From positions 1 to 59,687 of the forward strand of contig JAHJAU010000081.1 in NCBI GenBank assembly GCA_018813785.1: a DNA stretch of 59,687 nucleotides. The letters are read 5' to 3'. The notes beneath the pieces were generated by a model. The model saw nothing but the letters and a program-made list of their open reading frames with translations, was not told the DNA's origin and did not search any database. The stretch comes from Patescibacteria group bacterium. Its GTDB lineage: Bacteria > Patescibacteriota > Patescibacteriia > SG8-24. The position numbers and the translations under genes are program-made. This document shows positions 1-59,687 of this stretch, piece by piece. The number at the start of each line of letters is the position of its first letter. Within the stretch, counting starts at the first letter, position 1.

Positions 1-30
1 AAGACGATTAGGCAGATGACCAAGCAATAG
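1..30 (+). CDS. rpmI: 3' end of ribosomal protein L35 gene (partial, continues upstream of window)
   Basis: Frame 1 is open from base 1 to TAG at 28-30 (..KTIRQMTKQ*), ending 1 nt before the rplT start. rpmI-rplT adjacency is the conserved arrangement. Only 9 codons are visible. Confidence 0.35.
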   Translation, partial: KTIRQMTKQ

Positions 31-31
31 T

Positions 32-379
32 ATGCCGAGAGTTAAGCGTGGAAAAATACATCTAAAACGGCGAAAGGGTATCCTTAAACGGACCAAGGGT
101 TTCATGTGGGGTCGTAAGAGCAAGATCAAACTTGCCAAAACTGCGGCTACCAAAGCCGGTGCTTATGCCTACCGTGACCGCCGCAACAAGAAGCGCGTAA
201 TGCGCCGCCTGTGGCAGATTCGCATCAATGCTGCTGCCAGACTGAACGGTCTATCCTACAGCAATCTGATAGATTTGCTCAAAAAGGCCAATGTGACTAT
301 TGATCGAAAGATTTTGTCCAAAATCGCAGCTGATAGACCGGTGACATTTACCAAGATTGTGGAAGCTATTAAGAAGTAA
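32..379 (+). CDS. rplT: 50S ribosomal protein L20
   Basis: 115 aa. MPRVKRG..KRRK..LK..KGF.G..SK..K.A..A..KA..YAYRDRR.KKR..R.LWI.RINAA.R is the canonical L20 sequence pattern. Confidence 0.95.
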   Translation: MPRVKRGKIHLKRRKGILKRTKGFMWGRKSKIKLAKTAATKAGAYAYRDRRNKKRVMRRLWQIRINAAARLNGLSYSNLIDLLKKANVTIDRKILSKIAADRPVTFTKIVEAIKK

Positions 380-393
380 TTGATGAAGAGTTA

Positions 394-421
394 AAAAACC
401 GCCCAGCAAGGGCGGTTTTTT
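394..421 (+). terminator. Rho-independent terminator after rplT
   Basis: A-run, stem CCGCCC (399-404) / GGGCGG (410-415), 5-nt loop, then TTTTTT (416-421). Confidence 0.8.
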
Positions 422-434
422 GGTTTATGGTTAT

Positions 435-462
435 GGGGTCGCGTCTTTAAGATTTAGTTTTT
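435..462 (+). repeat. Copy 1 of a conserved intergenic motif GGGGTCGCGTCTTTAAnATnTAGTTTT
   Basis: 26 of 28 nt are identical to 26765-26792 in the same orientation. The first 16 nt are perfect. Confidence 0.6.
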
Positions 463-616
463 TATTATTCATGTTGGTCGGTTCAACTCAAAACTCTAAC
501 AACCTAAATATGGTCTCGCTTTGTTTGCTAAAAAGCTAGCTTCATTAGCGCCTTTTCCTACCTAAAAAGATCAGATAATTAAAGCGTAGATATAACAAAA
601 TTTAGATAATTATATC

Positions 617-645
617 TTGACAGTCAGCCCTTTGTGTGGTAAGGT
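617..645 (+). promoter_or_regulatory. Sigma-70-like promoter for the GC-rich ORF
   Basis: TTGACA (617-622), 17-nt spacer to TAAGGT (640-645), with TG at 637-638 giving an extended -10. It lies about 55 nt upstream of ATG 702. Confidence 0.5.
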
Positions 646-663
646 ACTTCGTCTGAAAGACAA

Positions 664-687
664 CCGGCAGATAAACCAAACTGCCGG
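664..687 (+). promoter_or_regulatory. 5'-UTR hairpin abutting the Shine-Dalgarno of ORF 702-1268
   Basis: Perfect 7-bp stem CCGGCAG (664-670) / CTGCCGG (681-687) with a 10-nt loop. The 3' arm runs into AAGGAGG (688-694), which sits 7 nt before ATG 702. Confidence 0.4.
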
Positions 688-701
688 AAGGAGGGAGAGA
701 G

Positions 702-1268
702 ATGAGTAAGAGGCAGTATTTGATGGGAGCGGCGGTGCTGATCGTGCTGTCCGCGGGCATCACGGTGCTGGGGGTCATCGCCTATCGTCTGGCGAGAAGC
801 CCCTCGCAGTCGACGGCCGTGGTCGACAACGACGACGACGGCACAACGAGCGATCAGGTGCCGCCGGCGGCTGACGAGGTGGTGCCGGGTGAAACAGACG
901 ACGAGGCTCCGCCGGCCACCGCCAGCATCGATCAGGCGCCGAACGGAGGCAGCGACAGCCTCGCCACCCTTCCGCCGCCAGCCAAGCTGGTCGTGGATTA
1001 CACCGGCGGGGCAGTGACAGTGCGGCGGGATGGCAACCTGGAGCTGCGAGCCAAGAATGCGCCCTTCGGCTTCGGTGAACCGGCAGCGGCCAATCCCCAA
1101 GGAACGGCGCTGGCGAATGGCGACAAGCTGGTCGTCTTCTCCGCCCCCCGGGCGCTCGCCACCGACTCGACCGGCTGCAAGGCCACTCAGGTCGAGTACC
1201 GACTGCGCCCCAACGGCGACGTCGAAGTGGTGACGCGGGGTTGTACCCGCATCACCCAGTGGGAGTAG
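702..1268 (+). CDS. Hypothetical membrane-anchored protein encoded in a high-GC cassette
   Basis: 188 aa with a strong SD (AAGGAGG), its own promoter and terminator. Codons are overwhelmingly G/C-ending from about codon 8 onward. The protein has an N-terminal TM helix (AAVLIVLSAGITVLGVIAY), an acidic/Pro-rich linker, and a C-terminal domain of about 100 aa with 2 Cys. I recognise no family. Confidence 0.6.
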   Translation: MSKRQYLMGAAVLIVLSAGITVLGVIAYRLARSPSQSTAVVDNDDDGTTSDQVPPAADEVVPGETDDEAPPATASIDQAPNGGSDSLATLPPPAKLVVDYTGGAVTVRRDGNLELRAKNAPFGFGEPAAANPQGTALANGDKLVVFSAPRALATDSTGCKATQVEYRLRPNGDVEVVTRGCTRITQWE

Positions 1269-1302
1269 GTCGCCTACCCCACAACTCTCTAGTCGCACAC
1301 CG

Positions 1303-1334
1303 CGACCCCAACGCTTTGTTGGGGTCGTTTTTTT
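1303..1334 (+). terminator. Rho-independent terminator after the GC-rich ORF
   Basis: Stem CGACCCCAAC (1303-1312) / GTTGGGGTCG (1318-1327), loop GCTTT, followed by a T7 run. Confidence 0.8.
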
Positions 1335-1437
1335 GACTGAGATTAAATTTCTCCGATCGGGTACCGGGGCGGCTGCGCACCGGACTGTTCGCTGGCTCAC
1401 AGTCCTCTCGCCGCCCTTCGAATCCCTTTCATAATAT

Positions 1438-1467
1438 GAAAAAGCCTGCCTGACGGCAGTCTTTTTC
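1438..1467 (-). terminator. Hairpin terminator downstream of tRNA-Asp (bidirectional shape)
   Basis: CTGCC (1446-1450) / GGCAG (1455-1459) core with flanking A-run and T-run extensions, immediately 3' of the tRNA on the minus strand. Confidence 0.55.
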
Positions 1468-1468
1468 A

Positions 1469-1546
1469 TGGCGGATCCGAAGGGATTCGAACCCTCGATC
1501 TTCTCCGTGACAGGGAGACGTGTTAACCGGGCTACACCACGGATCC
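1469..1546 (-). tRNA. tRNA-Asp (anticodon GTC)
   Basis: The reverse complement folds as a cloverleaf: GGATCCG/CGGATCC acceptor, TCTCC-CTGTCAC-GGAGA anticodon arm, GAGGG-TTCGAAT-CCCTT T arm, discriminator G, encoded CCA. Confidence 0.9.
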
Positions 1547-1704
1547 ACTTGTTAGCAATGCCCAGTATACCCGAAGGAAAGAAAAAATCAAGAACATATC
1601 AATACTATTAACCCAATCTTAAATATTCAATCTTTTACTAAAAAATTGGCTATTTTAAACTATCTAGATTAAACTGAGCACAAATTATCAATAACCAACC
1701 ACTT

Positions 1705-1944
1705 ATGAATGAAAATAAACCGAGGAAAAACCCGGAACCACCAAACGGTATCGAATTAATTATGTCCGATCTGGAAAAAACCACGGAGCCTACCGAAATT
1801 AAAGCAACTGACTTACTGGAAAAACCAGACCTTGAAGAGGTAGAGCAAGCCATCGATGAAAGAGCTAAAAAAGAAGAAACGCAACAATTAGCCGAAGAAC
1901 TTAATGAATTGCTAGATCGAGCTGAGAAACCTAAATCAAGATAA
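1705..1944 (+). CDS. Hypothetical small acidic protein
   Basis: 79 aa, Glu/Lys-rich and likely helical, followed directly by a strong terminator. The overlapping minus-strand ORF 1650-1958 is Ser/low-complexity and looks like antisense. No clear SD. Confidence 0.4.
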   Translation: MNENKPRKNPEPPNGIELIMSDLEKTTEPTEIKATDLLEKPDLEEVEQAIDERAKKEETQQLAEELNELLDRAEKPKSR

Positions 1945-1950
1945 ATCCAA

Positions 1951-1980
1951 AAAACCACGGACTAAACCCCGTGGTTTTCT
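1951..1980 (+). terminator. Rho-independent terminator
   Basis: 10-bp stem AAAACCACGG (1951-1960) / CCGTGGTTTT (1969-1978) with an 8-nt loop and a T-rich tail. Confidence 0.75.
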
Positions 1981-2014
1981 TCCCTCAGTCAAATTAATAC
2001 AAAAAAAGCGCTGA

Positions 2015-2926
2015 TTAATAATCGGCGCTTTCGTGCTTATCCATGAGAACCAAACCACGATCTATGGTCGAAGGATGACTAGACGACGACCGCCCAAGTC
2101 CAATCGAACCATTAATAATCATCTCCCAACGACACAAAGCTTTGGCCATGTCTAGGGACGAACCAACCAACAATGCTCCTACCGCATCGGCAGCAAACTC
2201 TCCCAAATGAGACACTTCTTTTGACCAAACAGTCGTCTTTTCCCAAATCCAGAACAGTAGACCACTCGACAGCAGGAAAATCGCTAGTCTGAGCAAGAGT
2301 TCAATATCATAAAAACCACTTGCGCCAGACATGAGTAATAACACGAAAGACCACAGAACCACCACAAAGGACGTATTTAAAACCGTGATGTTGCCTAAAT
2401 TTATTTTGGTTCTAATGCTCGGCTCGCATAGCATGAAATGACCAAACTCATGCGCTAAAATGAACTTCATTAATTGCGGCCAACGATGAACAAATTCCTC
2501 AGTTAAACTTATGCAGGGTCGACCTCGACAATACCAAGCTGCACCAGGAGAAGCGTTCTCAAAAGCATCAGTCACCATAAATAATCGCGGCTTGATGCAA
2601 CTGATTTCCGCGCTAAAACGATCTAAGTGAGCGTGTATTTCCTGAAACGCGTGTGGTCCGACTAGCTCGCTACCATCCTCCAAAGCTGCTTGCGTATACA
2701 TTAAACCTTGTAGCCATTTTTGCAGATTGACTAATAGACCCATGGTAACTGAGCTGAACAAAATCAAGCCGACCGAAACGATCGCCAACCAACCAACCGG
2801 AGAAAAGATGCTCAACATGAGTATCAGTGATACGACAAGCAGTGCCTGGCGAAAAAATACACTACGCAGAATTGTAGCGCGCCGCTGGACTATCGATAAC
2901 TTTAAAACAGTCTCTCGAGTTAACAA
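2015..2926 (-). CDS. M48-family (HtpX/Ste24-like) membrane zinc metalloprotease
   Basis: 303 aa with multiple TM segments. It has the HEFGH zinc motif, a downstream GEFAADAVGA, and a C-terminal SSHPSTIDR, which is the pattern of M48 peptidases. TTG start at 2926 is preceded by AGGAG about 7 nt upstream. Confidence 0.7.
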   Translation of the reverse strand: MLTRETVLKLSIVQRRATILRSVFFRQALLVVSLILMLSIFSPVGWLAIVSVGLILFSSVTMGLLVNLQKWLQGLMYTQAALEDGSELVGPHAFQEIHAHLDRFSAEISCIKPRLFMVTDAFENASPGAAWYCRGRPCISLTEEFVHRWPQLMKFILAHEFGHFMLCEPSIRTKINLGNITVLNTSFVVVLWSFVLLLMSGASGFYDIELLLRLAIFLLSSGLLFWIWEKTTVWSKEVSHLGEFAADAVGALLVGSSLDMAKALCRWEMIINGSIGLGRSSSSHPSTIDRGLVLMDKHESADY

Positions 2927-3025
2927 GAGCCTTCTCCTTTTTAAAGAGCCTCATTTATTCATCTCGCACCATGCGGATGAGCCAGTATAAAAATCTTATT
3001 ACTCTAAACTCAAAGTCAAAGCATT

Positions 3026-4468
3026 CTAAACTTCTCTGATCTCTATTGAGTTTACTTTGCTCGAAATATCAGCTGATTCACCAGCGACAACAATAATTTT
3101 ATCACCCGACTTAACCCATTTAGTTTTTTTAAAAAAACCTATCGAGTGATCGATCAACTCCTCTGTCGTACTGCATTTGGGTAACATGAAGGGCTGTACT
3201 CCCCAAGATAAATTCGACTGCCGCAACCCACGATCGTCCAAAGTGGGTACAAAAATTGGCCTTTCTGGTCGATAACAACTAACTATTTGACCAGCCCTGT
3301 CAGAAATAGATGCAACCAAAATTAATTTGGCTTTAATGTCACGTGCCAAAAAATTGGCTAGTTCTGAAATAGCTAAACCAGCATCTTCGTGATTAAACTG
3401 ACCAGCAGTAGTCACATCGTCAAAACGCGACTCTTCTGTCTCATGAATAATCCTGCTCATCGTCTCAACTGTCTCCACTGGAAATTTACCCGTTGCCGAT
3501 TCGCCAGAGAGCATGACAGCATCAGTATGATCAATTACCGCATTGGCTACATCTGATACCTCAGCTCTGGTTGGTCTGGGATTCCGAATCATCGAATCAA
3601 GCATTTGCGTGGCCACAATCACCGGCTTGGCTTTTTTTCGACATTTATCTATGACTACTTTCTGAATAAGCGGGACTTCTTCAGCTGGCATTTCAATGCC
3701 TAAATCACCACGAGCTATCATGATTCCATCAGCCGCCTCAATTATCTCGTCAATATTTTTAACAGCCTCGTGTTTCTCAATTTTAGCTATGATCTGAATT
3801 GATGAATGATATTTACTCTTTTCAACCGACTCTTCTTCAAAACTTTCAATCAAACATCGAAGATCCCGAATTTCTTGAGCATTTCGGACAAAAGATAATG
3901 CTACTAAATCCACACCCTGTAAAATACCGAACCTCATATCTTTTTTGTCCTTCTCGGTAATGGCTGGAATTCCCAGTGTTGCTGTAGGTAAATTTAATCC
4001 CTTGTGAGAAAAAAGAGTGCCGCCAGTCATAACCTCACACTGAATATCTAAACCGGCCACAGAAACAATTTTTACTTCCAGTAAGCCATCATCTAAAAGA
4101 AGACGATCACCGGGCTGGACATCATTATGTAAAGCATCATAAGTTAATCCAATTTTTGGCAGTGATACATTTTTTTCAGTTGAAAAAACCACGAGCTTCC
4201 CAGTCTCAAGAGCTATGCCATCATTTGGTAATTCACCAACGCGAACTTTTGGCCCCTGAAGATCCTGTAAAATAGCAATCGGTTCATTAGTTTCTTCGCT
4301 AGCACGGCGAATTAACTGAATTAGTTCCGCGTGATTCTTATGTTCGCCATGCGAAAAATTAAGCCGGGCTACATTCATCCCAGCTTGAATCATCTTCTTT
4401 AGAATCACTAAATCATTAGATGACGGGCCAATGGTGCAAACAATTTTTGTTCGCTTTCTCTGTTTCAT
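3026..4468 (-). CDS. pyk: Pyruvate kinase
   Basis: 480 aa. TKIVCTIGP...GMNVARLNFSHGEH, IIAKIE, MIARGDLGIE and the MLSGESA motif series are all present. Confidence 0.95.
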   Translation of the reverse strand: MKQRKRTKIVCTIGPSSNDLVILKKMIQAGMNVARLNFSHGEHKNHAELIQLIRRASEETNEPIAILQDLQGPKVRVGELPNDGIALETGKLVVFSTEKNVSLPKIGLTYDALHNDVQPGDRLLLDDGLLEVKIVSVAGLDIQCEVMTGGTLFSHKGLNLPTATLGIPAITEKDKKDMRFGILQGVDLVALSFVRNAQEIRDLRCLIESFEEESVEKSKYHSSIQIIAKIEKHEAVKNIDEIIEAADGIMIARGDLGIEMPAEEVPLIQKVVIDKCRKKAKPVIVATQMLDSMIRNPRPTRAEVSDVANAVIDHTDAVMLSGESATGKFPVETVETMSRIIHETEESRFDDVTTAGQFNHEDAGLAISELANFLARDIKAKLILVASISDRAGQIVSCYRPERPIFVPTLDDRGLRQSNLSWGVQPFMLPKCSTTEELIDHSIGFFKKTKWVKSGDKIIVVAGESADISSKVNSIEIREV

Positions 4469-4560
4469 AAAAATATCTCTGAATCAAATAACACCTTGAT
4501 CTTAGGCAAAAAAGACATTCATCCCAATTCAATTCTTAAAAACAAAAAACTTTTACCATT

Positions 4561-5031
4561 TCAAACATTTTTAATGGGAAGTTTTTCCAATTCATCACGA
4601 AAAGATTGAACATCTTCAAAAGATCTATAGACGGAGGCAAATCTCACATAAGCAACTAGATCAAAATCTCGCAAATGTTTCATTACAATTTCACCGATTT
4701 CACTACTAGGAACTTCTGATTTACGGCGCCGTTGGATGTCACGCTCGATGATACCAACCAATCCTCGAAAACGATCGGGTGTGCAAGGACGCTTCTCCAG
4801 CGCGCGACGCAGTCCGGATTCTAGTTTATCACGCTGATATGACTCTCGACGAGAGTCGCTTTTTATCACTATTAAGTCAAAAATCTCGACGGCTTCAACC
4901 GTCGAGAATCGATAATCACAGGTAGTACACTCGCGTCGTCGTCGCACTCCAAGACCATCGGCCGACACACGGGAATCAACCACTTTCGTTTCCTCACTCG
5001 AGCAAATCAGACAACGCATGATCGTGTCCAA
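4561..5031 (-). CDS. nrdR: Transcriptional repressor NrdR
   Basis: MRCLICSSEETKVVDSR...RRRRECTTCDYRFSTVE zinc ribbon plus an ATP-cone. The start could instead be the MRC methionine at 5019. Confidence 0.93.
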   Translation of the reverse strand: MDTIMRCLICSSEETKVVDSRVSADGLGVRRRRECTTCDYRFSTVEAVEIFDLIVIKSDSRRESYQRDKLESGLRRALEKRPCTPDRFRGLVGIIERDIQRRRKSEVPSSEIGEIVMKHLRDFDLVAYVRFASVYRSFEDVQSFRDELEKLPIKNV

Positions 5032-5032
5032 T

Positions 5033-6280
5033 CTAAGGTAATTTTCGGCGAATAAAAGCCGGAATCTCTAAATCTTCAGCCTCATCAACAGCTGCTGTTA
5101 CAATCTGCTTTTCACCTCTCGCTTTTTTTTCAGTTAGCGGTTTCCGGATAAAGGCGCTAATACCATCGACTGCGTCCCGGACAATATTTTCATGATCCAT
5201 TGATGAGGATTCATCTCTGATCGATTCAAACTCTGCCGCCCGAACTTTTTCCGATTCTTCATCATTTTTTTTGCTAAATCTATCAGCAGCAAAAAAACCG
5301 GAATCAACCTTCTGCTCCAGCCTCCGGCCGCCATTAAATCCGGTAGCGATAACACACACCTTGACCTCGTCTTCCAAGCGTTCATCAATAACTGTGCCAA
5401 AAATAACTTTAGCGTCGCTATCAGCATTGCTGGTAATTAACTTGGCCGCTTCATCAAATTCATGCATAGATAAATCCGGTCCACCAGTAATAGTAAAAAG
5501 AATTCCTTTGGCTCCGTCAATTGAAAGTTCCAGCAATGGACTAGAGATAGCTTGCTTGGCCGCAGCAACCACACGATTCTCTCCGGTCGCCATACCAATA
5601 CCCATTAAAGCTGAGCCAGTATTAGACATAATCGATTTTACATCGGCAAAATCAACATTAACCAGACCCGGAATGGTGATGACTTCAGAGATGCTTTGGA
5701 CACCTTGACGCAAAACATCATCAACAGCATCAAAAGCGTTAACTAATGTTGTCTTCTTGTCGGTAATTGTCAGCACTCGATCATTCGGTATAACAATGAT
5801 CGTATCTACTCGCGAAGCCAAGTCATCGAAAGCTTTTTCGGCAATATTTCGTCTTTGTAAACCCTCAAAGCTAAATGGTTTGGTAACCACAGCTACTGTA
5901 AGTGCACCGCAGTCGCGAGCGATATCAGCTATAACCGGTGAGGCACCACTCCCAGTTCCACCACCTAAGCCGCAGGTAATAAACACCATATCAGCACCAT
6001 TCAATACTTCCCGAATCTCATTTTGACTTTCTTCAGCTGATTGGCGACCAACATCCGGATTCATACCCGCACCAAGACCGCGAGTTATAGATTTACCTAG
6101 TTGTATTTTTTTCGTTGCTTGTGAATTGTGTAGAGCTTGGACATCCGTATTAGCTACGATAAATTCAACACCCTTGATCTTAGATTTGATCATGCGGTTA
6201 ATTGCGGAACCTCCTGAACCACCAACACCAATTACCTTTATTTTGGCGAACGATTCAATTGCGGGCTTTACCTCTGCCAT
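5033..6280 (-). CDS. ftsZ: Cell division protein FtsZ
   Basis: 415 aa. It has [17 protein letters not shown], the tubulin signature [13 protein letters not shown], and the C-terminal peptide [11 protein letters not shown]. Confidence 0.97.
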
Positions 6281-6502
6281 AATATTGTCTCAGTTAGTGG
6301 TGTGCGACAGTTTATTCGGGTCGACCCGAACTGTCGAAAAAATCGAATGATTTAATTTATACTATAAATGTATTGGAGCATGAACACTCCGTCAAGCGAA
6401 TATTAATGTAATTGAACACAAAAATTGTTCGTTTGATTCGAATATCTAAGCGCCGGCGTTTGTACGCCGGCGATCATCCCCCAGTTGCTAATAGAGCCAT
6501 TA

Positions 6503-7756
6503 TTAATGCGTTACTGCTCCGAACAATTTTCTGATCCCCTTCGCCATCTTTTCCATTGGCTTATAGCGTTTCCAAATACGGTTTCTTCGACTGTCAGTTG
6601 GTGTCTCATTAGCTCCCCATTGAACTAAGCCAAGAGCAGTTGCAAACGATAAATCATTAACTCGATCAGTAATGCTGGTTAAACCAACTGGATAACCCAA
6701 AGCGACCGGTAATCGCAATTTTTCTTTAGCCAACTCAACCATGCCCGGTAACTTGGCTCCGCCGCCAGTTAATATAATACCGGCCGGCAAAAGACCGCTC
6801 CGACCAATAGCTTTCAATTCTCGGTCAACTTTCTCTAAAAGCTCTTCGCAACGAGCTTCAACGATTTGTGAAATATATTTTAATGATACTTCTTCACTAT
6901 CCTGTACACCCAACTCTTTCAAATCTATCTTGTCATTTTTTCCAAAAGATTTCGGTAATGCTGAGGCATACTGTAACTTAACTCTTTCAGCTACATCAAT
7001 TGAAGTACGCAGACCGATAGCTATATCAGCGGTTATATGATCTGACCCCAGCGGCAAGGATGTCACGTGAAGAATGTCCCCGTGTTCAAAAACTGCCAGA
7101 CTGGTTGAAGCCCCGCCTAAATTAACTACCGCCACCCCCAATTCTTTCTGTCGCGGAGAGATCACAACTTCAGCTGTGGCTAATACTCCCAAAACCAGCC
7201 TTTCAATATTAACCCCCGTCCGATAAACACACTTGGTTAAATTTTTGATGTGTGAAGTCAGACCTTGAATAATCTGTGTATCTACTTCCAACCGAATACC
7301 GGTCATACCAAGCGGATCTTTGATGTCTTTCTGTCCATCTACCGCAAACGTTCTAGGTATAACATGAATGATCTCGTAATTAACCGGTGTGGCTACGGTC
7401 TGAGCAGCATCAACTGCTCGTTCTACATCTTCATCACGAATCTCCCCGTCCGGACGAGAAATAGCCACCACTCCCTTACTCTCAATCATGTTAACGTGAG
7501 ATCCCGAAATAGAAACCCAAACGGAACCAACGGGCATACCGGTAACCCGCTCAACTTTCTCGATACAAGCCGAAACAGAAGAAACAGCGTCTTCAATTGA
7601 ATTGATTACGCCTCGGTTTATACCTTCAGATGTAGTTTCAGCCGCCCCAATGATGTGTATCTGCCCCCGTTCTGAGGCAGGCATTTTCTGACCAACCGCG
7701 ATGCGAACCGCGGTTGAACCGATATCAATTCCGGCGAACAAAGATTCGTTCGACAT
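6503..7756 (-). CDS. ftsA: Cell division protein FtsA
   Basis: 417 aa actin-like ATPase (GIDIGSTAVRIAVG, VNLGGASTSLAVF, ILTGGGAKLPG), located immediately upstream of ftsZ. Confidence 0.93.
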   Translation of the reverse strand: MSNESLFAGIDIGSTAVRIAVGQKMPASERGQIHIIGAAETTSEGINRGVINSIEDAVSSVSACIEKVERVTGMPVGSVWVSISGSHVNMIESKGVVAISRPDGEIRDEDVERAVDAAQTVATPVNYEIIHVIPRTFAVDGQKDIKDPLGMTGIRLEVDTQIIQGLTSHIKNLTKCVYRTGVNIERLVLGVLATAEVVISPRQKELGVAVVNLGGASTSLAVFEHGDILHVTSLPLGSDHITADIAIGLRTSIDVAERVKLQYASALPKSFGKNDKIDLKELGVQDSEEVSLKYISQIVEARCEELLEKVDRELKAIGRSGLLPAGIILTGGGAKLPGMVELAKEKLRLPVALGYPVGLTSITDRVNDLSFATALGLVQWGANETPTDSRRNRIWKRYKPMEKMAKGIRKLFGAVTH

Positions 7757-7759
7757 ACT

Positions 7760-8128
7760 TTAGCCGAACAGCCAATTTAATAAATATGGCCACATTATTA
7801 AGACACCAACCAGCACGGCGGCTACCGCAGCAACCAGCACCGTACCGGCCATGACGTCTTTGACTTCTTTAACATGAAGATGAACTCGTGGCTTTAACAA
7901 ATCCACCACCCGTTCAACTATACTGTTCATCAACTCTAACACAAGAACCATGGCTATAGCAAGCGTCAAAATCGCCCTCTCAACTCCACTTAGATCAAAA
8001 ACAAACATGGCACAAATTATCAGTACTGCGACGAATAATTGAATCCTAAAATTTTGCTCTTCGCGCCAGACACGAATTATTCCAGCGCTGGCGTAAGAAA
8101 AACTTTTTTGTAATTGTTTGATGTTCAT
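7760..8128 (-). CDS. dgkA: Diacylglycerol/undecaprenol kinase (DgkA family)
   Basis: SFSYASAGI...EQNFRIQ...LELMNSIVERVVD...VKDVMAGTVL fits the prokaryotic DAGK family with 3 TM segments. I prefer the MNIKQL start at 8128. The ORF is open to 8170, which would overlap ybeY by 11 nt. Confidence 0.85.
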   Translation of the reverse strand: MNIKQLQKSFSYASAGIIRVWREEQNFRIQLFVAVLIICAMFVFDLSGVERAILTLAIAMVLVLELMNSIVERVVDLLKPRVHLHVKEVKDVMAGTVLVAAVAAVLVGVLIMWPYLLNWLFG

Positions 8129-8159
8129 GACTGCTGATAAATTAGCTAAAATTAGCCAA

Positions 8160-8633
8160 TTATTCTCCATTAATCAGATTCATTATTCTTTGTTGTAAGC
8201 TAAACATCTCAATTTCATCCTGGGTGGTAGTGTGATCATGACCCATCAAATGAAGTACTCCATGAACCAGCATAAGAGCAAATTCCTGCAATATTTCACA
8301 TTTCTTTTCGATTGCCTGTCGATGAATTTGTTCACTGGATATTACTATCTCCCCCAGCAAGGACGGACTGGATTCATCGGTAGCATCAATAAAAATACCA
8401 CTGCTGTCGTCAATATATGAAAAAGATAGAACATCTGTCGTGCTATCCACTCCGCGATATATTCGATTCAAACGCTGCATCTCTTGATCGGTCACAATTG
8501 AAATATCAACGTGAACTGCCTGATATCCAGCGGAGCTTTGATAAGCCAAATCAATTATTTTTTTAACGAAATTCGCCGTAACTCCCGACGGCAATTGTCC
8601 GGAAATATCTGCGCTGACCATATCAACCTTCAT
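8160..8633 (-). CDS. ybeY: rRNA maturation endoribonuclease YbeY
   Basis: HGVLHLMGHDH metal-binding motif and TDVLSF. The ORF is open to 8717, but that extension overlaps the upstream gene. Plausible starts are ATG 8633 or ATG 8621, the latter 1 nt after the upstream TGA at 8623-8625. Confidence 0.88.
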   Translation of the reverse strand: MKVDMVSADISGQLPSGVTANFVKKIIDLAYQSSAGYQAVHVDISIVTDQEMQRLNRIYRGVDSTTDVLSFSYIDDSSGIFIDATDESSPSLLGEIVISSEQIHRQAIEKKCEILQEFALMLVHGVLHLMGHDHTTTQDEIEMFSLQQRIMNLINGE

Positions 8634-9927
8634 CTGCTGCGCCTTCAGTCGACGAACCTTCTTCGATTTGATTAAAAGACGGAGAAGACGGCAGGACAGA
8701 TGTTGCCCCTTCAGCATCGCTCGGTTCGATTATCTTGGCTTCTCCAATAAATTCCAAACTATTGGCCATCATGGATAATGTAACGCGATAACGAATCTTT
8801 AATTCACTGGCCAAATCGTAAGTTAAACCGACCACCATTCCGTCGTTAGAGACAAAAACTGTTCGTCGATCTGGTGTAATAATTTGTTCGTAGCCCTTAC
8901 GATTAATCAAATTCTCAAAACGATCAACTTTGACCAAACCTTCTATCGGAGCTTTAGCAAACCAATCGGCTAATGATTCTTGTGGTGATTTTCGATAAAG
9001 CGTAACTTTAATATTCTCGCTGGTGGCTGAAGTAAATTGAACTGTTTGTTCAGCTGGAATATCTCGAACATTCCAGGACTTAGGTCGATACATCTGGATG
9101 CCATAATCCTCATTGCGATAAACAGTAATCCCTGGATTATCAATCAAGCGAGCGGGATCACGCTTAGCCGGATCAAACAAATTCAAAACTTCATTCAGGT
9201 CAACATAACTGTCGCCATCACTATTGGCGCTATTCGGGTCACTGCCAAAAATCTCATTCTCTTCAACATCAGTTAAACCATCGCTATCGGTATCGAGAGC
9301 TTGTTCCGGCGGTGGTGGTTCGCAATCCTGCGGACAGTTAGCAAACGTCTCGCCTCGATTTTCCTCACACTTATCATCACCACAAACTGGCGGTGGTGGT
9401 TCGCAATCTTTAGGACAAGACTCGAAAGTCTCGCCGGCCTCGCAAGAACGGTCGCCACAAACTGGCGGTGGTGGTTCGCAATCATCAGGACAAGAAAAAT
9501 GATTCTCTGATTTTTCACACTTATCATCACCACAAACTGGCGGTGGTGGTTCGCAATCTTTGGGACAAGACTCAAAAGTCTCTGGCATGCTACACGTGCC
9601 ATCACCACAAACCGCTTTTTGTTTAGAAAAAAACAGAACATAGGCAGCCGTGCCGCCAGCTAAAAGCAAAATAATTATCGCCAATAATACGATTAATACG
9701 CCTAATTTACCCTTCTTGCCCTCGGCTGTAATGTTCGGTTCGGACGATCGTCCTTCGGTGTTCGGCTGACCGGCCGACGACTCCGTTCTTCTGGTCGGTT
9801 TAAGTTTTGCTGGCGCACCATAAAACGCATCGGGGATAACATGGATCTCCGTGTCTTCCTTGCTTGGACCTGATACACCCGAAGGTTTATCCAGCCCTAA
9901 CCCTGATGGTTTTAGTTCATCAACCAT
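8623..9927 (-). CDS. Type II membrane protein with four tandem CGDxxC..CPxDCEPPPPV modules, TSP3-like Asp repeats and a C-terminal globular domain
   Basis: 434 aa. It has a disordered N-terminus and one TM helix (LGVLIVLLAIIILLLAGGTAAYVLFF). Four Cys modules of 25-27 aa follow, then DTDSDGLTDVEE / NSDGDSYVD calcium-binding-type repeats. Confidence 0.8.
   Translation of the reverse strand: MVDELKPSGLGLDKPSGVSGPSKEDTEIHVIPDAFYGAPAKLKPTRRTESSAGQPNTEGRSSEPNITAEGKKGKLGVLIVLLAIIILLLAGGTAAYVLFFSKQKAVCGDGTCSMPETFESCPKDCEPPPPVCGDDKCEKSENHFSCPDDCEPPPPVCGDRSCEAGETFESCPKDCEPPPPVCGDDKCEENRGETFANCPQDCEPPPPEQALDTDSDGLTDVEENEIFGSDPNSANSDGDSYVDLNEVLNLFDPAKRDPARLIDNPGITVYRNEDYGIQMYRPKSWNVRDIPAEQTVQFTSATSENIKVTLYRKSPQESLADWFAKAPIEGLVKVDRFENLINRKGYEQIITPDRRTVFVSNDGMVVGLTYDLASELKIRYRVTLSMMANSLEFIGEAKIIEPSDAEGATSVLPSSPSFNQIEEGSSTEGAADEG
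9290..9612 (-). repeat. In-frame tandem DNA repeat (4 units of 75-81 bp) inside CDS 8623-9927
   Basis: The 20-mer GGCGGTGGTGGTTCGCAATC occurs at 9308, 9389, 9464 and 9539 (plus-strand coordinates). It encodes the CEPPPP ends of the Cys modules. Confidence 0.9.
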
Positions 9928-9942
9928 AAATTCCAGCCAAGA

Positions 9943-10695
9943 TTATTGGGGTAGATTGAGCAACTTACCCTCGCCATTCGGATTATATCCGGCCTTAACT
10001 TCTTCGCCATCGATATAACCATCGTCATCCGTGTCAGGTTTAGTCGGATCGGTATTGTATAAAAACACCTCTTCCCGATCAGATAAACCATCGGAATCGG
10101 TGTCAGCACTCTGCGGATTAGTACCGCGTTGCCGCTCTTCCTCATCACTTAAACCATCATTGTCGGAATCAAGCGGTTGATTAGCTGGTTCCGGTTCAAT
10201 AACCGGCTCGGTTGGTGTAGGCGGACAATCCGCTGGACAATCAATAGTTGTTTCTGAATTGTCGCAAACACCATTGCCACACAAAACACTCGCCGCCAAC
10301 TGACAATCACTCGGACAAATTATTTCCTCTCCTGGTTCGCAAATGGTATTACCACAAATTGAATCGACTGGTGGTTCCGGTTCAGGTGGTGTTCCCTCGA
10401 CTGGAACAGTGACCTGATTATTGGTCGGAGCTTCATTGGTCAAATTCAATAACTCCGAATCAGCGCTTGTATCACGCAAATAAAAATACCAAACTCCACC
10501 CCCGATCAAAGCCACAACGACAAGAGCGATCGCGATGAACAACAATTTAGATGGACCACGCGAGGCGACTGAATTCGAGGATGATTGCTGATCGGTAGGA
10601 GCGGACACTCTGGTCGCCGAAGACGAACCGGCTGAATCCTTAGCTGGGTCAATTTCGGCAAAAATATCTTCTGGCTGATTTTGTTCGTCGAACAT
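9943..10695 (-). CDS. Type II membrane protein with Cys modules and thrombospondin type-3-like calcium-binding repeats
   Basis: 250 aa. It has a disordered N-terminus and a TM helix (LLFIAIALVVVALIGGGVWYF). CGNTICEPGEEIICPSDC and CGNGVCDNSETTIDCPADC modules follow, then DSDNDGLSDEEE, DTDSDGLSDREE and DTDDDGYIDGEE. Confidence 0.8.
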   Translation of the reverse strand: MFDEQNQPEDIFAEIDPAKDSAGSSSATRVSAPTDQQSSSNSVASRGPSKLLFIAIALVVVALIGGGVWYFYLRDTSADSELLNLTNEAPTNNQVTVPVEGTPPEPEPPVDSICGNTICEPGEEIICPSDCQLAASVLCGNGVCDNSETTIDCPADCPPTPTEPVIEPEPANQPLDSDNDGLSDEEERQRGTNPQSADTDSDGLSDREEVFLYNTDPTKPDTDDDGYIDGEEVKAGYNPNGEGKLLNLPQ

Positions 10696-10719
10696 ACAAC
10701 TTAAAAAAATAATATTATT

Positions 10720-11277
10720 TTATTCTCCTTCTGACTCTGGCGCTGATAAATAATGGCCAATAAACTCATGCTCCGAACCACTTTCTTCGCGTCCGCGAAA
10801 ACGTAAAAAAATAATTTTATCTTCTGGAACATCCAGAATCTCAATCTCGTGCGTAGTTGTCATTTCATCTTTTTTGATACTCCCGAGTTCATAATCAAGC
10901 GTTCGGCCATAATCAACGATCGAAGTCATGGGAATGGTTGTTGTCCAAGACAGAACAAATTTTCCTGCTCCACTTTCAACAAACTTAAACTCAGAAAATA
11001 TGTCGTAACTGACGCAATCAGAAAAACAAATTTTAACGCTTTCGTCTGGCGAACAGATCCCGTCTCCACATACACCCCTTTTCACCTGGATACCTTCATC
11101 TTTAACCCCTGAATTTAGACCTGAGTCTCTTTCAGTGGCACCAGTCGGACTTTTGGTTTGAGATATTGTTTTGTCCGAAAATAAATCACTTCTTCTTAAA
11201 ACAACAATAGCACTAATAACAACCAATAGAGCTGCAGCCAGTACTACTACAATAATGATTAAATTTTTATTGCTCAT
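10720..11277 (-). CDS. Type II membrane protein with one Cys module and an Fn3-like beta domain
   Basis: 185 aa. It has an N-terminal TM helix (LIIIVVVLAAALLVVISAIVVL), a CGDGICSPDESVKICFSDC module, then FVLSWTTTIPMTSIVDYG... typical of Fn3/PAP-N-like sandwiches. Confidence 0.75.
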   Translation of the reverse strand: MSNKNLIIIVVVLAAALLVVISAIVVLRRSDLFSDKTISQTKSPTGATERDSGLNSGVKDEGIQVKRGVCGDGICSPDESVKICFSDCVSYDIFSEFKFVESGAGKFVLSWTTTIPMTSIVDYGRTLDYELGSIKKDEMTTTHEIEILDVPEDKIIFLRFRGREESGSEHEFIGHYLSAPESEGE

Positions 11278-11310
11278 AAATAAACGTGATCGAATACGTT
11301 GACAACGATA

Positions 11311-14300
11311 CTACTCTTCACCACACACTTTTTGGAAAATTGTACGCGCCAAAGTGTCGGCATTAATCGAACGACAAATATCAACAAATCTAGCAGATCT
11401 AGGCGTATCAAATTCATTTATCGGTTCGGGTAGGGCTGATTCCCACAAAGGTCTATGATTTGAGCATCCCCTATTACCACCCCTTGAAAGCACGAATAAC
11501 TCGACGTAGTCTTCGGCTGTATCACAACCGGGTAACGTGCAGTTCCTGGCCGCTTCAGCCACTATTTCAAGATTGACACTCGCTAAAGCGCTTTCTGGTA
11601 CAGGTACTAAACCATTACCAGCCGGAGGTGGTTCATCAGTCACTACCACAACATAAGGATGGGCGTTACGCCGCCAGGAAATACCATAGTCCCAGCCGTA
11701 ATCATTGTCTGGCCTCATCAAGGCATAGGCAGCGGCATAACTTGCCTCAACCCCCATATCATCTCTCCCGGGATCAAACTTACTTAATCTTGGACGGTCA
11801 CGATTCCAATCAATAAAAGTTTGTGGATCCTTATCACAAACCGGTCTGACTACATCATCATCCCACGCCCGCCAACAAAAAGAGTACATATTTCTTAGGG
11901 CAGTCTCAAACTCTGCAAAACTAACTAAATCCTGAAACGAGTGAGGTAGATATCGAGGACCTTGCCGAATATTCAATGTATTTAACTCCTTTTGTGAAAT
12001 AGTAACGAAACCGAATCTATGGTCACCTGTGCCAGCCGCGTTAACTTGTCGGGCTAAATCGCTCAAAGCATTTATAACGGAATCTATAACGTTATTCATT
12101 GTTCCAGTTACATCTATTACGAAAACCATGTCTACGCGATTGCGCAAATGTAGAGCGTCATCAGCTCTAGCATTACAATCATTATCAATGCCGTCGCAGC
12201 TGGTTTCCAAACCAGCTGGCACTACAATACCGGTATCAGGGATTAAATAGCGTGGATGAGCAGTGGCGTTATCCTTTACACAATCAAAATCATCTGGCAC
12301 ACCATCGTTGTCATCATCTGGATCGCATGAATCAGGCAGACGAGTTTCTTGAGTCTCATCAACAAGCCAGTGTTGCCGTTCTACACAAAATTCTCGCAAT
12401 TGAGGATCAAAAACCGTATCACATCTTTCTAGTGGTGCAGGGCCACTCCCAATAACGTAGGCTCTACAGGCAGGGCAATCGAGATTGTCCGAGCCGCCAA
12501 TTACAGCCAGCCCTGATTCTATTTCACATATCTCTGATTCTCTATCTGCACAATCTAAGACACAAGACGCATCAGAACAAATAGCGTAGCCAGTTTGTGC
12601 ACCAAAACTTTGGTCTTGTAGCCGAGTACTTACACACAGACGACTTGAATTGGGAGTATATAAAACCGGCTCGCATATTTCTGGTCCGGCTGGAATAGAT
12701 GCAGGTCCTTGGATATCACCATCACCGCAATATGGACCGGAGACCGTGCCAATTCGGCAGGCCGGGGTGCAATAAGTACACAGTCGACCATAGGTCGGCG
12801 TACAACGCGTGCCGTTACGCGCTCCGTCGTCACACAACTCACCACCCGCCCAATTAACAAAACCGTCACCACAAACATTGTTGCGACAGGTGTTGGTGCA
12901 AGTGTCGTTATTTTCGATGTTACCGTCATCGCACTCCTCGCCGGTTTCTCGCATACCATTGCCACAGCGCCCCGGCGCAGTACAAGCCCAAGCACTCCAC
13001 TGACAGGCAGTGGGGTCATCACGATCAGAGGCCGGATTATTCGCTCCACAAGATCGAGTAAACCGCTGATCGACCGTCGGGCAAAAGACACACAAACCAC
13101 CATCTTCGGCACAATCAGCATTAGTGGCACAAGCACGACCATTGGGTCGTCGAACGTCACCACTGGTACCGATGCAAGCACCGCGACTGGTTTGAATACC
13201 ACCGTCGCATTGTTCAGTTCCGTTTATAATACCGTCTCCACAACGCGGTGCCGGACCACGACAATCCCAGGAACAGCTATCAACGTTGACTCCTCTGACA
13301 GCTCCCCCGGCACACGCAACTCCAGAACCAGCCAAAATACCATTCAAATAATAACGACCATTGCTCGCTCCACAATCACAAACTTCACTTGGGTGTGGTA
13401 AACCATCCCCGCAACGGAAACCAAGAGTCTTACAATTGGTACTGCAATAGCCGTATCTTCCATTCAACGCACCATCATCGCACCTTTCCTCCCGACTACC
13501 CTGAATAACACCATCACCACAATAACCCACCTCACAAGTCGCGGGATCGGGATTAACCGGAATAAATTCACGACAGGCGCGCGGCCCTTCGGTCTGACAA
13601 ATTTCCTCGCGAGTTCCCTCAACATCTCGCAACACGCCTTCAATTTCGGCCGAAACGTTACAAGCACCAACTCGTCGCTGACCAACTTCACAAATTTCGG
13701 GATCAACATCTGACTCATTGAGTATGCCATTACCACACTCGGCTCCTTCACCAAGCGGCACACCAGTACACGAATCGATCCCCCGATAACCACTCAACCA
13801 AATCTTCGTATCGGCATAGTTGCAGGCACCACCACTCCACTTACAACCCCTGGCCAGACAACTCTCCGAGTCAACCGGATCCAAACAAGTTTCACCCCCG
13901 AACTGCCAACTGGCGGCCCGACCGGCATCATTTAAATATTCCAAATCAGCATTAAGCTGTACCCCGCCACTCAACATGGAATATTTATAGATATGAGAAT
14001 GATCGCCGCAACGGAATTCACGCTCAGTTGAATTCCAGCAGGTATCGGCCTCAAAACCGGCTTCAACCGGACAAGCGGCAATATTATTTAAAGGATCTTT
14101 AGGTAAATTAACCCTAAGCCCTGACCCAAGAACCGCATCCCAAGATGGCCAAATACTATAAGTTCGCGACCGCAAAAATGTCCCCTCGCGCAAGGCTGGC
14201 GGCGAAGCAACCTGATTAATCGTCCGCCTCATATTTTGCAAATCCGCCCAACGTCGAACATCATGTTTAAATTTCGACTCCGGCACATCACAGGTGCCTA

Positions 14301-17300
14301 AGGGGCAATCAGCATCAATCTTACAGATAATATTATCTTCGCTGTCTTCGAGATGTGCGGCTGAGCCATCGTTGAGGCGACAAATATAAGTGTCGGCTAG
14401 ATTAGCATTAAAATCTAAACGACTGAGAATTTGATTAAAGACTGAGACGGTCTCGGCAGACGCACCATCGCTATAAGACATGACATAAACATTGGTGAAT
14501 AGGTTTATGCCACTCTGAGCACCAGCGTTCACGTACACCGTCCGTCCATCACGTAAACCGTCGTAACCGGCGACCGATAAAGATGAAGGCGAACCACGGA
14601 AGCCACGATCAACATACCAGTCAGCAATACCGCTATGTGTTCGATTGGCAGCGATTCTTAGACCAAAAGCATCATCACGCCAGACACCGTCCCTGCTCCT
14701 GACTGGATCGAAAGTAAAAAGATACTCTCGCATGATTCCTGGTGCCGGATCAGTCAAGCGAACAATTGATCGACCGCTGTCAGCCGGAGCCGTACCAACG
14801 GGATCTTCAATATTAAGATATGGTAATAGTCCACCAGCATCACCGGCACGCACCCCATCACGACAGTAATAGAACTCGACATTAGTCCAACGATCCAAGA
14901 ACGGGTACCAGACCCGAGAGTTCGGCGCACAATGATGAATTGGTGCTGGACCCAAGCCACCACCGTCATTTTGTTCCCAAGGCAATGAAACTTCACCAGT
15001 TGCAGAACAAGCCCGCCACTCCGGCCAAGGGTTGTTACACAACATCACCACTACATTACTACGACCGGCATATCTGGCATCTAGATCACCTAGGGTGGAT
15101 TCGGTAATAGTAATAGCTGCCTCCACCACTGCCTTCCCATCCTGAGCAATATAATCTTCTGGCCTGTCTCCCCGACGGCTACCCCTGACCCTGACCCGAG
15201 CTTGATTTGGTGTCAAAGGAAAAATTTCTTCAGCTGGAATTTCATCTTCCACTACTATCGGAGAAACTGGACCATCCTCAAGATCCCCACCATCCGGCTG
15301 TTCAGTCCAAGACAAATTCCAGGCATAAATTCCAGGCATGCTAACGATAGGCATGTCACCATCACTATGTACCTCAGCGGTAAACGCGTGTTCATCTTCA
15401 ATAGAAGAAAACAAATCTGATTCCGGATCAACACTAACCCGACGCACGCGACAAATCTCATCTCTGGTACCAAAATGAGCGATATTCGACTGAATCGTTA
15501 CTCCATGAGTAGACTTGGCGCCTGGTAAAACACGAACACGAAGCCAGGCATCAGCCGGATAAGGCTCACTCGGCCAAAATTCGGCCTCAGTGGCGCTAGG
15601 TGTCACCACCTGACCATTAACTAAGCAAAAATCAGCTACTGCTGGCAATGGAATGGCCGGTGCACCAAAAACTGGGCTGATAATACGCTGAACAAAACCA
15701 ACGACGTGCTGCCAAAGCCTGGCTAGTAGTCCGCGCGGTTGACCGCCCACCTCGGCTATGGCTATCGGCCGGACAACTTCTACGCCTTCACCACAACCGT
15801 CAGCATTATAGTAACCAACCTTTAGGTTCTGTTTAACGGACACTGAATCCATTGGTTGATCGAAAAAGACGCTAATAATTCCATTACGGCAAATATCGTC
15901 CCGACCAGCGACTGGGTCATAGGACAAAACTCTAGGCTTGGCCACGCAACAACCAGATACAGCACAACCCAACGGTTCATCTGGCAGGGGACCAGGAAGT
16001 TCACCTAGCCGGATCGCATCAACGATAGCTGCGCAATGCGCGTCACCATCAACTGCCACTCCACAGGTACAAGCGAGCGTTACTCGTGAATTACCCTCTT
16101 GTCCGGCTGGCACTTCAGGATGATCAGCGGTTACTGTACTAGTAGCCAAGGCGGGATCGTCAGTATCGTTATCACGTGACATAACCACCTGATAAGTATC
16201 GGTAAATCCGTCAGGCCCCAACATTCGACCATCACAACGCGGATGCTCGGCTGGCGCATTCAGGACACCATCACCACAAAATGAAGGTGTGTCATGAAAA
16301 GCAGATGAACCTTCGCGCAGACAACGATCACTGCAACCGTCATTATTACTGGCATTGCCATCATCACAGGCTTCACCAAAGCCTGCCTCCACAACACCAT
16401 TACCACAACAATTCATTGGTGGTGGATCACCAGGAACTGGAGGAGGACAAGCACCAACCAAAGCACCTTCATACAAGCAGTTGGCACTACAACCATCTCC
16501 GCGATTAGTATTGCCATCATCACATTCTTCGCCTGGTTCTGTTAAACCATTACCACAAGAACTAACGCAAAGCTCACCGGCTGGTGTGGCTATTGTACAA
16601 AGCTGAACAGTGCCTTCATTCAAACAGTCTCGACTACAGCCATCACCATCGCGAGTATTGCCATCGTCACAGGCTTCGCCATCAGCCCGAATTCTATCAC
16701 CACAAGTCGAACGACCGGCGGTTGATCCGAGCAAGATACAGCCCCAGCCTTCGGGTCGACCGTCGCCATTATAATCCTGCCTAGGATCCATACAGCCACG
16801 TGGGAAGACCAAAGCCCCGCCAGCTAATGGATCGGGAAGTGCATCACAGTTTTCTCCGACATTTATAGCTCCGTTACCACAAGCAGGCGGCTCGGTTCCG
16901 CTGACTAAACAATTACTGCTGCAACCATCACCATCCAATACGTTGCCATCGTCACAATCTTCACCGCGCTCTGCTGGCAGACCATTACCACAGGCCGGTA
17001 CATTGGGTAATGATCCGGTCATTAGACAACGATCGGTACATCCGCGAGGCAAGGTCGAGTCAGTATCCACCGTGGTCGTATCATCAACACGTAACGGCCA
17101 ACCTGCGGCGCTGACAAAACCACGCAAAACTGGATTGGGATTAATACCCCACTCCCAATCATACTCATCGGCTACCAATTCCAAACCGTCCGGATCACAA
17201 GTATTCGGCCGACTACGAGCGGTTAAATTCAAACCCAACCGCTGACCAACATAGTAAAGTGTGGCGTAATTTGGTCGCAACTCAACCCGACCAATAGCAC

Positions 17301-20300
17301 AACCTTCCGCGTCTTCCACCGTTCGGAATGACCACTGATACCAACCAGCGGTATTAAGACCGGTTAAAGGCACTAAACTAATCGAGGTAATTCCAGTTTC
17401 ATCTCCGCCTTTCAAACGAACAACGTAATGCGTTAATGGTCGCAAACGACCGCGTGGAACAATCGTCACTCGCATCATGCCCCGAGCCGGGTCGGCTGGA
17501 ACAGCCGGAGCGTCGGCCACCACAGCAAATGGAATGAGGTTAAAAGGCGGATTGCAAGAAGGATTTCGACATTCAAAAAGCTGGACATTGCCCGGAGCGG
17601 TCAAAGATCCTTCGTTCATTGGAACATTAAATTGTGCGTAAATCAGGGCGTTCGTGCAGGCTTCTTCGCAACCATCAGCCGGAGAAACCTTGGTCACTGT
17701 CGGATCAGCAAAAGCCACTCTAACTAGTGATACACCGCGTAGTGGCAGCTCACCATCATCCGGTGTCAAAGCACAAAACAGTCGATCTGATTCACCTTCT
17801 GGGGTTTCACGCTCGCCACTGGCATAGTACACGCAGTGAGCCCGAGGATGAGCAGGTGGTCTTGGCGCTGGGCTGATATGACCACCATCAATTGACCAAT
17901 CAATTCGATAGCCACCACCAGCAACACACTCCAACTCCACACATCTACCGTCTGTTGGAACGGCTTCAAACACGGTGTTTGGTACTCCTTGATGCTCGAT
18001 CGTGGCTCGTCCAGGATTCACAAAAACACCAGCAATCTCGCACGGCGTTCGATCCTGTTTAGCTCTAAAAAACCAACTGTAATCACCGCCCGGACGACGA
18101 TCAAAATTCCCATCCAAATAACGACCATCCATGTCTACGATACCAAAACCCTCGCCGGGGTTTGATCTTAAGGTAACTCGATACCAATAACCTGGACGGA
18201 GCTGTCTGTTCCCCGGTAAATCGTCGGGGTCAGCCGGATCATCCGGCGGGTAAGCACCGGCTTGTGGTCGAAAAGCAATTACGGTTCGTCGACCAGCTTC
18301 ATCCGCTTCAACAGCGATATTTATGGTTGCTCGATCAATTGGAACCAGCTCTCCCCCTGAACAGTCTAATGAATCACCGTTGCCACATTCCTCAAATAAA
18401 ATGCTGGCTGGATCTCTTAAAGATTCAGGCAACATTTCAGTCGTGAAAGCGACAGCGACCTGCGCATCCAAACAGACGTTGGTCAGTCGATCAGCCGGTG
18501 TGGGACTCTGACGAACTGGATGATCGACACCCAAAACGCAACTTCGCCGCAAAACCCGTGGGTAATTCGGTAAAACATTTGTACTAAAAAGCCAGCCAAA
18601 GGCACTATTTCGTTCATCCTGACAAGGATCGTCCGGCGTATGACAAGACCCGTCTCGACAACAAGTTGTACCCTCAGCACAAGTATTATCGACATTGCAA
18701 TTTTGAACATTAAACGGAATGGGGTTCCTGGCCCAAACGTTTTCAGCTACAACGTGAACCGGCCCGGAAACTGGCCAAGTTGCCGGGTTCCCCCGATCAC
18801 CAGGAACAACTGCTCGCAAACTGGTACCACCCCACGCCGGATACAGACCAGAGGCCATTGAAACATAGTCTGGTCTAGGCAAAAGATCCGACATGACTCC
18901 ACGCAAATAAAACCGCAATGAATTTTCTGGTCGGGCTGGGTTAAAAGCCCCACCCATAGCTGCCACATTGCCAGGGCCTGTACCAAACCCCTCACCTTGA
19001 ACTGTTATGACCGTGCCCGGCGGACCAGAAACAGGTGAAATCGAACACATTCCCGGCGGCACCGCAGCATCGGTCACTTCAAAACCAACTCGATTACTGG
19101 GCTGACCGGAGACACTCGTTATAACTTGAACTTGATAATCACCCTCTTCAACAAACAGTTCACCCTCGTTTTCTTCGATAATTTCCTGAGTTAGTCCAGG
19201 AGTACGCGGCACTTTAACCACAATATAATTGTCGTGCCAATTGTCTGCACAAATCGGCTCAAGACCCAGGGCAATATCATCACCAACTTCTGGCAGGAAA
19301 TAAACCTGACCACGCCGATTGCCAAACCCCGATCCTAAAATAGTTACATATGACCCAACCGGACCGGTAGCCGGACGAATTTCTTCTATTCTGGGACCAC
19401 CGGCTGAAGAGGATAAGCGTAAAGTAAAATTAGCTGGATTTGACGGCCTGACCCCACCCACAACAACCCGCACCGGATAGATGCCTTCACGAAGAACCGT
19501 TGGAACAATCGCTGTAATTAAATTAGCTGCCCAAGTCATGCCACCTCGTCCAATATCTACACCATCCATTCTGACCAAACTATCGCCTATCGCCGCTCCA
19601 AAACCACTACCATGAATATTGAAAGCACTACCAGAGGATCCAACTGACGGTTCCAGATAACAAATACCCGGCAACACATCAGCGGTAACAGTAAAATCAT
19701 GAACTGGATCACCAAATTCGTCGTCAGTTCTGTCAGCTGGTCCGGCGGCAGTAATTAACATCAATGGACCAGAAACTGCTGCCGCTGGCACAGCCACGAT
19801 AACTTCGTTGTGTTGCCAAGCAGCTGGATCGCAGGCTTCAACTGTAACATCATCAGCCTCACCTTCTGCACCCAAGAATACTATCCGACCGGGACGACTG
19901 CCAAAAAACCTACCACTAATAGTAATGAGACTACCTGGTCCGGCATCAAGGGGTGTTACGTCAGTAATAATCGGACGATCCTCGCATCGACCGGTATCTG
20001 GGTTGCAATAACCAGACGCGCAATCTTCGTGGGTCGTGCAGGCGCTACCTGGACAGCCTCGACACTCACCACCACAATCTTCTCCTTCTTCGCCCTGATC
20101 TGCGTCTATTACGCCATTGCAACAATGAGCCGGATTGATATAAAACTTGCGACCAGTCATAGCACCGGACTGCGGTACTCCATCAGCAGCCACTGCAGTC
20201 AAAGTATGTGGGACACCTGTTTCCAAACCTCGAGCGTCGATATAAATATCGTCTTGAATTTCAAAAACCTCAAAAGGATCTACAGGAGAACTATTGAAGA

Positions 20301-21348
20301 CAGTAGCTTCACCAGGATATGGATCAAAAAACTCATCGACCAGATTAGCTGCTCCACCATTAAGTCTAAAACTGACTAAGGTTGGCAGAAAATCATCTCT
20401 GGCTGTAGCCCGGATCTCAATCTGCTCACTGCAATAGGCTGGATAAGACACCGGTGAACCGATGCTGACTGTAGGAGGTGTAATATCAACCTGATTACTG
20501 AAAGCCATGGCCCGATCACATAGATATCGATCAGCTTCCGGTGAAGAAATATCACCCAGAGTCGGCCAACAAATTAATCGTCGGCCGCGAGTATCTTGTA
20601 GACCATCATTTACAGAAACGCGATACCAATAATCATGTTCAAAATAAGTCGGATCTTCTTCTGGACTGGCGTTCGGTCTAAAAATTATCCGATTTGACTC
20701 AATAGCACGAGTGCCAACAACTTCAACATCGCAGTCCGCCTCATTAAACGGCCGCGGCTCATCACCTGAGAGTCTGGGATTACAGCGTGTAACCGCAAAA
20801 GAGGCCGGGCTGACAGAGCCGGGAAAAATATCGGCTGTGAATGCTACTTGAATGGCGTAATTCTTTGGCCAACCATTATTTCGTGGACCAGAACCAATCG
20901 GTGCCACGCCAGCCACACTAAAAACACTGCGACTGCCAGGTATTCCTCCGCCACCCGGGCCACCTGGTCCACCGGCACCCTCACCCAAAGTTCCGCGCTG
21001 AATTGCACCCAGTATAAAAGAGGCAATGGCGTAGGCCGACATAATAATCACCAATCCAATAACTCCATTGCGCATCCAGGCCTTGGCCTTATCTATCTGC
21101 TGACTATCGCCACCAGCAGTCATCCACAAAAAGCCCGCATATAATATAAGAAGAACAGCAACGATACCAAGAAGTCCCAGAAATGCATTTATTATTCGAC
21201 CGATAGTAATCCGAATATCGGTCGAGGTTAAACCTAGACTCTCCCCATACTCCAAACCCAAATCAACCTGAGCCAAAGCCGGCAGGGCAAATATTGCTAT
21301 TCCAAACAGCAATATGATCAGAAATGTAAATCGTTTAGTTCTTGGCAT
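11311..21348 (-). CDS. Giant (3,345 aa) multidomain surface protein
   Basis: Single uninterrupted 10,038-nt ORF. Reading N- to C-terminus: pilin-like 2-TM N-terminal module, Ig-like segments, IPT/TIG units, two blocks of Cys-rich repeats, then a C-terminal VWA domain. Motif series and coordinates are given in the findings. Opposite-strand and off-frame ORFs inside it are low-complexity artefacts. Confidence 0.9.
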
Positions 21349-21366
21349 TAAATTAATAACTATCTA

Positions 21367-23607
21367 TTACAATCCAATGGGACAGGAAAATGGATCGCTG
21401 CCAGTGGCATTACAACAAGAAGCATGGCCACCCATATCACAACGAATATATCGACTAGGATAAAAACAATTCTGGCGTGAATCCTTAATACGAGCGCCGA
21501 CAACTGGTTCGTACAGCGGAATTCCTTCGTCGTGCCCAGCTGCTATTTCATCTAAAGTGAAGCCCAAATCGTTGGCTGTCAAAAAATCACGATGTAAAAT
21601 ATTCATTCTGGTAACTCTCACATCACCAATCACAACCGGTCCATCCCCGACACCAATAAAAAAGGCGGGGGGTGGAAGTGGTGGCAATGTTCGGCATGGT
21701 TCGGCCGGATCAGTACAATCCGCGGTTCGATCTTCCTTCTCGAGTTCGCGCGAGCGCAGAGCTATAGTTGTTCTCGAATCAATGAACAGCTCATCATCAC
21801 CCGGAGCGGCTGTTTCATTATAAGCACCACTGCGCATAGAACCGATGCCCATAACCTTGCTCCAAGTTATAGTAATCGGAAGATTGACCGGCACATTTGA
21901 TGGTCCGTCCGGATGCAAATCGTCAGCGTCTGGTGGGGGGACCTCTGCTAATGGATCTATTTGCGTAATCACCGGTTCAGTTAAATCAATAGTCGAGCCT
22001 ACATGGTACAACCAGCGAACCGAATCACCGTCACCGACTCGAGTATTAAGTATGTAATCACTAACACGTGGACCTTCGGCAACACCATTACTGTTACCAT
22101 CCAATGAATTTCCGACCATGTCGAGCGGGCCGTTGGGAGCAGCTGCTTTGGGTGGATCAGTACTCAAAGTCGCTGCCAGCGCCCGAACCCGAATTTCAAT
22201 ATTTCTGGGTAAACAATAAACCGGGTCACCACAGGAGTTAACGCTCACTCCCTCGCACGGTATGCTCGAGATAAACTCGACTGCTCTATAGCGTGGCCCC
22301 ATATTTACCGCGCCAGGAATTGTCATGAACGATTCGCAAGTGTCACCGGGAATCCAACAGTCGCAATCCGCACCAGGCAAACAACGTCCTTCCACTAAAA
22401 TATTGGTCAGACCTCGATCTGTCCGACCACTGCTGGTTGTTGGATCCATCGGTTCATTGAAATAAATTTGAAGCAACTGATTTCGTGGCAATATTTCTCT
22501 TTCAAGGGCTGGATTTATCACTGCCTCTGGCTCAACCGACAAAATCTGAGGTGGGGTTAAGTCCAGGGTTGTACCCGTGGTAAATGGCCAATAATAACCG
22601 CCATCAGCGTTCATTGAATCAAAAGCGTTTTCGACTTCTGGTTCTCCTTCTTCCTCACCTGGAACCCAAACTCTGACGCCGTTGTCACCACCACGAATAG
22701 CTACACGATATGTAACATCAGCAGTGGAACTTCCTAAATAATCTGTTGGCAGAATAACCAACGTCTGAAGATCCTGTGGATCAAACTCAGCCGCGACCAT
22801 CGAAACACGTGCTGTGGGTGGTGCTATCAATCCAGCGTCTGGATAACGTGAATTGAACCGATCATCTGGAACGGATCCTTCTACTGCACCCAAAGATTCA
22901 TTTGGAATTACTTTAAAATTGTCAGTGTTTAATTGCAAAACTTCAGGAATGATATCATCAGCTGTATCGTAGGTTCCATTGTCTTCGTAATCCATGAAAA
23001 CGGTGGATAGCACGAACGGTCGTTTAAATGTAATCGAAATATTCGTGTTTCTCGGTACATCAGTCTGCCCAACTTCTGGATAATGATATTCGATTATTCC
23101 ATTGCCTAAAATATGAGAACTACCACCACGCAATGAAGACAAGGATGATGAAGACCCGCCTCTTCCACCTCCACCCAGTAATGAAGCTCCAGTAATAGCC
23201 TGAAAAATAAAAGCGGTGATGGCATAAGCGGCCATTATGATGGCTAAACCAATCACTACGTTTATCATTAATTTTTTGGCTTGATCAACTTTTGAAGAAT
23301 CGCCGCCAGCGGTCATGTATAAATAGCCGGCGTAAATAAACAGACTAACTGCCAACAACCCCAACAGACCCAAAAAAGCGTTGATAACCCTGGCAACTAT
23401 CGTCCTGATGTCAGTTGTTGTTAAACCTATCTCAGCGGCATACTGCAACCCAACATCAGATGTCGTTAGCTGCGCAAAAGCCGCTATTGGAATGATTAGT
23501 AAACAAAAAAAACATGCACTAAATAACAGCACCTTGATAGCACTGCGCTTGGTACATTTCTGGCGATCCTGTTCGGACCAAACTAATGTCTTAAGCCTCC
23601 TTAGCAT
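21367..23607 (-). CDS. 746-aa surface protein with a pilin-like 2-TM N-terminal module and Ig-like (Big_5-type) domains
   Basis: The N-terminal module is closely paralogous to that of the giant ORF ([57 protein letters not shown]). A Gly/Ser linker follows, then repeated P..G.TDVP.N..I.I.F segments. Confidence 0.85.
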   Translation of the reverse strand: MLRRLKTLVWSEQDRQKCTKRSAIKVLLFSACFFCLLIIPIAAFAQLTTSDVGLQYAAEIGLTTTDIRTIVARVINAFLGLLGLLAVSLFIYAGYLYMTAGGDSSKVDQAKKLMINVVIGLAIIMAAYAITAFIFQAITGASLLGGGGRGGSSSSLSSLRGGSSHILGNGIIEYHYPEVGQTDVPRNTNISITFKRPFVLSTVFMDYEDNGTYDTADDIIPEVLQLNTDNFKVIPNESLGAVEGSVPDDRFNSRYPDAGLIAPPTARVSMVAAEFDPQDLQTLVILPTDYLGSSTADVTYRVAIRGGDNGVRVWVPGEEEGEPEVENAFDSMNADGGYYWPFTTGTTLDLTPPQILSVEPEAVINPALEREILPRNQLLQIYFNEPMDPTTSSGRTDRGLTNILVEGRCLPGADCDCWIPGDTCESFMTIPGAVNMGPRYRAVEFISSIPCEGVSVNSCGDPVYCLPRNIEIRVRALAATLSTDPPKAAAPNGPLDMVGNSLDGNSNGVAEGPRVSDYILNTRVGDGDSVRWLYHVGSTIDLTEPVITQIDPLAEVPPPDADDLHPDGPSNVPVNLPITITWSKVMGIGSMRSGAYNETAAPGDDELFIDSRTTIALRSRELEKEDRTADCTDPAEPCRTLPPLPPPAFFIGVGDGPVVIGDVRVTRMNILHRDFLTANDLGFTLDEIAAGHDEGIPLYEPVVGARIKDSRQNCFYPSRYIRCDMGGHASCCNATGSDPFSCPIGL

Positions 23608-23725
23608 GGAGAGAGGTTGTTCTTTCTAAATTATCCCCCTGCTACTCAATTATATATGAAAAGCACTATAAGAGGTAAGGGGGCGCCCCTTATTTATCCC
23701 CGCAAAAATAAACTGGTCATTAAAA

Positions 23726-24169
23726 CTACTTAAGATGCTCTTTGACCAGCGCACTTATCTTATTTCCTTCAGCCTTTCCTTTGGCGACTTTCATCACCTC
23801 TGACATGACTCGACCGAAGTCTGCCGGAGTTACCTCACCCAGCTCTAAAATCTTACTCTTAACCAACTCGCTCAATTCTTGATCACTCAATTGTTCCGGT
23901 AGGTACTGCTCAAGTATTTTAATTTCTTTCTCCGCTTTTTCGGATAAATCTTCTCGTCCACCTAACTTAAATGACTCGAGCGAATCCTTTATTTTTTTCA
24001 TCTCTTTACCAACAATATCTAACACCTCTGTTTCTTCAAGCTTGGATCTTTTATCTATTTCCGCGTTTTTCAGAGCAGCACGAAGCATTCGCAGTGCAGA
24101 AACTACGAATGCATCACGTGCCTTGACCGAGCTAATAAAATCTTTATCGATTCTTTCGAAAGTATTCAT
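23726..24169 (-). CDS. yqeY: GatB/YqeY domain protein
   Basis: 147 aa. SALRMLRAALKNAEIDK...EEIKILEQYLPEQLSDQEL...GKAEGNKISALVKEHL matches the YqeY family. Confidence 0.85.
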   Translation of the reverse strand: MNTFERIDKDFISSVKARDAFVVSALRMLRAALKNAEIDKRSKLEETEVLDIVGKEMKKIKDSLESFKLGGREDLSEKAEKEIKILEQYLPEQLSDQELSELVKSKILELGEVTPADFGRVMSEVMKVAKGKAEGNKISALVKEHLK

Positions 24170-24198
24170 TCGGTTTGGCGATATTACTGATGATTAGC

Positions 24199-24450
24199 TT
24201 ACCGGCGACGACGCCCAGTACGACGAAAGTCTTCTTCTGTCGCCTGACCACTCTTAATTAAGAACTCGCGCTTTTCACGCAGCTCTTCACGCCTCAAAGC
24301 TGAAGCCTTGCCGGCGTTCTTGCTTGGTTGGGCTGCATGATACCTAATCTTTCGTGCCTGCAAAAGCCGCCCACTATCTTGCACTCGTCGACTAAATCGA
24401 CGCAACAAGCTCTCAAAGCTTTCACCTTTTTTTCTCTTAACTTCAATCAC
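24199..24450 (-). CDS. rpsU: 30S ribosomal protein S21
   Basis: 83 aa. It has ESFESLLRRFSRRVQDSGRLLQARKIRYH..PS and a basic C-terminal tail. The GTG start is preceded by a perfect AAGGAGGTGA 6 nt upstream. Confidence 0.9.
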   Translation of the reverse strand: MIEVKRKKGESFESLLRRFSRRVQDSGRLLQARKIRYHAAQPSKNAGKASALRREELREKREFLIKSGQATEEDFRRTGRRRR

Positions 24451-24558
24451 GGTGAGTCACCTCCTTTTGAGATTATCAGTATTTATTGGTTGCCTGTGGC
24501 AAACCTCCTCTTGCCTGCGACATATTACCCAAAACTGACCAGAGAGTCAAATCTCCGA

Positions 24559-26010
24559 TCAACTCTTAACTATCTTCTTTTTGAGATCGCTAACGGCTTT
24601 TTTATAATCAACTATCTCTTGCATGCCGGATTCCATATCACGAATAAGAATCGTTTCATCTATCACCTCTTGCTGACCAAGAATGACAGTGTATTTTGCC
24701 CCCAAGCGATTGGCGATTTCCAGCTGGGCCTTAAGTGAATTCTTGGTGAAATTACCGGCAATGCGCAGGCCAGCGTCGCGTAACTCTTCAAACAAGGCAA
24801 AGGCCTTGCGTCGAGCACTGTCACCTAACTGTGCAACAAATACATCTGGTATGCTGTCGTCCGGTGGATCTATCTCTTGAGCCTTCATCTGCAATATGGC
24901 TCGCTCAAGTCCAATACCAAAACCACAGGCTGGAGTTGGACGACCGCCCAACTGCTCAACTAAGTTATCGTATCGACCGCCACCACCAAGTGAAGCAGTT
25001 TTATTATCACCATCCTCTGGTATAAGCTCGAAGACGGTTCGAGTGTAATAATCAAAACCACGCACCAAGTGCGGATCAAGCACGTAGGGAACCTGTAAAT
25101 CATCCAGATACTCAAGCACTCGCATTAGATGTTCTTTGCATGAGTCATCCAAACTATCAACAAGCTGAGGTGCTTCATCTTTTAGAGCAGCACAACCTTC
25201 TTCTTTGCAATCAAGTAAGCGTAATGGATTTTTTGATAATCGTCTTTTACAATCATCGCATAACTGCGAGCGCTTCGGTCGAAAATAATTGATCAACTCC
25301 TCCCGATAGGTGGGACGACATTCGTTGCAGCCCAAACTGTTAATGCGCACAATAGAACTAATTCCAAGTTCTTTATAAAACAAATACGCCAGCAGGGCGA
25401 CTTCGGCATCAAGAATCGGATTGTCATCGCCGAAAACCTCAACACCAAATTGGTGATGCTGCCGATATCTACCTTGCTGTGGCCGCTCATAACGAAACAT
25501 TGGTCCTATATAATAGAGCTTTACTGGTTGAGGTAAATTGACCATGCCGTGATTGACGTAGGCTCTGACTACTGGAGCTGTGCCCTCTGGTCGGAGAGTA
25601 ACATTGTCACCACCACGATCAATAAATGAAAACATTTCCTTTTCAATTACATCAGTTTGTGTACCGGCGGAACGCACAAACAATGAGGTCATCTCTAATA
25701 TTGGAGTATCAATGCACTCAAATCCGTAAGCTTGAGCCAAAGCCTCGGCCACACTTTTAACTCGTCGCCAAAACTTTTGCTCCAACGGCAAAGTATCTTT
25801 CATTCCGCGCAATGATTGTGGCATACCTTTAATTCGCGGAACGCTAGCAACTGCTGCGGTCGGAGCAGCCGGCGCCGCCTTCTTGTTGACTGTAGACCTG
25901 CCTGCTGTGACTGCCGCAACTTTTTGTTTTTTTGCAACTTTTTTAACGGCCGTCTTAGTGCCGGATTTTCCTTTAGCTTTTACCTTGGGTGACTTTTTTG
26001 ATGGAGCCAT
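24559..26010 (-). CDS. hisS: Histidine--tRNA ligase with a Lys/Ala-rich N-terminal extension of about 60 aa
   Basis: LRGMKDTLP, the class II motifs and a C-terminal anticodon-binding domain are present. The canonical HisRS body begins near MPQSLRGMKD (ATG at 25824). The open frame extends to ATG 26010. Confidence 0.9.
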   Translation of the reverse strand: MAPSKKSPKVKAKGKSGTKTAVKKVAKKQKVAAVTAGRSTVNKKAAPAAPTAAVASVPRIKGMPQSLRGMKDTLPLEQKFWRRVKSVAEALAQAYGFECIDTPILEMTSLFVRSAGTQTDVIEKEMFSFIDRGGDNVTLRPEGTAPVVRAYVNHGMVNLPQPVKLYYIGPMFRYERPQQGRYRQHHQFGVEVFGDDNPILDAEVALLAYLFYKELGISSIVRINSLGCNECRPTYREELINYFRPKRSQLCDDCKRRLSKNPLRLLDCKEEGCAALKDEAPQLVDSLDDSCKEHLMRVLEYLDDLQVPYVLDPHLVRGFDYYTRTVFELIPEDGDNKTASLGGGGRYDNLVEQLGGRPTPACGFGIGLERAILQMKAQEIDPPDDSIPDVFVAQLGDSARRKAFALFEELRDAGLRIAGNFTKNSLKAQLEIANRLGAKYTVILGQQEVIDETILIRDMESGMQEIVDYKKAVSDLKKKIVKS

Positions 26011-26114
26011 ATTCTGTGAATGGTTGAATTAATCGAGAGTCTTCTTTTTCGTCATTAGATGCTAATACGCCTGTCTGGTGCCAAACCAGCCGCTACTCAG
26101 ACGATAAAAAATTA

Positions 26115-26756
26115 TTATTCAGATGATATGTCGTATTCGACACCCTCAGTAAAAAAACGCATTTTTTCTGGAGGCCAGCCACGAAACAACACCTTTCCAA
26201 CTATAAACCGCTGAGGCACAGGTCCAAAAATCCGCGAATCCATGCTAGCTGTTCGATTGTCGCCCATTAAAAAATACTCATTATCTCCCAAGAGCATACT
26301 CTTCTCACCTGGAGTATAGGAGTTAACTAGATAGTCATTTTCCTCAAGACGATATCCATCGGGATATGCTTCATCATAGAGATAGACCCCGCCTCGAGAA
26401 ATTTCTATATGCTCGTTTGGCAAACCGATGATCCGTTTGATAAAAAACTGCCGCGGATCGTCCGGATAGCGAAAAACAACAATATCACCTCTCTCTGGCT
26501 GACCAAAACGATAACTAATTTCATCAATGATCAAATACTCATGATCGTGAAAATTTGGCTCCATCGAAGCCCCCTTAACGTAAAAAGGCTGAATCAAAAA
26601 ATATCTAATTGGCAAAATGATAGCTAGAGAAATAACTACAACATGCAACAGCTCACCAAAAAAATTTAATGTCCGCCGAAAAAAACTTGGTGCTTCCGAG
26701 TCATTTTGATCAGATACACTGATATCATCATTTATTTTGACAAAATCATCTTCCAT
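26115..26756 (-). CDS. lepB: Signal peptidase I
   Basis: GASMEPNF (catalytic Ser box), GDIVVF, KRIIGLPNE (Lys box), GDNRTASMDSR, and one N-terminal TM helix. Confidence 0.93.
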   Translation of the reverse strand: MEDDFVKINDDISVSDQNDSEAPSFFRRTLNFFGELLHVVVISLAIILPIRYFLIQPFYVKGASMEPNFHDHEYLIIDEISYRFGQPERGDIVVFRYPDDPRQFFIKRIIGLPNEHIEISRGGVYLYDEAYPDGYRLEENDYLVNSYTPGEKSMLLGDNEYFLMGDNRTASMDSRIFGPVPQRFIVGKVLFRGWPPEKMRFFTEGVEYDISSE

Positions 26757-26764
26757 AAATAAAG

Positions 26765-26792
26765 GGGGTCGCGTCTTTAATATCTAGTTTTA
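26765..26792 (+). repeat. Copy 2 of the conserved intergenic motif GGGGTCGCGTCTTTAAnATnTAGTTTT
   Basis: 26 of 28 nt match 435-462. It lies 9 nt from the lepB start codon, on the opposite strand to lepB. Confidence 0.6.
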
Positions 26793-26873
26793 AAACTAAT
26801 AAATCTGGCCGGAGTCAGTAATTTTAAACTAGCTGATCTATTAAACTATTTATGTTTGGGTTGAAGCTTTAGC

Positions 26874-26950
26874 TGGTGGACGATGAAGGATTTGAACCTT
26901 CGGCCTCTGTCGTGTGAGGACAGCGCTCTAACCAACTGAGCTAATCGTCC
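26874..26950 (-). tRNA. tRNA-Val (anticodon CAC)
   Basis: The reverse complement GGACGATTAGCTCAGTTGGTTAGAGCG-CTGTC-CTCACAC-GACAG-...GAAGGTTCAAATCCTTC-ATCGTCC-A-CCA is a 77-nt canonical cloverleaf. Confidence 0.92.
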
Positions 26951-27135
26951 TTAAATTAATTGGAAGTCAAACAAACCATCATAATTTGACCTCGGTATCC
27001 CCCTCCTTAAACAGTCAGCGGACCATAAATGTCCGCAAAGTAAGGCTAGCATAGCACTAATTTTCAAATCTGCAAAGACCGCTAGCCAGGACCTAATTAG
27101 TCAAATATTTAAGCTACTTGTCCTCACAGAAGGCC

Positions 27136-27163
27136 TTGCAAAACGCGTCTACTACCCTATTAT
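27136..27163 (+). promoter_or_regulatory. Sigma-70-like promoter upstream of the LCP gene
   Basis: TTGCAA (27136-27141), 16-nt spacer, TATTAT (27158-27163), about 90 nt upstream of ATG 27254. Confidence 0.45.
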
Positions 27164-27253
27164 GATAGTGTGTTGTATAAAGAAGATCGCTAGGTTAATT
27201 CCAATCAAATGTATTCCTGATGTGATGACTGAAAATTGTGACTAAATGACTTC

Positions 27254-28663
27254 ATGAAAAATTTGAACGTAAACTTATTAAGTAGAAAAATGTCCCCGGC
27301 TTCACCGGGAAAGTCCGGCAATTTGCCGGTAAAATTTTTTATTTCACCACTAGCGGTGGCTATTGTCTTTATTTTGGCCTTTGTTCTAGGTCGCATTTCA
27401 CAGTCAGAAGCTGCCTCACTTGCCTTGGCTGAACTTGATAGATTGCCGCTCCTCGGACAAATGAGTCATTTGATAAGTAGTCCGGATAGAAAGTTGATTG
27501 GTGAAAATGATGATCGCATCAATATTCTCTTGATCGGTATGGGTGGAGAAGGTCACGATGGTCCCAATCTCACGGACACCTTAATTGTGATCGGAATCCG
27601 TCCATCAGATAACAATGTAGCCATGCTCTCCGTGCCACGCGACCTACTGGTACCGGTCACTGGACACGGTTGGAGAAAAATAAACTCAGTTAATGCTTAC
27701 GGAGAAATGGAATCACCTGGACGTGGCGGTGAACTAATCAGAACTACCATGGAAGGATTGCTGGGCATTGATATCCCCTATTACGTTCGAATTGATTTTG
27801 ATGGTTTCAGATCGGTAATCGATGCTATTGGTGGTATAGATGTATTTGTGGAAAGAAGCTTTATCGATTATAACTACCCCACTTACGACCATGGCGTGCA
27901 AAAAATTTCTTATGACGAAGGCTGGCAGCATTTAGATGGTGAGTCGGCGCTAAAATTTGCCCGCTCACGACATGGTAACAATGGTGAAGGAAATGATTTC
28001 GCTCGATCCAAACGACAGCAGAAAGTATTAACCGCACTGAAAGACCAGTTACTATCCTTTAAAACTTTTCGCAGTCCATCTGCTATTGCCAATACACTGT
28101 CGGCACTACAATCCAACATCATCACTAATCTGAATATTGGTGAGATACTGCGCTTGGCACGCCTGGCCACCGCGATTGATCGAGAAAACATTCGACATCA
28201 AATACTCGACAATGGTGTCGACTCACCTCTCGTAGACAAGCTCGTCAACGGTGCTTACGTCTTGTTACCCAAAAACAATGACTGGAACTTGCTTCGCGAA
28301 ACAGCAGCTAATCTATTTGATACTGCGGAAACAGCGGTGGCGGAAGAGCTGACTTCACCACCTAAGGAGGCTCAAGTTAATTCCACAGTGGACATAAAAA
28401 ACGGCAACGGCCAGAGTGGATTAGCACGCGAAGCAGCTGAGAAACTTTCAAAACATGGATTTCGAGTCATAAAAATTGGCAATGCCGACTCATTCGACTA
28501 TGATCGCACTATTATTTACGATTTAACCTACGGTCAGGACAAAGTGTCGCTGAAACTTCTCCAACAAACTTTCCCCGAGGCAAAAGTGGCGAGTAGTAAA
28601 GTAACCGCTGCCCAAGTCTCGCCTTCCGGCGCCAACTTTCTGATTATTCTGGGTCAAGAATAA
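27254..28663 (+). CDS. LytR-CpsA-Psr (LCP) family cell-envelope transferase with a LytR_C domain
   Basis: It has an N-terminal TM helix, then INILLIGMGGEGHDGPNLTDTLIV...LSVPRDL...KINSVNAYG...ALKFARSRH. The C-terminal VDIKNGNGQSGLAREAAEKL..GF segment is LytR_C-like. Confidence 0.88.
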   Translation: MKNLNVNLLSRKMSPASPGKSGNLPVKFFISPLAVAIVFILAFVLGRISQSEAASLALAELDRLPLLGQMSHLISSPDRKLIGENDDRINILLIGMGGEGHDGPNLTDTLIVIGIRPSDNNVAMLSVPRDLLVPVTGHGWRKINSVNAYGEMESPGRGGELIRTTMEGLLGIDIPYYVRIDFDGFRSVIDAIGGIDVFVERSFIDYNYPTYDHGVQKISYDEGWQHLDGESALKFARSRHGNNGEGNDFARSKRQQKVLTALKDQLLSFKTFRSPSAIANTLSALQSNIITNLNIGEILRLARLATAIDRENIRHQILDNGVDSPLVDKLVNGAYVLLPKNNDWNLLRETAANLFDTAETAVAEELTSPPKEAQVNSTVDIKNGNGQSGLAREAAEKLSKHGFRVIKIGNADSFDYDRTIIYDLTYGQDKVSLKLLQQTFPEAKVASSKVTAAQVSPSGANFLIILGQE

Positions 28664-28677
28664 AACAATATACCTAC

Positions 28678-30069
28678 ATGAAAAATCAACCCAAACTCAC
28701 CCCGACTATAGCCTTAGTTGGTCGAACGAACGTCGGAAAATCGACGCTTTTTAATCGTCTAATAGAAAAAAGAAAGGCAATAACCTCTTCGGTCGAGGGA
28801 ACAACACAAGATATAAACTTTGGACATTGTCATTGGCGCGACCAAGTTATAACAATCATCGATACGGCTGGGTTGGATTTAACCTCCAAGAAAGCGACCG
28901 ATGACAACATTAAACGTCAGGCTGACTTAGCAATGCATAAGGCTGATATTATAATCATGTTGGTTGATGTACATGAATGGCCTCTACCTCAAGACTTGGC
29001 GCTGGCTAAACGATTACAAAAATCTGATAAAAAAGTTCTACTGGTTGCCAATAAGGCTGATAATCCAAAGATGCGACAACGGGCGGCACGAAAAGAATGG
29101 TTACAGCTTGGTTTAGGTGAACCATCACCAGTGTCATCAATTAACGGTTCTGGTGTTGGAGATCTGTTGGATGATTTATTGCAGTACCTAAAAAAGGCCG
29201 GACTAACCAGTCGTCCGATACCAGAACCAGATGTTCGTGTGGCTATAATTGGTCGCCCCAATGTCGGCAAATCATCTCTATTGAATGCCCTGGCCGGCGA
29301 AGAGCGAGTTATTGTTAGTGAAGTGCCACACACCACGCGCGAACCGCAGGATACCATGCTTTCTTACACTGAGCCTGATGGCACTGAGCACAACATTTTG
29401 CTTATTGATACGGTTGGAATTCGGAAAAAGGCCAAGGTGAAGGGCGGCCTAGAACATATCGGTATTAGTTTGAGTGTTAACGAGATGGAGCGAGCAGATG
29501 TCGCTTTTCTAATGGTAGACGCTAGCATTGGTATCGATGCCCAGGAACGAAAACTGGCTGGCCTAATTGAGAGAAAAAACGTTGGAGTGCTCATCGTTGT
29601 AAATAAATGGGATTTAGCTGATGAACATAATTTGGGTAGTGGAGATGACTTTCGTAAATATGTCACCGCTGAATTACCATTCCTAAAATTTGCTCCGGTG
29701 GCATTTATCTCGGCTAAAACCGGAAACAGAGTCAATAAACTGTTGCAGTTTGCAATTAATATCGCTCAACAACGCAAGCGTGAATTAACACAAGACCAGC
29801 TGGATAATTTCGTCGAGATGCTAAAGAAAAAACATCATGCAATCATCGGTGGAGGTAGAAATAAGGAAAGCAATCGACCAAAGGTACACGGCATTAGACA
29901 GGTCGGGACTAAACCACCAACCTTCATGCTCATCGCTAATAAGCGTGAAAATGTTCATCCCAATTTTTTAAAATTTGTTGAGAATCGACTACGTGAAGAG
30001 TTTGATTTTGAGGGAACGCCAATCACGGTTGTCTCTCGCGAGATTCGAGCCAAGTCACGAAAAAAATAA
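28678..30069 (+). CDS. der: Ribosome-associated GTPase Der (EngA)
   Basis: Two tandem GTPase domains (VGRTNVGKSTLFN and IGRPNVGKSSLLN P-loops, DTAG and DTVG) plus a KH-like C-terminus. Confidence 0.95.
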   Translation: MKNQPKLTPTIALVGRTNVGKSTLFNRLIEKRKAITSSVEGTTQDINFGHCHWRDQVITIIDTAGLDLTSKKATDDNIKRQADLAMHKADIIIMLVDVHEWPLPQDLALAKRLQKSDKKVLLVANKADNPKMRQRAARKEWLQLGLGEPSPVSSINGSGVGDLLDDLLQYLKKAGLTSRPIPEPDVRVAIIGRPNVGKSSLLNALAGEERVIVSEVPHTTREPQDTMLSYTEPDGTEHNILLIDTVGIRKKAKVKGGLEHIGISLSVNEMERADVAFLMVDASIGIDAQERKLAGLIERKNVGVLIVVNKWDLADEHNLGSGDDFRKYVTAELPFLKFAPVAFISAKTGNRVNKLLQFAINIAQQRKRELTQDQLDNFVEMLKKKHHAIIGGGRNKESNRPKVHGIRQVGTKPPTFMLIANKRENVHPNFLKFVENRLREEFDFEGTPITVVSREIRAKSRKK

Positions 30070-30114
30070 AACTGCGACCAAAATACGCCATTACCAATTT
30101 GAATCGCTGGTTAT

Positions 30115-30681
30115 ATGAAACTAATCGTCGGTCTGGGTAACCCGGGAACCAAATATGAATCAACTCGTCACAATGTCGGTTTTCGTGTTGTGCGAGCCTG
30201 GCATGCAATGCACGCGCTGGACTTTGATGGTTGGAAAAATAAATTTCAAGGTTTGGTATCCGAGGGACGCATTGGCAATGAAAAAATTGCCCTACTGTTG
30301 CCACAAACATACATGAACGAGTCCGGTCGAGCCGTACGCGAGGCTGTCGACTTCTGGAAAATCGAGCCGACAGATATCATCTTGGTGTCAGATGACTTTT
30401 CCCTGCCGCTGGGCAAGCTGCGTTTACGACGAGAAGGTTCAGCTGGTGGACACAATGGACTAAAATCAATCTTTGTTCTGCTGGGCACAGAAGAAATTCC
30501 ACGTCTACGCCTCGGGATTGGTAATGAATTGCTGGAGCACCTGCCAGCTGAAAAATTTGTACTCGAACCATTTGCTGAAAATGAATTGGAGCCCTTAATT
30601 GCGACTCTGCGTAGCGCAGTTGAAGCCCTGAACATTATTTTGATGGAGGGTCTTGAGGAGGCAATGAATCGGTATAATTAA
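30115..30681 (+). CDS. pth: Peptidyl-tRNA hydrolase
   Basis: MKLIVGLGNPGTKYESTRHNVGF...GGHNGLKS signature. Confidence 0.95.
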   Translation: MKLIVGLGNPGTKYESTRHNVGFRVVRAWHAMHALDFDGWKNKFQGLVSEGRIGNEKIALLLPQTYMNESGRAVREAVDFWKIEPTDIILVSDDFSLPLGKLRLRREGSAGGHNGLKSIFVLLGTEEIPRLRLGIGNELLEHLPAEKFVLEPFAENELEPLIATLRSAVEALNIILMEGLEEAMNRYN

Positions 30682-30759
30682 TCTGGAACAACCCCGATAA
30701 AGGAGGCTGATTGCAACGAGAGTGATCGTCGTGACTCCACACCAATAACTCCAGTCAAT

Positions 30760-30787
30760 AAAAAACCCGAATCGTCGGGCTTTTTTA
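30760..30787 (+). terminator. Rho-independent terminator after pth
   Basis: A-run, CCCGA / TCGGG stem (30766-30779), then a T6 run. Confidence 0.6.
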
Positions 30788-30843
30788 ATTAAAAAAGATA
30801 ATTTGACAAATTTATACTATCTTGGTTACGGTTGGCCGCGCTT

Positions 30844-31722
30844 ATGACAGACATTCATAAAATTCAGCACACCGCCTCGACCTATCCACCACTACTCACC
30901 CAACTGAAAGATCGAAAAGACCGACCGGAACAGCTATATGTGCGTGGCAATCTGGACACCTTAACACAGCTACCGATGGTGGCAGTCGTTGGTACACGAA
31001 AAATCACACCGTATGGTCGAGCGGTCATAAAAAGAATGGTGCCAACCTGGGTACGACATGGCCTTACTATTGTGAGTGGTCTAGCACTCGGCACAGATGC
31101 ACTCGTACACGAAGAAACATTAAATGCTGGAGGGAAAACCGTAGCTGTTCTGGCTTCAGGGGTTGATGATCCTCATATCAGCCCACGAACAAATTTCTGC
31201 TTAGCTCAACGCTTGTTGTCTGAAAACGGAGTATTAGTTTCTGAATACTCACCTGGCACCACAGCAGATGCCTTTAGATTTCCGGAACGTAATCGAATTG
31301 TGGCTGGATTATCTCAGGTGGTAGTAGTAACCGAAGGCACCATGAAATCTGGCACACTAATTACGGCTAAGTGGGCCCTGGAATACGGCCGCGACGTCTT
31401 TGCTGTTCCCGGACCAATCACAACTGAAATCAGCAACGCTCCAAACTGGCTAATCTCTCAGGGTGCGCACCCCCTGCTTCAACCGGAAGATCTCCTTGAA
31501 TATCTGGAGATTGATACGCAAAAACAACCCCAAAAAAATAAACAACAACTTAGCCTAAATGCCGCACTAATTTACTCTAAATTAAAAACCGGCCCAGCAT
31601 CAGCTGACAATCTCATCATCAGCTCAAAACTTGACACCAAGACAGTTCTTGCGGCAATATCTGAACTCGAAATAAATGAGCTGATCTTTTGTTCGGGAGA
31701 CTTGTACACGACTAGGGTTTGA
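30844..31722 (+). CDS. dprA: DNA processing protein DprA (Smf)
   Basis: VAVVGTRKITPYG...SGLALGTDALVHE...VAVLASGVD...FPERNRIVAGLS Rossmann-like DprA core. I chose ATG 30844. An in-frame TTG at 30832 is the alternative. Confidence 0.9.
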   Translation: MTDIHKIQHTASTYPPLLTQLKDRKDRPEQLYVRGNLDTLTQLPMVAVVGTRKITPYGRAVIKRMVPTWVRHGLTIVSGLALGTDALVHEETLNAGGKTVAVLASGVDDPHISPRTNFCLAQRLLSENGVLVSEYSPGTTADAFRFPERNRIVAGLSQVVVVTEGTMKSGTLITAKWALEYGRDVFAVPGPITTEISNAPNWLISQGAHPLLQPEDLLEYLEIDTQKQPQKNKQQLSLNAALIYSKLKTGPASADNLIISSKLDTKTVLAAISELEINELIFCSGDLYTTRV

Positions 31723-31803
31723 CGAGTAAACAATCGACCGCTAACCTATTTAACATATATATAATAAAGAAGCTGATACCCATACTCTTTGTGCCACTCT
31801 ATT

Positions 31804-34047
31804 ATGAAAAAAATTGTAATCGTTGAATCACCGACCAAGGCCAAAACTATCTCTAAATTTCTTGGACGAGGCTATAAAGTACTCTCGTCCTTTGGCCATG
31901 TCCGTGATCTGCCAAAAAATGATTTGGGTGTTGATGTAGAAAACGATTTCTCTCCGCGCTATGTTATTCCGACAAAATCGCGCAAGGTTGCTTCTGAATT
32001 AAAAAAAGCGGTCAAAAACGTAGATATGGTTTATTTGGCTACTGATGAAGACCGTGAGGGGGAAGCTATTTCTTGGCACTTAGATCAATTGTTTGGGCTA
32101 GCGCCGGACAAAGTACGTCGTATTAGCTTCCATGAAATTACTGCTACCGCAATTAAGCAGGCTCTCGAAAACCCCCGTGATATAAATAATCATCTGGTCG
32201 ATGCACAGCAGGCACGTCGAGTTTTGGATCGGCTGGTTGGCTATAAGCTGTCCCCCTTTCTCTGGCGCAAGGTTGCACGTGGTTTATCAGCTGGGCGTGT
32301 TCAATCAGTAGTTGTGCGGTTAATTGTTGAGCGCGAACGCGAAATTGAGAGTTTTAAGCCACAGGAATATTGGACGGTTGAAGCCCTGCTCAAAAAAACA
32401 GAAAATGAAGAACAATTCCTGACCAAGCTTCACCTAAAAAATGGTGAAACGCTCGATAAATTTTTTCTAGCTGATGAACCAGCAGCTCAGACCGTTGTAT
32501 CGGATGTAAAAGAAGCGACCTGGAAAGTTTCTAAAATCGAACGAAAAACGGTGCATAAAAAACCACATCCTCCTTTCACTACCTCAACCCTGCAACAAGA
32601 AGCTAATAATCGTCTCGGTTTTTCCTCAAAACAAACCATGACTTTGGCCCAGCAGTTGTATGAAGGTGTAGAGATAGGTACACATGGACAGACTGGTCTC
32701 ATCACCTATATGAGAACTGATTCGGTTAATATCTCAGAAAAATTTATTGAGGAAGCACGACAGTGGCTTAAAGAAAATTTTAGTCAGGAGATATTGCCGA
32801 ATGTGGTCAGAAAATATCAAACTAAAGCTAAGGGTGCGCAGGAGGCTCACGAAGCAATTCGTCCAACTGACGTAAGTTTACAGCCTAAAATCACTGCAAA
32901 ATATCTTGATTCCCGGCAACAAAAACTTTATGAATTGATTTGGCGCCGAGCTGTAGCCTCACAGATGATTGATGCAGAAGTGAACACAGTAACCGTCGAT
33001 TCGGAAACTCAGGCTGACGGTAAACCAACCTACACGTTTAGAGCCACTGGCACCACCTTAGTAAAAAAGGGGTTCCTGGAGATTTATCAATCGGAAACTA
33101 AGGAAAACCTGTTGCCGGAGCTAAATGTTGATGAAATGTTAGAAGCTCTGTCAATTAATCCCGAACAACACTTTACCGAACCCCCACCTCGTTATACTGA
33201 GGCCACCTTAGTTAAAACACTGGAAGAAAATGGTATTGGTCGCCCCTCAACTTATGCGCCAACTATCGGTACAGTGGTAGATCGTGGCTATGTAGAAAAA
33301 GATGGTCGAAAACTAAAACCAACCGACTTAGCTAAACTGGTGAACGATCTGCTAATTCAACATTTTCCAAATATCGTTGACTTTGGATTTACAGCTAAAA
33401 TGGAAGAAGATTTAGATGATGTTGCTGCTGGTCAAAAAGATTGGGTACCGGTTATCCGAGATTTTTATGTGCCATTTGCTGAAAATCTAAGTGCCAAAGA
33501 AAAAGAGGTTAACAAAAAAGATGTAGCCGAAGAAAAAACGGATGAAATCTGCGAAAAGTGTAGCTCGCCAATGGTAATCAAAATCGGTCGTTTTGGAAAA
33601 TTTTTAGCCTGCACTGGATTTCCGGATTGCCGCAATACTAAAACCCTGACAGCTGATGGGGCTGAAGTCGTAAAAGGAGAAGCGGAGGGCACGGATGAAA
33701 AATGTGAAAATTGCGGATCATCAATGATAATTAAACGCGGACGCTTTGGTCCATTCTTAAGTTGTTCTGATTACCCAAATTGTAAAACGGTTAAATCAAT
33801 TCAAAAAAAGGTTGGGGTTAAATGTCCGGGCTGTGGTCAGGGAGAGATAATAGAAAAAAAGACCCGCAAAGGTAAAATGTTTTTCGCCTGTTCACGCTAT
33901 CCAAAATGTGATTTTGCTCTCTGGAATCGACCGACTGGTGAAAATTGTCCGACCTGCGGCGCCTTATTGATCCTGGCCAAAGCTAATACAGCACGCTGCT
34001 CCAATCAAGAATGTAAATTTGAACGAACGATAGATAAAGAAGATTAA
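31804..34047 (+). CDS. topA: DNA topoisomerase I
   Basis: It has the TOPRIM N-terminus (KIVIVESPTKAKTI, LATDEDREGEAI), the catalytic region (GLITYMRTDS), and four C-terminal Cys4 zinc ribbons. I chose ATG 31804 (MKKIVIVESP). The ORF is open to TTG 31789. Confidence 0.95.
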   Translation: MKKIVIVESPTKAKTISKFLGRGYKVLSSFGHVRDLPKNDLGVDVENDFSPRYVIPTKSRKVASELKKAVKNVDMVYLATDEDREGEAISWHLDQLFGLAPDKVRRISFHEITATAIKQALENPRDINNHLVDAQQARRVLDRLVGYKLSPFLWRKVARGLSAGRVQSVVVRLIVEREREIESFKPQEYWTVEALLKKTENEEQFLTKLHLKNGETLDKFFLADEPAAQTVVSDVKEATWKVSKIERKTVHKKPHPPFTTSTLQQEANNRLGFSSKQTMTLAQQLYEGVEIGTHGQTGLITYMRTDSVNISEKFIEEARQWLKENFSQEILPNVVRKYQTKAKGAQEAHEAIRPTDVSLQPKITAKYLDSRQQKLYELIWRRAVASQMIDAEVNTVTVDSETQADGKPTYTFRATGTTLVKKGFLEIYQSETKENLLPELNVDEMLEALSINPEQHFTEPPPRYTEATLVKTLEENGIGRPSTYAPTIGTVVDRGYVEKDGRKLKPTDLAKLVNDLLIQHFPNIVDFGFTAKMEEDLDDVAAGQKDWVPVIRDFYVPFAENLSAKEKEVNKKDVAEEKTDEICEKCSSPMVIKIGRFGKFLACTGFPDCRNTKTLTADGAEVVKGEAEGTDEKCENCGSSMIIKRGRFGPFLSCSDYPNCKTVKSIQKKVGVKCPGCGQGEIIEKKTRKGKMFFACSRYPKCDFALWNRPTGENCPTCGALLILAKANTARCSNQECKFERTIDKED

Positions 34048-34059
34048 TAGAAATTATTT

Positions 34060-34089
34060 AAAGGACGAATCGCGAGGTTCGTCCTTTTG
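34060..34089 (+). terminator. Rho-independent terminator after topA
   Basis: 8-bp stem AGGACGAA (34062-34069) / TTCGTCCT (34078-34085), then a T-run. Confidence 0.8.
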
Positions 34090-34209
34090 ATTATGCAGGC
34101 GCTAATCCGGACGCAATACGCTTAAACTACTGTTTCCAACCCAGATAATTTATCGAGTGATGAAGACTAAACGAAACTTAGTAGCCAATCTTTACAGCGA
34201 AGAGGTAAG

Positions 34210-35733
34210 ATGGTAATGTTGTTGGTTGAAAGTATGCAATCTATTAGTGTCGACAACTTAATCAAAAAAGTACTGACTTATCAGCCGGGTGCAGATGTAG
34301 ATATGATACGTCTGGCTTTTGAGTTCGCCCGCGATGCACATGAGGGGCAAGTGCGAAAATCAGGAGAACCCTATATCAACCATCCCTTAGCCACAGCCGA
34401 ACTATTGGCTGACATGAAAGTACCAACATCGATCATCGTTGCCGCACTATTACACGATGTACCTGAAGATACCATCGTGACAGTTGAAGATATCAGAAAA
34501 AATTTTGGTGATGATATCGCCTCAATAGTCGCCGGCATCACCAAACTCGGAAAAATAAAATATCGTGGAATTGATCGATATGTCGAGAATCTTAGAAAAA
34601 TGTTTATCGCTATGGCTTCGGACCTGAGAGTTATTCTAATCAAATTTGCGGATCGTATTCATAATTTGAGCACACTAAACGCTCTACCGCCTCATAAACG
34701 ATTACGCGTTGCCTTGGAATCAATGCAAATCTATGCGCCCATCGCTAACCGCCTGGGAGTGAATGAAATGCGGGCTCAGCTGGAAGATCTGGCTTTCGCC
34801 CATGTTATGCCCAAAGAGTATGAATGGGTTACCGGGCTGATGGAGCAAGCCATCCGGGTCAAAAAAACCTATGTAGATCGAGTGCGCAATATCATTGAGC
34901 AGGAAATAAAGGCCAATGATATTGAGGTGCTTGATATCCACGGGCGCGTGAAACATAAATATAGCTTGTACAAAAAATTACTCAAATACGAGCGCGATAT
35001 GGTACAAATCCACGATCTGGTCGCTCTGCGAATTATTGTGCCTAAAATAAGTGATTGTTATGCGGTACTGGGTATTATTCACCAAAAATGGAAGCCATTA
35101 AAAGGCCGCATCAAAGACTACATCGCTCAACCCAAACCAAACGGTTACCAATCCTTGCATACCACAGTTTTTTGCGAAGAGGGTGAAATTGTAGAATTTC
35201 AAATCAGAACTGAACAAATGCACGACGAGGCCGAGCTAGGCATCGCCGCTCACTGGCAATACGATGAAGATGGAAAAACCGCCTCCCCCAAGGTTCGCAA
35301 ACAAATGGCTTGGGTAAAAGATCTGGCAGAGCGACAAAAATTTCTAAAAAGCGGTCCCGAATTCATGGAATCATTGGAGTCAATTAAAATTGATGTTTTT
35401 CAAAATCGTATTTTTGTCTTTACGCCAGAGGGTGATGTTATTGATTTGCCAGAGGATGCTACACCGGTTGATTTTGCCTACGCCATTCATTCACAAATTG
35501 GTAATACTTGTGTCGGTGCCAGGATAAACGATCATATCGTTAGTCTTGATACGAAATTATGTTCGGGTGATTGTTGTGAAATTATCGTTGATAAAAACCG
35601 GACAGGTCCTAATCCAGACTGGTTATCTTTTGTTAAAACTTCCACTGCTAAATATCACATAAAAAGTCGAGCTAAATCACGACTAACCAGATGGATAAGA
35701 AATATCAATCTGGAATCTGGAAAGGATAATTAA
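34210..35733 (+). CDS. rel: RelA/SpoT-family (p)ppGpp synthetase/hydrolase, short form (HD + synthetase + TGS, no ACT)
   Basis: It has an HD domain (HPLATA...LLHDVPEDT), a RelA_SpoT synthetase region (YKSLHT-like GYQSLHTTV...EFQIRT), and TGS (VFTPEGDVIDLPEDATPVDFAYAIHSQIG). At 507 aa it ends soon after TGS. GAGG lies 6-9 nt before the ATG. Confidence 0.9.
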   Translation: MVMLLVESMQSISVDNLIKKVLTYQPGADVDMIRLAFEFARDAHEGQVRKSGEPYINHPLATAELLADMKVPTSIIVAALLHDVPEDTIVTVEDIRKNFGDDIASIVAGITKLGKIKYRGIDRYVENLRKMFIAMASDLRVILIKFADRIHNLSTLNALPPHKRLRVALESMQIYAPIANRLGVNEMRAQLEDLAFAHVMPKEYEWVTGLMEQAIRVKKTYVDRVRNIIEQEIKANDIEVLDIHGRVKHKYSLYKKLLKYERDMVQIHDLVALRIIVPKISDCYAVLGIIHQKWKPLKGRIKDYIAQPKPNGYQSLHTTVFCEEGEIVEFQIRTEQMHDEAELGIAAHWQYDEDGKTASPKVRKQMAWVKDLAERQKFLKSGPEFMESLESIKIDVFQNRIFVFTPEGDVIDLPEDATPVDFAYAIHSQIGNTCVGARINDHIVSLDTKLCSGDCCEIIVDKNRTGPNPDWLSFVKTSTAKYHIKSRAKSRLTRWIRNINLESGKDN

Positions 35734-35759
35734 ACCCCGGTTCACCAGAACCGGGGTTT
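35732..35759. terminator. Bidirectional hairpin between convergent rel and parB
   Basis: 12-bp perfect stem AAACCCCGGTTC / GAACCGGGGTTT with a 4-nt loop. Flanking T/A runs are weak. Confidence 0.6.
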
Positions 35760-35780
35760 AATCCATCCACTAAATAAACT

Positions 35781-36695
35781 TCAACTAAGTAATTTTTGTA
35801 AAAGGGAATTGTATTCCTCCTCGGAAAAAAAATGTAATACTATTTTGCCTTTACCTTTACGATTCGTAACTGAAACCTTCGTGCCATAAGCACTGCGCAA
35901 ATTTTCTTCGGCTGCCAACATCTCAGAACTCTTTTTAAGTCTGGTTGAGGTTTTTTGTACGCTAGCTTCGGCCTCTCTAACAGTCACGCCGCCTGCTAAC
36001 ATCTTACGAAACATCTTTGCCTGAACTTTTGGTTCGGTAATAGCCAACAATGCTCGCGCATTACCAGCACTGACGACCCCAGTTGCTACGGCATCAAGCA
36101 TATCAGATGGTAAATCCAATAAACGCATGGTATTAGCCACCGTGGAGCGGGCTTTACCAACCTGTTTTGAGATGTTTTCCTGAGTTAAGCCAAATTCCTC
36201 TGTTAATCGCCGATAGGCTCGAGCTTCTTCTACGGGGTTTAAATCTTCACGCTGAATATTCTCAATTAATGCTAAAACAAATTTTTCAATATCCTTTTCT
36301 ACTGGTCGAATTATGGCTGGAACGGATTTCAGGCCTGCCAGTCGAGCTGCTCGTAAACGTCGCTCCCCTGCTATAACTTCGTAACCTCCATCCGGCCTAG
36401 GCGCAAGTGCTAGAGGCTGAAGAATTCCATGTTGGCGGATCGATTCAGTTAACTCCTCCATGCCCTGATGACCGAAAATTGTCCGAGGTTGACTGGGGTT
36501 AGTTTGAATCAAAGATAGATTGATTTCTGCTACACCTGACCCGGACTGTCGGACAGTCTCACTACGACTACTTCGAGTCATTAAACCACTCCCAGTTTGC
36601 GGTACATCGACTGTGGCGGTTTTAGCACCCGCCTGCGGAATCAAGGCACCCAAACCGCGCCCGAGTCCTGATTTTTTCTTAGCCATCATACTCAA
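35781..36695 (-). CDS. parB: Chromosome partitioning protein ParB/Spo0J
   Basis: GLGRGLGALIP, the ParB box IAGERRLRAA, and an HTH (LTQENISKQVGKARSTVANTMRLL). Confidence 0.93.
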   Translation of the reverse strand: MSMMAKKKSGLGRGLGALIPQAGAKTATVDVPQTGSGLMTRSSRSETVRQSGSGVAEINLSLIQTNPSQPRTIFGHQGMEELTESIRQHGILQPLALAPRPDGGYEVIAGERRLRAARLAGLKSVPAIIRPVEKDIEKFVLALIENIQREDLNPVEEARAYRRLTEEFGLTQENISKQVGKARSTVANTMRLLDLPSDMLDAVATGVVSAGNARALLAITEPKVQAKMFRKMLAGGVTVREAEASVQKTSTRLKKSSEMLAAEENLRSAYGTKVSVTNRKGKGKIVLHFFSEEEYNSLLQKLLS

Positions 36696-37462
36696 TACGA
36701 ATGCTCAAGATCTATTATTTCTTTGGTCAAACGCTCATATGCTTTGGCGCCCTTAGACCATGGATCGTACTCCATAATTGGCCGGCCAAAACTTGGTGCC
36801 TCGGCCAATCGCACATTTCGAGGAATAACCGAACGAAAAACACGATTGGGGAAATGAGTGTGTAATTCTTCTACTACGTCGTTAGCCAATCGATTTCGTC
36901 CATCATACATAGTTACCACCGCACCTAAAACTTCTAAATCCGGGTTTAAAACTTCTTTGACCATGCCAATCGTCCGTAACAGCTGACTCAAACCCTCTAA
37001 TGCATAATATTCAGCCTGTACTGGAATGATTAATTTATCTACGGCAGTTAGACCATTGATGGTCAACAAACCAAGTGACGGAGGACAATCTACCAAAATA
37101 TAATCATAATCATTCCTGACTTCCAGTAGTAGGTTGGCCAGACGGTGTTCACGTTGTTCCAAATCTTTCAGTTCGATTGCTGCCCCAGCCAGCGAAGGTG
37201 TCGAGGGGGCCAATTTCAATCCTTCGATCTGAGTTGAAACCGTAGCTTCTCGCAGTGTGCTTTCACCGATTAGTGCCTCATAGGTGCCGCACTCAATCTG
37301 ACTCGGATCCAGTCCTAACCCGGAAGTGGCATTTGATTGTGGATCCAGATCAACTAATAAAACAAACTTACCGTGGGCAGCCAAATAAGCACCCAGGTTG
37401 ATTGCTGTGGTGGTTTTACCCACCCCTCCCTTCTGATTAACTACGGCTAAGATATAAGCCAT
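36692..37462 (-). CDS. parA: Chromosome partitioning ATPase ParA/Soj
   Basis: MAYILAVVNQKGGVGKTTT deviant Walker A. I chose the start at 37462. The ORF-track extension to 37582 is Cys/Arg-rich and runs over the tRNA-Leu promoter and gene. There is a 4-nt ATGA overlap with parB. Confidence 0.9.
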   Translation of the reverse strand: MAYILAVVNQKGGVGKTTTAINLGAYLAAHGKFVLLVDLDPQSNATSGLGLDPSQIECGTYEALIGESTLREATVSTQIEGLKLAPSTPSLAGAAIELKDLEQREHRLANLLLEVRNDYDYILVDCPPSLGLLTINGLTAVDKLIIPVQAEYYALEGLSQLLRTIGMVKEVLNPDLEVLGAVVTMYDGRNRLANDVVEELHTHFPNRVFRSVIPRNVRLAEAPSFGRPIMEYDPWSKGAKAYERLTKEIIDLEHSY

Positions 37463-37494
37463 AACAGCATGTACTTTACAACATCGATCAACCT

Positions 37495-37523
37495 TTGACA
37501 ATACGATTTCTGAAGTATAGTAT
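37495..37523 (+). promoter_or_regulatory. Sigma-70-like promoter for tRNA-Leu
   Basis: TTGACA (37495-37500), 17-nt spacer, TAGTAT (37518-37523), about 30 nt upstream of the tRNA 5' end. Confidence 0.5.
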
Positions 37524-37552
37524 AAGCCAGTAACCACTGGTCTTTGGCTCCA

Positions 37553-37639
37553 GCCGCGGTGGCGGAACTGGCAGACGCACACGACTCAAAATCGTGCGGG
37601 AGTAATCCCATGAGGGTTCGATTCCCTCCCGCGGCACCA
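37553..37639 (+). tRNA. tRNA-Leu (anticodon CAA)
   Basis: 87 nt with a long variable arm. It has a GCCGCGG/CCGCGGC acceptor, CACGA-CTCAAAA-TCGTG anticodon arm, GAGGG-TTCGATT-CCCTC T arm, and encoded CCA. Confidence 0.92.
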
Positions 37640-37680
37640 AATCCGGCAGCCCCACAAAGTGAGACTGCCGGATTTATTAT
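37640..37680 (+). terminator. Hairpin terminator after tRNA-Leu
   Basis: 10-bp stem AATCCGGCAG (37640-37649) / CTGCCGGATT (37665-37674), followed by TTATTATT. Confidence 0.65.
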
Positions 37681-37741
37681 TAAATATTTTTCAGACTCGA
37701 TGGAGCAATTTGCTTATTCCCTCCTTAAATCAGGAAACAGA

Positions 37742-38236
37742 TCAGAGAATCAATTTCAATAAAACCACTATCACTACAGCCTGGATCAAATAACCGTATT
37801 TCAACGGAACATCTCCTCGAAAAAATTTCTTTATTAAGAACACGTGATTTCTCATGTGCCAATCATGAAACTTGGTCAGCTGACGACCGGACCAACGAGT
37901 TCCTTTGGGTTGGGTGAGCTCGAATAGAGCGACCAGTAAGTCTGGCAATAAACCACCGACAATGCCAGCAGCCACTGCTATTTCTGCTGAAATCATGTGC
38001 CCTAAAGAGAAAATGATTGTGAGCATGATGACAACCATCAAAGCATCGAGGCTGGTGTGTATTATTGCTTTTCTAATTCCCCTTCTCTTTTTATAACCTT
38101 CATAAACTACCAGGTCACCATGCGGGATCATGTCGAGTAAAAAATGCAAAAGAAAACTCAAAGAAAAGGCGGCAGCCGGACTACCAACAGCGTTGCCCAC
38201 GAGAGCTCCAACCGAAGCATGAATAACTAAAAACAT
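37742..38236 (-). CDS. Integral membrane protein, possibly a DUF457/YdjM-like metal-dependent hydrolase
   Basis: 164 aa with 4-5 TM segments. His/Asp-rich loop motifs (HASVG, HFLLDMIPHGD, FHDWHMRNH) are present. The family assignment is tentative. Confidence 0.6.
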   Translation of the reverse strand: MFLVIHASVGALVGNAVGSPAAAFSLSFLLHFLLDMIPHGDLVVYEGYKKRRGIRKAIIHTSLDALMVVIMLTIIFSLGHMISAEIAVAAGIVGGLLPDLLVALFELTQPKGTRWSGRQLTKFHDWHMRNHVFLIKKFFRGDVPLKYGYLIQAVVIVVLLKLIL

Positions 38237-38450
38237 AAGTAAGATTACTACTAGGCACTAGATTACCAGATACACCTCATATAGCCAATTATCGATCGGT
38301 CTAACTTAAAGTTAGACCAGTCACATCCGTCTTCTAAGTCGCGCTCATTAGCTCCCATCTAACACAATTTATCCCAGTGTCTTGATAATTTTAACCTGCT
38401 GTGTTAAGGTATAGTGTGATAGAAGGAAATATCGAATTTTTGGCTAAAAT

Positions 38451-38708
38451 ATGCGAAAAAAGAAGCACAATAGTGACGAAATTCGATTCTGCCAGTCGCG
38501 GCTGCACAAGTGTCTCTACGAATTCAAAAACGGTGAGACATGTTATTTGGTTGCTGTTGAGTGGGATGGCGGACGCCCTCTGCGCATGGTGGTTTGCGGT
38601 GATTGCGCTCAAGCTGGTTTTGGAACATTGATTAAAGAAATTGTCATCGACAACCCGCGAATGCCCACGGCCAGTACGCAAGAGAGTTCAGCTACATCCA
38701 TGGTTTAA
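38451..38708 (+). CDS. Hypothetical small Cys-containing protein
   Basis: 85 aa with an ATG start and several Cys, including CGDC. It competes with overlapping ORFs 38401-38631(+) and 38391-38681(-). There is no SD and I recognise no family. Confidence 0.3.
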   Translation: MRKKKHNSDEIRFCQSRLHKCLYEFKNGETCYLVAVEWDGGRPLRMVVCGDCAQAGFGTLIKEIVIDNPRMPTASTQESSATSMV

Positions 38709-38740
38709 TCCATGGATCATGACTCTTTAGGTTGTTTTGC

Positions 38741-38770
38741 TTGCCTCCGCTTCGCGGGTTTTGATATCAT
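38741..38770 (+). promoter_or_regulatory. Candidate extended -10 promoter for the CAT tRNA
   Basis: TTGCCT (38741-38746), 18-nt spacer, TGaTATCAT (38762-38770), about 20 nt upstream of the tRNA 5' end. Confidence 0.4.
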
Positions 38771-38790
38771 AGCGAAAGATGTTTAAGCAA

Positions 38791-38867
38791 GGCGAGGTAG
38801 CTCAGTTGGTTAGAGCGAAGGACTCATAAGCCTTAGGTCGTGGGTTCGATTCCCACCCTCGCTACCA
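38791..38867 (+). tRNA. tRNA with CAT anticodon, elongator type (Met, or Ile2 if lysidine-modified)
   Basis: 77 nt. It has a GGCGAGG/CCTCGCT acceptor (G1-U72), AAGGA-CTCATAA-GCCTT anticodon arm (A31/G39 unpaired), GTGGG-TTCGATT-CCCAC T arm, and encoded CCA. Confidence 0.85.
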
Positions 38868-38905
38868 GAAAGGACGCCCCAAGAATCCTTCGGACGTCCT
38901 TTTTG
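38868..38905 (+). terminator. Terminator-like hairpin after the tRNA
   Basis: AGGACG (38871-38876) / CGTCCT (38895-38900), followed by a T5 run. The loop is large. Confidence 0.5.
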
Positions 38906-38922
38906 TTTCGCAACTCTAAGGC

Positions 38923-39261
38923 TTGTGCGAGCGGAAAGATGCTCCGCTGCGCTCCGCAAGACATCTCCATAATTGTCGCCTGGCGACAGCTGCTTTAAGT
39001 TCTGGTGAACTAATTTCCGTAGATGCTGGTCTATTAACCATACGCACTGAAAGCGGCGGATCGAAATTGATTATCTTAACCGATGAAACTGTCATAACAA
39101 AATCCATGAATATTAAACTAGATAATCTTGAAATCGGAGATGTCCTCATGATAAATGGTGATTCGGGAACCGATGGTTCTATCATGACCAATAATATTCA
39201 AATTAGACCAAAAAATTTCTTTCCGAACACAGATAATTCTTCTGAAACAACAAATAATTGA
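38923..39261 (+). CDS. Hypothetical protein, DUF5666-like beta fragment (possibly a gene remnant)
   Basis: 112 aa from a TTG start with no signal peptide and no SD. GELISVDAGLLTIRTESGGSKLIILTDETVITKS...LEIGDVLMINGDSGTDGSIMTNNIQI resembles DUF5666-type repeats. A strong terminator follows. Confidence 0.3.
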   Translation: MCERKDAPLRSARHLHNCRLATAALSSGELISVDAGLLTIRTESGGSKLIILTDETVITKSMNIKLDNLEIGDVLMINGDSGTDGSIMTNNIQIRPKNFFPNTDNSSETTNN

Positions 39262-39308
39262 GCCTTTCTGTTTGGTCTTGGTTTAGATTTAACATTGCTG
39301 TACTCATA

Positions 39309-39341
39309 AAAAATACCGCATAAATTATGCGGTATTTTTAT
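39309..39341. terminator. Bidirectional rho-independent terminator between convergent genes
   Basis: 9-bp stem ATACCGCAT (39313-39321) / ATGCGGTAT (39327-39335), loop AAATT, with an A-run before and a T-run after. Confidence 0.8.
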
Positions 39342-39363
39342 TCCAGATTTAAATTAAATTCAG

Positions 39364-42300
39364 CTAAAAAGTTGCAGTAGCGATAAACGTCAACGTATCT
39401 GAGTAATCATCGTGCGCCTCAGTAAGAGCTGATATAGCCGCTGAACCAGAAATCACTGCACGACCACCAGAAATTGGTCCAGAAACAGTTAGTAGGCTAG
39501 CAGCTGTGGTGGAGAGTGCTTTGACTGCATTGCCATCAGCCTGATCGGCACAGGTGCCACTGGTGTAATTACCAGCCTTGGACAAGTTGGAACCAGATGA
39601 TTGGCTGACTTGCTGAACACAAAAACCATAATTTTCAGTACCAGTAGACATGGAATCGGTCTGACTGATTACGGTATCAGATGATGAAGCTGAAACCAAA
39701 CCAGAGGCACCATTGGCATTCTGTATGGTGATAACCACACCACTGGTGGCATTGGTCTCGATATCTAAAGCAATATAATTAATCGAATCTTCACCGGAAA
39801 CATTTGTGGTTGCTACATCTAGCGTGCCAAAAGCAACCGAATATGGAGCAGAGGTGTCAGCCGAAGTCGTTGTTGAGGTATCGATATCAAACGTTAAGAC
39901 TGGATCAACATCCGATGACACAGTTACCTGATCGCTATCAACAATATAAACAACAACTTTTCCTGGATCGTCATTGGTCCAATGAATTACATAGGCACCT
40001 GGAGTAACTGGATTGTGAACCAAGGCACCACTTAACCAAATAGGTTCTGTGGTAGGACAAGTCTGCGCATTACCCTTGCGGGCAGTAATAACTTTACTTG
40101 TATCATCTATATTGAATTGATCGAGGCAAGCGTGACCGGTTACTGAGCCCTCTGAAGATTCGTATAGTGTGAAAGCAGCCGGAAAAAAGATGGTTAAAGT
40201 TCCAGCGTCGAACTCATTCTGTAAAGTAAACTCCAAATAGAGTGAAGCATCCGTATCGGCTGCTAACCGTGATAGCAATACTTGATTATTGATGGTTGCG
40301 TCATCGGTTGGATCCATGGCCTCACCGTAAATAGCATAACTATTTAATGGCTCGCCAGCATTGGTCAAACGGAAACAATACACTCCATAAGGTCGAGAAA
40401 ATTCAGTCGTTTGGACTGAAAACTCAACCTCAGTAAACTCTGATTCACCAAGTGATATTTCTGGCGTGCGAGAACTGGTAGTCATGACGTAACCACGATG
40501 AAATGACGCATTGCCATCGGTTAATCCACCAACTAAATTAGTGGTCGGTGTTGCATTGGCTAACGGAGCTCCTGAGTACATGGAAAAATGTTCTTCATTC
40601 TCAGTTACTTCAACTGGTACATTACCCCAGGTCGTTATATCAGCACATTGTTCCTCAGTCTTTTCACTAAATTGAAGCTGGAACTCATATTTTGGCGCAA
40701 CTGAAATCTTGAAAATTGTACTTGGATTCGCATACGAGGCAAAGTAAGCGTAGCCACCCTGAGTGTCCATAACCGCCGTCCAAAGTCTATCCTCACCACT
40801 GGCTAAGGTTAATGTTTCAACTCGGGTCATGTCAGATAACCGAATCTTGATTACCTTTCCTGGAAACTCCCAGAAAGTACTCCAATAGGCAAAACCGTTG
40901 GCTGGATCGATAACACCATCGCCGGGATAATTTTCACCGCCGGCAAAAGTTAAAGCACTATCTCGACTAAAATTAGATAAGTTTATCTTCACTACCCGAC
41001 CAGGAGTCGTAAAAGTACTAAAATAAGCTGTTCCATTGGTTGTATTTATAACCGCTGAATTCAAATTGTTCTCTCCGCTCTCAAGTGAGAGAAAACCTAC
41101 CCGAGTAAAACTAGCCAAGTTAACTTTAATTATTTGCCCTGGTGTAGTGTAAGTACCGAAATAAGCAAAACCACTACTAGTATCGATTACAGCTGCGCCA
41201 TAGTTTCTATCCTCACCTGACTGCATGGTTATCGAGCCAACCCGACTAAAAGAAGTGAGATTTATCTTTACCACCATCATCGGCGCTGTATAAGTCGCGA
41301 AATAAGCAAAGTGGGTCGAACCTGAAATATCAATCACTGCTCCGTTAAGTTTATCCTCACCGCTCGATAAGGTAAGAGCCGCCACCCTGGTTAAATTAGA
41401 TAAACGAACTTTTATAATTTTTCCTGGAGAAGTGCTGGTGCCGAAATAAACAAAACCATTGGCCTCATCAAGCACTGCTGACTGAATATCATCCTCTCCA
41501 GCAGGCAGGGTCAACGAACCCATAACAGTCAGGTTGGCTAAATTAATTTTAACTACCTTAGCTGGTTTAGTATCAGTACCGAAATAGCCATAAGTTCCAT
41601 TGGAATCAACAACTCCAGCCCCAAATCTATTTTGACCACCGCCGCCATTAGACAAGGCATCGATCCGAGTCAAATCCGACGCGCGCACCTTTACAATCTT
41701 CCCGGGTAAATTTTGATAAGTACCAAAATAAACAAATCCATTAGTGGTATCCATTACTGCAGCGAACAAATGAGGTTCATCACTGTTTAGTGTGATAGAA
41801 CTCATCCGAGAAAAAGTTGATAAATTTACTTTAATTACTTGACCAGGTGAAGTACTAGTACCAAAGTAGGCGTAATGCGTAGCACTACTCGTATCAATAA
41901 CTGCACTAACCAACGAATTCTCACCACTATTAAGTGCTAAGACTGAGTCTCGATAAAAACCGTTCAAACTTACCCGCACTATCTGTCCTGGAAAAGTGAA
42001 AGTTGTAAAATAGGCGTAGCCAGATGACTCATCCATCAGTGCTCGGTAAAGAAATGATTCGCCGGAATTTAAAGTAATCGCCGCATCGCGTTCAAATGTA
42101 TCTAGAACGATTCTAATAACACGACCCGGTGAGGTGTTGGTACCAAAATAGGCGTAAGAGGAATCATGAACGGCCGACAACAAATTATCTTCTCCGGAGT
42201 TTAAAGTAATCGCACTGGTTCGTGTAAAGGTCGAAAGATTAATCTTTACAACCTTACCTGGACTGGTACGCGTGCCGAAATAAGCCTGACCGGCGCTAGT

Positions 42301-42909
42301 ATCAATCGTTGCAGCTTCAGGAAAATCTTCACCGGCGGCTAAAGTTAAAGTGCCGCCATGCGTAAAAGAAGTTAAATTAACTCGAACCACTTTACCGGGG
42401 CTAGTTCCTAAACCGAAATAAGCATAATTATTGGCGCTATCAATCACTGCTGAAGAACACTCGTTCTCCCCAGCTGTCAACTGTAAGCTACCAACACGTG
42501 TAAAATTCGATAACTGAACTTTCACAATTTGACAGGGCTGGGTATACGTACCAAAGTACGCAAAACCATTCGCCTGATCAATGACAGCTGGCCAAAAATA
42601 ATCTTCGCCCAAGCCAACTTTTTGAGCGGCCTGCTTGAGTAGCTCGGTATCGCTACCAGAGTTCGATACACCCATTCTAAGACGACGACTATCGCCGCGG
42701 GCAAAGTCTTCAATGGACACATTTTCCTCTGCGGCCCAACTAGCACTCACCTCATTGCCATTATTTAAACGCCAACGAAAATTATCCTGTGTTTCAGCCT
42801 GGATAACTGGCAAAATTTGTAAAATAAAACCGTTCATCAGTATGGTGACGGTTAATATACAGGCCAGTGACCTGTGATTCCAGCTCTTTTTCGCATGCCT
42901 ATTTGACAT
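39364..42909 (-). CDS. 1,181-aa secreted/anchored protein with 14 tandem beta-propeller-blade-like repeats and a beta-rich C-terminal region
   Basis: It has an N-terminal hydrophobic signal/anchor (LACILTVTILMNGFILQILPVIQA). Fourteen (F/Y)AYFGT.T.PG.(V/I)VK(I/V)NLS.F.R...(L/I)TL..GE..L.SAVID units follow. The C-terminal 440 aa or so is Thr/Ser-rich beta-type and ends YSDTLTFIATATF. Confidence 0.88.
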   Translation of the reverse strand: MSNRHAKKSWNHRSLACILTVTILMNGFILQILPVIQAETQDNFRWRLNNGNEVSASWAAEENVSIEDFARGDSRRLRMGVSNSGSDTELLKQAAQKVGLGEDYFWPAVIDQANGFAYFGTYTQPCQIVKVQLSNFTRVGSLQLTAGENECSSAVIDSANNYAYFGLGTSPGKVVRVNLTSFTHGGTLTLAAGEDFPEAATIDTSAGQAYFGTRTSPGKVVKINLSTFTRTSAITLNSGEDNLLSAVHDSSYAYFGTNTSPGRVIRIVLDTFERDAAITLNSGESFLYRALMDESSGYAYFTTFTFPGQIVRVSLNGFYRDSVLALNSGENSLVSAVIDTSSATHYAYFGTSTSPGQVIKVNLSTFSRMSSITLNSDEPHLFAAVMDTTNGFVYFGTYQNLPGKIVKVRASDLTRIDALSNGGGGQNRFGAGVVDSNGTYGYFGTDTKPAKVVKINLANLTVMGSLTLPAGEDDIQSAVLDEANGFVYFGTSTSPGKIIKVRLSNLTRVAALTLSSGEDKLNGAVIDISGSTHFAYFATYTAPMMVVKINLTSFSRVGSITMQSGEDRNYGAAVIDTSSGFAYFGTYTTPGQIIKVNLASFTRVGFLSLESGENNLNSAVINTTNGTAYFSTFTTPGRVVKINLSNFSRDSALTFAGGENYPGDGVIDPANGFAYWSTFWEFPGKVIKIRLSDMTRVETLTLASGEDRLWTAVMDTQGGYAYFASYANPSTIFKISVAPKYEFQLQFSEKTEEQCADITTWGNVPVEVTENEEHFSMYSGAPLANATPTTNLVGGLTDGNASFHRGYVMTTSSRTPEISLGESEFTEVEFSVQTTEFSRPYGVYCFRLTNAGEPLNSYAIYGEAMDPTDDATINNQVLLSRLAADTDASLYLEFTLQNEFDAGTLTIFFPAAFTLYESSEGSVTGHACLDQFNIDDTSKVITARKGNAQTCPTTEPIWLSGALVHNPVTPGAYVIHWTNDDPGKVVVYIVDSDQVTVSSDVDPVLTFDIDTSTTTSADTSAPYSVAFGTLDVATTNVSGEDSINYIALDIETNATSGVVITIQNANGASGLVSASSSDTVISQTDSMSTGTENYGFCVQQVSQSSGSNLSKAGNYTSGTCADQADGNAVKALSTTAASLLTVSGPISGGRAVISGSAAISALTEAHDDYSDTLTFIATATF
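40699..42612 (-). repeat. Protein-level tandem repeat array (14 units, period 44-48 aa) within CDS 39364-42909
   Basis: The Y(F/W) of the AYFG motif falls at residues 119, 165, 211, 255, 301, 349, 395, 443, 489, 537, 584, 630, 676 and 723 by my count. Confidence 0.85.
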
Positions 42910-43108
42910 GGTAAAAATTTTTTTGTATTTATTTCTACTTATATCTTATCAAAAAAATGGCCTTTTAACCAGGTGGGGCGTGTGTGGATAAATCAAATTC
43001 TTGGCTAATTTACTGCTTAATGAGCATGGATGAAAAATAGGTACGGTATTACAAAAAATCGTTTTTAAACAAACAAAAATGCCACAACATGAATTGAGGC
43101 ACTTTTAT

Positions 43109-43183
43109 TGGTTGCGGGGCCGGGATTCGAACCCGGGATCTCGAGGTTATGGGCCTCGCGAGATGCCACTTCTCCACCCCGCG
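43109..43183 (-). tRNA. Initiator-type tRNA-fMet (anticodon CAT)
   Basis: The reverse complement is CGCGGGG-TG-GAGA-AGTGGCA-TCTC-G-CGAGG-CCCATAA-CCTCG-AGATC-CCGGG-TTCGAAT-CCCGG-CCCCGCA-ACCA. The C1xA72 mismatch is the bacterial initiator hallmark. CCA is encoded. Confidence 0.88.
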
Positions 43184-43317
43184 ATATATTTTTATCGCTT
43201 GGACTATAATAACCTTTGTTTAAGGGGCTGTCAAGGTATATTGCCTGTCAAAAATAGCTTTATCCGCAAACAACCCTAGATAAACAAAGCCCATAAATTG
43301 CTGAAATCTAAATACCC

Positions 43318-43815
43318 TTAAGACAATGGGGAGATAAACAAAAAATCTAAAAAAGACAATGCTCCCGTGGTAACCAACGAAACAATTACCGCCGCGATAA
43401 TCGCCCCGAGAGCGATAAATGGTAGAGCGCGCTTTAATGACACACCAAAAAGAAAAGCTGCCACAGTTCCAGTCCAGACCCCAGTCATGGGTAGTGGTAT
43501 AGCTACAAATAAGGATAGTGCCAATAAACCATATTTCTCATATTTTCCATCATTGAATACTTTTCTAGATCGACGAATTACTCCTTGCGTTAATCGGTGT
43601 AGAACACCCTGATGTCTTTCATTCCAGTCAATCCATAATTGACCAAGCCAATAAATTAAAAAAGCTGGAATTAAATTACCAATTACTGATAATATCGCGG
43701 CCCAGCAAATCGTCATATTAAAAACCCCGACTGCCAGTGGAATGGATCCGCGCAGCTCGACAATCGGTGCTGCTGCTACGGTTAAAATAAGTATTTCAGG
43801 TGGGATGTTCAACAT
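43318..43815 (-). CDS. Small membrane protein, putative small multidrug export protein family (COG2426-like)
   Basis: 165 aa with 4-5 TM segments. The N-terminal PIVELRGSIPLAV motif is characteristic of that family. The assignment comes from memory of the family pattern. Confidence 0.6.
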   Translation of the reverse strand: MLNIPPEILILTVAAAPIVELRGSIPLAVGVFNMTICWAAILSVIGNLIPAFLIYWLGQLWIDWNERHQGVLHRLTQGVIRRSRKVFNDGKYEKYGLLALSLFVAIPLPMTGVWTGTVAAFLFGVSLKRALPFIALGAIIAAVIVSLVTTGALSFLDFLFISPLS

Positions 43816-43852
43816 GCTTAAATTTAAACTAAATTAAAAACTTATGCTGAAT

Positions 43853-44788
43853 TTATTTAGACCAAGAATAAGCGTCAAAGGTCCAATACATCAAAGCACT
43901 TACTTCATCAAATCTGGCCTTCTTACTTGATGCACCAAGAACCACGGCCACTATTTGATCACCTTGACTGTTCTTGGCAGCAGCACCAAAACAATAACCC
44001 GCTTCTTCAAGAAAACCTGTCTTGCCGCCCAAAAATCCGTACGGAGGCTGAGCAATACTGCTACCCAAAAGTGCGTCAGTGCTGACCAAACTATGATGCA
44101 ATCCGGTCAGCGCATCAAATTCGTAGCTATCTTTAAGAACAATTTCCCGGACGATTTTATTTTGTAAAGCGTACTTAATCAAGATAGCCACATCTTTGGC
44201 GCTGGCTACATTCCGTGCACTCAATCCGGTCGACTCCGCAAAACTTGCACTGTTCATTCCAATTCTGACAGCGAAACTATTCATGGCTGCCACAAACTCT
44301 TCATGACTAAGCCCGATAGATCTGGAGAGAGCTACCGCAGCACCATTAGCAGATGATATTAAACTAGCATGCAACAAATCTATAATTTTAATCTTCTCGC
44401 CGGGTACAACATATGGAATGCCTCCAGGTCGGGAATCGCTGGAAAGAATTTCAATCGGATCATCGAGTCCGACATTCGACTCTAGCACCACCAAAGCCGT
44501 AACTAACTTAGTAATGGAAGCGATCGGCAAGGCTTCATCACCATTTTTTCTAAATAAAAACTTATTAGTGTTCCAGTCCATGACAACTGCAGCCCTTGAT
44601 TCGGTTTCTATCCCCAAACGAGTTGGATCTTTCTTAATCGGTGCTAACGGATCAATAATTGGTTGTTCGACTGTCTTGGCTGCAGGTAAAAAGGAACGCG
44701 AAGAAAAACCTAAATCAGCCAAGGCCAGTGCCGGAGTAGTTTGTCCGGCTAAAACATACAAAGTTAAGGCTAAAATCCAGGAAAACAT
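43853..44788 (-). CDS. D-alanyl-D-alanine carboxypeptidase (peptidase S11, PBP5-like)
   Basis: It has a signal peptide and the three active-site motifs SITK (SxxK), SSAN (SxN) and KTG in GGKTGFLEEAGYC. Confidence 0.88.
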   Translation of the reverse strand: MFSWILALTLYVLAGQTTPALALADLGFSSRSFLPAAKTVEQPIIDPLAPIKKDPTRLGIETESRAAVVMDWNTNKFLFRKNGDEALPIASITKLVTALVVLESNVGLDDPIEILSSDSRPGGIPYVVPGEKIKIIDLLHASLISSANGAAVALSRSIGLSHEEFVAAMNSFAVRIGMNSASFAESTGLSARNVASAKDVAILIKYALQNKIVREIVLKDSYEFDALTGLHHSLVSTDALLGSSIAQPPYGFLGGKTGFLEEAGYCFGAAAKNSQGDQIVAVVLGASSKKARFDEVSALMYWTFDAYSWSK

Positions 44789-44841
44789 CTGAAGAAAATA
44801 ACACTTTTTAATTGCTGGTCATTTTTAATTCCGCGGATTAA

Positions 44842-45411
44842 TTACGCCGCGGCATCATTCTTCTCACCTTCTAAAACTCGCTCTACGTTCTCATTTGATC
44901 GCAATTTTTCGTAATCAGGTAGCTCTTCTACTGAAGACACGCCGAGAAAACGCAAAAAATCCATACCGACCTGAAAAACAGTCAGCGGGTTTCCGACTTC
45001 ACCTCGGGCTTCGACTAAACCGCGCATCATCAAATTGCGCAAGATTAAACTACAATTGACACCTCGAATTTGCTCTAGTTCGGTCTTAGTTATTGGTCCG
45101 CGATAACCAATTATCGTCAATGTTTCAAGTGATGGCTTGGTAAGCTCACCGGAAGTCTCATCTTTTAAGTATTCGCGTACCAACTCAGCTGTGTCACCAG
45201 CTGTGGCCAACTGAACATTATCACCGTGACGCAATAAACGAATTCCGGAATTACGATCGGCGTAATCTTTTGTCAGCTCATCCACAGCCTTGGTCACCGC
45301 ATCTTTTTTCTTTTCATCACAAATCTCCGCCAGCTTTGATATAGATAACGGACGGTTCGTAACAAACAAAATACTTTCAATTTTGGCTTTTAGCATAAGA
45401 TTATCTGACAT
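44842..45411 (-). CDS. scpB: Segregation and condensation protein B
   Basis: IESILFVTNRPLSISKLAEI...ETLTIIGYRGPITKTELEQIRGV winged-helix pair, adjacent to scpA. Confidence 0.9.
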   Translation of the reverse strand: MSDNLMLKAKIESILFVTNRPLSISKLAEICDEKKKDAVTKAVDELTKDYADRNSGIRLLRHGDNVQLATAGDTAELVREYLKDETSGELTKPSLETLTIIGYRGPITKTELEQIRGVNCSLILRNLMMRGLVEARGEVGNPLTVFQVGMDFLRFLGVSSVEELPDYEKLRSNENVERVLEGEKNDAAA

Positions 45412-45415
45412 TTGA

Positions 45416-46135
45416 TCAAGATGACTTATTCAATTTTGGTGATTTAACGATAGTTATATCAGAAAATCGCCCGGATTGTGTAACATACACATTACGTTGC
45501 TTAACCAGTTCCAACAGAGCCAAAAAACTGATAATTATTTCCATGCGAGTCGTGGCCGAATTCATCAATGCACTAAATTTAATTTGTTTGGTGCGTGATA
45601 TTAGATCTCTAATCTGAGTAATCTTATCGTGAATGGAAACCGTGCGCTCCAACGCTTCGCGTTTCGGTTGAACTAACGGCTCTAACCGTTTAATGATACC
45701 CAAAAACAGCTCTCGCATCTGATCGAGAGTCAGATTGTGCGGTGGTGAAAAACCAATTTCAGTTTTTGGCAGCTTGTCATGTACATATAAAAAACGACGC
45801 CGCCCCACCATCTTTTCAAGAATCTTTGAAGCCTCAAGATAACTTTTGTAAATGCGAAGCTGTGATTCCAAATCCAGACCGTCATCTTCTTCGGTATTGA
45901 GTTGAAGATAAGGTAATAATAATTTAGATTTGATGAGCAACAGTCGAGAGGCAATAACTAAAAAATCCGCCAGTTCTTCCGGTGGAATATCGGGGTTAGC
46001 CTCCAGTAAAGTAAGGTAATCATCCGTCACCTGAGACAAGGATACTTCCGAAATATCCAATTTTTCTGCCTCAATCAACTGAAGTAGTAAATTCAATGGA
46101 CCTTCGAATTGTTCCAGCTTGACGGTGTACGACAT
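45416..46135 (-). CDS. scpA: Segregation and condensation protein A
   Basis: FEGPLNLLLQLIEAEKLDISEVSLSQVTDDYL kleisin N-terminus, 239 aa. Confidence 0.9.
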   Translation of the reverse strand: MSYTVKLEQFEGPLNLLLQLIEAEKLDISEVSLSQVTDDYLTLLEANPDIPPEELADFLVIASRLLLIKSKLLLPYLQLNTEEDDGLDLESQLRIYKSYLEASKILEKMVGRRRFLYVHDKLPKTEIGFSPPHNLTLDQMRELFLGIIKRLEPLVQPKREALERTVSIHDKITQIRDLISRTKQIKFSALMNSATTRMEIIISFLALLELVKQRNVYVTQSGRFSDITIVKSPKLNKSS

Positions 46136-46158
46136 AACAATCGCCCGGGATGATCTGA

Positions 46159-46773
46159 TTATCTTTTTTTCATTCGACTGGCAACTTTCTTAGCCACTTT
46201 TTTCTTAAAAGATTTTCTCTTTTTGCCGGAAACTTTAGCCTTCTTGCTTTTAGTCGATCGTCGTTGGAGCTTCAAGGTATTCTTCTTGCCAACACTAGCG
46301 ACAATCGCCTGCTCCAACTCCACCAAATCCTTAACTTTTAGCTTCAGTGACTCGATAAATGATTCTGCGCCAACAATAGCATGTTTAGCCTTTACGACTC
46401 CTTTATCGACTAATACGCCAAAATCATTCAAGCTACCAAACGGCGACACTGCCCCAGGCTCGAGACCAAACTTTTTAAAAATTTTTTCCGGAGCCAGCTC
46501 AACTTTCTTTGCTTTCAAAGCTTTCTTCACCTTCTGCAAATCAACATGGTAGGACGCTAGCACGACAACAATATAAAAAACACCTTTCTTTTTAACTTCT
46601 GGTAACTCCACCTTTACTAATAAGGTCTTGGCAATTTCATCCAACTTAGTACCGATAGTCTGCGCTAAATCATAGGCTGTATAAACCTTCTTGTGTGGTA
46701 CGAGTTCGAATTTAACACCTTGTTTTTCAAGATATTTAGTAATTTTTTTAGCGGCTGTTTTTTCTTTGGCCAT
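46159..46773 (-). CDS. YbaK/EbsC-type aminoacyl-tRNA editing domain protein with a Lys-rich C-terminal tail
   Basis: It has a YbaK-like core (VPHKKVYTAYDLAQ...KTLLVK...GAVSPFG) followed by a basic tail of about 35 aa (RRSTKSKKAKVSGKKRKSFKKKVAKKVASRMKKR). Confidence 0.75.
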   Translation of the reverse strand: MAKEKTAAKKITKYLEKQGVKFELVPHKKVYTAYDLAQTIGTKLDEIAKTLLVKVELPEVKKKGVFYIVVVLASYHVDLQKVKKALKAKKVELAPEKIFKKFGLEPGAVSPFGSLNDFGVLVDKGVVKAKHAIVGAESFIESLKLKVKDLVELEQAIVASVGKKNTLKLQRRSTKSKKAKVSGKKRKSFKKKVAKKVASRMKKR

Positions 46774-46801
46774 AAATAAAACTGATTAAAGGACTGGTAA
46801 T

Positions 46802-48187
46802 TTAAACGTCTTTGGCTATATTCGCCTCTTTCAAGCGACTTGGCGGCAGATCAGATGGAGCACCCATCAACGGACAACGGGCGTCACCGGTTTTAGGGAA
46901 TGGAATAATCTCGCGAATGTTAGGTTCGCCTGCCAAGAGCATTACCAAACGATCGATACCTGGCGCCATGCCGCCATGCGGTGGAGCACCATACTCAAAC
47001 GCTTCAAGCAGATGACCAAAACGTGAATTGATGGTCTCCTCCTCTAAACCAAGCATTCGAAAAATTTTATCCTGTAACTCGCGCTGATGGATGCGGATGG
47101 AACCAGATGACAATTCGTAACCGTTCAACACCAAATCGTATGTCCAACCACGTACTTTTAGCGGATCAGTGTCGAGTAATTCCATATCCTCTGGGTTGGG
47201 TCGGCAAAACGGATGATGTGCAGCCTGTAGTGTTCCGTTATCACCTTTCTCAAACAAAGGAAAATCAACTATCCAACAAAAAGCCAGCTCATTTGGATCG
47301 TTCTTATCCTGACGCAAATCGGGCTTATCTGAGCCATATTTCTCGATAGCTTCAGCATATGGAATACGCGGAAACGGCAATGTGGTTATACGTTTATCTG
47401 GTGTAATTGTTTTAACCATGTCAATCATCATGCGCTCATTTAACTCCAATATGTCTTCCTGTTCGACAAACGACATTTCTAAGTCAAGTTGAGTGAACTC
47501 CGGCTGACGATCACCGCGCTGATCCTCATCACGATAGCAACGAGCGATTTGAAAATAACGTTCCACGCCAGCCACCATAAGCAACTGTTTGAATTGCTGA
47601 GGTGATTGCGGTAGGACGTAAAACTTCCCCGAATGAATACGGGACGGGACAATAAATTCACGTGCACCTTCTGGTGTACCCTTGGTTAGCGTCGGTGTCT
47701 CCACTTCAATAAAACCCTCACCGCGCAACCACTCCCGAAAAAATCCAACTACTCGATCACGCAATAACAAGTTACGATGCAGGCGCTCACTTCGTAAATC
47801 CAAATAGCGATACTTTAAACGTAATTCCTCACCCACCGACATGGTGTCCTTATCTAATTCAAACGGCGGAGTCTTAGACTCATTTAAAATCTCCAGCTCT
47901 TCAGCCAACATCTCTACGCCACCAGTGATCATATTCGGGTTGCGCATTTTCTCTGGTCGCTCGTTAATCTGACCCTTAATCTGTACACAAAACTCTGGTC
48001 GGAGGGCATTGGCTTGCGTCAATAAATCCTTGTTGTTCGGTGCGAAAACAACCTGCAACAATCCCGTGCTGTCGCGCAAGTCAATAAAAATAATTTTGCC
48101 CATATCCCGGCGGGCATGAACCCAACCAGCCGCTGTTACTTTTTCTCCGATTTTTTTACCGGTTTCCGCAATGTAAATCTTTTTCAT
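46802..48187 (-). CDS. aspS: Aspartate--tRNA ligase, bacterial type but lacking the GAD insertion domain
   Basis: It has an OB N-domain and FQIARCYRDEDQRGDRQPEFTQLDLEMSF (motif 2 region). YGSDKPDLRQ is followed within about 15 aa by WIVDFPLFE, and GGMAPGIDR follows. It is 461 aa versus about 590 for typical bacterial AspRS. Confidence 0.9.
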   Translation of the reverse strand: MKKIYIAETGKKIGEKVTAAGWVHARRDMGKIIFIDLRDSTGLLQVVFAPNNKDLLTQANALRPEFCVQIKGQINERPEKMRNPNMITGGVEMLAEELEILNESKTPPFELDKDTMSVGEELRLKYRYLDLRSERLHRNLLLRDRVVGFFREWLRGEGFIEVETPTLTKGTPEGAREFIVPSRIHSGKFYVLPQSPQQFKQLLMVAGVERYFQIARCYRDEDQRGDRQPEFTQLDLEMSFVEQEDILELNERMMIDMVKTITPDKRITTLPFPRIPYAEAIEKYGSDKPDLRQDKNDPNELAFCWIVDFPLFEKGDNGTLQAAHHPFCRPNPEDMELLDTDPLKVRGWTYDLVLNGYELSSGSIRIHQRELQDKIFRMLGLEEETINSRFGHLLEAFEYGAPPHGGMAPGIDRLVMLLAGEPNIREIIPFPKTGDARCPLMGAPSDLPPSRLKEANIAKDV

Positions 48188-48217
48188 AAAAATGATTTCT
48201 GGACTGTCAGCTGACAG

Positions 48218-49402
48218 CTATCTTTTACTAACTATGCCTATATAATCAATTCCCAGGAAGTCTGCATCTGGATACTGACCAGATCGACGGGCTACACTAA
48301 CTATTTTACTGTCTTTAGCTGAAATTAGTTGTAATTCGTTATCACGATCAACTACCAAATTATTACTATCCGGTAACCAATCGAGCAGTCGACCAGAAAT
48401 TATTCTCCGTTCATGACCAGCAACTTCCAAGTCACTGACCCAAACATCAGCCTGACCATTCGATAAAGTATAAGCTACCTGCTTGGCGTTGGGTGATAAA
48501 CGTGGTTGGCCAAATGATAAATGTTCATCTGAATGTAGCTCCACACTATTACCACTAAGCAAGTCGACTAGATAAAGTGCCGAAGGGCCAGTGCCACAAT
48601 CTTCCAATCCTCGACATTCGTAGGTCGCTCCGACCAAACGACTGGCGGATATATCCAGATCAATATCGTACAATTTTAGTTCTCTAACGGCCAAGATCTC
48701 TTCGGTTTCGCCAGTCGTGGTATTTAGTCGCCATAGACCAGCCGTGGGTAAATCGCCCTCAGAAACTTTTTTTAAATAGAGATTATTCGATTGCTCATCC
48801 CAAACGACTGGTATAAAAGCATCCGATCCTAAATCATATTCCATCGGCAAACTGTCGCCTGCCATTATGATCACTCGACCAGACACCCAATCATAATAAG
48901 CAATTTTTTGACCAGTGGATGAAGGTAGGCCGTTCCAGATGATATCTTCGGTCTCATCTTCAGTGGAGCGCAGCTTGTTACCAGAAACATCTATCCAAGC
49001 TGCTTCAACTGGATCATTATCACGTCGGGCAAAAAGTAATGTGTCATTAGATACTTGTCGCATCCACGGCGTTCCCACACCAGAATCAATGCGCTTCCGT
49101 TCGATGCTGATAATACTCTCGCTGCGCAAAGCCGAACCATCCAAGGGATAACGGAAAAAATCATAGGCCACCGTATCGTCATTGGGCCATTCCTGAATTC
49201 CACGCGATAAAACACGATAGGAACGATAAACCAAATACTGACGATTAGCTGTGGTTCCACTGATGCCAATATCTTTCCCGGTGATGGGCGGTTTGATGAT
49301 GTTGGCTATATACCACCCTAAAAATAAAACGAAAAGCGTTAAGGCGGCAGCTAAAGCTACGCCAGGCAAAGTATAGTCTCGTTTTTTATCTTGTCTGATC
49401 AT
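48218..49402 (-). CDS. Membrane-anchored hypothetical protein, TolB/PD40-like beta-propeller suspected
   Basis: 394 aa with an N-terminal TM helix (VALAAALTLFVLFLGWYIANI). Later segments resemble PD40 blades (PRLSPNAKQVAYTLSNGQADVWVSDL). The fold call is weak. Confidence 0.6.
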   Translation of the reverse strand: MIRQDKKRDYTLPGVALAAALTLFVLFLGWYIANIIKPPITGKDIGISGTTANRQYLVYRSYRVLSRGIQEWPNDDTVAYDFFRYPLDGSALRSESIISIERKRIDSGVGTPWMRQVSNDTLLFARRDNDPVEAAWIDVSGNKLRSTEDETEDIIWNGLPSSTGQKIAYYDWVSGRVIIMAGDSLPMEYDLGSDAFIPVVWDEQSNNLYLKKVSEGDLPTAGLWRLNTTTGETEEILAVRELKLYDIDLDISASRLVGATYECRGLEDCGTGPSALYLVDLLSGNSVELHSDEHLSFGQPRLSPNAKQVAYTLSNGQADVWVSDLEVAGHERRIISGRLLDWLPDSNNLVVDRDNELQLISAKDSKIVSVARRSGQYPDADFLGIDYIGIVSKR

Positions 49403-49410
49403 TGAAATTT

Positions 49411-50703
49411 CTACGGGTTAATTCTATTGAGCAATCGCGGGAAGGGTATGGTTTCACGAACGTGTTCCAAGCCACAGATCCACGCCACCGTGCGCTCTAA
49501 CCCGATACCAAAACCGGCGTGCGGAACCGAACCATAACGACGCAAATCCATATACCAGCCAAAGGCCTCTTCTGGGAGTTTATGTTCGGAAATACGTTGT
49601 TTAAGTAGGCTCAGGTCGGAAACACGCTGAGACCCACCAATAATTTCGCCGTAGCCTTCTGGCGCCAACAAATCATTACATAGCGCATAAGTTGAGTCAG
49701 TTGGGTCTGGTTCCATATAAAACGCTTTGATGGCCGACGGATAATGATGAATGAAAACCGGTCGATCAAACTCTTTAGTTAAAATAGTTTCATCATCACC
49801 ACCTAAATCTTCACCGGCCTTAACATCAGATCCCAACTTCTGTAAACGTTCGATGGCTTCAGTATATGAAACCCGTGGGAAATTACCGGCGATGGTATTT
49901 TTCAAATGGGTTAAATCACGCCCCAGTTCAGTTAACTCGCACTCGTGTTGAGCCAGCACCTGTTGCACAGTAAATACAACCAAATCTTCCTGCAGCTGGA
50001 TGTTCTCCTCCCAATTCATATACGACGCCTCGGCTTCAAGCATCCAAAACTCAGTTAAATGACGACGTGTCTTTGATTTTTCGGAACGGAATGTCGGCCC
50101 AAAACAATAAGTTTTACCAAGCGCGGCACTGGTCGCCTCCTGATATAACTGACCGGATTGTGATAGATAGGCTTTGTCATCAAAATATTTCACCTCAAAA
50201 AGATCGGTTGTTCCTTCACAGGCACTTGGCGTAAAAATCGGCGAGTCGGCCAAGACAAAGCCACGCTGTCGCATAAAATCACGGAAAGCGAACTCAATGG
50301 TGTCACGAACACGCATAATGGAAGCTTGTCGCTCAGAACGAAGCCAAAGATGACGGTTGTTCAATAAAAAATCTGGACCATGCTCTTTCTTCCCGATTGG
50401 ATATTCCTCAGCAATTTGCACCGGCTCGACTTCTTCAATTGTAAGTTCGAAGCCACTTGGTGCACGCTCGTCAGTCCGCACTAATCCACGCACGATAACC
50501 GATGACTCAATCGTCAACTTTTGAATTAACGCCCAAACCTGTTCCCCAACTTCATTTTTAACTGCCACACCCTGAATTCGACCGGTTCCATCACGCAATT
50601 GTAAAAAGGCAATCTTTCCGGAAGATCGTAAATTATGACACCAGCCGCGAATCTCGACTTTTTGGCCTGACTTAGCGGAAATTTCAGCTATGTTTGTAGA
50701 CAT
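49411..50703 (-). CDS. asnS: Asparagine--tRNA ligase
   Basis: FRSEKSKTRRHLTEFWMLEAE and GGSQR...WYMDLRRYGSVPHAGFGIGLER are AsnRS-type signatures. 430 aa. Confidence 0.9.
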   Translation of the reverse strand: MSTNIAEISAKSGQKVEIRGWCHNLRSSGKIAFLQLRDGTGRIQGVAVKNEVGEQVWALIQKLTIESSVIVRGLVRTDERAPSGFELTIEEVEPVQIAEEYPIGKKEHGPDFLLNNRHLWLRSERQASIMRVRDTIEFAFRDFMRQRGFVLADSPIFTPSACEGTTDLFEVKYFDDKAYLSQSGQLYQEATSAALGKTYCFGPTFRSEKSKTRRHLTEFWMLEAEASYMNWEENIQLQEDLVVFTVQQVLAQHECELTELGRDLTHLKNTIAGNFPRVSYTEAIERLQKLGSDVKAGEDLGGDDETILTKEFDRPVFIHHYPSAIKAFYMEPDPTDSTYALCNDLLAPEGYGEIIGGSQRVSDLSLLKQRISEHKLPEEAFGWYMDLRRYGSVPHAGFGIGLERTVAWICGLEHVRETIPFPRLLNRINP

Positions 50704-50792
50704 ATTTTTAGTTCAATTTACCGCCTTATTTTGCCTAATTTGGCTTAAATATGCAATACGAAAAGCTGGAATTATCTAATTTAGCTCAAACC

Positions 50793-50818
50793 AAAAACGA
50801 CCCGTTTGGTCGTTTTTT
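50793..50818 (-). terminator. Rho-independent terminator after recO
   Basis: On the minus strand AACGACC-AAACG-GGTCGTT is followed by a T-run. It begins at the recO stop codon. Confidence 0.7.
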
Positions 50819-51572
50819 AAATTCGAACGGAGTTCATGTACCGCAACGGATCGAATTTAGCTTCAAGATGAGAAGTAAGAAGTATGTCAGTCAAAAAGGC
50901 GACTTGCTGACGAACGGGTAATTCAAGCCGAAGAGCTGGTATAACTTTCAATGACGTAGTGCGGATAAAACGCAAAACCTTAATAGTGTCACCAGATATT
51001 GTTATAGAGCTGCCACTACGACAATTCAGACACTCAATTCCGCCGCGCAATATATTCAAGGCATTGCCATCAAACTCAAAACACTGCCGACAGGAAACAC
51101 AAACATCCAGTTCTAAACCATGTCCCAGAATATCAAGCAGCTTTAATACCGCTGCATCAAAAATAATGGTTCTGGCCGACAAAACATCTTCAGATAAAGA
51201 AGCGACCACTTGCATAAAATCCTGTAGAAGCAAAAAAATTCGGGGTTCAGGATATTCTTGGCGTGTCAAACTATCTACAGCCAATAAAAATGATTGTGTT
51301 ATAGCGGAGCGTGGCAAAGATTCTAAAAGTTCACGATGTGGTTCCAATAGATTGGCGCCAGCCAATCGATCAAACACCTTGCCACGGGCCACCATAATTT
51401 CAACTACACCCAAAGCTGCCATGTGTGGTGACATTTTACTTCGGGTTCGGCGCAGACCTTTGGCCAGAAGTGTCACCTTGCCATGATCAGCCGTAAATAC
51501 CGTGTAATAACGGTCATGATCGTGCAAGCCGCGCATCCGTAACACAATTGCCTGATCTCGATAGGTAGCCAT
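50817..51572 (-). CDS. recO: DNA repair protein RecO
   Basis: It has an OB-fold N-terminus (AIVLRMRGLHDHDRYYTVFTADHGKVTLLAKG) and a CVSC...CLNC zinc motif. 251 aa. Confidence 0.88.
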   Translation of the reverse strand: MATYRDQAIVLRMRGLHDHDRYYTVFTADHGKVTLLAKGLRRTRSKMSPHMAALGVVEIMVARGKVFDRLAGANLLEPHRELLESLPRSAITQSFLLAVDSLTRQEYPEPRIFLLLQDFMQVVASLSEDVLSARTIIFDAAVLKLLDILGHGLELDVCVSCRQCFEFDGNALNILRGGIECLNCRSGSSITISGDTIKVLRFIRTTSLKVIPALRLELPVRQQVAFLTDILLTSHLEAKFDPLRYMNSVRI

Positions 51573-51682
51573 TCTAAAAAATAGTGATAATAAAATTTAT
51601 TCCTGCCTATCTGACTAAAAAATGTTGGGTAGGGGGCAAGCTTTGGCAGCTACATGGTTGAGATTCAAATTGAGAGTAGTTT

Positions 51683-52096
51683 TTACTGCAACCTTTCTAT
51701 ATATGTCTCTAACATCACTGCTGCTGCCACCGCATCTCGGTCAAATTTCTTCCGGGAGCTGGTTCCAAATTCGCGATGCATTCGATCAGCTATAACCGTA
51801 GTCAAACGCTCATCTTCAGCGCAGACTTCAAGTGGTGTTATTTGCTCTAATTCTTCGATAAAAACGCGAACCTTCTCAGCTGTTTCACCACCTTCGTGCC
51901 CGGCGAGCGACACAGGCAAACCAACTACAATCATTTCTGCGCCTTCTTCAATTGCCGCCTCGGCTACTCGTTGAGCTGCACCCTCGCCACCTTCAATTGT
52001 CTTTAGTGGTTCAACAAAAAATGGCGCCGTATCGCCGATAGCTAGACCAACTCTTTTGGTTCCGTAATCTACTCCAAGTAAACGCATAATCTTCAA
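51683..52096 (-). CDS. ruvX: Holliday-junction resolvase-like nuclease RuvX (YqgF)
   Basis: MRLLGVDYGTKRVGLAIGD N-terminus and the ...DERLTT... motif. It overlaps the map stop by 4 nt. Confidence 0.9.
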   Translation of the reverse strand: MKIMRLLGVDYGTKRVGLAIGDTAPFFVEPLKTIEGGEGAAQRVAEAAIEEGAEMIVVGLPVSLAGHEGGETAEKVRVFIEELEQITPLEVCAEDERLTTVIADRMHREFGTSSRKKFDRDAVAAAVMLETYIERLQ

Positions 52097-52875
52097 ACAT
52101 TGTCGGGTAAAGGAGTTACTCGCAGCGTACCGTCTTCGGTAATGGCTAATGTCTCTTCAAAATGAGCTGAACGACGACCATCGGCTGTGATGATTGTCCA
52201 GCCGTCAGACATCAGGCGCACCGCATCCACACCTGCATTAATCATGGGCTCAATAGCAAAAGTCATACCCGGTATAAACTTAACTGGAGACAATGATGGA
52301 TCAAAATAATTTGGGATGCGCGGATCTTCGTGTACTTCTCGACCAACACCATGCCCAACCAAATCCTTCACGGTTGAAAAACCATGTCGCTGCACGTGCT
52401 TATCGATGGCCCGACCAACGTCGCTTACCCAACCGCCGGCCACTGATTTGCGAATACCAATCGCTAAAGCTTCTTTGGTAACCTGGATTAACTTTTTTGT
52501 CTCAGTATCTACCTCCCCCACTATAATAGTGGCGGCCATGTCAGTGCACATACCAGCCAACCACATACCCATATCAATTTTTAAAATATCACCCGACTTC
52601 AATTTGCGTCCAGGTGTGGCGGGTGCGTGTACTACCTCTTGATTGATACAAGTACAAAGCGCGGAAGAGAATGGCGGATCACCCGGATCAGATTGATAAT
52701 CCTTGAAAGAGGGTCCATCGCCCTCAGCTCGCATTCGCCGTTCAGCCAATGCGTCTAGCTCGTCAGTGGTGATGCCTGGCTCAACCATATCAGCCAGCTC
52801 ATGCATAATATCTGCCAAAATTGCCCCACCTTCGCGCAGTGCTTCAATCTCAATTTTTGTCTTAAGTAAAATCAT
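52093..52875 (-). CDS. map: Methionine aminopeptidase type I
   Basis: The pita-bread metal ligand pattern is present (GDILKIDMG, HGVGREVHE, FAIEPM, FEET). 260 aa. Confidence 0.93.
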   Translation of the reverse strand: MILLKTKIEIEALREGGAILADIMHELADMVEPGITTDELDALAERRMRAEGDGPSFKDYQSDPGDPPFSSALCTCINQEVVHAPATPGRKLKSGDILKIDMGMWLAGMCTDMAATIIVGEVDTETKKLIQVTKEALAIGIRKSVAGGWVSDVGRAIDKHVQRHGFSTVKDLVGHGVGREVHEDPRIPNYFDPSLSPVKFIPGMTFAIEPMINAGVDAVRLMSDGWTIITADGRRSAHFEETLAITEDGTLRVTPLPDNV

Positions 52876-53024
52876 GCGGTCAGTTTAGGGAAAAGATTGG
52901 TTGGGGGCAAGCGACAAAAAATCTGGCGGCATTGTTTAAATAAATCTCCAATTATTCTGATGAAAAAATTAATAAAAAAAACCGCTTAAGTTAGCGGTTA
53001 TTTTGCGTAGTTGAATCAAGCTTA

Positions 53025-53636
53025 CTAACCAGAAAATTTGGAACTGTGCCGAAGAATGAATGACTTGATCCACTGCTCGAACTCAGCCAATGTACCATCG
53101 TTGCAATAAAGATTTTCCGGATCAACTAAGGCCAGACAGCGATCAACCTGTTGGCCAGCAATAGGCTGACCAATACCGCGATCACGATCATCCATCTTCA
53201 AAAAACCCTCAAGTTCAGCCGGGTCGCCACCTTGCTGACGCTTCATAGCACGTTGATAACGCAACCAGGTTGGTGCAGTGATACCAACTAAAACGAAACG
53301 CGAACTAACCAGTCGTTGCAACGTTTCAATTTCACCCGGATTGCGCAAGCCATTAATGGCTGTCTGCCGATTATTTTCCTGGGCTTGCATCTCAAGCAGG
53401 CGTCCGGCCCAATAACCATTGTCACCGGAATGCTTCCGTCCCCAATCACCCACATCCATGAGTTGTTCCACGGACGGATCGGTGATGCCTCGACTGGCAC
53501 ACTCCTCACGAACCGCATCTGAAACACGACGCACGTTAAAACCATGCGTTTTTAAAACCCGCGATAATTCATCCTTGCCGCCGGCTTTCAAACCGGTGAT
53601 ACCGACCACTAGATCAAAATTGTCTATCAGACTCAT
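53025..53636 (-). CDS. P-loop nucleotide kinase-like protein (dephospho-CoA-kinase-like / archaeal UPF0200-like)
   Basis: It has a VVGITGLKAGGKD P-loop, INGLRNPGEIETL, and MDDRDRGIG with a late NDGTLAEF. The layout resembles UPF0200/CoaE-like small kinases. I chose ATG 53636 (MSLIDNF). The ORF is open to 53669. Confidence 0.65.
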   Translation of the reverse strand: MSLIDNFDLVVGITGLKAGGKDELSRVLKTHGFNVRRVSDAVREECASRGITDPSVEQLMDVGDWGRKHSGDNGYWAGRLLEMQAQENNRQTAINGLRNPGEIETLQRLVSSRFVLVGITAPTWLRYQRAMKRQQGGDPAELEGFLKMDDRDRGIGQPIAGQQVDRCLALVDPENLYCNDGTLAEFEQWIKSFILRHSSKFSG

Positions 53637-53719
53637 GTTGCCTCCAGGATAATTAAAAGATCCTATCAATAATTAACCCGATTTGGGACCTAATTTCAAA
53701 TGCTTGAAATTAGACTGAT

Positions 53720-54376
53720 TTAGATACCAATGGCCGCGACTATCGCTGTCTCGACATTGATAATTGATTGCTCTCCTTCAACCTCGCGCAATACTCCAGC
53801 CCGGCGATAAAACTCAATCAGTGGAGCTGTTTCAGAATGATACACCTCAAGACGATGCTTAATTGTATCAACTGTATCATCATCACGTTGCATCAAATCA
53901 TTTCCACAACGATCACATTTATTCGGATCTTTCTGCGGTGGATTGAACTCAACATGATAACTAGCTTCACATTTTTTATTCGAACAGACTCGACGACCAG
54001 ATAAACGCCGCATCGCTTCTTCGTCAGAAATACGAATAAATACCACATCAGTTAATACTCGACCAGCATCTTCTAAAATCTTGGTTAACGATTCGGCTTG
54101 CCCGATATTTCGCGGATAACCATCGAGAATGAAACCACGCAAAGCATCATCTTCAGCGATGCGCTCACTAATGGCTTGGTCGACAATGGCCGGTGGAATC
54201 AATTCCCCAGCTTCAACATATTTAGCGATTTCGAGACCTAAACCAGTTCGACGTTCGATTTCCGCTCGAAAAAGATTTCCGGTGGAAACCGCAGGAATAC
54301 CTAAACGAGATGATAATAATTCAGCTTGAGTACCTTTACCCGAACCCTGAATGCCGAGCATGATGATATTGTACAT
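53720..54376 (-). CDS. adk: Adenylate kinase (zinc-lid type)
   Basis: It has a GIQGSGKGTQA P-loop, GFILDGYPRN, and a Cys4 lid (CSNKKC...CDRCGNDL). Confidence 0.95.
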   Translation of the reverse strand: MYNIIMLGIQGSGKGTQAELLSSRLGIPAVSTGNLFRAEIERRTGLGLEIAKYVEAGELIPPAIVDQAISERIAEDDALRGFILDGYPRNIGQAESLTKILEDAGRVLTDVVFIRISDEEAMRRLSGRRVCSNKKCEASYHVEFNPPQKDPNKCDRCGNDLMQRDDDTVDTIKHRLEVYHSETAPLIEFYRRAGVLREVEGEQSIINVETAIVAAIGI

Positions 54377-54390
54377 AGACTCTCGATAAG

Positions 54391-55266
54391 TTAACGAATG
54401 AATAATGCAAAGGCGTAACCAACGATTAAACCAGCTACAATGGGTGGCAGTGCCGGCATGGGTCGACGCAGCTTCTGCTTCAGAAATAAAACGTTCATGA
54501 ACAAAAATCCGACCACTGCCCCAATAACCACCGGCATAGCTGACCTGATTCCTTGAGTTGAAACAACGGAAACTAAAAACAAGACAGGGAGAACTAGATC
54601 ACCAGTGCCCAAAAAAGCATAATCCGGCCGAATACTAACCTTAGAAATTCGGCTCATTAAATTTGCCGGATTAACCGGAAGAATCATGGCAAAAAAAACT
54701 TTTCGCCGCAATAAAGATCGGGCTAATTTTATCATGTGCTTGGTAAAATAAACGGCGATCACATCATAAATGCTTAACAAAACCAAAATAACCAATAAAA
54801 CGACCGGATTAAAACCTGATCCGATAGCGGCTGCCACCCCCGATAAACCAAAAGACACAATTAAATTAAAAACTATAACCGGAGGATTGGTGTAATAAAT
54901 AAATGCACCAACACAAAATATCAACACACCAACCGAAGGGCCAAAGAAGGCATCAGCGATCGAACTGGCACCAACCAAAATAGCCACAGCAAAAAGCGCT
55001 CCCAATAATTTACTTCCGCGAGTTGATCTAACCAAAAACAAAACGAATAAAGTCATCGCGAAAAAGACTACTAAAAAATTTAAAGATGAAAATGACCCCC
55101 GGCTGATTCCGTTGATTCCATTAATCATTGGATCAATTCGGCTAGCAGTGGCGATAGACAAAAAACTTATTAGAAGTAAATAAAACACTCCTTGAATAAC
55201 TATAAAAACCGAGTTTTTATTTTTAATCTTTTGACTTATGGTGGATGGTTCTTGGTTGGCAGACAT
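54391..55266 (-). CDS. Presenilin / signal-peptide-peptidase-like intramembrane aspartyl protease
   Basis: 291 aa with about 8-9 TM segments. All three family signatures are present in the right order: SIYD(168)VIAVYFTKHMIKLA, FLGTGD(223)LVLP, and P(271)ALPP near the C-terminus. Confidence 0.8.
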   Translation of the reverse strand: MSANQEPSTISQKIKNKNSVFIVIQGVFYLLLISFLSIATASRIDPMINGINGISRGSFSSLNFLVVFFAMTLFVLFLVRSTRGSKLLGALFAVAILVGASSIADAFFGPSVGVLIFCVGAFIYYTNPPVIVFNLIVSFGLSGVAAAIGSGFNPVVLLVILVLLSIYDVIAVYFTKHMIKLARSLLRRKVFFAMILPVNPANLMSRISKVSIRPDYAFLGTGDLVLPVLFLVSVVSTQGIRSAMPVVIGAVVGFLFMNVLFLKQKLRRPMPALPPIVAGLIVGYAFALFIR

Positions 55267-55437
55267 GATAAAGATGAAAAAATATAGAAAAATGTGAGGG
55301 CTCTCCCATCAGGTGAATCCGAATATCGGAATATTCAGAATATAAAGAGTTACTATAGTGACCGGAATTAGATATTCGACCAAATCCTACCTGCCTCGCA
55401 TTATCCGACCTTTAGCTTTCCTCAGTATACCAAAAAA

Positions 55438-55461
55438 GACGGCTTTTCAGCCGACCTTTTT
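55438..55461. terminator. Short bidirectional terminator-like hairpin
   Basis: An A6 run, CGGCT (55440-55444) / AGCCG (55449-55453), then a T5 run. On the minus strand it follows the repeat-containing spacer downstream of secY. Confidence 0.45.
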
Positions 55462-55483
55462 ATTTACTAGCTAATTGATGTTT

Positions 55484-55513
55484 GCAGGAAGCGACATGCA
55501 GATCGCTCAGCCT
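55484..55513. repeat. 30-nt direct repeat, copy 1 (GCAGGAAGCGACATGCAGATCGCTCAGCCT)
   Basis: Identical 30-mer at 55611-55640. Internal segments are complementary to 55534-55541, 55552-55558 and 55597-55606. Confidence 0.9.
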
Positions 55514-55610
55514 AAGAAGATCTGGCCAATTTCAGGCTGAGATGAGCTGTGTGTCGCTGGACTAAGTGAGAGCGTGAAGCGCACTGGTGTGGTGCGCTGA
55601 GCGATCGAAC

Positions 55611-55640
55611 GCAGGAAGCGACATGCAGATCGCTCAGCCT
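55611..55640. repeat. 30-nt direct repeat, copy 2
   Basis: Perfect copy of 55484-55513, 127 bp downstream. It ends 12 nt from the secY stop codon. Confidence 0.9.
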
Positions 55641-55652
55641 GGAATTGGCTCC

Positions 55653-56930
55653 TTATAGTTGTTCGTATTCACGCATGGTCAACTGCGAATTTACCTGATT
55701 GACTATCTCAATTGCCACTGATACCACGATCAACAAGCTGGAACCGCCAATCGCCATCGTTGCTGTACCAAGAGATTCTTGCATAATAATCGGCAATACC
55801 GCGATCGTTGCCAAGAAAAACGCGCCAGCCGGCATAATACGGTTGATGGTCCGCTGAATAAACTCAGCTGTTGGTCGGCCTGGACGAATACCCGGAACAT
55901 AACCTCCTTGCTTCTGAATATTATCTGCTACCCGATCCGGATGAAAAATAACGGCCGTGTAAAAATAGGTAAAACCAAATACTAAAACAAAATACAAAAT
56001 ACCGTAAAATAGCTGATTTTGAAACAATCCAATGGTTTTTAGAGACAAATCAGCCAACCATTCAGTCTTAGCCCGCGTAAATAATTGAGCCACCATGGTT
56101 GGAATCAACACAATGGAAATGGCGAAGATAATCGGTATTACACCAGCCATGTTCACCCGCAAAGGCAAGAAAGTCTGAGATCCACCAACTGACCTAGCTC
56201 CACGCATGCGCTTAGCATAAACGATGGGTACATTTCTCTGACCTTCGGTGATAAACACTACACCGGCAACAGTCAAAATCGCCAGCACGGCAAAAGCAGC
56301 CCAGTACACCACCTGTGATGAATCAAAGGTAACCAATGCCTGCTGTAGTGTAGTTGGTAGGTTGGCAATAATGCCCGCGAAGATAAGAATGGAAATACCA
56401 TTACCGATTTTCCGCTCTGAAATAAGCTCACCTAACCACATCAAGAAAATCGTTCCACAAGACATGGTAATCATCATCAACACCAGCTCAAACATGCCTA
56501 AATTTGAAGAAATTATTCCGCTACCAGCCTGTCGAAGCAGAGTGATAATACCGTAAGACTGTAGTAACGCCAGCGGCACTGTGGCCAGTCTAGTATATTG
56601 GTTTATTTTCTCCTGACCGGACTGGCCTTCTTTCTGCATCTCCTCCAGACGCGGAACTATCATCGCGAGAAGCTGAAAGATAATCGAAGCTGTAATATAA
56701 GGACCGACACCCAATGCCACCACGGAGAATGTTTCCATTGCTCCGCCGGAAAACATGTTATAAAGTCCGAGAATTTGATTTGAAGCAAAGTAATCCTTCA
56801 GGGCAACTGTGTCCACCCCAGGAATCGGTATATGCGCTGCTGCCCGAAAAAGAACGAGCATTAACAATATAAAACCAATGCTGTTCCGAAGGTCTTTGGT
56901 CTTCCAGATTTGCTGGAGAGTCTTCATCAT
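55653..56930 (-). CDS. secY: Preprotein translocase subunit SecY
   Basis: 425 aa with 10 TM segments. It has LRNSIGFILLMLVLFR..AHIPIPG, the GISILIFAGI plug/ring region, and GGYVPGIRPGRPT. Confidence 0.95.
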   Translation of the reverse strand: MMKTLQQIWKTKDLRNSIGFILLMLVLFRAAAHIPIPGVDTVALKDYFASNQILGLYNMFSGGAMETFSVVALGVGPYITASIIFQLLAMIVPRLEEMQKEGQSGQEKINQYTRLATVPLALLQSYGIITLLRQAGSGIISSNLGMFELVLMMITMSCGTIFLMWLGELISERKIGNGISILIFAGIIANLPTTLQQALVTFDSSQVVYWAAFAVLAILTVAGVVFITEGQRNVPIVYAKRMRGARSVGGSQTFLPLRVNMAGVIPIIFAISIVLIPTMVAQLFTRAKTEWLADLSLKTIGLFQNQLFYGILYFVLVFGFTYFYTAVIFHPDRVADNIQKQGGYVPGIRPGRPTAEFIQRTINRIMPAGAFFLATIAVLPIIMQESLGTATMAIGGSSLLIVVSVAIEIVNQVNSQLTMREYEQL

Positions 56931-57036
56931 AAAGAGACTTTCAATAATTGCCAGATAGCATTTGTAGTCAGACTAGCGCATAATCGCGGCGCTGACTACA
57001 GCCGTAAGGAATGATAGCACGAGAAAACAGGTGATG

Positions 57037-57483
57037 CTATTTCACTTGCCCACCCGCTTCTTCCACCGACCGACGCGCGCCGGCCGTAATGGAACACTCA
57101 TCAGAAATAATCAATTTTTTCTTTAATTTAGCTGATCCAATAATCTTCACACCGTAGCGCACCTCATCAATCAACCCAGCCTTAAGCAAGGAGGTCGGGC
57201 TGACCTCTGTTCCACTAGGAAAAATCGTAGCGACTACAGCCACGCTAACCGCTGTTGGTTTGGGTCTAAAACTCTTAAAACCACGCAACTTTGGAGTAGC
57301 CAACATGATCGATCGAAGTCCACGCAATTTCCGGCGATTTCTGCCACCGGTACGAGCAGCTTGTCCTTTGGTGCCTCGACCGGCAGTAGTACCTTTTCCA
57401 GAAGCATTGCCACGACCAACACGTTTGGACTTTCCTCTCGAGCCCGTGGATGATTTTAGGTTGTGCATTTTTAACGCTGCCAT
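57037..57483 (-). CDS. rplO: 50S ribosomal protein L15
   Basis: 148 aa. KRVGRGNASGKGTTAGRGTKGQAAR is the Gly/Arg-rich L15 N-terminus. Confidence 0.93.
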   Translation of the reverse strand: MAALKMHNLKSSTGSRGKSKRVGRGNASGKGTTAGRGTKGQAARTGGRNRRKLRGLRSIMLATPKLRGFKSFRPKPTAVSVAVVATIFPSGTEVSPTSLLKAGLIDEVRYGVKIIGSAKLKKKLIISDECSITAGARRSVEEAGGQVK

Positions 57484-57495
57484 AAATCCACTAAG

Positions 57496-58092
57496 TTAGG
57501 CTTTCTTCATATCTGAAGCCCCCTTGGCCACCACTATTGGCCTGATCTTTGATCGACCCTCTTCTCGAAGACGAGGAACTGGCTTACTCGGAACCGATTT
57601 ACTTGCACCACGCAACCCCAGTAGAGCTCGAATAGTTGCCTTGGCATTATTAATCTTGCTGTTTGAACCCATGATCTTGGCTACAATATTTGGGATACCG
57701 GCCATTTCTAAAACCACACGTGCCGCACCACCGGCTTTGATACCAGTACCTTCAGGGGCAGGTTTGATTAAAACTTGAGCCGCAGAAAACTTCATTAACA
57801 TTTCGTGTGGAATGGTGCCGTTAACTACCAAAACTTTAACCATATTCTTTCTAGCTTGATTGGAAGCCTTGGCTACACTTTGCTGAACATCAGCCCCTTT
57901 GGCTATACCATAACCAACACGCCCCTTACGATCACCGATAATGACGCAGGCACGAAATCTCATGCGCTTACCACCCTTGGTAACACGTGTCACGCGAGCC
58001 AAATCCAGAATGACGGAGTCAAACTCCTTCTTCTCTTCCGGCCTTCTTGGTCGCGGACCTCTAGTTATTTTTTCCTTGTTCTCGTTAGTCAT
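57496..58092 (-). CDS. rpsE: 30S ribosomal protein S5 (with basic N- and C-terminal extensions)
   Basis: It has the RVTRVTKGGKRMRFRACVIIGDRKGRVGYGIAKG and GTGIKAGGAARVVLEMAGI cores. 198 aa. Confidence 0.93.
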   Translation of the reverse strand: MTNENKEKITRGPRPRRPEEKKEFDSVILDLARVTRVTKGGKRMRFRACVIIGDRKGRVGYGIAKGADVQQSVAKASNQARKNMVKVLVVNGTIPHEMLMKFSAAQVLIKPAPEGTGIKAGGAARVVLEMAGIPNIVAKIMGSNSKINNAKATIRALLGLRGASKSVPSKPVPRLREEGRSKIRPIVVAKGASDMKKA

Positions 58093-58104
58093 AATCTTTC
58101 CGTA

Positions 58105-58500
58105 TTAAAACTCGAGACCGCTTTCTCGGACACCGTCAGCCAAAGCTGCCACACGACCTGTGTAAGAATATCCACCACGATCAAATACAATCTTGGTTAT
58201 GCCGGCAACTCGAGCTTTTTCGCCCAAAATCTTACCAACAGCGAAAGCTATGGAACATTTTCCGCGACGATCTTTATCGCCCTTGATGAGCTTTTCGTGT
58301 GTCTTGGCGTCCAATTCATGTTCGGTTGCAGCAACTATGGTTTTGTTGGTTTGATCATCAATAATCTGACCAGAGATGTATTTACTACTCCGAAAAACTG
58401 ACAGTCTGGGTCTTTCGACTGTACCTGAAACCTTGGCCCTCACCCGACGATGACGACTAATTCGAGACAGTCTCTTCTTTTGTGCATTTATGTCTGCCAT
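58105..58500 (-). CDS. rplR: 50S ribosomal protein L18
   Basis: RHRRVRAKVSGT..RPRLSVFRSSKYISGQIIDD...VFDRGGYSYTGRVAALADGVRESGLEF. Confidence 0.93.
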   Translation of the reverse strand: MADINAQKKRLSRISRHRRVRAKVSGTVERPRLSVFRSSKYISGQIIDDQTNKTIVAATEHELDAKTHEKLIKGDKDRRGKCSIAFAVGKILGEKARVAGITKIVFDRGGYSYTGRVAALADGVRESGLEF

Positions 58501-58586
58501 ATTTCTTAAACTATTGAGTTGTCGAGCTAATTATCAAGTGAAAACACTTAGCAGCCCCGCAATCTCAAGCTTAACAGTCTGTTACT

Positions 58587-59132
58587 TTAAGCACCGGCTT
58601 TACCCGCCTTTCCAGCTTTACGGGCAATTATCTCTTCTTGATATTTAATGCCCTTGCCTTTATAAGGTTCCGGTTTCCTGATACGTCGAATGCGCGCTGC
58701 AACCTCACCAACTACTTGCTTGTCATTACCACTCACTGTAATTATATTTTTTTCAACCGAAACATTCACTTCTTCCGGGATGACAAAGTCAACCTCATGC
58801 GAAAAACCAACATCCAACTTCAACACCTTGCCTTGAACACTTACCTTGTAGCCAATACCATTCACTTCTAATTTTTTTTCAAAACCTTGGGTGATTCCGG
58901 TCAGCATATTACTTATAAGCCGAGCGAATAACCCCCAAAGAGATCGTTGTGTAACATCGGTTTCATCGCCGATGCCAATCTGAATTTCGTTGTCTTTAAT
59001 ACCAACACTAACTAGAGGATGAATTTTCTGCTCTAGTGTTCCCTTCGGTCCTTTGACGATGATCTTGTCACCGTCCAGTTTAACTTCGGTTCCCGCTGGG
59101 ATTTGAATTGGTTTTTTTCCGACTCTGGACAT
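58587..59132 (-). CDS. rplF: 50S ribosomal protein L6
   Basis: MSRVGKKPIQIPAGTEVKLDG..I.VKGPKGTL...GIGYK...PEPYKGKGIKY. Confidence 0.93.
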   Translation of the reverse strand: MSRVGKKPIQIPAGTEVKLDGDKIIVKGPKGTLEQKIHPLVSVGIKDNEIQIGIGDETDVTQRSLWGLFARLISNMLTGITQGFEKKLEVNGIGYKVSVQGKVLKLDVGFSHEVDFVIPEEVNVSVEKNIITVSGNDKQVVGEVAARIRRIRKPEPYKGKGIKYQEEIIARKAGKAGKAGA

Positions 59133-59156
59133 AAGCCTTCTTTACTTTCGTGATCT

Positions 59157-59549
59157 TTAATAGATCTCGCACAGCACCTCGCCGCCCAATCTACGTTTTC
59201 GGGCTTCCCCATTGGTCATAATACCTTGCGAGGTTGAAATGATGGCGATACCGTGATCAGACCTGACCCGCGGTAGAGAACGACAACCAGCGTACTCCCG
59301 GCGGCCAGGTTTAGAAATGCGCTTGATATTACTAACAGCAGCAGCACCACCCTGGTCATATTTGAGAACAATGCGAATTTCGCCGAACCCAGTATCGACC
59401 TTTTCAATTGCGGATGCAAAACCTTCGCTCGCGAGAATCTTCGCGATCGCGAATTTCATATTAGAATACGGGATGCTTACTTCAGGCTTTTTAACCCGAT
59501 AAGCATTTCGTATTCTTGTCAGCATGTCGGAGATAGGATCTGTTATCAT
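59157..59549 (-). CDS. rpsH: 30S ribosomal protein S8
   Basis: MITDPISDMLTRIRNA...STSQGIMT...RRLGGEVLCEIY. Confidence 0.93.
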   Translation of the reverse strand: MITDPISDMLTRIRNAYRVKKPEVSIPYSNMKFAIAKILASEGFASAIEKVDTGFGEIRIVLKYDQGGAAAVSNIKRISKPGRREYAGCRSLPRVRSDHGIAIISTSQGIMTNGEARKRRLGGEVLCEIY

Positions 59550-59570
59550 ATAAGATTCTCTCCTTTCTTC

Positions 59571-59687
59571 TTACCAAGAAGCCTTTCTTATGCCTGGAAT
59601 TTCTCCATTCCTGGCCATTTCTCTAAAACAAATGCGGCACAATTCAAAATCTCTTATATAGCCATGACGACGCCCGCATTTCCAGCA
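59571..59687 (-). CDS. rpsN: 30S ribosomal protein S14 type Z, C-terminal part (partial, continues beyond window end)
   Basis: The reverse complement reads [38 protein letters not shown], the zinc-ribbon S14 C-terminus. Stop codon is at 59571-59573. Confidence 0.85.

Follow-up and report, generated by a model that had tools for sequence, protein, structure and literature searches.

The GC-rich DNA between rplT and tRNA-Asp in the 59,687-nt window (the whole stretch of DNA that was analysed) probably consists of two unrelated parts, both of them GC-rich: a gene unit at positions 617–1335, which is old and vertically inherited, and a decayed copy of a small tRNA-linked hairpin element at 1343–1439. 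The gene unit is specific to one clade of Patescibacteria. A sequence-only reading of the same DNA had taken the segment for a cassette of recent origin, with a foreign coding body behind a resident promoter; this reading is largely refuted, because orthologues of the gene occupy the same slot between rplT and tRNA-Asp in three other lineages.

The compositional anomaly itself was borne out. G+C is approximately 67% at 720–1430 and 44.8% (0.4475) for the entire window. It is 0.637 in the intervals 601–1200 and 901–1500, 0.63–0.73 in 60-nt intervals across 731–1270, and 0.72 in the 60-nt interval 1361–1420, and it falls to 0.25–0.37 in 60-nt intervals of the AT-rich flank at 431–640. The computed profile is consistent with the earlier hand counts (40 of 60 at 781–840 and 22 of 60 at 481–540), and together with z-scores for GC and GC3 it supports the sharp jump that had been claimed at 690–1440. 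The open reading frame (ORF) at 702–1268 on the plus strand has GC1, GC2, and GC3 values of 0.683, 0.524, and 0.815, respectively. Against a background of 46 further ORFs in the window, all non-overlapping and 100 aa or longer (GC3 0.390 ± 0.052, maximum 0.54), its z-score is 8.2 for GC3 and 7.6 for total GC, and its preference for G/C-ending codons is indeed unlike that of the other genes. The GC-rich DNA stops at about 1416–1428, which places its end about 40–50 nt, rather than about 30 nt, from the 3′ end of tRNA-Asp.

The region 617–1335 appears to be a self-contained, vertically inherited transcription unit comprising a promoter, a 5′-UTR hairpin, a Shine-Dalgarno sequence, the ORF, and a terminator, all on the plus strand. 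Direct reading confirmed the predicted promoter at 617–645, which would consist of a −35 element (TTGACA, 617–622), a 17-nt spacer, and an extended −10 element (TGg-TAAGGT, 637–645). A simple consensus promoter scan did not list it because the −10 element matches at just three of six positions. It is conserved in all four lineages: L003, L007, and L010, which represent the other three, keep the −35 box, the spacing, and TGnTAAnGT, followed by CGTCYGA. Folding supported the 5′-UTR hairpin at 664–687 (−17.8 kcal/mol, z = −2.5), and the Shine-Dalgarno sequence AAGGAGG is present, as described, at 688–694, so that the two signals together span 664–694. In L003, L007, and L010, a hairpin of different sequence lies at the equivalent position, immediately 5′ of GAGAGGAGGAG. 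The GC-rich intrinsic terminator that had been proposed for the gene was also confirmed (1302–1335; a hairpin with a 12-bp stem at 1302–1328 followed by a T-run; −25.2 kcal/mol, z = −5.5), and it is homologous to the terminator GACCCCAA..TTGGGGTCGTTTT of L003 and L007. The suggestion that a native promoter and N-terminus had been fused to a foreign body does not hold, as the promoter, the hairpin preceding the Shine-Dalgarno sequence, the N-terminal anchor, and the terminator are homologous across lineages; the AT-rich first codons therefore belong to the same old gene. The second in-frame ATG is at 723, not at 721. This gene is the sole convincing ORF between rplT and tRNA-Asp. We considered and rejected an antisense gene as the cause of the high GC: a 281-aa ORF occupies 624–1469 on the minus strand, and only fragmented antisense ORFs are found in L003, L007, and L010. 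The minus-strand ORF is the usual stop-poor antisense frame of GC-rich DNA.

The gene encodes a 188-aa protein with a transmembrane anchor (residues ~3–31), an acidic/Pro-rich disordered linker (residues ~32–95), and a conserved β-rich domain carrying two invariant cysteines (residues ~96–188). Apart from the β-rich character of the domain, this architecture, and its lack of a known family, had been proposed from the sequence and was upheld by the orthologue alignment and by family searches. The orthologues (P0002, P0003, and P0004) are 46%–59% identical to the window protein at the amino acid level. The dN/dS ratio is 0.12 for the C-terminal domain and 0.64 for the anchor and linker; the C-terminal domain is under purifying selection. 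The secondary structure comes from AF2 models that were of low confidence (pLDDT 46 for the full-length protein and 55 for the C-terminal domain). We infer that the N-terminal helix would hold the small protein in the membrane and that the fast-evolving acidic linker would carry the conserved domain, which is probably disulfide bonded, outside the cell. The protein had no match in Pfam, NCBIfam, or PDB; scores for DUF4774 in Pfam (15.1 bits, cut-off 25) and for the MXAN_5187 family in NCBIfam (17 bits, cut-off 200) were below threshold, and both assignments were rejected. Only clade members, and no donor or outside homologue, came back when a single sequence was searched against 5.8 billion clusters and a profile against 1.84 billion representatives. 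The family thus amounts to four clusters among approximately 15 billion proteins, and the idea of a high-GC donor found no counterpart in the databases searched.

The gene order smpB, infC, rpmI, rplT, GC-rich gene, tRNA-Asp is shared by the window, L003, L007/L008, and L010, and the gene occupies this site in every one of the four lineages found rather than patchily. The flanking proteins are 69%–91% identical between the window and the other lineages. Identity at flanking four-fold sites is 35.8%, compared with 27.5% expected by chance (retained signal 0.116 ± 0.032), and synonymous sites in the housekeeping genes of the other lineages have come close to saturation when compared with the window. 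The GC3 of the gene is 0.815, 0.649, 0.645, and 0.70 in the four lineages, against backgrounds of about 0.39, 0.40, 0.40, and 0.55. Comparison of the rplT to tRNA-Asp interval thus shows that the relatives hold the same segment with elevated GC (GC3 0.645–0.70). The high G+C would then predate the split of four lineages that are now deeply diverged, and if so it does not reflect a recent insertion at tRNA-Asp. The relatives have further GC-rich genes nearby, which bears out in part the proviso that GC excursions might be common in native genes.

What produced the GC excess is a separate question. Ancient transfer of a GC-rich gene is possible, and the leading explanation, a strained one to which we give somewhat less than an even chance, is an old transfer from an unsampled GC-rich source followed by amelioration to different degrees in each lineage. 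Several observations weigh against it. No donor or outside homologue was found among the ~15 billion proteins. An F81-type decay, calibrated on the saturation of flanking four-fold sites, predicts a window GC4 of at most about 0.64 even from a starting value of 100%, whereas the observed value is 0.84. Between L003 and L007, dS is 0.35 in the GC-rich gene and 0.02–0.21 in its neighbours, and a raised dS should hasten amelioration, not slow it. There is also a second clade-restricted family of GC-rich orphan genes (308 aa, GC3 ~0.69), for which the same type of search found clade members only and no outside homologue, and this family is as compatible with an endogenous cause as with repeated transfer.

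The other explanation, which we regard as distinctly less likely than old transfer, is that the GC excess is endogenous and maintained in fast-evolving genes for exported proteins, through frequent recombination between strains with GC-biased gene conversion or through selection on the DNA or mRNA. It would account for the survival of the excess through saturating divergence, for a window GC4 (0.84) above the neutral-decay bound, and for a dS that is two to three times that of neighbouring genes and is also raised in the other GC-rich orphan gene. The other GC-rich genes likewise encode exported, clade-restricted proteins and coincide with dips in L003/L007 identity, and recombination has been linked to GC3 in bacteria (PMC4450053). 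High GC extends into the non-coding 3′ flanks, an observation that speaks against codon selection. Selection on codons for expression was rejected as the main cause on this ground (the flanks include 370 nt in L010) and because the GC3 of rplT is only mildly raised (0.52). The effects reported for GC-biased gene conversion in bacteria amount to a few GC3 points, and the size of the excess here (+25 to +43) therefore counts against maintenance by that route. Polarised changes between L003 and L007 leaned towards GC loss (9 vs 1 and 23 vs 4 at position 3), but a pyk control gave the mirror image, as saturated outgroups would lead one to expect. We also rejected the idea that the gene is built of stacked relics of the hairpin element, as a covariance model found no further copies in the window or the other loci. 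If it holds up, a GC4 of 0.84 across saturated divergence combined with a raised synonymous rate needs more than simple amelioration, and it may bear on the evolution of surface-protein genes in ultra-small episymbiotic bacteria.

The second part of the GC-rich stretch lies beyond the terminator of the gene. The sequence-only reading had placed about 100 nt of additional GC-rich non-coding DNA here; such DNA exists (1343–1428), but it belongs to a separate element and not to a gene cassette. The segment 1343–1420 on the plus strand is a left-truncated copy of a conserved 78-nt GC-rich hairpin core (covariance model R1, 94.5 bits, E = 1.7e-16), in which the conserved core sequence begins at 1351. 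Alignment and covariation define stem 1 (1367–1373 with 1410–1416) and stem 2 (1382–1388 with 1399–1405), which encloses the core loop (1389–1398). The window copy has neither the CCCCTCG start of the core nor the left arm derived from a tRNA fragment. Its right arm (1417–1439, plus strand) is a partial copy of tRNA-Asp nt 54–76 in tRNA sense, on the strand opposite to the tRNA gene, and matches at 13 of 23 positions. The first 12 nt of the arm, TTCGAATCCCTT, are exact to tRNA-Asp and form inverted repeat I4 (1417–1428 with 1480–1491, 12 of 12). A bidirectional terminator hairpin downstream of tRNA-Asp, called as a terminator on both strands, occupies 1436–1469 (inverted repeat I2; −18.7 kcal/mol, z = −6.5). 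The host gene of the element is tRNA-Asp(GTC), with an encoded CCA, at 1469–1546 on the minus strand (ARAGORN; Rfam tRNA, 66.6 bits). The element-free tRNA genes in the window have no copy resembling the right arm. On this evidence, 1343–1439 would be the decayed copy of a separate small element with a conserved two-stem core of 78 nt.

Copies elsewhere in Patescibacteria show what the window copy has lost. An exact 22–24-mer from the core is found beside tRNA-Lys(UUU), tRNA-Lys(CUU), tRNA-Ala(GGC), tRNA-Ser(CGA), and tRNA-Asp(GUC) in Uhrbacteria, Parcubacteria, other metagenome-assembled genomes (MAGs), and metagenomes. In these copies, one neighbour of the hairpin is an intact tRNA gene (Asp, Lys, Ala, or Ser) and the other is a displaced copy of tRNA nt 57–76. 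The left arm is the reverse complement of tRNA nt 57–76 at 16–20 of 20 positions in nine intact copies, and the tRNA's terminator is usually duplicated along with it; the opposite flank is a partial same-sense copy of tRNA nt 54–76. The junction within the tRNA is always at 56|57, in the T-loop, among the intact copies. The whole unit lies 52–70 nt downstream of the intact tRNA gene, and the direct repeats around it are up to 88 nt long. The element thus has the intact tRNA, the displaced 3′ fragment in direct orientation, and the intra-tRNA junction of an island, the fragment having been lost from the window copy.

One stem of the core covaries. The 14 core pairs are paired in 97.5% of cells and four of them have changed on both sides; none of 500 shuffles reached the observed score, and slid controls were 38%–78% paired, in a set of nine sequences most of which were found by an exact-match probe in the unpaired or stem-1 part. 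The identity of the core does not track tRNA type (99% for Ser vs Lys, 96% for the window Asp copy vs Ser, and 84%–87% for the syntenic Asp copies), among about 10 distinct copies that were found mostly via the exact 22–24-mer, which exaggerates how conserved that stretch appears.

By the reasoning usually applied to tRNA-gene islands, in which a regenerated tRNA together with a displaced 3′ fragment marks an insertion (PMC4383910), the 130–190-bp unit would be an inserted segment, and the element would have moved among tRNA-Asp, tRNA-Lys, tRNA-Ala, and tRNA-Ser genes. L003 and L007, which are 97% identical, differ in the presence or absence of the element, a difference that can be explained by deletion between the repeats rather than by insertion, and L017 carries tandem copies. 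Each of the four GTDB genomes matched has one copy, an unusual pattern for a mobile repeat. There was no sign of an integrase, transposase, or parent element for it: inspection of N-terminal ORF translations revealed no integrase-like ORF within about 4.5 kb of the ~10 copies, searches of viral contigs and of phages for a parent gave no match, and a plasmid collection yielded only 28-nt chance matches in Paracoccus. A pseudo-peptide profile of the open frame across the core had one marginal match among predicted proteins. In Rfam 15, neither the window nor the intact copies matched anything except tRNA (E up to 1), and a literature search yielded no relevant description of an element in the T-loop of tRNA genes in Patescibacteria. 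The element is apparently undescribed.

The T-loop is a known integrase sublocation. It is conceivable, though we think it somewhat improbable, that the element does not move itself and is a scar of tyrosine-integrase islands, namely the attP-side end left after loss of the island body, as in a CIME. The combination of an intact tRNA, a direct displaced 3′ fragment, and a T-loop junction is the signature of integrase tDNA islands (PMC4383910). Against this origin, all of the ~10 copies have the same small size and boundaries and none has island-sized content between its repeats, a single core serves five tRNA species, the repeats often take in the host's own terminator at 99%–100% identity, there is an extra inverted arm, and no copy has an integrase nearby or matches in viral, phage, or plasmid sequences.

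We consider it doubtful that the element arose through RNA and a reverse transcriptase (RT), by formation of a hybrid cDNA from the 3′ part of a pre-tRNA with a template switch, or that it integrates as a folded single-stranded DNA hairpin mimicking a tRNA target. The first route resembles events in fungal retroplasmids and the second resembles CTX-phage attP and integron attC. In several copies, the direct repeat starts at tRNA nt 57 and stops where the terminator U-tract ends, so that it covers the 3′ part of the primary transcript; as in a primer-binding site, the left arm is perfectly complementary to the tRNA 3′ end over 20 nt; and the two arms are inverted around the ~78-nt core. In addition, an RT of the type found in diversity-generating retroelements (DGRs) ends 130 nt from the L016 copy, and in L001 the window's copy has a related RT (59% identity) at a distance of about 5.2 kb. 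However, RT adjacency was seen once, and the nearby RTs resemble ordinary DGRs, with TR/VR pairs of their own. The junction is at 56|57, whereas the retroviral primer stop is at nt 58|59. The repeats of L017 and L021 are merely 21–22 nt, the right arm is imperfect even where the direct repeats are perfect, and no single-stranded DNA phage or Xer-type context was found.

Tentatively, and with odds that we judge to be against so broad a statement, the 78-nt core and its tRNA-derived arms would constitute a new miniature element of Patescibacteria that inserts at 56|57 and regenerates the tRNA with no classical integrase in cis (a folded hairpin and an RT-derived hybrid cDNA being the candidate routes), in a clade that also keeps GC-rich, fast-evolving orphan genes for exported proteins without recent transfer. 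The element is compact, structured, and outside Rfam, and it leaves a precise mark at nt 56|57 in at least five tRNA species; knowledge of the factor that moves it could point to a novel mechanism of integration or a novel small RNA in a phylum about which little is known.

Very little probability remains for the recent foreign cassette, that is, a high-GC coding body behind a resident promoter, inserted at a tRNA-Asp island site. In its favour are the extreme composition of the gene (GC3 z = 8.2), its position adjoining a tRNA gene that carries an insertion relic, and the orphan status of its protein. Against it are the orthologues in three lineages, which have a homologous promoter, N-terminus, and terminator at near-saturated synonymous divergence. 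Moreover, no tRNA-derived fragment or repeat bounds the gene on the rplT side, and in L003 and L010 the displaced tRNA fragment separates the gene from the tRNA, which leaves the gene outside the segment that the tRNA sequences bracket. Of the features of a tRNA island, the gene shows the atypical base composition (GC3 z = 8.2, GC z = 7.6) and lacks both bounding by a tRNA and displaced direct repeat and an integrase inside; as the earlier reading had noted, the ORF list and a Pfam scan contain no integrase in the window, and no donor was found. An insertion relic is thus present at tRNA-Asp, as had been suspected, but the GC-rich gene lies outside it. This case carries a caution for calls of horizontal transfer, as an outlier beside a tRNA gene is usually called a recent transfer and composition alone misdates this old, syntenic gene. 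A chimeric assembly or contamination, in which the assembler joined a segment from another organism, has a negligible probability: contig breaks are frequent nearby (the window begins 700 nt upstream, L009 begins inside the ORF at 780, and several contigs with the hairpin element end within a few hundred nt of it), but one or both junctions recur, at 99.98%–100% identity to the window, in three further contigs, which come from two assemblers and an NCBI MAG (MEGAHIT contig L001 crosses both, Logan contig L002 the left, and MAG contig L009 the right), which excludes misassembly as far as assemblies can show, and the same arrangement occurs in three other lineages from unrelated samples. The hairpin element appears to coincide with contig breaks in MAGs.

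Among known systems, the element can be set beside the tDNA islands of tyrosine integrases (Islander, PMC4383910), in which an intact tRNA and a direct displaced 3′ part likewise bound a segment with a T-loop junction. The element differs in that its bracketed segment is ~130–190 bp and codes for nothing, it has no integrase, one and the same conserved core occurs at five tRNA species, it has an extra inverted arm, its repeats often include the host terminator, and the GC-rich gene lies outside its bracket. Like the CIMEs of streptococcal ICEs, it is a short segment flanked by att-like repeats that lacks recombination genes and may be mobilised in trans. CIMEs, however, measure kilobases and can be traced to ICEs that share their att specificity, whereas the parent of the element was not found and its tRNA target varies.

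CTX-phage attP(+) and integron attC similarly have inverted target-like copies around a structured spacer of ~80–90 nt, with conserved stems and compensatory changes. The element, in contrast, targets a tRNA gene rather than dif or attI, its arms are imperfect, and there is no phage genome, integron integrase, or Xer context; we treat this resemblance only as a lead. The primer-binding sites of retroviruses and LTR elements and the tRNA-hybrid cDNAs of Neurospora retroplasmids share a 20-nt complement of the tRNA 3′ end that stops in the T-loop and a duplication bounded by the 3′ end of a transcript. In the element the complementarity is 20/20 but ends at nt 57, not at nt 59; it has no LTRs and no dedicated RT, and the sole nearby RTs are of the DGR type, adjacent only in L016.

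The GC-rich gene does not look like an integron cassette, whose ORF lacks a promoter and precedes an attC site beside intI/attI: it is served by a conserved promoter and an intrinsic terminator of its own, and no integrase is present. Like DGR targets, it is a fast-evolving gene for an exported protein a few kilobases from a DGR-type RT in the same genome. We rejected it as a DGR target. Although the RT upstream in L001 appears to be of the DGR type, the sole long repeat pair of that contig (1457–1577/1943–2063), the TR/VR pair of the DGR, lies away from the gene (L001 5640–6206), and no template or variable repeat overlaps the 188-aa gene. Compositionally atypical genes acquired by transfer ameliorate over time (the Lawrence–Ochman concept), and the gene resembles them in that its GC and GC3 stand out from an AT-richer genome, it has no assigned family, and the size of its excess varies among lineages. 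It differs from them in that a donor was not found, in that the GC of the window copy is above the expectation of simple decay, and in that its orthologues keep the same synteny in lineages whose synonymous sites are saturated.

The sharp rise in G+C content noticed from the sequence between rplT and tRNA-Asp(GTC) (1469–1546, minus strand) is real and large. In 600 nt windows over 601–1500, G+C content is 0.637, compared with 0.4475 for the whole 59.7 kb window; in 60 nt windows it is 0.63–0.73 throughout 731–1270 and again 0.72 at 1361–1420. The ORF at 702–1268 (plus strand, 188 aa) has GC1/GC2/GC3 values of 0.68/0.52/0.815, which corresponds to a GC3 z score of 8.2 relative to the 46 other non-overlapping window ORFs of at least 100 aa (0.390 ± 0.052, maximum 0.54). 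A 3345 aa ORF at 11311–21348 (minus strand) also raises regional G+C content (to ~0.50–0.53), through GC1/GC2 (0.60/0.51); its GC3 is ordinary (0.37) and its composition reflects amino acid content, unlike that of the GC-rich gene. The proposed promoter (TTGACA at 617–622, a 17 nt spacer, and TGgTAAGGT at 637–645) and Shine-Dalgarno sequence (AAGGAGG, 688–694) are present, and the 5′-UTR hairpin (664–687) and the terminator (1302–1335) both fold significantly better than shuffled sequences. Two positions needed correction: the second in-frame ATG is at 723 rather than 721, and the GC-rich DNA ends about 40–50 nt, not ~30 nt, from the tRNA gene.

The GC-rich segment is not an assembly artefact. 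The exact 188 aa protein is also encoded on a 10.9 kb MEGAHIT contig (L001) and a Logan contig (L002), run ERR2191545, and a partial copy of the gene is present on a contig (L009) of an NCBI MAG (GCA_018824875.1, “Patescibacteria group bacterium”). These contigs are 99.98–100% identical to the window, and the junctions are spanned by L001 (both), L002 (left), and L009 (right).

Searches of Pfam, NCBIfam, and PDB with the 188 aa protein found no relative above threshold. Both AlphaFold models are of low confidence (pLDDT of 46 for the full-length protein and 55 for the C-terminal domain), and they agree on a helix at residues 3–31, disorder at 32–95, and about six β strands beyond residue 96. 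The last 100 residues include 40-odd invariant alignment positions, both cysteines among them, and in the close pair of relatives L003 and L007 dN/dS is 0.12 for the C-terminal domain and 0.64 for the anchor and linker. Because positively charged residues precede the helix in the orthologs and the cysteines are paired, we infer a type II topology, in which an acidic stalk would carry a small disulfide-bonded β domain outside the cell.

The sequence-only reading took the locus to be a foreign cassette captured beside a tRNA gene, a typical insertion site for islands. Searching 5.8 billion clusters, and 1.84 billion representatives (~15 billion proteins) with a profile, yielded only three other related protein clusters (P0002, P0003, and P0004), and their genes occupy the same slot, smpB / infC-rpmI-rplT / gene / tRNA-Asp (minus strand), on contigs from unrelated samples. 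Flanking housekeeping proteins of the window are 69–91% identical to those of these relatives, codons at identical residues of the flanking genes match in 45–57% of cases (33–41% by chance), and pooled four-fold sites are 35.8% identical (27.5% by chance). The lineages that carry the orthologs are thus deep relatives of the window genome, and the presence of syntenic orthologs in them largely refutes a recent acquisition. The N-terminal anchor (M-[ST]-[KR]-x-Q...), the promoter (TTGACA-17-TGnTAAnGT, followed by CGTCYGA), and a hairpin directly before GAGGAGG are homologous across lineages, as is a terminator (GACCCCAA...TTGGGGTC) common to the window, L003, and L007. The AT-rich opening codons are accordingly part of this one ancestral gene, which rules out the suggested fusion of a native AT-rich stub to a foreign body; lowered GC content and structure are common at gene starts. 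We conclude that the gene is ancient, restricted to one clade, and odd in composition, and that it encodes a presumably exported protein. By itself it is an ordinary orphan of unexplained composition; the two parts worth pursuing are the persistence of its GC excess and a hairpin element beside the tRNA gene.

Two further observations concern the relatives. The record of the third, L010 (also L014; CAZAOV010000001.1, GCA_964486995.1), is labeled “uncultured Gammaproteobacteria bacterium,” which is probably wrong: its L20 protein is 86% identical to that of the window, and like the window it carries the orphan gene in the same synteny, along with the hairpin element of Patescibacteria. In L003 (10647–10898, minus strand) and L007 (10677–10931, minus strand), an 83–84 aa ORF of no recognized family separates the GC-rich gene from tRNA-Asp; the ORF is missing from the window and L010. 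It is nearly identical in the two contigs (dS 0.018, compared with 0.06–0.35 in other genes), and may be a recent arrival or the product of a sweep.

The orthologs are themselves GC rich, with GC 0.62 and GC3 0.645–0.649 in L003 and L007 (background GC3 ~0.40) and GC 0.61 and GC3 0.70 in L010 (background GC3 ~0.55). A second GC-rich gene family (GC ~0.61–0.64, GC3 0.68–0.70) lies 8–9 kb away in the same genomes, at L003 890–1816, L007 1154–2086, and L010 1818–2759 (all minus strand). It is limited to this clade (3 clusters), in host genomes that are otherwise 46–52% GC, and encodes a 308–313 aa product that combines a signal peptide with a coiled coil and a C-terminal domain; neighboring ORFs (L003 1–709 and L010 638–1837) are also GC rich. 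The elevated composition of the segment in relatives and the GC-rich genes nearby both count, at least in part, against the cassette proposed from the sequence. Between the L010 gene and its displaced tRNA fragment lie ~370 nt of noncoding DNA (10520–10890) with a G+C content of ~0.62, containing a terminator (10737–10766) and a long GC-rich hairpin (GTAGCGGC...GCCGCTAC, about 10773–10850); this stretch has no counterpart in the window. The GC richness of noncoding DNA past the gene makes codon selection a less plausible cause.

The explanation toward which we lean, with somewhat less than even confidence, is an old transfer from an unsampled GC-rich source followed by uneven amelioration. In an F81-type decay estimate, which assumes that four-fold shared signal and composition excess relax at equal rates, the flanking genes retain a shared signal of f = 0.116 ± 0.032, or ~0.34 per lineage (upper bound 0.42). 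The predicted GC4 ceiling in the window genome for acquisition before the split is then ~0.64, even starting from 100%; the L007 value (~0.60) is compatible with this decay, and the observed window value (0.84) is above the ceiling. The dS between L003 and L007 is 0.35 for the gene (neighbors 0.02–0.21) and is also raised for the second GC-rich gene (0.22). The GC4 value and the raised dS strain a simple model of old transfer plus amelioration. High-GC Patescibacteria occur among the loci examined (L013, 0.61; L015, 0.56), and neither carries a homolog of the gene. Endogenous maintenance of high GC seems less likely to us; a link of recombination to GC3 in bacteria has been described (PMC4450053), and the GC4 and dS values are what a recombination-associated process would give. 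When the L003/L007 differences were polarized by outgroups, a GC-to-AT excess was obtained, and the pyk control gave the mirror-image bias, as expected when outgroups are saturated. The GC3 effects reported for recombination-associated processes are far smaller than that seen in this gene. The remaining probability falls to repeated import of alleles from GC-rich relatives or to some other cause. Targeting of the gene by a diversity-generating retroelement (DGR), a conserved antisense gene, and descent of the gene from the hairpin element were considered and rejected.

GC-rich DNA does extend past the terminator, as the sequence-only reading stated, but this extra 100 nt is a separate object from the gene. 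Window positions 1351–1420 align with L003 11047–11123 and L010 10913–10990, and L007, whose overall identity to L003 is 97%, lacks the segment. In L003 it is flanked by an 82 nt direct repeat (99% identity) made up of the last 20 nt of tRNA-Asp, the tRNA terminator, and some of the sequence downstream; L010 is arranged likewise, with repeats that are older and have diverged, and the window copy is without the outer tRNA fragment and the first ~8 nt of the core. The tail is a relic of a small hairpin element, associated with the tRNA T loop, that appears to be undescribed. The element-free tRNA genes of the window (Val, Leu, and two Met) have no inverted arm. Separately, ~50 nt downstream of tRNA-Met (38791–38867) there is a 12 nt inverted copy (92%) of its anticodon-arm region (38825–38836 / 38916–38927), which may be due to chance.

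An exact 22–24-mer of the core, scanned across public genomes and metagenomes, was found in a Ca. Uhrbacteria MAG, a Parcubacteria MAG, another MAG, and seven metagenome contigs, two of which duplicate MAG loci (L018 = L012 and L020 = L015); each of the four GTDB genomes matched carries one copy. In all copies but the truncated L022, an intact tRNA gene is present on the opposite strand, and the core begins 52–70 nt downstream of it; the tRNAs concerned are Lys(UUU), Lys(CUU), Ala(GGC), Ser(CGA), and Asp(GUC). In intact copies, the core is flanked on one side by the reverse complement of tRNA nt 57–76 (16–20 of 20 matching), with the junction always between nt 56 and 57, and on the other by a tRNA-sense partial copy of nt 54–76 (11–17 of 23). 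Two copies of the host tRNA 3′ end thus bracket the core in inverted orientation, and the outer fragment pairs with the intact tRNA as a direct repeat of 9–88 nt. The core is a two-stem hairpin (7 + 7 bp) with 97.5% paired cells and four pairs changed on both sides (stem variants such as GGACTGT/ACAGTCC, GGGCGC/GCGCCC, and GGTCCGT/ACGGACC); none of 500 shuffles reached its covariation score. Rfam contains no family for it, and a covariance model built from nine copies recovered exactly the known copies, and nothing more, in 177 kb. The conserved internal loop (window 1374–1381) holds the palindrome TGCGCA and reads GGTGCGCA on the minus strand, which matches the start (8 nt) of the XerC arm of E. 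coli dif, quite possibly by coincidence; a second palindrome, GGTACC, is at 1360–1365.

The cores of the three syntenic tRNA-Asp copies are 84–87% identical, which is far above neutral expectation because no alignment is possible for the surrounding intergenic DNA. Identity can be as high as 96–99% between copies at different tRNAs (Ser/Lys(UUU), window Asp/Ser, and Lys(UUU)/Lys(CUU)). L017 carries tandem copies at tRNA-Lys(CUU), one of them intact, and in L017 (1646–1940, minus-strand orientation) and L021 (653–940) one copy of the core carries, after stem 2, an insertion of ~200 nt that is richer in A+T and contains a hairpin of its own (GGGCGAC..GTCGCCC). Together with the presence of the element in L003 and its absence from L007, these results indicate that the unit has moved from one tRNA gene to another and that recombination between its repeats leads to its gain or loss. 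Beyond the displaced tRNA fragment, L012 (1–200), L018 (1236–1353), and L015 (100–330) carry several copies of the motif GTCATCCCGGAA(A/T)T or TCCCGGA, and the contigs end soon afterward, which suggests another repeated element; in L012 and L018 this flank contains a ~118 nt palindrome that is the source of spurious miRNA-family matches.

The ends of a tDNA island are recognized by the tRNA that has been regenerated and the fragment that has been displaced (PMC4383910). By this logic the inserted segment is the 130–190 bp unit itself, which is far too small to encode an integrase. No integrase was found near the element copies, and viral, phage, and plasmid collections gave no match. A uniform scar or trans-mobilized remnant of integrase islands remains a candidate, as does a hybrid product made by a reverse transcriptase (RT). 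Consistent with the latter, the direct repeat often runs from nt 57 as far as the terminator U-tract, a stretch equivalent to the 3′ portion of the pre-tRNA transcript; in addition, the left arm resembles a primer-binding site. A complete DGR (L016 1–2370; VR 3–144, TR 474–615, 142 nt, 92%) immediately adjoins the tRNA-Ser copy, and no other copy has an RT next to it; the L016 RT ends at 1983, 130 nt from the copy, and a single adjacency is a lead rather than evidence. The window genome also contains a DGR, upstream of window position 1 (L001 1–2700), with an RT at 17–1057 (minus strand; RVT_1, 1e-19; motif IGLPLGNLTSQ) and a candidate TR/VR pair at 1457–1577 / 1943–2063 (121 nt, 88% identical, within GC-rich DNA); beyond the RT stop the contig continues for 16 nt. 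This RT is 59% identical to that of L016 and lies ~5.2 kb from the window's copy of the element. The remaining candidate is that the folded hairpin would itself be the substrate. By analogy with CTX-phage attP or attC, which act as folded hairpins, the arms of the element would then mimic the target.

Follow-up and report, generated by a model that had tools for sequence, protein, structure and literature searches.

Which molecules allow a patescibacterial cell to hold another cell? To our knowledge, the host-recognition and host-holding molecules of Patescibacteria are unknown outside a few cultivated Saccharibacteria. A census of type IV secretion systems (T4SS) in this phylum found pilin arrays but no adhesin (PMC12102498). 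The stretch of DNA analysed here (59,687 bp; hereafter the window) contains an ORF for a protein of 3,345 aa (hereafter the giant), which an earlier note, made from the letters alone, had described as an uninterrupted mosaic protein suited to attachment. Its premise of a reduced genome holds, the organism being a Patescibacteria MAG with related complete chromosomes of 0.93–1.08 Mb.

The giant ORF is a real, unbroken gene

The ORF starts with ATG and runs over 3,345 codons plus a stop codon, with no internal stops; given the segment's own base composition, the probability of meeting no stop across such a length is ~1e-74. The identical protein is already present in NCBI (MBU0625772.1, named "DUF4215 domain-containing protein"), on a contig of 59,687 bp that is the whole window. 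In a sibling assembly, aa 1–1935 (1933/1935 identical) and aa 2371–3345 (974/975 identical) were recovered independently and gap-free, so that 87% of the ORF was reproduced with no frameshifts or indels, aa 1936–2370 being the one stretch without this corroboration. No tandem DNA repeats able to cause assembly collapse were found in the gene, the sole match being 26 bp. GC3 is 0.37, equal to that of the neighbouring genes, and the raised GC content comes from GC1 and GC2, i.e. from the amino-acid composition. Over 100% of its length, the giant can be aligned with homologues of 3,350 and 3,358 aa, at 43–46% identity.

The sequence was assembled from short metagenomic reads, and sibling assemblies have the gene split over short contigs; however, an assembly chimera, or several genes fused through sequencing error, can hardly be entertained in view of the open frame, the lack of DNA repeats, a codon usage that agrees with the host genome, the independent assembly without indels, and full-length collinear homologues in dozens of species. 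The uninterrupted ORF described earlier is thereby confirmed, frameshifts and stops having been looked for and none found.

A syntenic gene family

At least 100 full-length relatives of 3,000–4,300 aa were found in Ca. Uhrbacteria, Magasanikiibacteriota and Falkowbacteria, and 50 of 60 contig-internal loci contain an ORF of 2,900 aa or more. The locus is always one five-gene cassette, made up of a mid-size pilin, the giant and three Cys/TSP3 membrane proteins, and lies between yqeY and ybeY-dagK-ftsA-ftsZ. The family is large, strictly syntenic and so far undescribed; the giant is a core member of it rather than an idiosyncratic mosaic.

The four neighbours in the cassette are worth noting (Table 1). 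The upstream 746-aa protein shares with the giant the hairpin alone (56% identity); these are the sole two hairpin genes in the window, and the cassette here is without a short major-pilin gene. Downstream, the 250-aa protein has two CGNxxC...CPxDC motifs and TSP3_bac calcium-binding repeats, and the 434-aa protein has four CGDxxC...CPxDCEPPPP repeats, TSP3 repeats and a C-terminal domain. No genes for VirB4, VirB6 or VirD4 were found in the window, nor within ~10 kb of the giant at any of 80 loci.

Table 1. Features of the giant gene and its cassette (positions in the window)
Feature	Position	Strand	Basis
Upstream cassette gene, 746 aa, VirB2-like hairpin and Big_5	21367..23607	-	NCBI 'pilin', MBU0625773.1
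Complete giant ORF, 3,345 aa and stop	11311..21348	-	NCBI MBU0625772.1
Sec-type signal peptide (predicted), aa 1–26	21271..21348	-	hydropathy; invariant columns
VirB2-like two-helix hairpin (T4SS_pilin, PF18895), aa 27–118	20995..21270	-	profile, hydropathy, conservation
Gly/Pro-rich linker, aa 119–140	20929..20994	-	sequence; stand-alone 123-aa pilin of locus L003 ends here
N-proximal Ig-like region, aa 141–405	20134..20928	-	weak Big_5 and Big_7 matches
Conserved Cys knot, aa 406–457	19978..20133	-	sequence, invariant columns
Four IPT/TIG units, aa 458–880	18709..19977	-	Pfam for three; motif and conservation for the fourth
Cys-rich linker and Big_5 (SbsA-type) Ig-like domains, aa 881–1445	17014..18708	-	profile
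DUF4215/TIGR02232 Cys-rich acidic repeat block 1, aa 1446–1716	16201..17013	-	profile, motif
First part of the region previously unassigned, aa 1717–2097	15058..16200	-	profile
Conserved unannotated module, aa 2098–2456 (core aa 2216–2456)	13981..15057	-	homologues
DUF4215/TIGR02232 repeat block 2, aa 2531–2896	12661..13758	-	profile, motif
Start of variable tip, Cys-rich, aa 2897–3068	12145..12660	-	MopE/TSP3 motifs, variability
C-terminal VWA-like domain, aa 3069–3345	11314..12144	-	homologues, fold search, motif
Downstream cassette gene 1, 185 aa, N-terminal TM helix and CGDGxC...C motif	10720..11277	-	sequence
Downstream cassette gene 2, 250 aa, TM helix	9943..10695	-	sequence
Downstream cassette gene 3, 434 aa, TM helix	8623..9927	-	sequence

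N-terminal signal peptide and hairpin

Hydropathy analysis revealed just three hydrophobic segments in the giant, all of them N-terminal (aa 4–32, 47–81, and 94–118). The likely signal cleavage site is ALA|QV, with A26 and Q27 invariant in 16 diverse homologues, and the second and third segments are the hairpin helices, joined by a K/R-containing loop of 14 residues. The hairpin matches T4SS_pilin (PF18895) with 41.6–47.3 bits (cut-off 26.6) over profile positions 7–71 of 71, while matches to the TrbC and NF045849 models fall below their cut-offs; its nearest relatives are conjugation pilins such as TrbC and the Mbov_0395 family. The pilin-like segment proposed earlier as the anchor is thus borne out, and is of the VirB2 type (T4SS pilin), not a type IV pilin.

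Among 109 homologues, identity to the giant is 0.60 in the hairpin, the best-conserved segment of the family, 0.3–0.5 in the stalk, and 0.04–0.17 in the last 450 aa. The hairpin is also homologous to a stand-alone 123-aa pilin encoded in the same array at three loci (L003, L024, and L055). VirB2-like pilins are small and consist mainly of the hairpin, whereas ~3,200 aa follow helix 2 in the giant. Hairpin identity between the giant and its neighbour is 49.5% within a genome versus 41.4% across genomes, the within-genome likeness being higher in 54 of 67 genomes (Wilcoxon p = 1.3e-9), and the two hairpins appear to co-evolve.

Stalk domains

Stalk domains of the kind that defines fibrillar adhesins, namely Big_5, TIG and DUF4215, were found above cut-off within aa 140–2900. 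1) In the N-proximal Ig-like region, Big_5 and Big_7 were matched below cut-off (E 0.007 and 0.026). 2) The Cys knot, with C409, C425, C429, C432, C437, C443, C448 and C455 invariant, had no family match in profile searches. 3) TIG (PF01833) was detected in 3 stretches (59–67 bits, cut-off 20.9), the PDB sequence matches falling on the equivalent CGTase domain; of the four units claimed in the earlier note, three pass the Pfam threshold and the fourth is recognized by its motif and family conservation. 4) Big_5 (PF13205) reached 65.8 bits (cut-off 23.6), best at aa 1215–1343, with more partial matches. 5) DUF4215 (79.8 bits, cut-off 27, 6 stretches) and TIGR02232 (152.7 bits, cut-off 20.8, 7 stretches) cover the two repeat blocks, in which 13 CG[ND]G starts lie at aa 1453–1691 and aa 2538–2874. 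Profile searches thus bear out almost all of the domain types named earlier, including the SbsA/Big_5 segments and both Myxococcus-type Cys-repeat blocks, and the positions given for the TIG units, the CG[ND]G repeats and the DVTGT motif of the tip (see below) are correct.

The ~900 aa that could not be assigned earlier were resolved in part. They contain a split Big_5 Ig-like domain, followed by ~250 aa (within aa 1717–2097) that have no family match, and a module (aa 2098–2456) that has no match in Pfam, PDB or fold search. This module recurs as the N-terminal domain of many proteins of 400–1,850 aa and forms a domain family with ~1,560 representative clusters. The giant as a whole is acidic and Lys-poor, and contains 151 Cys, dozens of which are invariant in 16 homologues sharing 30–51% identity.

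Variable C-terminal tip

The tip starts with a TSP3-type motif of 12 residues and a MopE-type motif (CDGIDNDCN). MopE scored 20.1 bits (cut-off 27); the MopE/TSP3 motifs stay below threshold in the giant and exceed it in relatives.

The C-terminal domain matches VWA (PF00092) with 18.2 bits, below the gathering cut-off of 23.8, and at profile positions 1–48 only, whereas its nearest C-terminal homologues, in which the motif reads DxSxS, exceed it (P0009, 25.1 bits; P0010, 26.0 bits). A low-confidence AF2 model of the domain (pLDDT 49, pTM 0.56) gave 122 Foldseek matches with E<=1e-3 and TM up to 0.64 on the target, the top matches listed being overwhelmingly integrin I/I-like domains, the pilus-tip adhesin SpaC, and other VWA domains. 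A 39-aa insertion is present relative to homologues. The MIDAS variant DVTGT pointed out earlier was located at aa 3079–3083 (nt 12100–12114), with the MIDAS serines replaced by threonines but the hydroxyls retained, and T-D-E at aa 3237–3239 lies at the beta-4 strand; the middle Thr is placed without confidence. Of 63 family tips, 58 retain D-x-[S/T]-x-[S/T], with recurring Thr variants, and [S/T]-D-[G/E] is retained in 53 of 66. The VWA assignment is thus sub-threshold in the giant itself, but is supported by the homologues, the fold search and the conserved motif.

A VWA-type tip was found in ~40 of the 109 members; the remaining members bear other tips, which match no known binding fold. 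The last ~450 aa are a swapped, lineage-variable tip on a conserved stalk.

A probable membrane-rooted fibrillar adhesin

We consider it probable that the giant is a membrane-rooted fibrillar adhesin, i.e. a long, disulfide-rich and acidic cell-surface fibre, and the family is a good candidate for how these ultra-small Patescibacteria cells hold other cells. The protein would be exported by Sec, its signal peptide being cut at the predicted site, and rooted in the cytoplasmic membrane by the VirB2-like hairpin. If the positively charged hairpin loop faces the cytoplasm, everything past helix 2 would be outside the cell. The Gly-rich linker would then lead into a conserved stalk of ~2,800 aa, composed of Ig-like Big_5 domains, four IPT/TIG units, two DUF4215 Cys-repeat blocks and the unannotated module, and the stalk would bear the lineage-variable tip, in this case a VWA domain whose MIDAS-like D-x-T-x-T...D site may engage, through a metal ion, a ligand carried by another cell or by a matrix. 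The 746-aa hairpin protein next to it and the three downstream Cys/TSP3 membrane proteins are probably partners of the giant, and the five together may form one conserved surface apparatus. The attachment proposed in the earlier note would fit this architecture. In groundwater, ultrasmall cells whose size makes them likely CPR or DPANN use pili-like appendages to attach to hosts (PMC7906910), and one cultivated relative cannot grow as an epibiont without its adhesins and a VirB2-like pilin array (PMC10633639). Counting against an adhesin are the sub-threshold, poorly modelled VWA domain (pLDDT 49) with threonines for the MIDAS serines, and the restriction of VWA tips to ~40% of members.

The conservation of the hairpin also counts against it, as it exceeds the needs of a passive membrane anchor. 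It is possible, though unlikely, that the hairpin is polymerized by a T4SS together with the mid-size and, where present, short cassette pilins, the giant being a minor or tip subunit of the T4SS pilus and the adhesin so far unfound for Patescibacteria T4SS. The PF18895 match with its affinity to TrbC and the Mbov_0395 family, the top conservation of the hairpin, its stand-alone homologues in the same array and its co-evolution with the neighbouring hairpin are consistent with this. CPR typically have tandem VirB2 arrays, which are essential in Southlakia, and VirB4 was found in 2,417 of 3,035 CPR assemblies; a PrgB-type adhesin was not detected (PMC12102498, PMC10633639, PMC12857230). However, VirB4, VirB6 and VirD4 are absent from the surveyed surroundings of the giant, a short major-pilin gene is lacking from the cassette in the window, and the hairpin co-evolution is equally explicable by gene conversion between adjacent paralogues. 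Moreover, we know of no precedent for a pilin with a 3,200-aa C-terminal extension. In a related and similarly doubtful proposal, the cassette could be a previously unrecognised surface organelle of Uhrbacteria, Magasanikiibacteriota and Falkowbacteria, in which VirB2-type hairpins carry fused ectodomains of ~0, ~630 and ~3,200 aa and the giant is the host-recognition element. If so, the organelle would be a heteromeric fibre or pilus in which the swapped tip of the giant sets which partner cell is bound; the giant would fill the place of the adhesin missing from the Patescibacteria T4SS, and a conjugative-type pilin would for the first time be seen to act as the scaffold on which a giant adhesin is displayed.

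Clade-wide presence and a fixed core-genome site beside ftsA/ftsZ, which count against an adhesin as well, resemble a housekeeping envelope component; a typical adhesin, by contrast, is accessory and host-specific. That the giant is a constitutive coat or scaffold built with the cassette proteins, S-layer-like or tied to envelope growth or division, nevertheless seems improbable to us. Its site by ybeY-dagK-ftsA-ftsZ is universal in the three lineages, Big_5 is the Ig domain type of the S-layer protein SbsA, all five cassette proteins are predicted to be membrane-anchored, Cys-rich, acidic and calcium-binding, and ultrasmall groundwater cells show periodic surface layers (PMC7906910). But a single non-repetitive chain of 3,345 aa, a swapped distal domain and a MIDAS-like site typify binding rather than lattice proteins, profile searches of the giant revealed neither an S-layer anchoring domain nor a lattice domain, and synteny in small, seldom rearranged genomes alone implies no functional tie to division.

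A polymorphic toxin or contact-dependent effector, in which the stalk delivers a toxic C-terminal domain and a small downstream gene confers immunity, would fit the layout of conserved N-terminal part, variable C-terminal ~450 aa and small ORF directly downstream, but is very improbable and weakly refuted: the tip here and in ~40% of relatives is VWA-like and not a toxin fold, the other tips match no toxin family, and the downstream proteins, with TM helices and extracellular Cys/TSP3 repeats, are unlike cytoplasmic immunity proteins. Furthermore, the main downstream gene cluster is found at 19 loci with a VWA tip and at 26 loci with a non-VWA tip; there is thus no covariation beyond phylogeny.

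As a fibrillar adhesin, the giant would represent a concrete, clade-wide candidate, with ~1% of a ~1-Mb genome going to one conserved fibre. Since the lineages exchange the distal domain only, a host-range hypothesis becomes testable, as tip types can be set against the partners that co-occur. Labelling, cryo-ET and binding assays would find defined targets in the hairpin pair, the tip domain and the MIDAS-like residues. For annotation, the locus offers the Pfam-less domain family of the middle module and a recurrent CGDGxC...CPxDC mini-repeat.

Comparison with known systems

The VirB2-like pilin arrays of Patescibacteria T4SS, as in Ca. Southlakia epibionticum (PMC10633639, PMC12102498), have the same signal peptide and PF18895 hairpin and, as in the giant cassette, consist of divergent tandem paralogues in the same phylum. 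Those pilins are small proteins whose genes lie within or close to the virB4 cluster, whereas the hairpins of the giant cassette are fused to ectodomains of ~630 and ~3,200 aa and the array lies at yqeY/ybeY-ftsAZ, with no T4SS gene within the window. In monoderm conjugative T4SS, the role of T4SS-associated adhesin belongs to PrgB-type proteins, with which the giant showed no sequence or domain similarity in profile searches; PrgB homologues are reported to be absent from Patescibacteria (PMC12102498).

The TIGR02232/DUF4215 repeat (CGNG..E.CDDGN..DGCS..C) is shared with the Myxococcus-type Cys-rich acidic repeat proteins; it is without established function and, with ~5 and ~7 copies, is one stalk element among several in the giant. 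The sortase pili of Gram-positive bacteria bear VWA-tipped adhesins, RrgA and GBS104 among them. Another, SpaC of Lactobacillus rhamnosus (PDB 6m3y), is among the top fold matches of the low-confidence tip model and has a VWA domain with a MIDAS-type site distal on an Ig-like stalk, a layout that the giant would share. However, the sortase-pilus adhesins are ~900 aa long, carry an LPXTG sorting signal and are linked covalently to pilin subunits that are separate proteins, whereas the giant combines stalk and tip in one chain, lacks a sortase signal and would be anchored by its N-terminal hairpin.

Giant fibrillar and RTX adhesins, such as SiiE (PMC6272769) and the 7,651-aa Mobiluncus adhesin (PMC10619420), are likewise the largest proteins of their proteomes, and share with the giant a long Ig-like stalk, calcium-binding motifs and a presumed reach across the gap to a partner surface. 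They differ in having many near-identical tandem repeats and T1SS or LPXTG anchoring, whereas the giant is a non-repetitive mosaic, extremely Cys-rich, with its putative anchor at the N-terminus.

The giant ORF and its composition

The giant protein (3,345 aa) is on record as MBU0625772.1, a 'DUF4215 domain-containing protein', in a complete NCBI contig of 59,687 bp; this contig, which is the whole window, belongs to a MAG labelled 'Patescibacteria group bacterium'. Its ORF starts with ATG and contains 3,345 codons with no internal stops. The uninterrupted 10-kb frame described in the earlier note was confirmed: a stop-free run of this length has a chance of ~1e-74, given the base composition of the segment itself; an independent sibling assembly carries aa 1-1935 (1933/1935 identical) and aa 2371-3345 (974/975 identical) without gaps, the support for aa 1936-2370 coming from this assembly and homology; and the sole match of Tandem Repeats Finder in the gene is 26 bp long, so that misassembly driven by repeats is unlikely. 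We regard the chance that the ORF is an artefact as negligible.

The GC content is ~50% in the giant gene vs ~43% in its flanks. GC3 (0.37) equals that of the neighbouring genes and the excess lies in codon positions 1 and 2, owing to a protein rich in Gly/Ala/Pro/Arg/Asp and poor in Lys (G 11%, A 8.6%, D 8.2%, P 7.5%, C 4.5% and K just 0.8%). A foreign origin, considered for the GC difference, was rejected because GC3 is neighbour-like and synteny is vertical. The family medians are 1.7% for Lys and 4.9% for Cys. Lysine is also scarce in other exported proteins of the cassette, the gene group described below (1.7% in the 746-aa protein and 2.0% in the 250-aa protein), with 5-14% in the cytoplasmic neighbours.

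Domain organization

Hydropathy analysis located three strongly hydrophobic segments, all N-terminal; the first contains the predicted signal peptide, and the other two form a VirB2-like two-helix segment (the hairpin), which TrbC/VirB2 and the Mycoplasma ICE pilin model NF045849 also match, below their cut-offs. The inter-helix loop carries K, K and R. As positively charged loops face the cytoplasm side (the positive-inside rule), the chain beyond helix 2 is predicted to lie outside the cell. Behind a Gly-rich linker follow Ig-like segments, which score weakly, and then a conserved knot of eight Cys, for which the Pfam search gave no family at E<=1. Four IPT/TIG units had been proposed from the sequence, of which three pass the Pfam cut-off but the fourth does not; the PDB sequence matches of these units are to the equivalent domain of CGTase. 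The assignment of both Cys-repeat blocks to the DUF4215 type was borne out by profile matches.

Features of the giant protein (aa positions) and of the window (nucleotide positions)
Feature	Position	Strand	Basis or remarks
Giant ORF	11311..21348	-	
Signal peptide	within aa 4-32, ending ALA before QV	-	hydropathy; A26 and Q27 invariant in 16 diverse homologues
Hairpin	aa 47-81 and 94-118	-	Pfam T4SS_pilin (PF18895), 41.6-47.3 bits vs cut-off 26.6
Gly-rich linker	aa 119-140	-	
Eight-Cys knot	aa 406-457	-	
Four IPT/TIG units	aa 458-880	-	Pfam
Big_5 Ig-like domains	after TIG; best match aa 1215-1343	-	Pfam
DUF4215/TIGR02232 block 1	aa 1446-1716	-	profile match
Module	aa 2098-2456	-	
DUF4215/TIGR02232 block 2	aa 2531-2896	-	profile match
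Asp-rich TSP3/MopE-type motifs	after block 2	-	below threshold in the giant protein
VWA-like domain	aa 3069-3345, C-terminal	-	homologues, fold search, motif
746-aa 'pilin'	21367..23607	-	cassette partner
Three single-pass membrane proteins	10720..11277, 9943..10695, 8623..9927	-	ectodomains with CGDGxC...CPxDC mini-repeats and TSP3 calcium-binding repeats
GC-rich island	700-1420		65-70% GC in a ~43% GC genome
188-aa gene in island (apparent)	702..1268	+	N-terminal TM helix
tRNA-Asp	1469-1546		adjoins the island
parB and parA	35781-37582	-	~15 kb from the cassette
1,181-aa ORF	39364-42909	-	signal peptide; ~45-aa unit repeated ~17 times; C-terminal part of ~400 aa

The ~900 aa that the earlier note could not assign were accounted for in part: they comprise a split Big_5 domain, present in most family members, but also ~250 aa without a match and a conserved stretch (the module) of no known family. 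A profile built from aa 2216-2456 together with eight homologues retrieved 1,561 representative clusters at E<=0.001 (1,247 at E<=1e-30); in the top matches, which are proteins of 400-1,850 aa, the module is nearly always the N-terminal domain right after the signal peptide. It had no Pfam match at E<=1, just spurious SidK matches (E ~0.6) in the PDB profile search, and no Foldseek match at E<=1e-3 for its AF2 model (pLDDT 46; shallow alignment). A pseudopilin (GspG-like) head, read from K-A-K-I-x-R-D...Y-P...D-P-x-N, found no support in Pfam, PDB or Foldseek. The module represents a sizeable domain family without annotation.

The C-terminal domain and exchange of tips

For the C-terminal VWA domain claimed previously, the giant protein itself scores 18.2 bits against a Pfam cut-off of 23.8, over the first 48 profile positions only. 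Both of its nearest C-terminal homologues, the proteins P0009 (31% identity over 91% of the query) and P0010, pass the cut-off, with DISGS and DDSGS where the giant protein has DVTGT. The AF2 model of the domain, from a four-sequence alignment, was poor (pLDDT 49, pTM 0.56); the core of this low-confidence model gave 122 Foldseek PDB matches at E<=1e-3, the top matches listed being almost all integrin I/I-like domains, the pilus-tip adhesin SpaC, ITIH1, CMG2 and other VWA domains. With an iterated HMM, a VWA-type domain was found in ~40 of 109 full-length relatives and in 26 of 65 GTDB loci. The motif D-x-[S/T]-x-[S/T] is kept in 58 of 63 distinct VWA-type tips and Thr recurs in it, so DVTGT can be taken as a conservative variant, within the family, of a site that purifying selection preserves; at the beta-4 strand, 53 of 66 keep [S/T]-D-[G/E]. 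A VWA domain is thus supported by homologues, fold search and metal-site residues, although the protein's own sequence stays below the curated threshold.

Up to ~aa 2900 the giant protein is collinear with the 109 full-length relatives. Mean identity to it is highest in the hairpin (0.60, aa 51-100), reaches 0.35-0.51 in the Cys knot with the first TIG unit, the DUF4215 blocks and the module, and falls to 0.04-0.17 in the last ~450 aa, the tip, where occupancy is 33-66%. The tips belong to several unrelated classes (VWA, MopE/TSP3-motif tips, weak CarboxypepD_reg and tips of unknown domains), and a Pfam search of the alternative tips gave nothing beyond MopE/TSP3 motifs and the weak CarboxypepD_reg. 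The stalk, between hairpin and tip, is therefore conserved whereas the tip is exchanged. By eye, a pattern W..P..D.D..L ... D.DD..G.GPE ... Y.F.V..Y ... YW.VF is common to several non-VWA tips and to the C-termini of ~900-aa proteins that begin with the module (P0001, P0017, P0021), which hints at a second recurrent tip domain.

Relatives and the conserved cassette

A search with the full-length protein returned at least 245 proteins at E<=1e-10. Nearly all of the top 120 have a length of 3,000-4,100 aa and the same Pfam set; they bear generic names only and are assigned to Patescibacteria or Ca. Uhrbacteria. Scanning of GTDB species genomes gave at least 559 confirmed stretches, part of which could belong to hairpin or DUF4215 proteins of another kind. 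The source records of the 77 top-ranking loci are labelled Ca. Uhrbacteria, Magasanikiibacteriota, Falkowbacteria or 'Patescibacteria group' and include complete chromosomes (0.93 and 1.08 Mb). A single ORF of >=2,900 aa is present in 50 of 60 contig-internal loci (median 3,361, maximum 4,304).

Gene order is constant in essentially every locus with enough flank: signal peptidase, HisRS, (S21) and YqeY; a hairpin protein, typically of 600-850 aa; an optional hairpin-only pilin of 123-146 aa; the giant gene; two or three small membrane proteins; and YbeY, DAGK, FtsA and FtsZ. The membrane proteins in the window (genes 8623-11277) have, directly after the TM helix and often next to EPPPP, 1-4 copies each of a four-Cys mini-repeat, CG[DN]xxC-x(5-8)-CPxDC, without an assigned family. 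The YbeY ORF as listed (8160..8717) shares 95 nt (8623-8717) with the 3' end of the 434-aa gene; since YbeY orthologues have just 140-190 aa, its true start is probably further downstream. A promoter/terminator scan of the cassette was at or below shuffled expectation (22 vs 24.7; 14 vs 15.9) and hence uninformative. Many GTDB records with full cassette synteny (among the loci L005, L007, L010, L012 and ~30 others) bear the title 'uncultured Gammaproteobacteria bacterium' (TPA_asm), and one cassette-bearing record is called 'Candidatus Kapaibacterium sp.'; as taxonomic assignments, these titles are very probably wrong.

Identity among the three kinds of hairpin (giant protein, mid-size neighbour, stand-alone pilin) is 36-55%, the end of the short pilin being the exact start of the giant protein's linker; beyond the hairpin, no homology was found between the 746-aa and giant proteins. 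Giant and mid-size hairpins share on average 49.5% identity within a genome and 41.4% across genomes (same two classes), the former being higher in 54 of 67 genomes (Wilcoxon p = 1.3e-9), which are not phylogenetically independent and in which shared amino-acid bias may contribute. Since the duplication is older than the clade, this likeness indicates co-evolution or gene conversion.

Proposed function and alternatives

Beyond the domain content, predicted topology, conservation, synteny and tip variability described for the family, we infer export, anchoring, extension and binding. The giant protein is probably a fibrillar adhesin: it would be exported by Sec, rooted in the membrane through its hairpin and stiffened by many disulfides and calcium sites, would present a metal-dependent VWA tip to a partner surface, and may work with the neighbouring hairpin protein, with which it co-evolves, and with the three Cys/TSP3 membrane proteins. 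As a rough estimate, such a fibre would be some 100 nm long, from ~30 tandem domains of ~4 nm each. This adhesin reading fits published reports: pili-like appendages join ultrasmall groundwater cells, which by their size are likely CPR or DPANN, to hosts (PMC7906910), and the cultivated Southlakia needs adhesins and a VirB2-like pilin array to grow as an epibiont (PMC10633639, PMC12857230).

Alternatively, the hairpin may be a working pilin and the giant protein a subunit of a T4SS pilus. Hairpin conservation exceeds the need of an anchor, short pilins lie within the same array, and a census of Patescibacteria found VirB2 arrays and no PrgB-type adhesin (PMC12102498). However, T4SS machinery genes were found neither in the window nor within ~10 kb in any of 80 loci, and we consider this alternative unlikely, if the most serious one. 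A constitutive envelope or S-layer-like role, which the universal, ftsAZ-adjacent position of the gene suggests, seems still less probable. A toxin/immunity layout with the downstream gene was tested and rejected as highly improbable, as tip type and downstream gene show no covariation beyond phylogeny.

Other features of the window

The 188-aa gene of the GC-rich island is followed by a GC-rich hairpin and a T-run, and the minus strand of the island folds with z = -5.5 (20 shuffles only). The island had no Pfam, Rfam or plasmid match. Three sibling MAGs carry its gene too, as a hypothetical protein, and the island is therefore no chimera; lying beside a tRNA gene, it was apparently acquired recently from a donor of high GC content. 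The 1,181-aa ORF, with the repeat unit 'YAYFGT..PG.VVKINLS.F.R...LTL..GE' and no Pfam family at E<=0.001, probably encodes a second large surface protein with beta-propeller-like repeats. GC skew located no origin within the window; if the origin were near parB/parA, the cassette would be origin-proximal, as is reported for T4SS clusters of Patescibacteria (PMC12102498).

Comparison with known systems

Public databases already contain the giant protein and many relatives, generically named; a full-text literature search, which cannot be exhaustive, gave no description of the family, of VirB2-giant fusions or of the cassette. In sequence and topology the protein agrees with PF18895 pilins, but it is not small and is not encoded with a T4SS (in the window, or within ~10 kb in the 80 loci), and we therefore do not file it as a pilin proper. 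Nearest in mode of working are the VWA-tipped pilus adhesins and the giant fibrillar adhesins; unlike these, the giant protein consists of one non-repetitive chain whose anchor is N-terminal and of the VirB2 type.

What the first reader, a model, noticed from the sequence alone, without database searches (positions are those of the whole stretch)
20995..23607. Two adjacent large proteins share a near-identical VirB2/TrbC-like pilin membrane module at their N-termini
The first 120-140 residues of the 746-aa and 3,345-aa ORFs align almost residue for residue:
- [75 protein letters not shown]
- [75 protein letters not shown]

Each is preceded by a signal-like hydrophobic segment ending AxAQ and followed by a Gly-rich linker. 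The two-helix hairpin with the central (A/T)AGGD...KAK motif is the pattern of the T4SS-pilin-like (TrbC/VirB2) family. That family normally occurs as stand-alone proteins of about 100-150 aa.

Here the module serves as the membrane-proximal base of very large ectodomains, and no VirB4/VirD4-type ATPase is visible in the window. This suggests a modular anchor system that displays adhesin-like cargo on the cell surface.
Basis: partly seen in the sequence, partly recalled or inferred. Interest (0 to 1): 0.65.

Follow-up and report, generated by a model that had tools for sequence, protein, structure and literature searches.

The report
Giant surface proteins anchored by pilin modules
Two neighbouring genes of an ultra-small (Patescibacteria) bacterium each start with a conjugative-pilus-type membrane hairpin and continue into a large adhesin-like outer part, an arrangement that recurs in many related genomes and that I found described in no paper.

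Summary
ORF A (21367-23607, 746 aa) and ORF B (11311-21348, 3,345 aa) share an N-terminal module that is 55% identical over 114 aa (E 2e-39), so it is clearly homologous but not "near-identical". Both modules pass the curated cut-off of Pfam PF18895 (T4SS_pilin) and fall just below it for TrbC/VirB2.

Each module has a signal peptide ending AxA|Q, a two-helix hairpin and a Gly-rich linker. Three hydrophobic segments place the rest of the protein outside the cell. A's outer part models as a chain of Ig-like domains. B's carries TIG, Big_5, cysteine-rich acidic repeats and a probable VWA end.

This is not a one-off. A has more than 100 full-length homolog clusters and B more than 245. The ordered pair (medium protein, then giant) is syntenic across Uhrbacteria and Magasanikbacteria and made up 41 of 80 module-bearing loci sampled. 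Fused modules keep the same conserved residues as stand-alone pilins (r=0.86).

Most likely these are modular VirB2-like pilins, with a pilin foot and adhesin cargo. Whether they join a pilus or only sit in the membrane is open, because no T4SS gene lies nearby. I rate it a new variant of a known kind, of moderate interest.

The parts
21367..23607 (-). ORF A, 746 aa: the medium-sized modular pilin (signal peptide, PF18895 hairpin, linker, Ig-like ectodomain)
   Evidence: It has 109 homolog clusters, nearly all full length (534-924 aa) and carrying PF18895 +/- Big_5. The AF2 model has pLDDT 88.7.
23473..23607 (-). A residues 1-45: positively charged N-region plus hydrophobic signal segment, with a predicted signal peptidase I site AFA|Q
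   Evidence: A45 is nearly invariant among 87 homologs. Cleavage is inferred, not shown.
23191..23427 (-). A residues 61-139: VirB2-like pilin module (helices 67-98 and 104-139, loop MTAGGDSSKVDQAKK)
   Evidence: PF18895 scores 39.5 bits over residues 64-133. Helices come from the AF2 model. Invariant residues G94, G102 and G120.
23098..23190 (-). A residues 140-170: Gly/Ser-rich flexible linker
   Evidence: Sequence read. pLDDT is below 50 at residues 143-152.
21370..23097 (-). A residues 171-746: all-beta ectodomain, a chain of Ig-like domains with conserved cysteines
   Evidence: AF2 pLDDT is mostly above 90. Foldseek finds only tandem Ig-like matches, e.g. the LdtMt2 Ig domains at E 2e-5. 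Big_5 hit. Invariant C451, C459, C465 and C714.
11311..21348 (-). ORF B, 3,345 aa: the giant modular pilin
   Evidence: It has 245 homolog clusters at E<=1e-10. The best 120 are 1,935-4,142 aa and almost all carry PF18895 + Big_5 + TIG +/- DUF4215 +/- VWA.
21271..21348 (-). B residues 1-26: signal peptide, predicted cleavage site ALA|Q
20995..21234 (-). B residues 39-118: VirB2-like pilin module (short helix 32-37, helices 42-77 and 82-120, loop [15 protein letters not shown])
   Evidence: PF18895 scores 41.6-45.3 bits over residues 48-112. The AF2 module model has pLDDT about 90 over the hairpin. The module is up to 66% identical to stand-alone pilins.
20899..20994 (-). B residues 119-150: Gly/Pro-rich linker
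   Evidence: Sequence read. Stand-alone pilins end 0-10 residues after helix 2, exactly where this linker begins.
11314..20898 (-). B residues 151-3345: acidic ectodomain with 4.7% Cys. It holds TIG (~443-642, 769-795), Big_5 (1215-1343, ~1804-1846), cysteine-rich acidic repeats (~1540-1720, 2602-2640, 2794-2821) and a probable VWA domain (~3073-3120)
   Evidence: TIGR02232 scores 152.7 bits. VWA is below the cut-off here but on record for homologs (PF00092/PF13519).
8623..11277 (-). Three co-directional downstream genes (185, 250 and 434 aa): single-pass membrane proteins with CGDGxC...CPxDC motifs, the last two also with TSP3 calcium-binding repeats. They may belong to the same surface-protein cluster.
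   Evidence: TSP3 homologs lie downstream of the giant gene in 7-11 of 41 related loci. Membership of the system is inferred.
26115..26756 (-). Signal peptidase I (housekeeping type), syntenic with the pair. It is the presumed enzyme for the AxA|Q cleavage.
   Evidence: Peptidase_S26. TIGR02227 scores 139 bits, TraF only 27 bits. A homolog is present in 29 of 41 pair loci. The functional link is inferred.

Best explanation
A and B are modular VirB2-like pilins of a Patescibacteria (ABY1/Uhrbacteria-type) bacterium.

Proposed sequence of events:
- Each protein is exported by Sec, and its signal peptide is probably cut by signal peptidase I at AxA|Q.
- The pilin hairpin (two long helices joined by the lysine-bearing MTAGG(D/N)...AKK loop) sits in the cytoplasmic membrane with both ends outside.
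- A flexible glycine-rich linker leaves the second helix at the point where ordinary pilins end.
- The linker carries an extracellular part: a rigid Ig-like stalk in A and a 3,200-residue multi-domain adhesin-like array in B.

Shown here: family membership of the module, the domain content, and the conservation and synteny of the pair.
Inferred: topology, cleavage and surface display (my estimate about 0.8).

Fused modules keep the pilin signature residues as strictly as free pilins do. I therefore think it more likely than not that they use the same assembly partners as the small pilins encoded elsewhere in these genomes. They would enter a pilus-like or pilus-base assembly as rare minor subunits (tip, initiator or decoration), with the cargo pointing outward, and would mediate attachment to a host cell or substrate. 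My estimate for this last step alone is about 0.4.
For: - Family: PF18895 is matched above the gathering score in both proteins. There are sub-threshold but significant hits to TrbC/VirB2 (E 5e-5 to 9e-4) and to the Mycoplasma ICE pilin-like protein NF045849 (E 1e-6 and 3e-8).
- Module structure: AF2 gives a short helix plus two long helices after the signal peptide, the same layout as TraA. In the F pilus both termini face outward and the inter-helix loop faces the lumen (PMC5018250). A C-terminal fusion would therefore project away from a filament.
- Topology: three hydrophobic segments after a basic N-terminus.
- Ectodomains: acidic and Cys-rich, with Ig-like/TIG/TIGR02232 domains; VWA is below the cut-off in B but on record for homologs.
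- Boundary: stand-alone pilins end 0-10 residues after helix 2, where the linkers of A and B start.
- Conservation: column conservation of 77 fused and 132 free modules correlates at r=0.86, with the same key residues (G61, G72, W75, M76, T77, G80, A88, K89, G98).
- Breadth: 109 A-type and 245 B-type clusters. The ordered pair occurs in 34 loci, with 7 more cut by contig ends, out of 80 sampled. It is syntenic with S21-like/HisRS/SPase I genes.
- Same-genome context: the Uhrbacteria genome GCA_001791745.1 has the pair (L002), a small-pilin array (L024) and VirB4 (Table S1 of PMC12102498).
- Literature: pilin arrays are essential in a cultivated Saccharibacterium (PMC10633639), and no PrgB-like adhesin was found for Patescibacteria T4SSs (PMC12102498).
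Against: - No T4SS gene is in the window.
- The four small-pilin arrays closest to this module that I inspected have no VirB4-type neighbour within 10 kb.
- Two of four pair- or giant-bearing MAGs that could be checked are listed without VirB4, though these MAGs are incomplete.
- Searches against solved conjugative pilins are not significant, by sequence or by fold (best pilin hit E 3).
- A 3,200-residue cargo cannot be accommodated on every subunit of a packed filament, so at most sparse or terminal incorporation is possible.
- No Patescibacteria T4SS pilus has been seen experimentally.
- No signal-peptide or topology predictor was available. Cleavage and orientation rest on hydropathy and sequence rules.
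Confidence: 0.55

Rival explanations
1. Static membrane anchor only. The pilin-derived hairpin has been co-opted as a stable two-helix foot for envelope or adhesin proteins. These proteins stay in the cytoplasmic membrane and work independently of any T4SS or pilus, for example as a surface coat or as host- or mineral-binding fibrils.
For: - The locus sits in a housekeeping neighbourhood (HisRS, S21-like, YqeY, FtsA/FtsZ), with no secretion ATPase in 59.7 kb.
- That position is conserved in 29-33 of 41 loci.
- The related small-pilin arrays are also not next to VirB4.
- Some carrier MAGs are listed without VirB4.
- Cargo size is sterically awkward for a filament.
- Tandem polyproteins of 6-17 hairpins exist, showing that the module can serve as a plain polytopic membrane unit.
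Against: - A generic anchor would not need the loop motif and the extracellular N-terminal DLGL..Y..GL..D.R segment, yet these are as conserved as in free pilins (r=0.86).
- Fused modules remain up to 66% identical to free pilins.
- At least one genome has the pair, a pilin array and VirB4 together.
Confidence: 0.35
2. Processed precursor. The linker is cleaved after export. Either the ectodomain is shed as a secreted protein, or a mature small pilin is released, by analogy with the C-terminal trimming of RP4 TrbC. The fusion would then be a delivery device rather than an anchor.
For: - A disordered Gly-rich linker lies exactly at the C-terminal boundary of free pilins.
- A conserved A-T pair just before that boundary occurs in both free and fused forms.
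- An S26 peptidase gene is syntenic with the pair.
- C-terminal processing of TrbC-type pilins is established knowledge (my own recollection, not checked here).
Against: - The syntenic peptidase is an ordinary signal peptidase I (TIGR02227 139 bits), not a TraF-type maturase (27 bits against a cut-off of 100).
- No conserved cleavage motif is evident in the linkers, which differ in sequence between A and B.
- There is no direct evidence of cleavage.
Confidence: 0.08
3. Artefact. The long ORFs arise from mis-assembly, a frameshift or a gene-calling fusion of a small pilin gene with a downstream adhesin gene.
For: None was found beyond the general caution that metagenome assemblies contain errors.
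Against: - The same architecture recurs in 109 and 245 independent protein clusters from many samples and assemblers.
- Four independent contigs carry an identical A.
- 41 loci from different species show it.
- The AF2 model of A is confident across the module-ectodomain protein.
Confidence: 0.01

Closest known systems
VirB2-like pilins and pilin arrays of Patescibacteria (Pfam PF18895; e.g. the essential pilin array in the T4SS locus of Ca. Southlakia epibionticum; PMC10633639, PMC12102498)
   Same: Same Pfam family and the same signal-peptide-plus-hairpin layout. Up to 66% identity to stand-alone members, the same conserved residues and the same phylum.
   Different: The described members are small (about 110-170 aa) and lie in tandem arrays, often near virB4. 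A and B carry 600- and 3,200-residue C-terminal ectodomains. They form a fixed two-gene pair in a housekeeping neighbourhood, and their modules form their own subgroup (G/M against S identities of 0.46-0.49 against 0.39-0.40). The papers I could search do not mention such fusions.
Conjugative pilins TraA (F) and VirB2/TrbC (Pfam PF04956)
   Same: Signal peptidase I-type leader, a short helix plus a two-helix hairpin, and a basic inter-helix loop. [quoted passage not shown]
   Different: The PF04956 score is below the gathering cut-off. There is no significant match to solved pilins by sequence or fold. There is no adjacent T4SS. The host is a monoderm. I know of no natural large C-terminal fusion in the classical family (my own knowledge).
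Modular type IV pilins (Streptococcus sanguinis PilB with a VWA module, PilC with a lectin module; PMC8179133, PMC9934059)
   Same: The same design logic: a pilin module that enters the filament with an adhesive module grafted onto its C-terminus. Related B-type proteins carry a VWA domain, which scores only below the cut-off at B's own C-terminal end.
   Different: This is an unrelated pilin class. Type IV pilins have a class III leader cut by a prepilin peptidase and a single N-terminal helix. Here the leader is signal peptidase I-type and the module is a two-helix hairpin. The resemblance is an analogy, not membership.
Surface adhesins of Gram-positive conjugation systems (PrgB-type, LPXTG-anchored)
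   Same: Large multi-domain extracellular adhesins associated with monoderm T4SS biology.
   Different: A and B have no C-terminal LPXTG or sorting signal (their C-termini read ...SCPIGL and ...KVCGEE). Anchoring is N-terminal through the pilin hairpin. PrgB homologs were reported absent from Patescibacteria (PMC12102498).
Mycoplasma ICE pilin-like conjugal transfer protein (NCBIfam NF045849, Mbov_0395 family)
   Same: The modules of A and B match nearly the whole 80-position profile, at E 1e-6 and 3e-8. It belongs to a monoderm conjugation system, the class from which the Patescibacteria T4SS is thought to derive.
   Different: Scores of 28 and 33 bits are below the cut-off of 40, so A and B are not members. 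That family consists of small proteins.

Membership tests
Pfam PF18895 T4SS_pilin | Profile match at or above the curated gathering score (26.6 bits) | tested here: met
   A scores 39.5 bits over residues 64-133. B scores 41.6 bits (45.3 on the N-terminal fragment) over residues 48-112.
Pfam PF18895 T4SS_pilin | Cleavable-type signal peptide followed by two long hydrophobic helices joined by a short polar loop | tested here: met
   Hydropathy segments and AxA|Q sites. AF2 helices 67-98/104-139 in A and 42-77/82-120 in B.
Pfam PF18895 T4SS_pilin | Small stand-alone protein (about 110-170 aa), the typical architecture of described members | tested here: not met
   A is 746 aa and B is 3,345 aa. 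The 120 best module hits are 90-171 aa. This is a domain-level family, so size does not exclude membership; it marks a distinct architecture.
TrbC/VirB2 pilin (Pfam PF04956) | Profile match at or above the gathering score (27.9 bits) | tested here: not met
   20.4 bits (A), and 19.9 or 24.0 bits (B). E 5e-5 to 9e-4. This indicates related sequence, not membership.
TrbC/VirB2 pilin (Pfam PF04956) | Encoded within or next to a T4SS gene cluster (VirB4, VirB6 and so on) | tested here: not met
   No such gene is in the 59.7-kb window, nor within 10 kb of orthologous pairs. The whole source genome could not be searched.
TrbC/VirB2 pilin (Pfam PF04956) | Fold similar to solved conjugative pilins | tested here: inconclusive
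   Foldseek of the module model gives nothing below E 0.7. The best conjugative pilin hit is 8dfu at E 3. Helical hairpins discriminate poorly. The helix layout is compatible with TraA.
TrbC/VirB2 pilin (Pfam PF04956) | Polymerises with phospholipid into an extracellular pilus assembled by a T4SS | not testable with these tools
   This needs microscopy or biochemistry.
NCBIfam NF045849 Mbov_0395 pilin-like conjugal transfer protein | Score at or above the curated cut-off (40 bits) | tested here: not met
   28.2 bits (A) and 33.3 bits (B).
Modular type IV pilins (PilB/PilC type) | Class III signal peptide / N_methyl motif and a type IV pilin N-terminal helix | tested here: not met
   Pfam scans of A and B show no N_methyl or type IV pilin family. 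The leader is signal peptidase I-type. The resemblance is an analogy only.
Sortase-anchored (LPXTG) Gram-positive adhesins | C-terminal LPXTG motif, hydrophobic stretch and basic tail | tested here: not met
   The C-termini were read directly. Outside the N-terminal module, hydropathy flags no segment in A and only one in B, an internal stretch at residues 514-536 far from the C-terminus.

The most novel reading that the evidence does not exclude
These proteins are true minor or tip subunits of a conjugative-type (VirB2-like) pilus in a monoderm, ultra-small bacterium. That would be the first natural case of adhesin modules, including a 3,200-residue one, grafted onto a T4SS pilin. They would be the 'missing adhesins' that let the Patescibacteria T4SS/pilus find and hold its host cell. 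The conserved medium-plus-giant pair would then be a core host-attachment device of the ABY1 lineage.
Probability: 0.3. Interest if true: 0.75.

Novelty: new variant of a known kind. Interest (0 to 1): 0.55.

Why it matters
Patescibacteria are a very large share of uncultivated bacterial diversity, and most are thought to live attached to other cells. How they attach is largely unknown outside a few Saccharibacteria. Their T4SS and VirB2-like pilins are essential in the one system tested, yet no adhesin has been assigned to that machinery.

The pair described here is a conserved, genome-core set of giant surface proteins that start with that same pilin module. It gives a concrete and testable candidate for the attachment organ of the ABY1 (Uhrbacteria/Magasanikbacteria) lineage. 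It would also extend the 'modular pilin' principle from type IV pili to conjugative-type pilins.

If the module turns out to be only an anchor, it is still a distinct way for a monoderm to fix very large proteins to its surface without sortase.

Tried and rejected
- PDB sequence searches. Searches with A, and with a 40-sequence module profile, found nothing. B matched only through a TIG domain.
- Foldseek, module model. No significant hit, only generic helical hairpins. Structural membership in VirB2/TraA stays untested in practice.
- Foldseek, full A model. Only generic tandem Ig-like matches and no enzyme or known adhesin head.
- TraF-type maturase idea. I asked whether the syntenic S26 peptidase is a TraF-type pilin maturase. 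It is an ordinary signal peptidase I, so I rejected this.
- Paralogy beyond the module. I asked whether A and B are paralogous outside the module. Only weak Big_5 motif similarity was found.
- VirB4 near small-pilin arrays. None was found within 10 kb in L024, L032, L089 or L090.
- T4SS co-occurrence from Table S1 of PMC12102498. Only a few named MAGs could be matched, with 2 of 4 pair or giant carriers positive. MAG incompleteness makes this uninformative. Table S3 is truncated in the held copy.
- Literature. Searches for fused or giant PF18895 proteins found no description. One search failed on syntax.
- Assembly or gene-calling artefact. Considered and rejected.
Full report
**1. What is there**

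Two co-directional minus-strand ORFs lie 18 nt apart. A is at 21367-23607 (746 aa) and B is at 11311-21348 (3,345 aa). The first 150 residues of each align with 63/114 identities (55%), 72% positives, one 2-residue gap and E 2e-39. The homology is unambiguous, but "near-identical" overstates it. Beyond the module the proteins share only faint Big_5-type motifs (best E 0.003). A six-frame HMM scan of the whole window finds only these two copies.

**2. Family of the module**

- Both proteins pass the curated cut-off of Pfam PF18895 (T4SS_pilin): 39.5 and 41.6 bits against 26.6.
- Both score just below the cut-off of PF04956 (TrbC/VirB2): 20-24 bits against 27.9, E 5e-5 to 9e-4.
- NCBIfam gives a further sub-threshold link to the Mycoplasma ICE "pilin-like conjugal transfer protein" NF045849 (E 1e-6 and 3e-8; 28 and 33 bits against 40).
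- The 120 best database hits to B's module are all proteins of 90-171 aa from Patescibacteria, up to 66% identical, which sources name "pilin". B's module is thus closer to some free pilins than to its neighbour A.
- In an alignment with 38 free pilins, those proteins end 0-10 residues after the second helix. That is exactly where the Gly-rich linkers of A and B begin.
- Searches of solved structures gave nothing for the module, by sequence or by profile.
- Foldseek with a confident module model (pLDDT about 90 over the hairpin) gave only non-significant helical-hairpin hits. The best conjugative pilin was 8dfu at E 3.
- The helix layout after the leader (one short helix, two long ones) is the layout described for TraA (PMC5018250). 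Structural membership is otherwise inconclusive.

**3. Topology and ectodomains**

Each protein starts with a basic N-region and has a hydrophobic leader ending AFA|Q (A) or ALA|Q (B). Two further hydrophobic helices follow, joined by MTAGGD...(D/K)AK. With three membrane-spanning segments after a cytoplasmic N-terminus, the C-terminal part is outside whether or not the leader is removed. This is an inference from hydropathy; no dedicated predictor was available.

The ectodomains are acidic and cysteine-rich, 2.4% Cys in A and 4.7% in B.

- A's AlphaFold model (87-sequence alignment, pLDDT 88.7, pTM 0.79) shows the hairpin, a disordered linker (residues 143-152) and an all-beta region from about residue 170 to 746.
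- Foldseek matches that region only to tandem Ig-like domains: the LdtMt2 domains A/B at E 2e-5, plus CopC, Fabs and protocadherins. It therefore looks like a stalk rather than an enzyme.
- B carries TIG domains (~443-642, 769-795), Big_5 (1215-1343, ~1804-1846), cysteine-rich acidic repeats (DUF4215/TIGR02232 at 152.7 bits; ~1540-1720, 2602-2640, 2794-2821) and a sub-threshold VWA start at ~3073-3120. Homologs have VWA hits on record.
- Neither protein has an LPXTG-type C-terminus.

**4. Context in the window**

The window is ordinary chromosomal DNA of a Patescibacteria-type genome. It encodes ribosomal proteins, SecY, FtsA/FtsZ, HisRS, AspRS/AsnRS-type synthetases, ParAB, TopA, DprA, RelA/SpoT and signal peptidase I. 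Nothing resembles VirB4, VirD4, VirB6 or type IV pilus machinery. An identical A is found on contigs of assembly GCA_018817185.1 and in three other datasets. Three single-pass membrane proteins follow B; all carry short CGDGxC...CPxDC motifs and the last two also TSP3 repeats.

**5. The pair is conserved, not a curiosity**

- A has 109 homolog clusters, nearly all full length (534-924 aa, 25-76% identity) and carrying PF18895 plus Big_5. NCBI names several of them "pilin".
- B has 245 clusters at E<=1e-10. The best 120 are 1,935-4,142 aa, and almost all carry PF18895 + Big_5 + TIG, often with DUF4215 and sometimes VWA. Most named sources are Uhrbacteria.
- Orthologous loci in Uhrbacteria RIFOXYC2_FULL_47_19 and GCA_964491475.1 show the same order: signal peptidase I, HisRS, (S21-like), YqeY, medium protein, giant protein.
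- A scan of one genome per species with the module profile returned 80 loci. By my ORF/HMM analysis 41 are fusion loci. In 34 of these both genes are present, medium first and then giant, on the same strand. The other 7 are cut by contig ends.
- 35 of the 80 loci are arrays of 4-13 small pilin genes.
- Pair loci share the S21-like gene (33/41), HisRS (29), signal peptidase I (29) and YqeY (18). TSP3 proteins lie downstream in 7-11.
- In an exhaustive profile search the family has 65,230 representative clusters at E<=1e-3. Among the best 150, 43 have a single N-terminal module in a protein of 487-4,344 aa.

"Normally stand-alone" is therefore only partly true for this subfamily.

**6. Are the fused modules still pilins?**

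Fused modules are a subgroup of their own. Mean identities are giant-giant 0.49, giant-medium 0.46 and medium-medium 0.455, against 0.39-0.40 to free pilins. Nearest neighbours fall mostly within the fused classes. This fits an old fusion followed by vertical descent.

They also keep the pilin signature. Per-column conservation of 77 fused and 132 free modules correlates at r=0.86. The same residues are near-invariant: G61, G72, W75, M76, T77, G80, A88, K89, I97, G98 and L99 in B numbering. A plain membrane anchor would not be expected to preserve the loop and the extracellular N-terminal segment this well. This is my main argument, an inference, that the fused modules still meet the same partners as free pilins.

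**7. Link to a T4SS**

Published work reports the following.
- VirB2-like pilins (PF04956/PF18895) occur in 1,948 Patescibacteria assemblies, with arrays of 2-11 genes. No PrgB-like adhesin was found (PMC12102498).
- The pilin array in the T4SS locus of a cultivated Saccharibacterium is essential (PMC10633639).
- Whether a pilus is made is still open (PMC12857230).

One Uhrbacteria genome has the pair (L002), a small-pilin array on another contig (L024) and VirB4 (Table S1).

The link is nevertheless weak for this lineage. The four arrays closest to the module that I inspected lie between solute-binding-protein / NTP-transferase genes and (in three of them) an MGDG-synthase gene, with no VirB4-type gene within 10 kb. 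Of four pair or giant carriers that could be matched in Table S1, two are listed without VirB4, though these MAGs are incomplete. The syntenic peptidase is a housekeeping signal peptidase I, not a TraF-type pilin maturase.

**8. Mechanism**

Best-supported reading: A and B are modular VirB2-like pilins. They are exported by Sec and cut by signal peptidase I. Each is held in the membrane by the hairpin, and the cargo is carried outward on a flexible linker (about 0.8 for surface display).

In the F pilus both pilin termini face the outside of the filament (PMC5018250). A C-terminal cargo is therefore geometrically compatible with sparse or terminal incorporation into a pilus-like assembly of the small pilins. 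A 3,200-residue cargo on every subunit is not compatible. I put co-assembly at about 0.4, the static-anchor alternative at about 0.35-0.4, proteolytic shedding at under 0.1 and artefact at about 0.01.

The nearest functional analogy is the modular type IV pilins of Streptococcus sanguinis, such as PilB with a VWA module (PMC8179133). That is an unrelated pilin class.

**9. Novelty and score**

The module family, its abundance in Patescibacteria and the tandem arrays are known. The proteins are in public databases under generic names. I found no description, in the searchable literature, of the following:
- the fusion of this pilin module to very large adhesin-like ectodomains;
- its occurrence as a fixed medium-plus-giant gene pair;
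- its wide conservation and synteny in ABY1 genomes.

I rate it a new variant of a known kind, with interest 0.55. It is a solid and testable lead on how a major uncultivated lineage builds its surface, but the decisive functional link (pilus or anchor) is not established.

Noticed in passing
Proteins P0350 (820 aa), P0351 (552 aa), P0357 (1,775 aa); sequences of P0350 and P0351: Single polypeptides made of 6-17 tandem PF18895-like hairpins. In the two whose sequences I read (P0350, P0351), only one N-terminal signal peptide is present. The VirB2-like hairpin is therefore also concatenated into polytopic 'polypilin' proteins. About 40 of the best 150 family representatives have two or more modules.
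   Followed up: partly
window 8623-11277 (-): Three consecutive single-pass membrane proteins (185, 250 and 434 aa) lie directly downstream of the giant gene. All carry short CGDGxC...CPxDC cysteine motifs, and the last two also carry TSP3 calcium-binding repeats. TSP3 homologs recur downstream of the giant gene in 7-11 of 41 related loci.
   Followed up: partly
L024, L032, L089, L090 (small-pilin array loci): Arrays of 8-10 small pilin genes sit in a recurring context. Solute-binding-protein and NTP-transferase genes lie upstream in all four, an MGDG-synthase gene lies downstream in L032 and L089, and no T4SS ATPase is found within 10 kb. Some array members carry the module at the C-terminus after a 150-350-aa N-terminal extension.
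   Followed up: partly
window 26115-26756 (-): The signal peptidase I gene is syntenic with the pilin-fusion pair in 29 of 41 loci. It scores as ordinary SPase I (TIGR02227, 139 bits), not as the conjugative TraF peptidase (27 bits).
   Followed up: yes
window 39364-42909 (-): A 1,181-aa ORF has no significant Pfam or NCBIfam family. Smaller ORFs at 48218-49402 (394 aa), 37742-38236 and 624-1469 also have no family assignment.
   Followed up: no
L010-L088 record titles: Many of the species-representative MAGs that carry these Patescibacteria-type loci are titled 'uncultured Gammaproteobacteria bacterium'. Two protein sources say 'Candidatus Binatia' or 'Eisenbacteria'. These look like mislabelled or contaminated bins.
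   Followed up: no
window 8160-8717 and 8623-9927 (-): As listed, the YbeY ORF overlaps the end of the upstream 434-aa ORF by 95 nt. The true YbeY start is probably further downstream; the Pfam match begins at residue 49.
   Followed up: no

Follow-up and report, generated by a model that had tools for sequence, protein, structure and literature searches.

The secY–adk locus and its extra genes

The window analyzed here, a stretch of DNA of 59,687 nt, belongs to a Patescibacteria (CPR) genome of 1.19 Mb that is assembled in 84 contigs and is 97% complete. On its minus strand, secY is followed by a 386-nt spacer, by a gene for a presenilin homolog (PSH) of the intramembrane aspartyl protease type and then, after 14 nt, by adk, an extra gene encoding 214 aa and map. 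The close homologs of the protease are labeled Patescibacteria by NCBI. An earlier note, made from the letters of this DNA, had described a gene inserted between secY and adk and another additional one that separates adk from map. The first arrangement is real and, as described below, is kept across the order to which the genome belongs; the second gene is likewise present, as an ORF of 214 aa. The features of the locus, in the order in which they are read on the minus strand, are as follows.

55653-56930, minus strand: secY, 425 aa, upstream neighbor of the protease gene (PF00344, E = 4e-103).
55267..55652, minus strand: spacer from secY to the protease gene, 386 nt, with an imperfect hairpin and two copies of a 30-mer.
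55440..55453, minus strand: intrinsic-terminator-like hairpin 3' of secY, CGGCTGAAAAGCCG followed by the T-run TCTTTTTTGG (pattern scan and sequence; putative terminator role).
55424..55432, minus strand: possible extended -10 element, TGGTATACT, right after the terminator T-run (read from the sequence).
54391..55266, minus strand: protease gene, encoding a predicted PSH-type presenilin-family intramembrane aspartyl protease with nine transmembrane helices (TM), catalytic D168 and D223, and PAL at 271-273.
53720-54376, minus strand: adk, 218 aa, 14 nt after the protease stop (PF00406, E = 3e-42).
53025-53669, minus strand: second extra gene, its 214-aa product P-loop kinase-like and akin to archaeal UPF0200 / AdkA-like proteins (PDB 3lw7 and 3h0k, E = 5e-13).
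52093-52875, minus strand: map, methionine aminopeptidase, 260 aa (PF00557, E = 2e-42).

The secY–protease spacer, which had been called structured, indeed is so. In addition to the terminator-like hairpin, it contains an imperfect, roughly 124-nt hairpin (about 55525-55648; fold z = -4.67) and a direct repeat of 30 nt, the two identical copies of which (55484-55513 and 55611-55640) are found nowhere else in the genome. The search of the 386-nt spacer against Rfam returned no match at E <= 1. A 12-bp hairpin is also present in the secY–PSH spacer of a relative from the same genus. The candidate -10 element TGGTATACT, which the consensus promoter scan did not flag, would give the protease–adk unit its own promoter and a leader of about 157 nt. 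Across the clade, the distance from secY to the PSH gene ranges from 31 to 771 nt, whereas the PSH gene and adk are 1-95 nt apart, in most cases less than 15 nt. Because the secY side has a terminator-like hairpin within a gap that is long and variable, as opposed to the tight gap on the adk side, the PSH gene appears to be coupled to adk and not to secY, and the space after secY is best described as a variable slot.

The second extra gene and adk itself show variation of their own. The only solved relatives of the 214-aa kinase-like protein are the structures of Sulfolobus SSO1041 (3lw7, 3h0k); it also gives weak matches to AAA_18 and PRK08356 and bears a weak likeness to the kinase part of a model of an anti-phage dCTP deaminase. 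In many genera of the window's family, protease-less genomes included, its gene comes after adk, and it is absent from this position in the order's second family. In three relatives, all of genus g11 (genomes G021, G019 and G023; loci L003, L004/L044 and L010), the protease gene is immediately followed by two adk copies in tandem, which are 47-56% identical to the Adk of the window.

A stand-alone presenilin-type protein

The minus-strand ORF at 54391-55266 starts with ATG and encodes 291 aa, while the public gene call for the protease on this contig (P0002) is 221 aa long and starts 70 codons late. Full-length homologs of 289-291 aa align to the longer protein with 80% identity over 100% of its length and with 52-57% identity over 98-99%, and residues 21-40 form the first helix of an AlphaFold2 model, with pLDDT values of 94-97. 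Since full-length homologs cover 98-100% of the protein and this helix is confidently modeled, homology and model together identify the 291-aa start as the right one; the 221-aa call would drop TM1.

The protein carries the YD, GxGD and PAL motifs in canonical order, intact and at the positions at which they had been recognized. The first motif, Y167-D168, is located within SIYDVIAVYFTKHM, the GxGD motif is formed by G220-T-G222-D223 within FLGTGDLVLP, and the PAL motif by P271-A-L273-P-P. In an alignment of 31 homologs, extending down to 21% identity, Y167, G220, G222, P227, L273 and P274 are invariant, as are the two aspartic acids, D168 and D223, expected to be catalytic, and A272 is kept in at least 90% of the homologs. 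Judged by this invariance, and because they align with the catalytic YD, GxGD and PAL motifs of the archaeal PSH, the motifs are more than a chance resemblance.

Profile and structure searches assign the protein to the same family. It matches Pfam PF06550, the family of archaeal-type presenilin homologs that Pfam names 'SPP', with 54.7 bits (gathering score 23.9) and covers positions 38-278 of the 283 in the profile. The sole significant sequence match in the PDB is the PSH of Methanoculleus marisnigri (4hyc, 4hyd, 4hyg and 4y6k; E = 2e-13), with YD, GxGD and PAL in register. The NCBIfam PSH equivalog NF041679 is matched with 72.7 bits, under the equivalog cut-off of 125, and by these scores the protein is a member of the PSH family but no NCBI equivalog of archaeal PSH. 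Neither PF04258 (SPP/SPPL) nor PF01080 (presenilin) gave a match to it at E <= 1.

The AlphaFold2 model, which was built from the homolog alignment, has a pLDDT of 86.8 and a pTM of 0.85 and contains nine membrane helices. Y167-D168 is placed inside helix 154-175 (TM6), aligned to the YD of PSH, and G220-T-G222-D223 is at the start of helix 221-238 (TM7), aligned to the GMGD of PSH, while P271-A272-L273 directly precedes the last helix, 273-290 (TM9). All 17 Foldseek matches in the PDB with E <= 1e-3 are to PSH, human SPPL2a or presenilin-1; unrelated transporters come next, and with probabilities below 0.2 only. Thus, the presenilin/SPP-type family proposed in the earlier note has been upheld by the profile, the sequence and the structure searches, none of which confidently assigned the protein to an unrelated transporter family. 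The A24 type IV prepilin peptidases (PF01478), the other GxGD family, were also considered and were rejected, as the protein has no A24 match; the genome's own A24 prepilin peptidase gene is located on another contig (C59:16172-16477). As read from sequence and model, the protein is a stand-alone, nine-helix, di-aspartyl GxGD-type presenilin/PSH (MEROPS A22) and a predicted intramembrane endopeptidase, with D168 on TM6 and D223 on TM7 as its catalytic pair.

Among characterized systems, the PSH of M. marisnigri (MCMJR1; 4hyc, 4hyg, 4y6k) is the best structural match, with TM-scores of 0.58-0.75. The two proteins are alike in size (291 vs. about 300 aa), in their nine-helix fold and in their predicted orientation, with the N terminus inside (N-in), and YD on TM6, GxGD on TM7 and PAL before TM9 align residue by residue. 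Like the archaeal protein, that of the window is a single-gene enzyme without cofactor genes nearby. However, the two are only about 24% identical, the host of the window protein is bacterial, its TM6–TM7 loop is shorter and its gene lies in a secY–adk operon. Presenilin-1/2 of gamma-secretase (PF01080) shares the fold (Foldseek E = 1e-4, TMq 0.65-0.69), the motifs and the predicted orientation. In contrast to presenilin, to which it is about 15% identical, the window protein lacks the large cytoplasmic loop that needs endoproteolysis, and partners corresponding to nicastrin, APH-1 and PEN-2 are not expected for it. The SPP/SPPL enzymes (PF04258) are GxGD di-aspartyl proteases that likewise have nine helices and work free of cofactors, and SPPL2a (9k92) is a fold match; they differ in orientation, as discussed below. 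The proteins of Patescibacteria that NCBI names 'presenilin family intramembrane aspartyl protease' (among them P0005, P0011, P0029 and P0036) are 28-54% identical to the window protein over 94-99% of the length and do not differ from it in kind, and some of them are encoded in the same secY–adk slot (for example, at locus L050).

The founding paper on PSH screened archaea only (PMC2947513), and our literature search returned no paper tying presenilin to CPR or Patescibacteria. The literature treats presenilin homologs as eukaryotic and archaeal, while annotation pipelines already name them in Patescibacteria. A small, cofactor-free bacterial presenilin that shares the orientation of presenilin itself could be another tractable model for gamma-secretase-type catalysis.

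Distribution and history of the secY–PSH–adk arrangement

Matches to PF06550 were found in at least 29 of 41 relatives. They came from 15 of the 23 members of the window's family and from each of the 13 members of the order's second family, and none came from the four genomes of other families of the class. Across the phylum the family is patchy, with matches in at least 20 of 301 sampled genomes. The figures of 29 and 20 are lower bounds, as the PF06550 genome census missed the divergent copies of genus g16, which are discussed below. Scanning the GTDB species representatives by pattern yielded at least 579 confirmed stretches, and the best 80 of these are nearly all from Patescibacteria.

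The arrangement of the window is conserved across one order and absent from PSH loci outside it. Within the order, secY–PSH–adk is present at every locus with readable flanks, including those of Candidatus Uhrbacteria RIFCSPHIGHO2_02_FULL_46_47 (L050) and Parcubacteria GW2011_GWA2_47_26. At PSH loci outside the order, neither secY nor adk was found within 1.5-3 kb. The neighbors there are unrelated (MgsA, Lon, a D-Ala-D-Ala carboxypeptidase, DUF763, a beta-CASP RNase and others), and none is conserved.

In an IQ-TREE phylogeny of 65 sequences, the 23 sequences from secY–PSH–adk loci group in a single clade (support 98/93), which is recovered in 98% of bootstrap trees, and a quick tree of 120 rows gives the same grouping. 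All secY–PSH–adk loci (23-26) are thus contained in a single clade within the PSH of Patescibacteria. Because these loci form one clade, the trees indicate a single entry of the gene into the secY–adk slot in the ancestor of the order, followed by vertical descent with several losses. Sites without the gene are seen inside the window's family: secY and adk are 5 nt apart in G014 and 285 nt apart in G008, and in G006 an interval of about 860 nt contains no long ORF.

As to whether the window protein is archaeal or bacterial in affiliation, it falls within the PSH of Patescibacteria, and the quick tree had nested DPANN archaea in the bacterial clade. This nesting was set aside, since a tree with the archaea together is 32 log-likelihood units better than the quick, free one and was itself not rejected (p-AU 0.83).

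Several database records of PSH genes carry unexpected titles. Five 'binchicken' MAGs (L044, L051, L065, L076 and L103) are titled 'uncultured Gammaproteobacteria' and have typical Patescibacteria L15–secY–PSH–adk loci, and the protease sequence of L044 is identical to that of the relative G019 (L004). In addition, a 3.2-kb contig titled Sulfurovum sp. (L093) has a PSH gene. The titles of these Gammaproteobacteria and Sulfurovum records are probably wrong, or the contigs mis-binned.

Orientation, probable role and a sister genus with eroded motifs

The distribution of basic residues in the AlphaFold2 model is strongly asymmetric, with 19 lysines and arginines in the loops of the N-terminal side (the N terminus and loops 2-3, 4-5, 6-7 and 8-9) compared with three on the opposite side. 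The N terminus contributes three of these, loop 2-3 three, loop 6-7 nine and loop 8-9 four. Mean counts for the N-terminal and the other side are 16.4 and 1.3 in the clade, 18.8 and 2.2 in other Patescibacteria, and 14.7 and 1.3 in archaeal PSH. By the positive-inside rule, on which the orientation call rests, the N terminus and the TM6–TM7 loop are predicted to be cytoplasmic, which is the orientation of presenilin and not the inverted topology of SPP. Signal peptides are type II-oriented, so that for an enzyme with its N terminus inside, their clearance would not be the favored role. The detergent assays of archaeal PSH were made with type I substrates only, and a strict orientation selectivity of PSH-type enzymes is presumed. 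The SPP and SPPL enzymes, which have the N terminus outside, are inverted relative to presenilin, and the difference is taken as the reason that they act only on type II helices, signal peptides among them, whereas presenilin acts on type I helices (PMC7366577, PMC2947513). With its predicted presenilin-like topology, the window protein is expected to favor type I substrates.

We consider it probable that the gene encodes a PSH protease that was inserted once, lies N-in and serves the general turnover of type I helices from within the adk unit, with a history of the operon, not a SecY partnership, behind its location. In such a scheme, the protein would reside in the cytoplasmic membrane with its N terminus and basic TM6–TM7 loop inside, and its substrates would be type I-oriented (N-out, C-in) transmembrane helices with short ectodomains. 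The role would be a housekeeping one, namely 'membrane clearing' or membrane-protein turnover as opposed to the removal of signal peptides, and expression would be constitutive, from the first gene of a protease–adk–(kinase)–map unit. The position beside secY would then reflect operon history, not physical partnership with the translocon. As a physiological role, the general turnover of type I-oriented helices is our best guess.

The earlier note had instead suggested a role in clearing signal peptides beside the translocon. In this explanation, the enzyme, functionally coupled to SecY, would act as a signal-peptide peptidase and clear what signal peptidase cleavage leaves behind in the membrane, in place of a missing SppA. 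The gene does lie directly downstream of secY across the whole order, Pfam names the family 'SPP', and SppA (PF01343) was not found in the genome and is present in only two of the 41 relatives. However, PF01343 is missing in the other 39 relatives whether PSH is present or not, and the PSH-less relatives are also without SppA, so that complementarity between the two enzymes was rejected. Moreover, the orientation predicted here is opposite to that of SPP, the gap after secY holds a terminator-like hairpin and is long and variable, with the tight join being to adk, and outside the order PSH stands beside unrelated genes and never beside secY. The genome is also well supplied with M50 site-2 proteases, the enzymes responsible for signal-peptide clearance in E. 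coli. We therefore regard a SecY-coupled signal-peptide peptidase as unlikely, albeit the best placed of the alternatives. The M50 site-2 protease genes number about six and include two adjacent pairs (C13:32611-33630, C31:8689-10394, C64:4400-5886, C67:11053-11526).

The picture of a genome rich in anchored surface proteins, with anchor remnants to be cleared, has also found no support. No sortase was found in the 97%-complete genome, and a crude hydropathy census of 1131 ORFs returned no family with a signal peptide and a C-terminal anchor. The idea that the stubs left by sortase are the substrates was accordingly dropped, as the genome yielded no sortase and this crude census no obvious group of secreted proteins with C-terminal anchors.

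Rhomboid proteases were considered as a further possible complement to PSH. None was found in the genome, while one is present in one of the 41 relatives and in 40 of the 301 genomes from across the phylum. None of the 20 PSH-positive genomes has a rhomboid, compared with 2.7 overlaps expected (p of about 0.06, with kinship ignored), but 241 of the 301 genomes have neither enzyme, and complementarity is not convincing. That about 80% of the sampled Patescibacteria are without both PSH and rhomboid implies that the function of PSH is dispensable or is covered by other enzymes. Where PSH is present, it could point to the way in which membrane helices are turned over in genome-reduced bacteria without rhomboid and SppA.

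Still less likely, in our judgment, is a switch of the regulated-intramembrane-proteolysis type, in which the enzyme would free the cytoplasmic or the extracellular domain of one particular single-pass membrane regulator, as gamma-secretase does with Notch, and would not be engaged in bulk clearing. This is the best-known role of presenilin (PMC2947513). The protein also evolves fast, and the identity of 52% between the window PSH and that of its same-genus relative, compared with 86% for SecY, is compatible with a co-evolving, lineage-specific substrate. Nevertheless, no substrate or regulator gene is linked to PSH in any lineage examined, the gene is placed in what appears to be a constitutive housekeeping operon, and it has been lost within the family without visible replacement. 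For the window itself the gains of the analysis are modest, in that the family is confirmed, the start is moved from 221 to 291 aa and the tie to the translocon is weakened. What is documented beyond the window is secY–PSH–adk as a lineage marker and a sister genus with decaying motifs.

This genus, g16 (genomes G016, G020 and G022; loci L128, L129 and L130), is sister to the genus of the window with 100/96 support in the careful IQ-TREE analysis. Its three genomes each have an open PSH homolog of 290-294 aa in the secY–adk slot, and the Pfam genome search returned zero PSH matches in them. In these copies, the TKHM that follows YD is lost, as is PAL, and the GxGD motif reads DVVD in G016, GIGD in G022 and, with Glu in place of Asp, GIGE in G020. 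Between G020 and G022, PSH is 64% identical, compared with 96% for SecY and 85% for Adk, and the ratio of PSH to SecY dN is about 15 vs. about 4 in other pairs. The dN of the g16 PSH is 0.25, far under a saturated dS; saturation at synonymous sites affects nearly every pair, such that only relative dN is usable and dN/dS is a bound. By comparison, the window protein and 22 of the 25 other tabulated clade members strictly keep YD, GxGD and, where the row reaches it, PAL. By these sequence comparisons, the PSH of g16 looks like a protein under relaxed constraint or with a changed function.

In a broader conjecture, presenilin-type proteases would be an old, unrecognized component of the Patescibacteria envelope, kept within the secY–adk operon of this order on account of an action on newly inserted membrane proteins, with g16 revealing a second, non-proteolytic function comparable to the debated protease-independent roles of eukaryotic presenilin; we hold this to be doubtful, more so than a regulatory switch. 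Least likely of all is that the function kept is not, or not only, proteolysis but a structural, scaffold or chaperone-like one for which the motifs, although intact in the window, are dispensable: the g16 genes are indeed open, of full length and in the same slot with changed motifs and a dN well below the saturated dS, but the strict retention of the motifs in the rest of the clade points to catalysis as the selected function, and a rate about 15 times that of SecY in g16, against about fourfold elsewhere, fits relaxed constraint toward loss.
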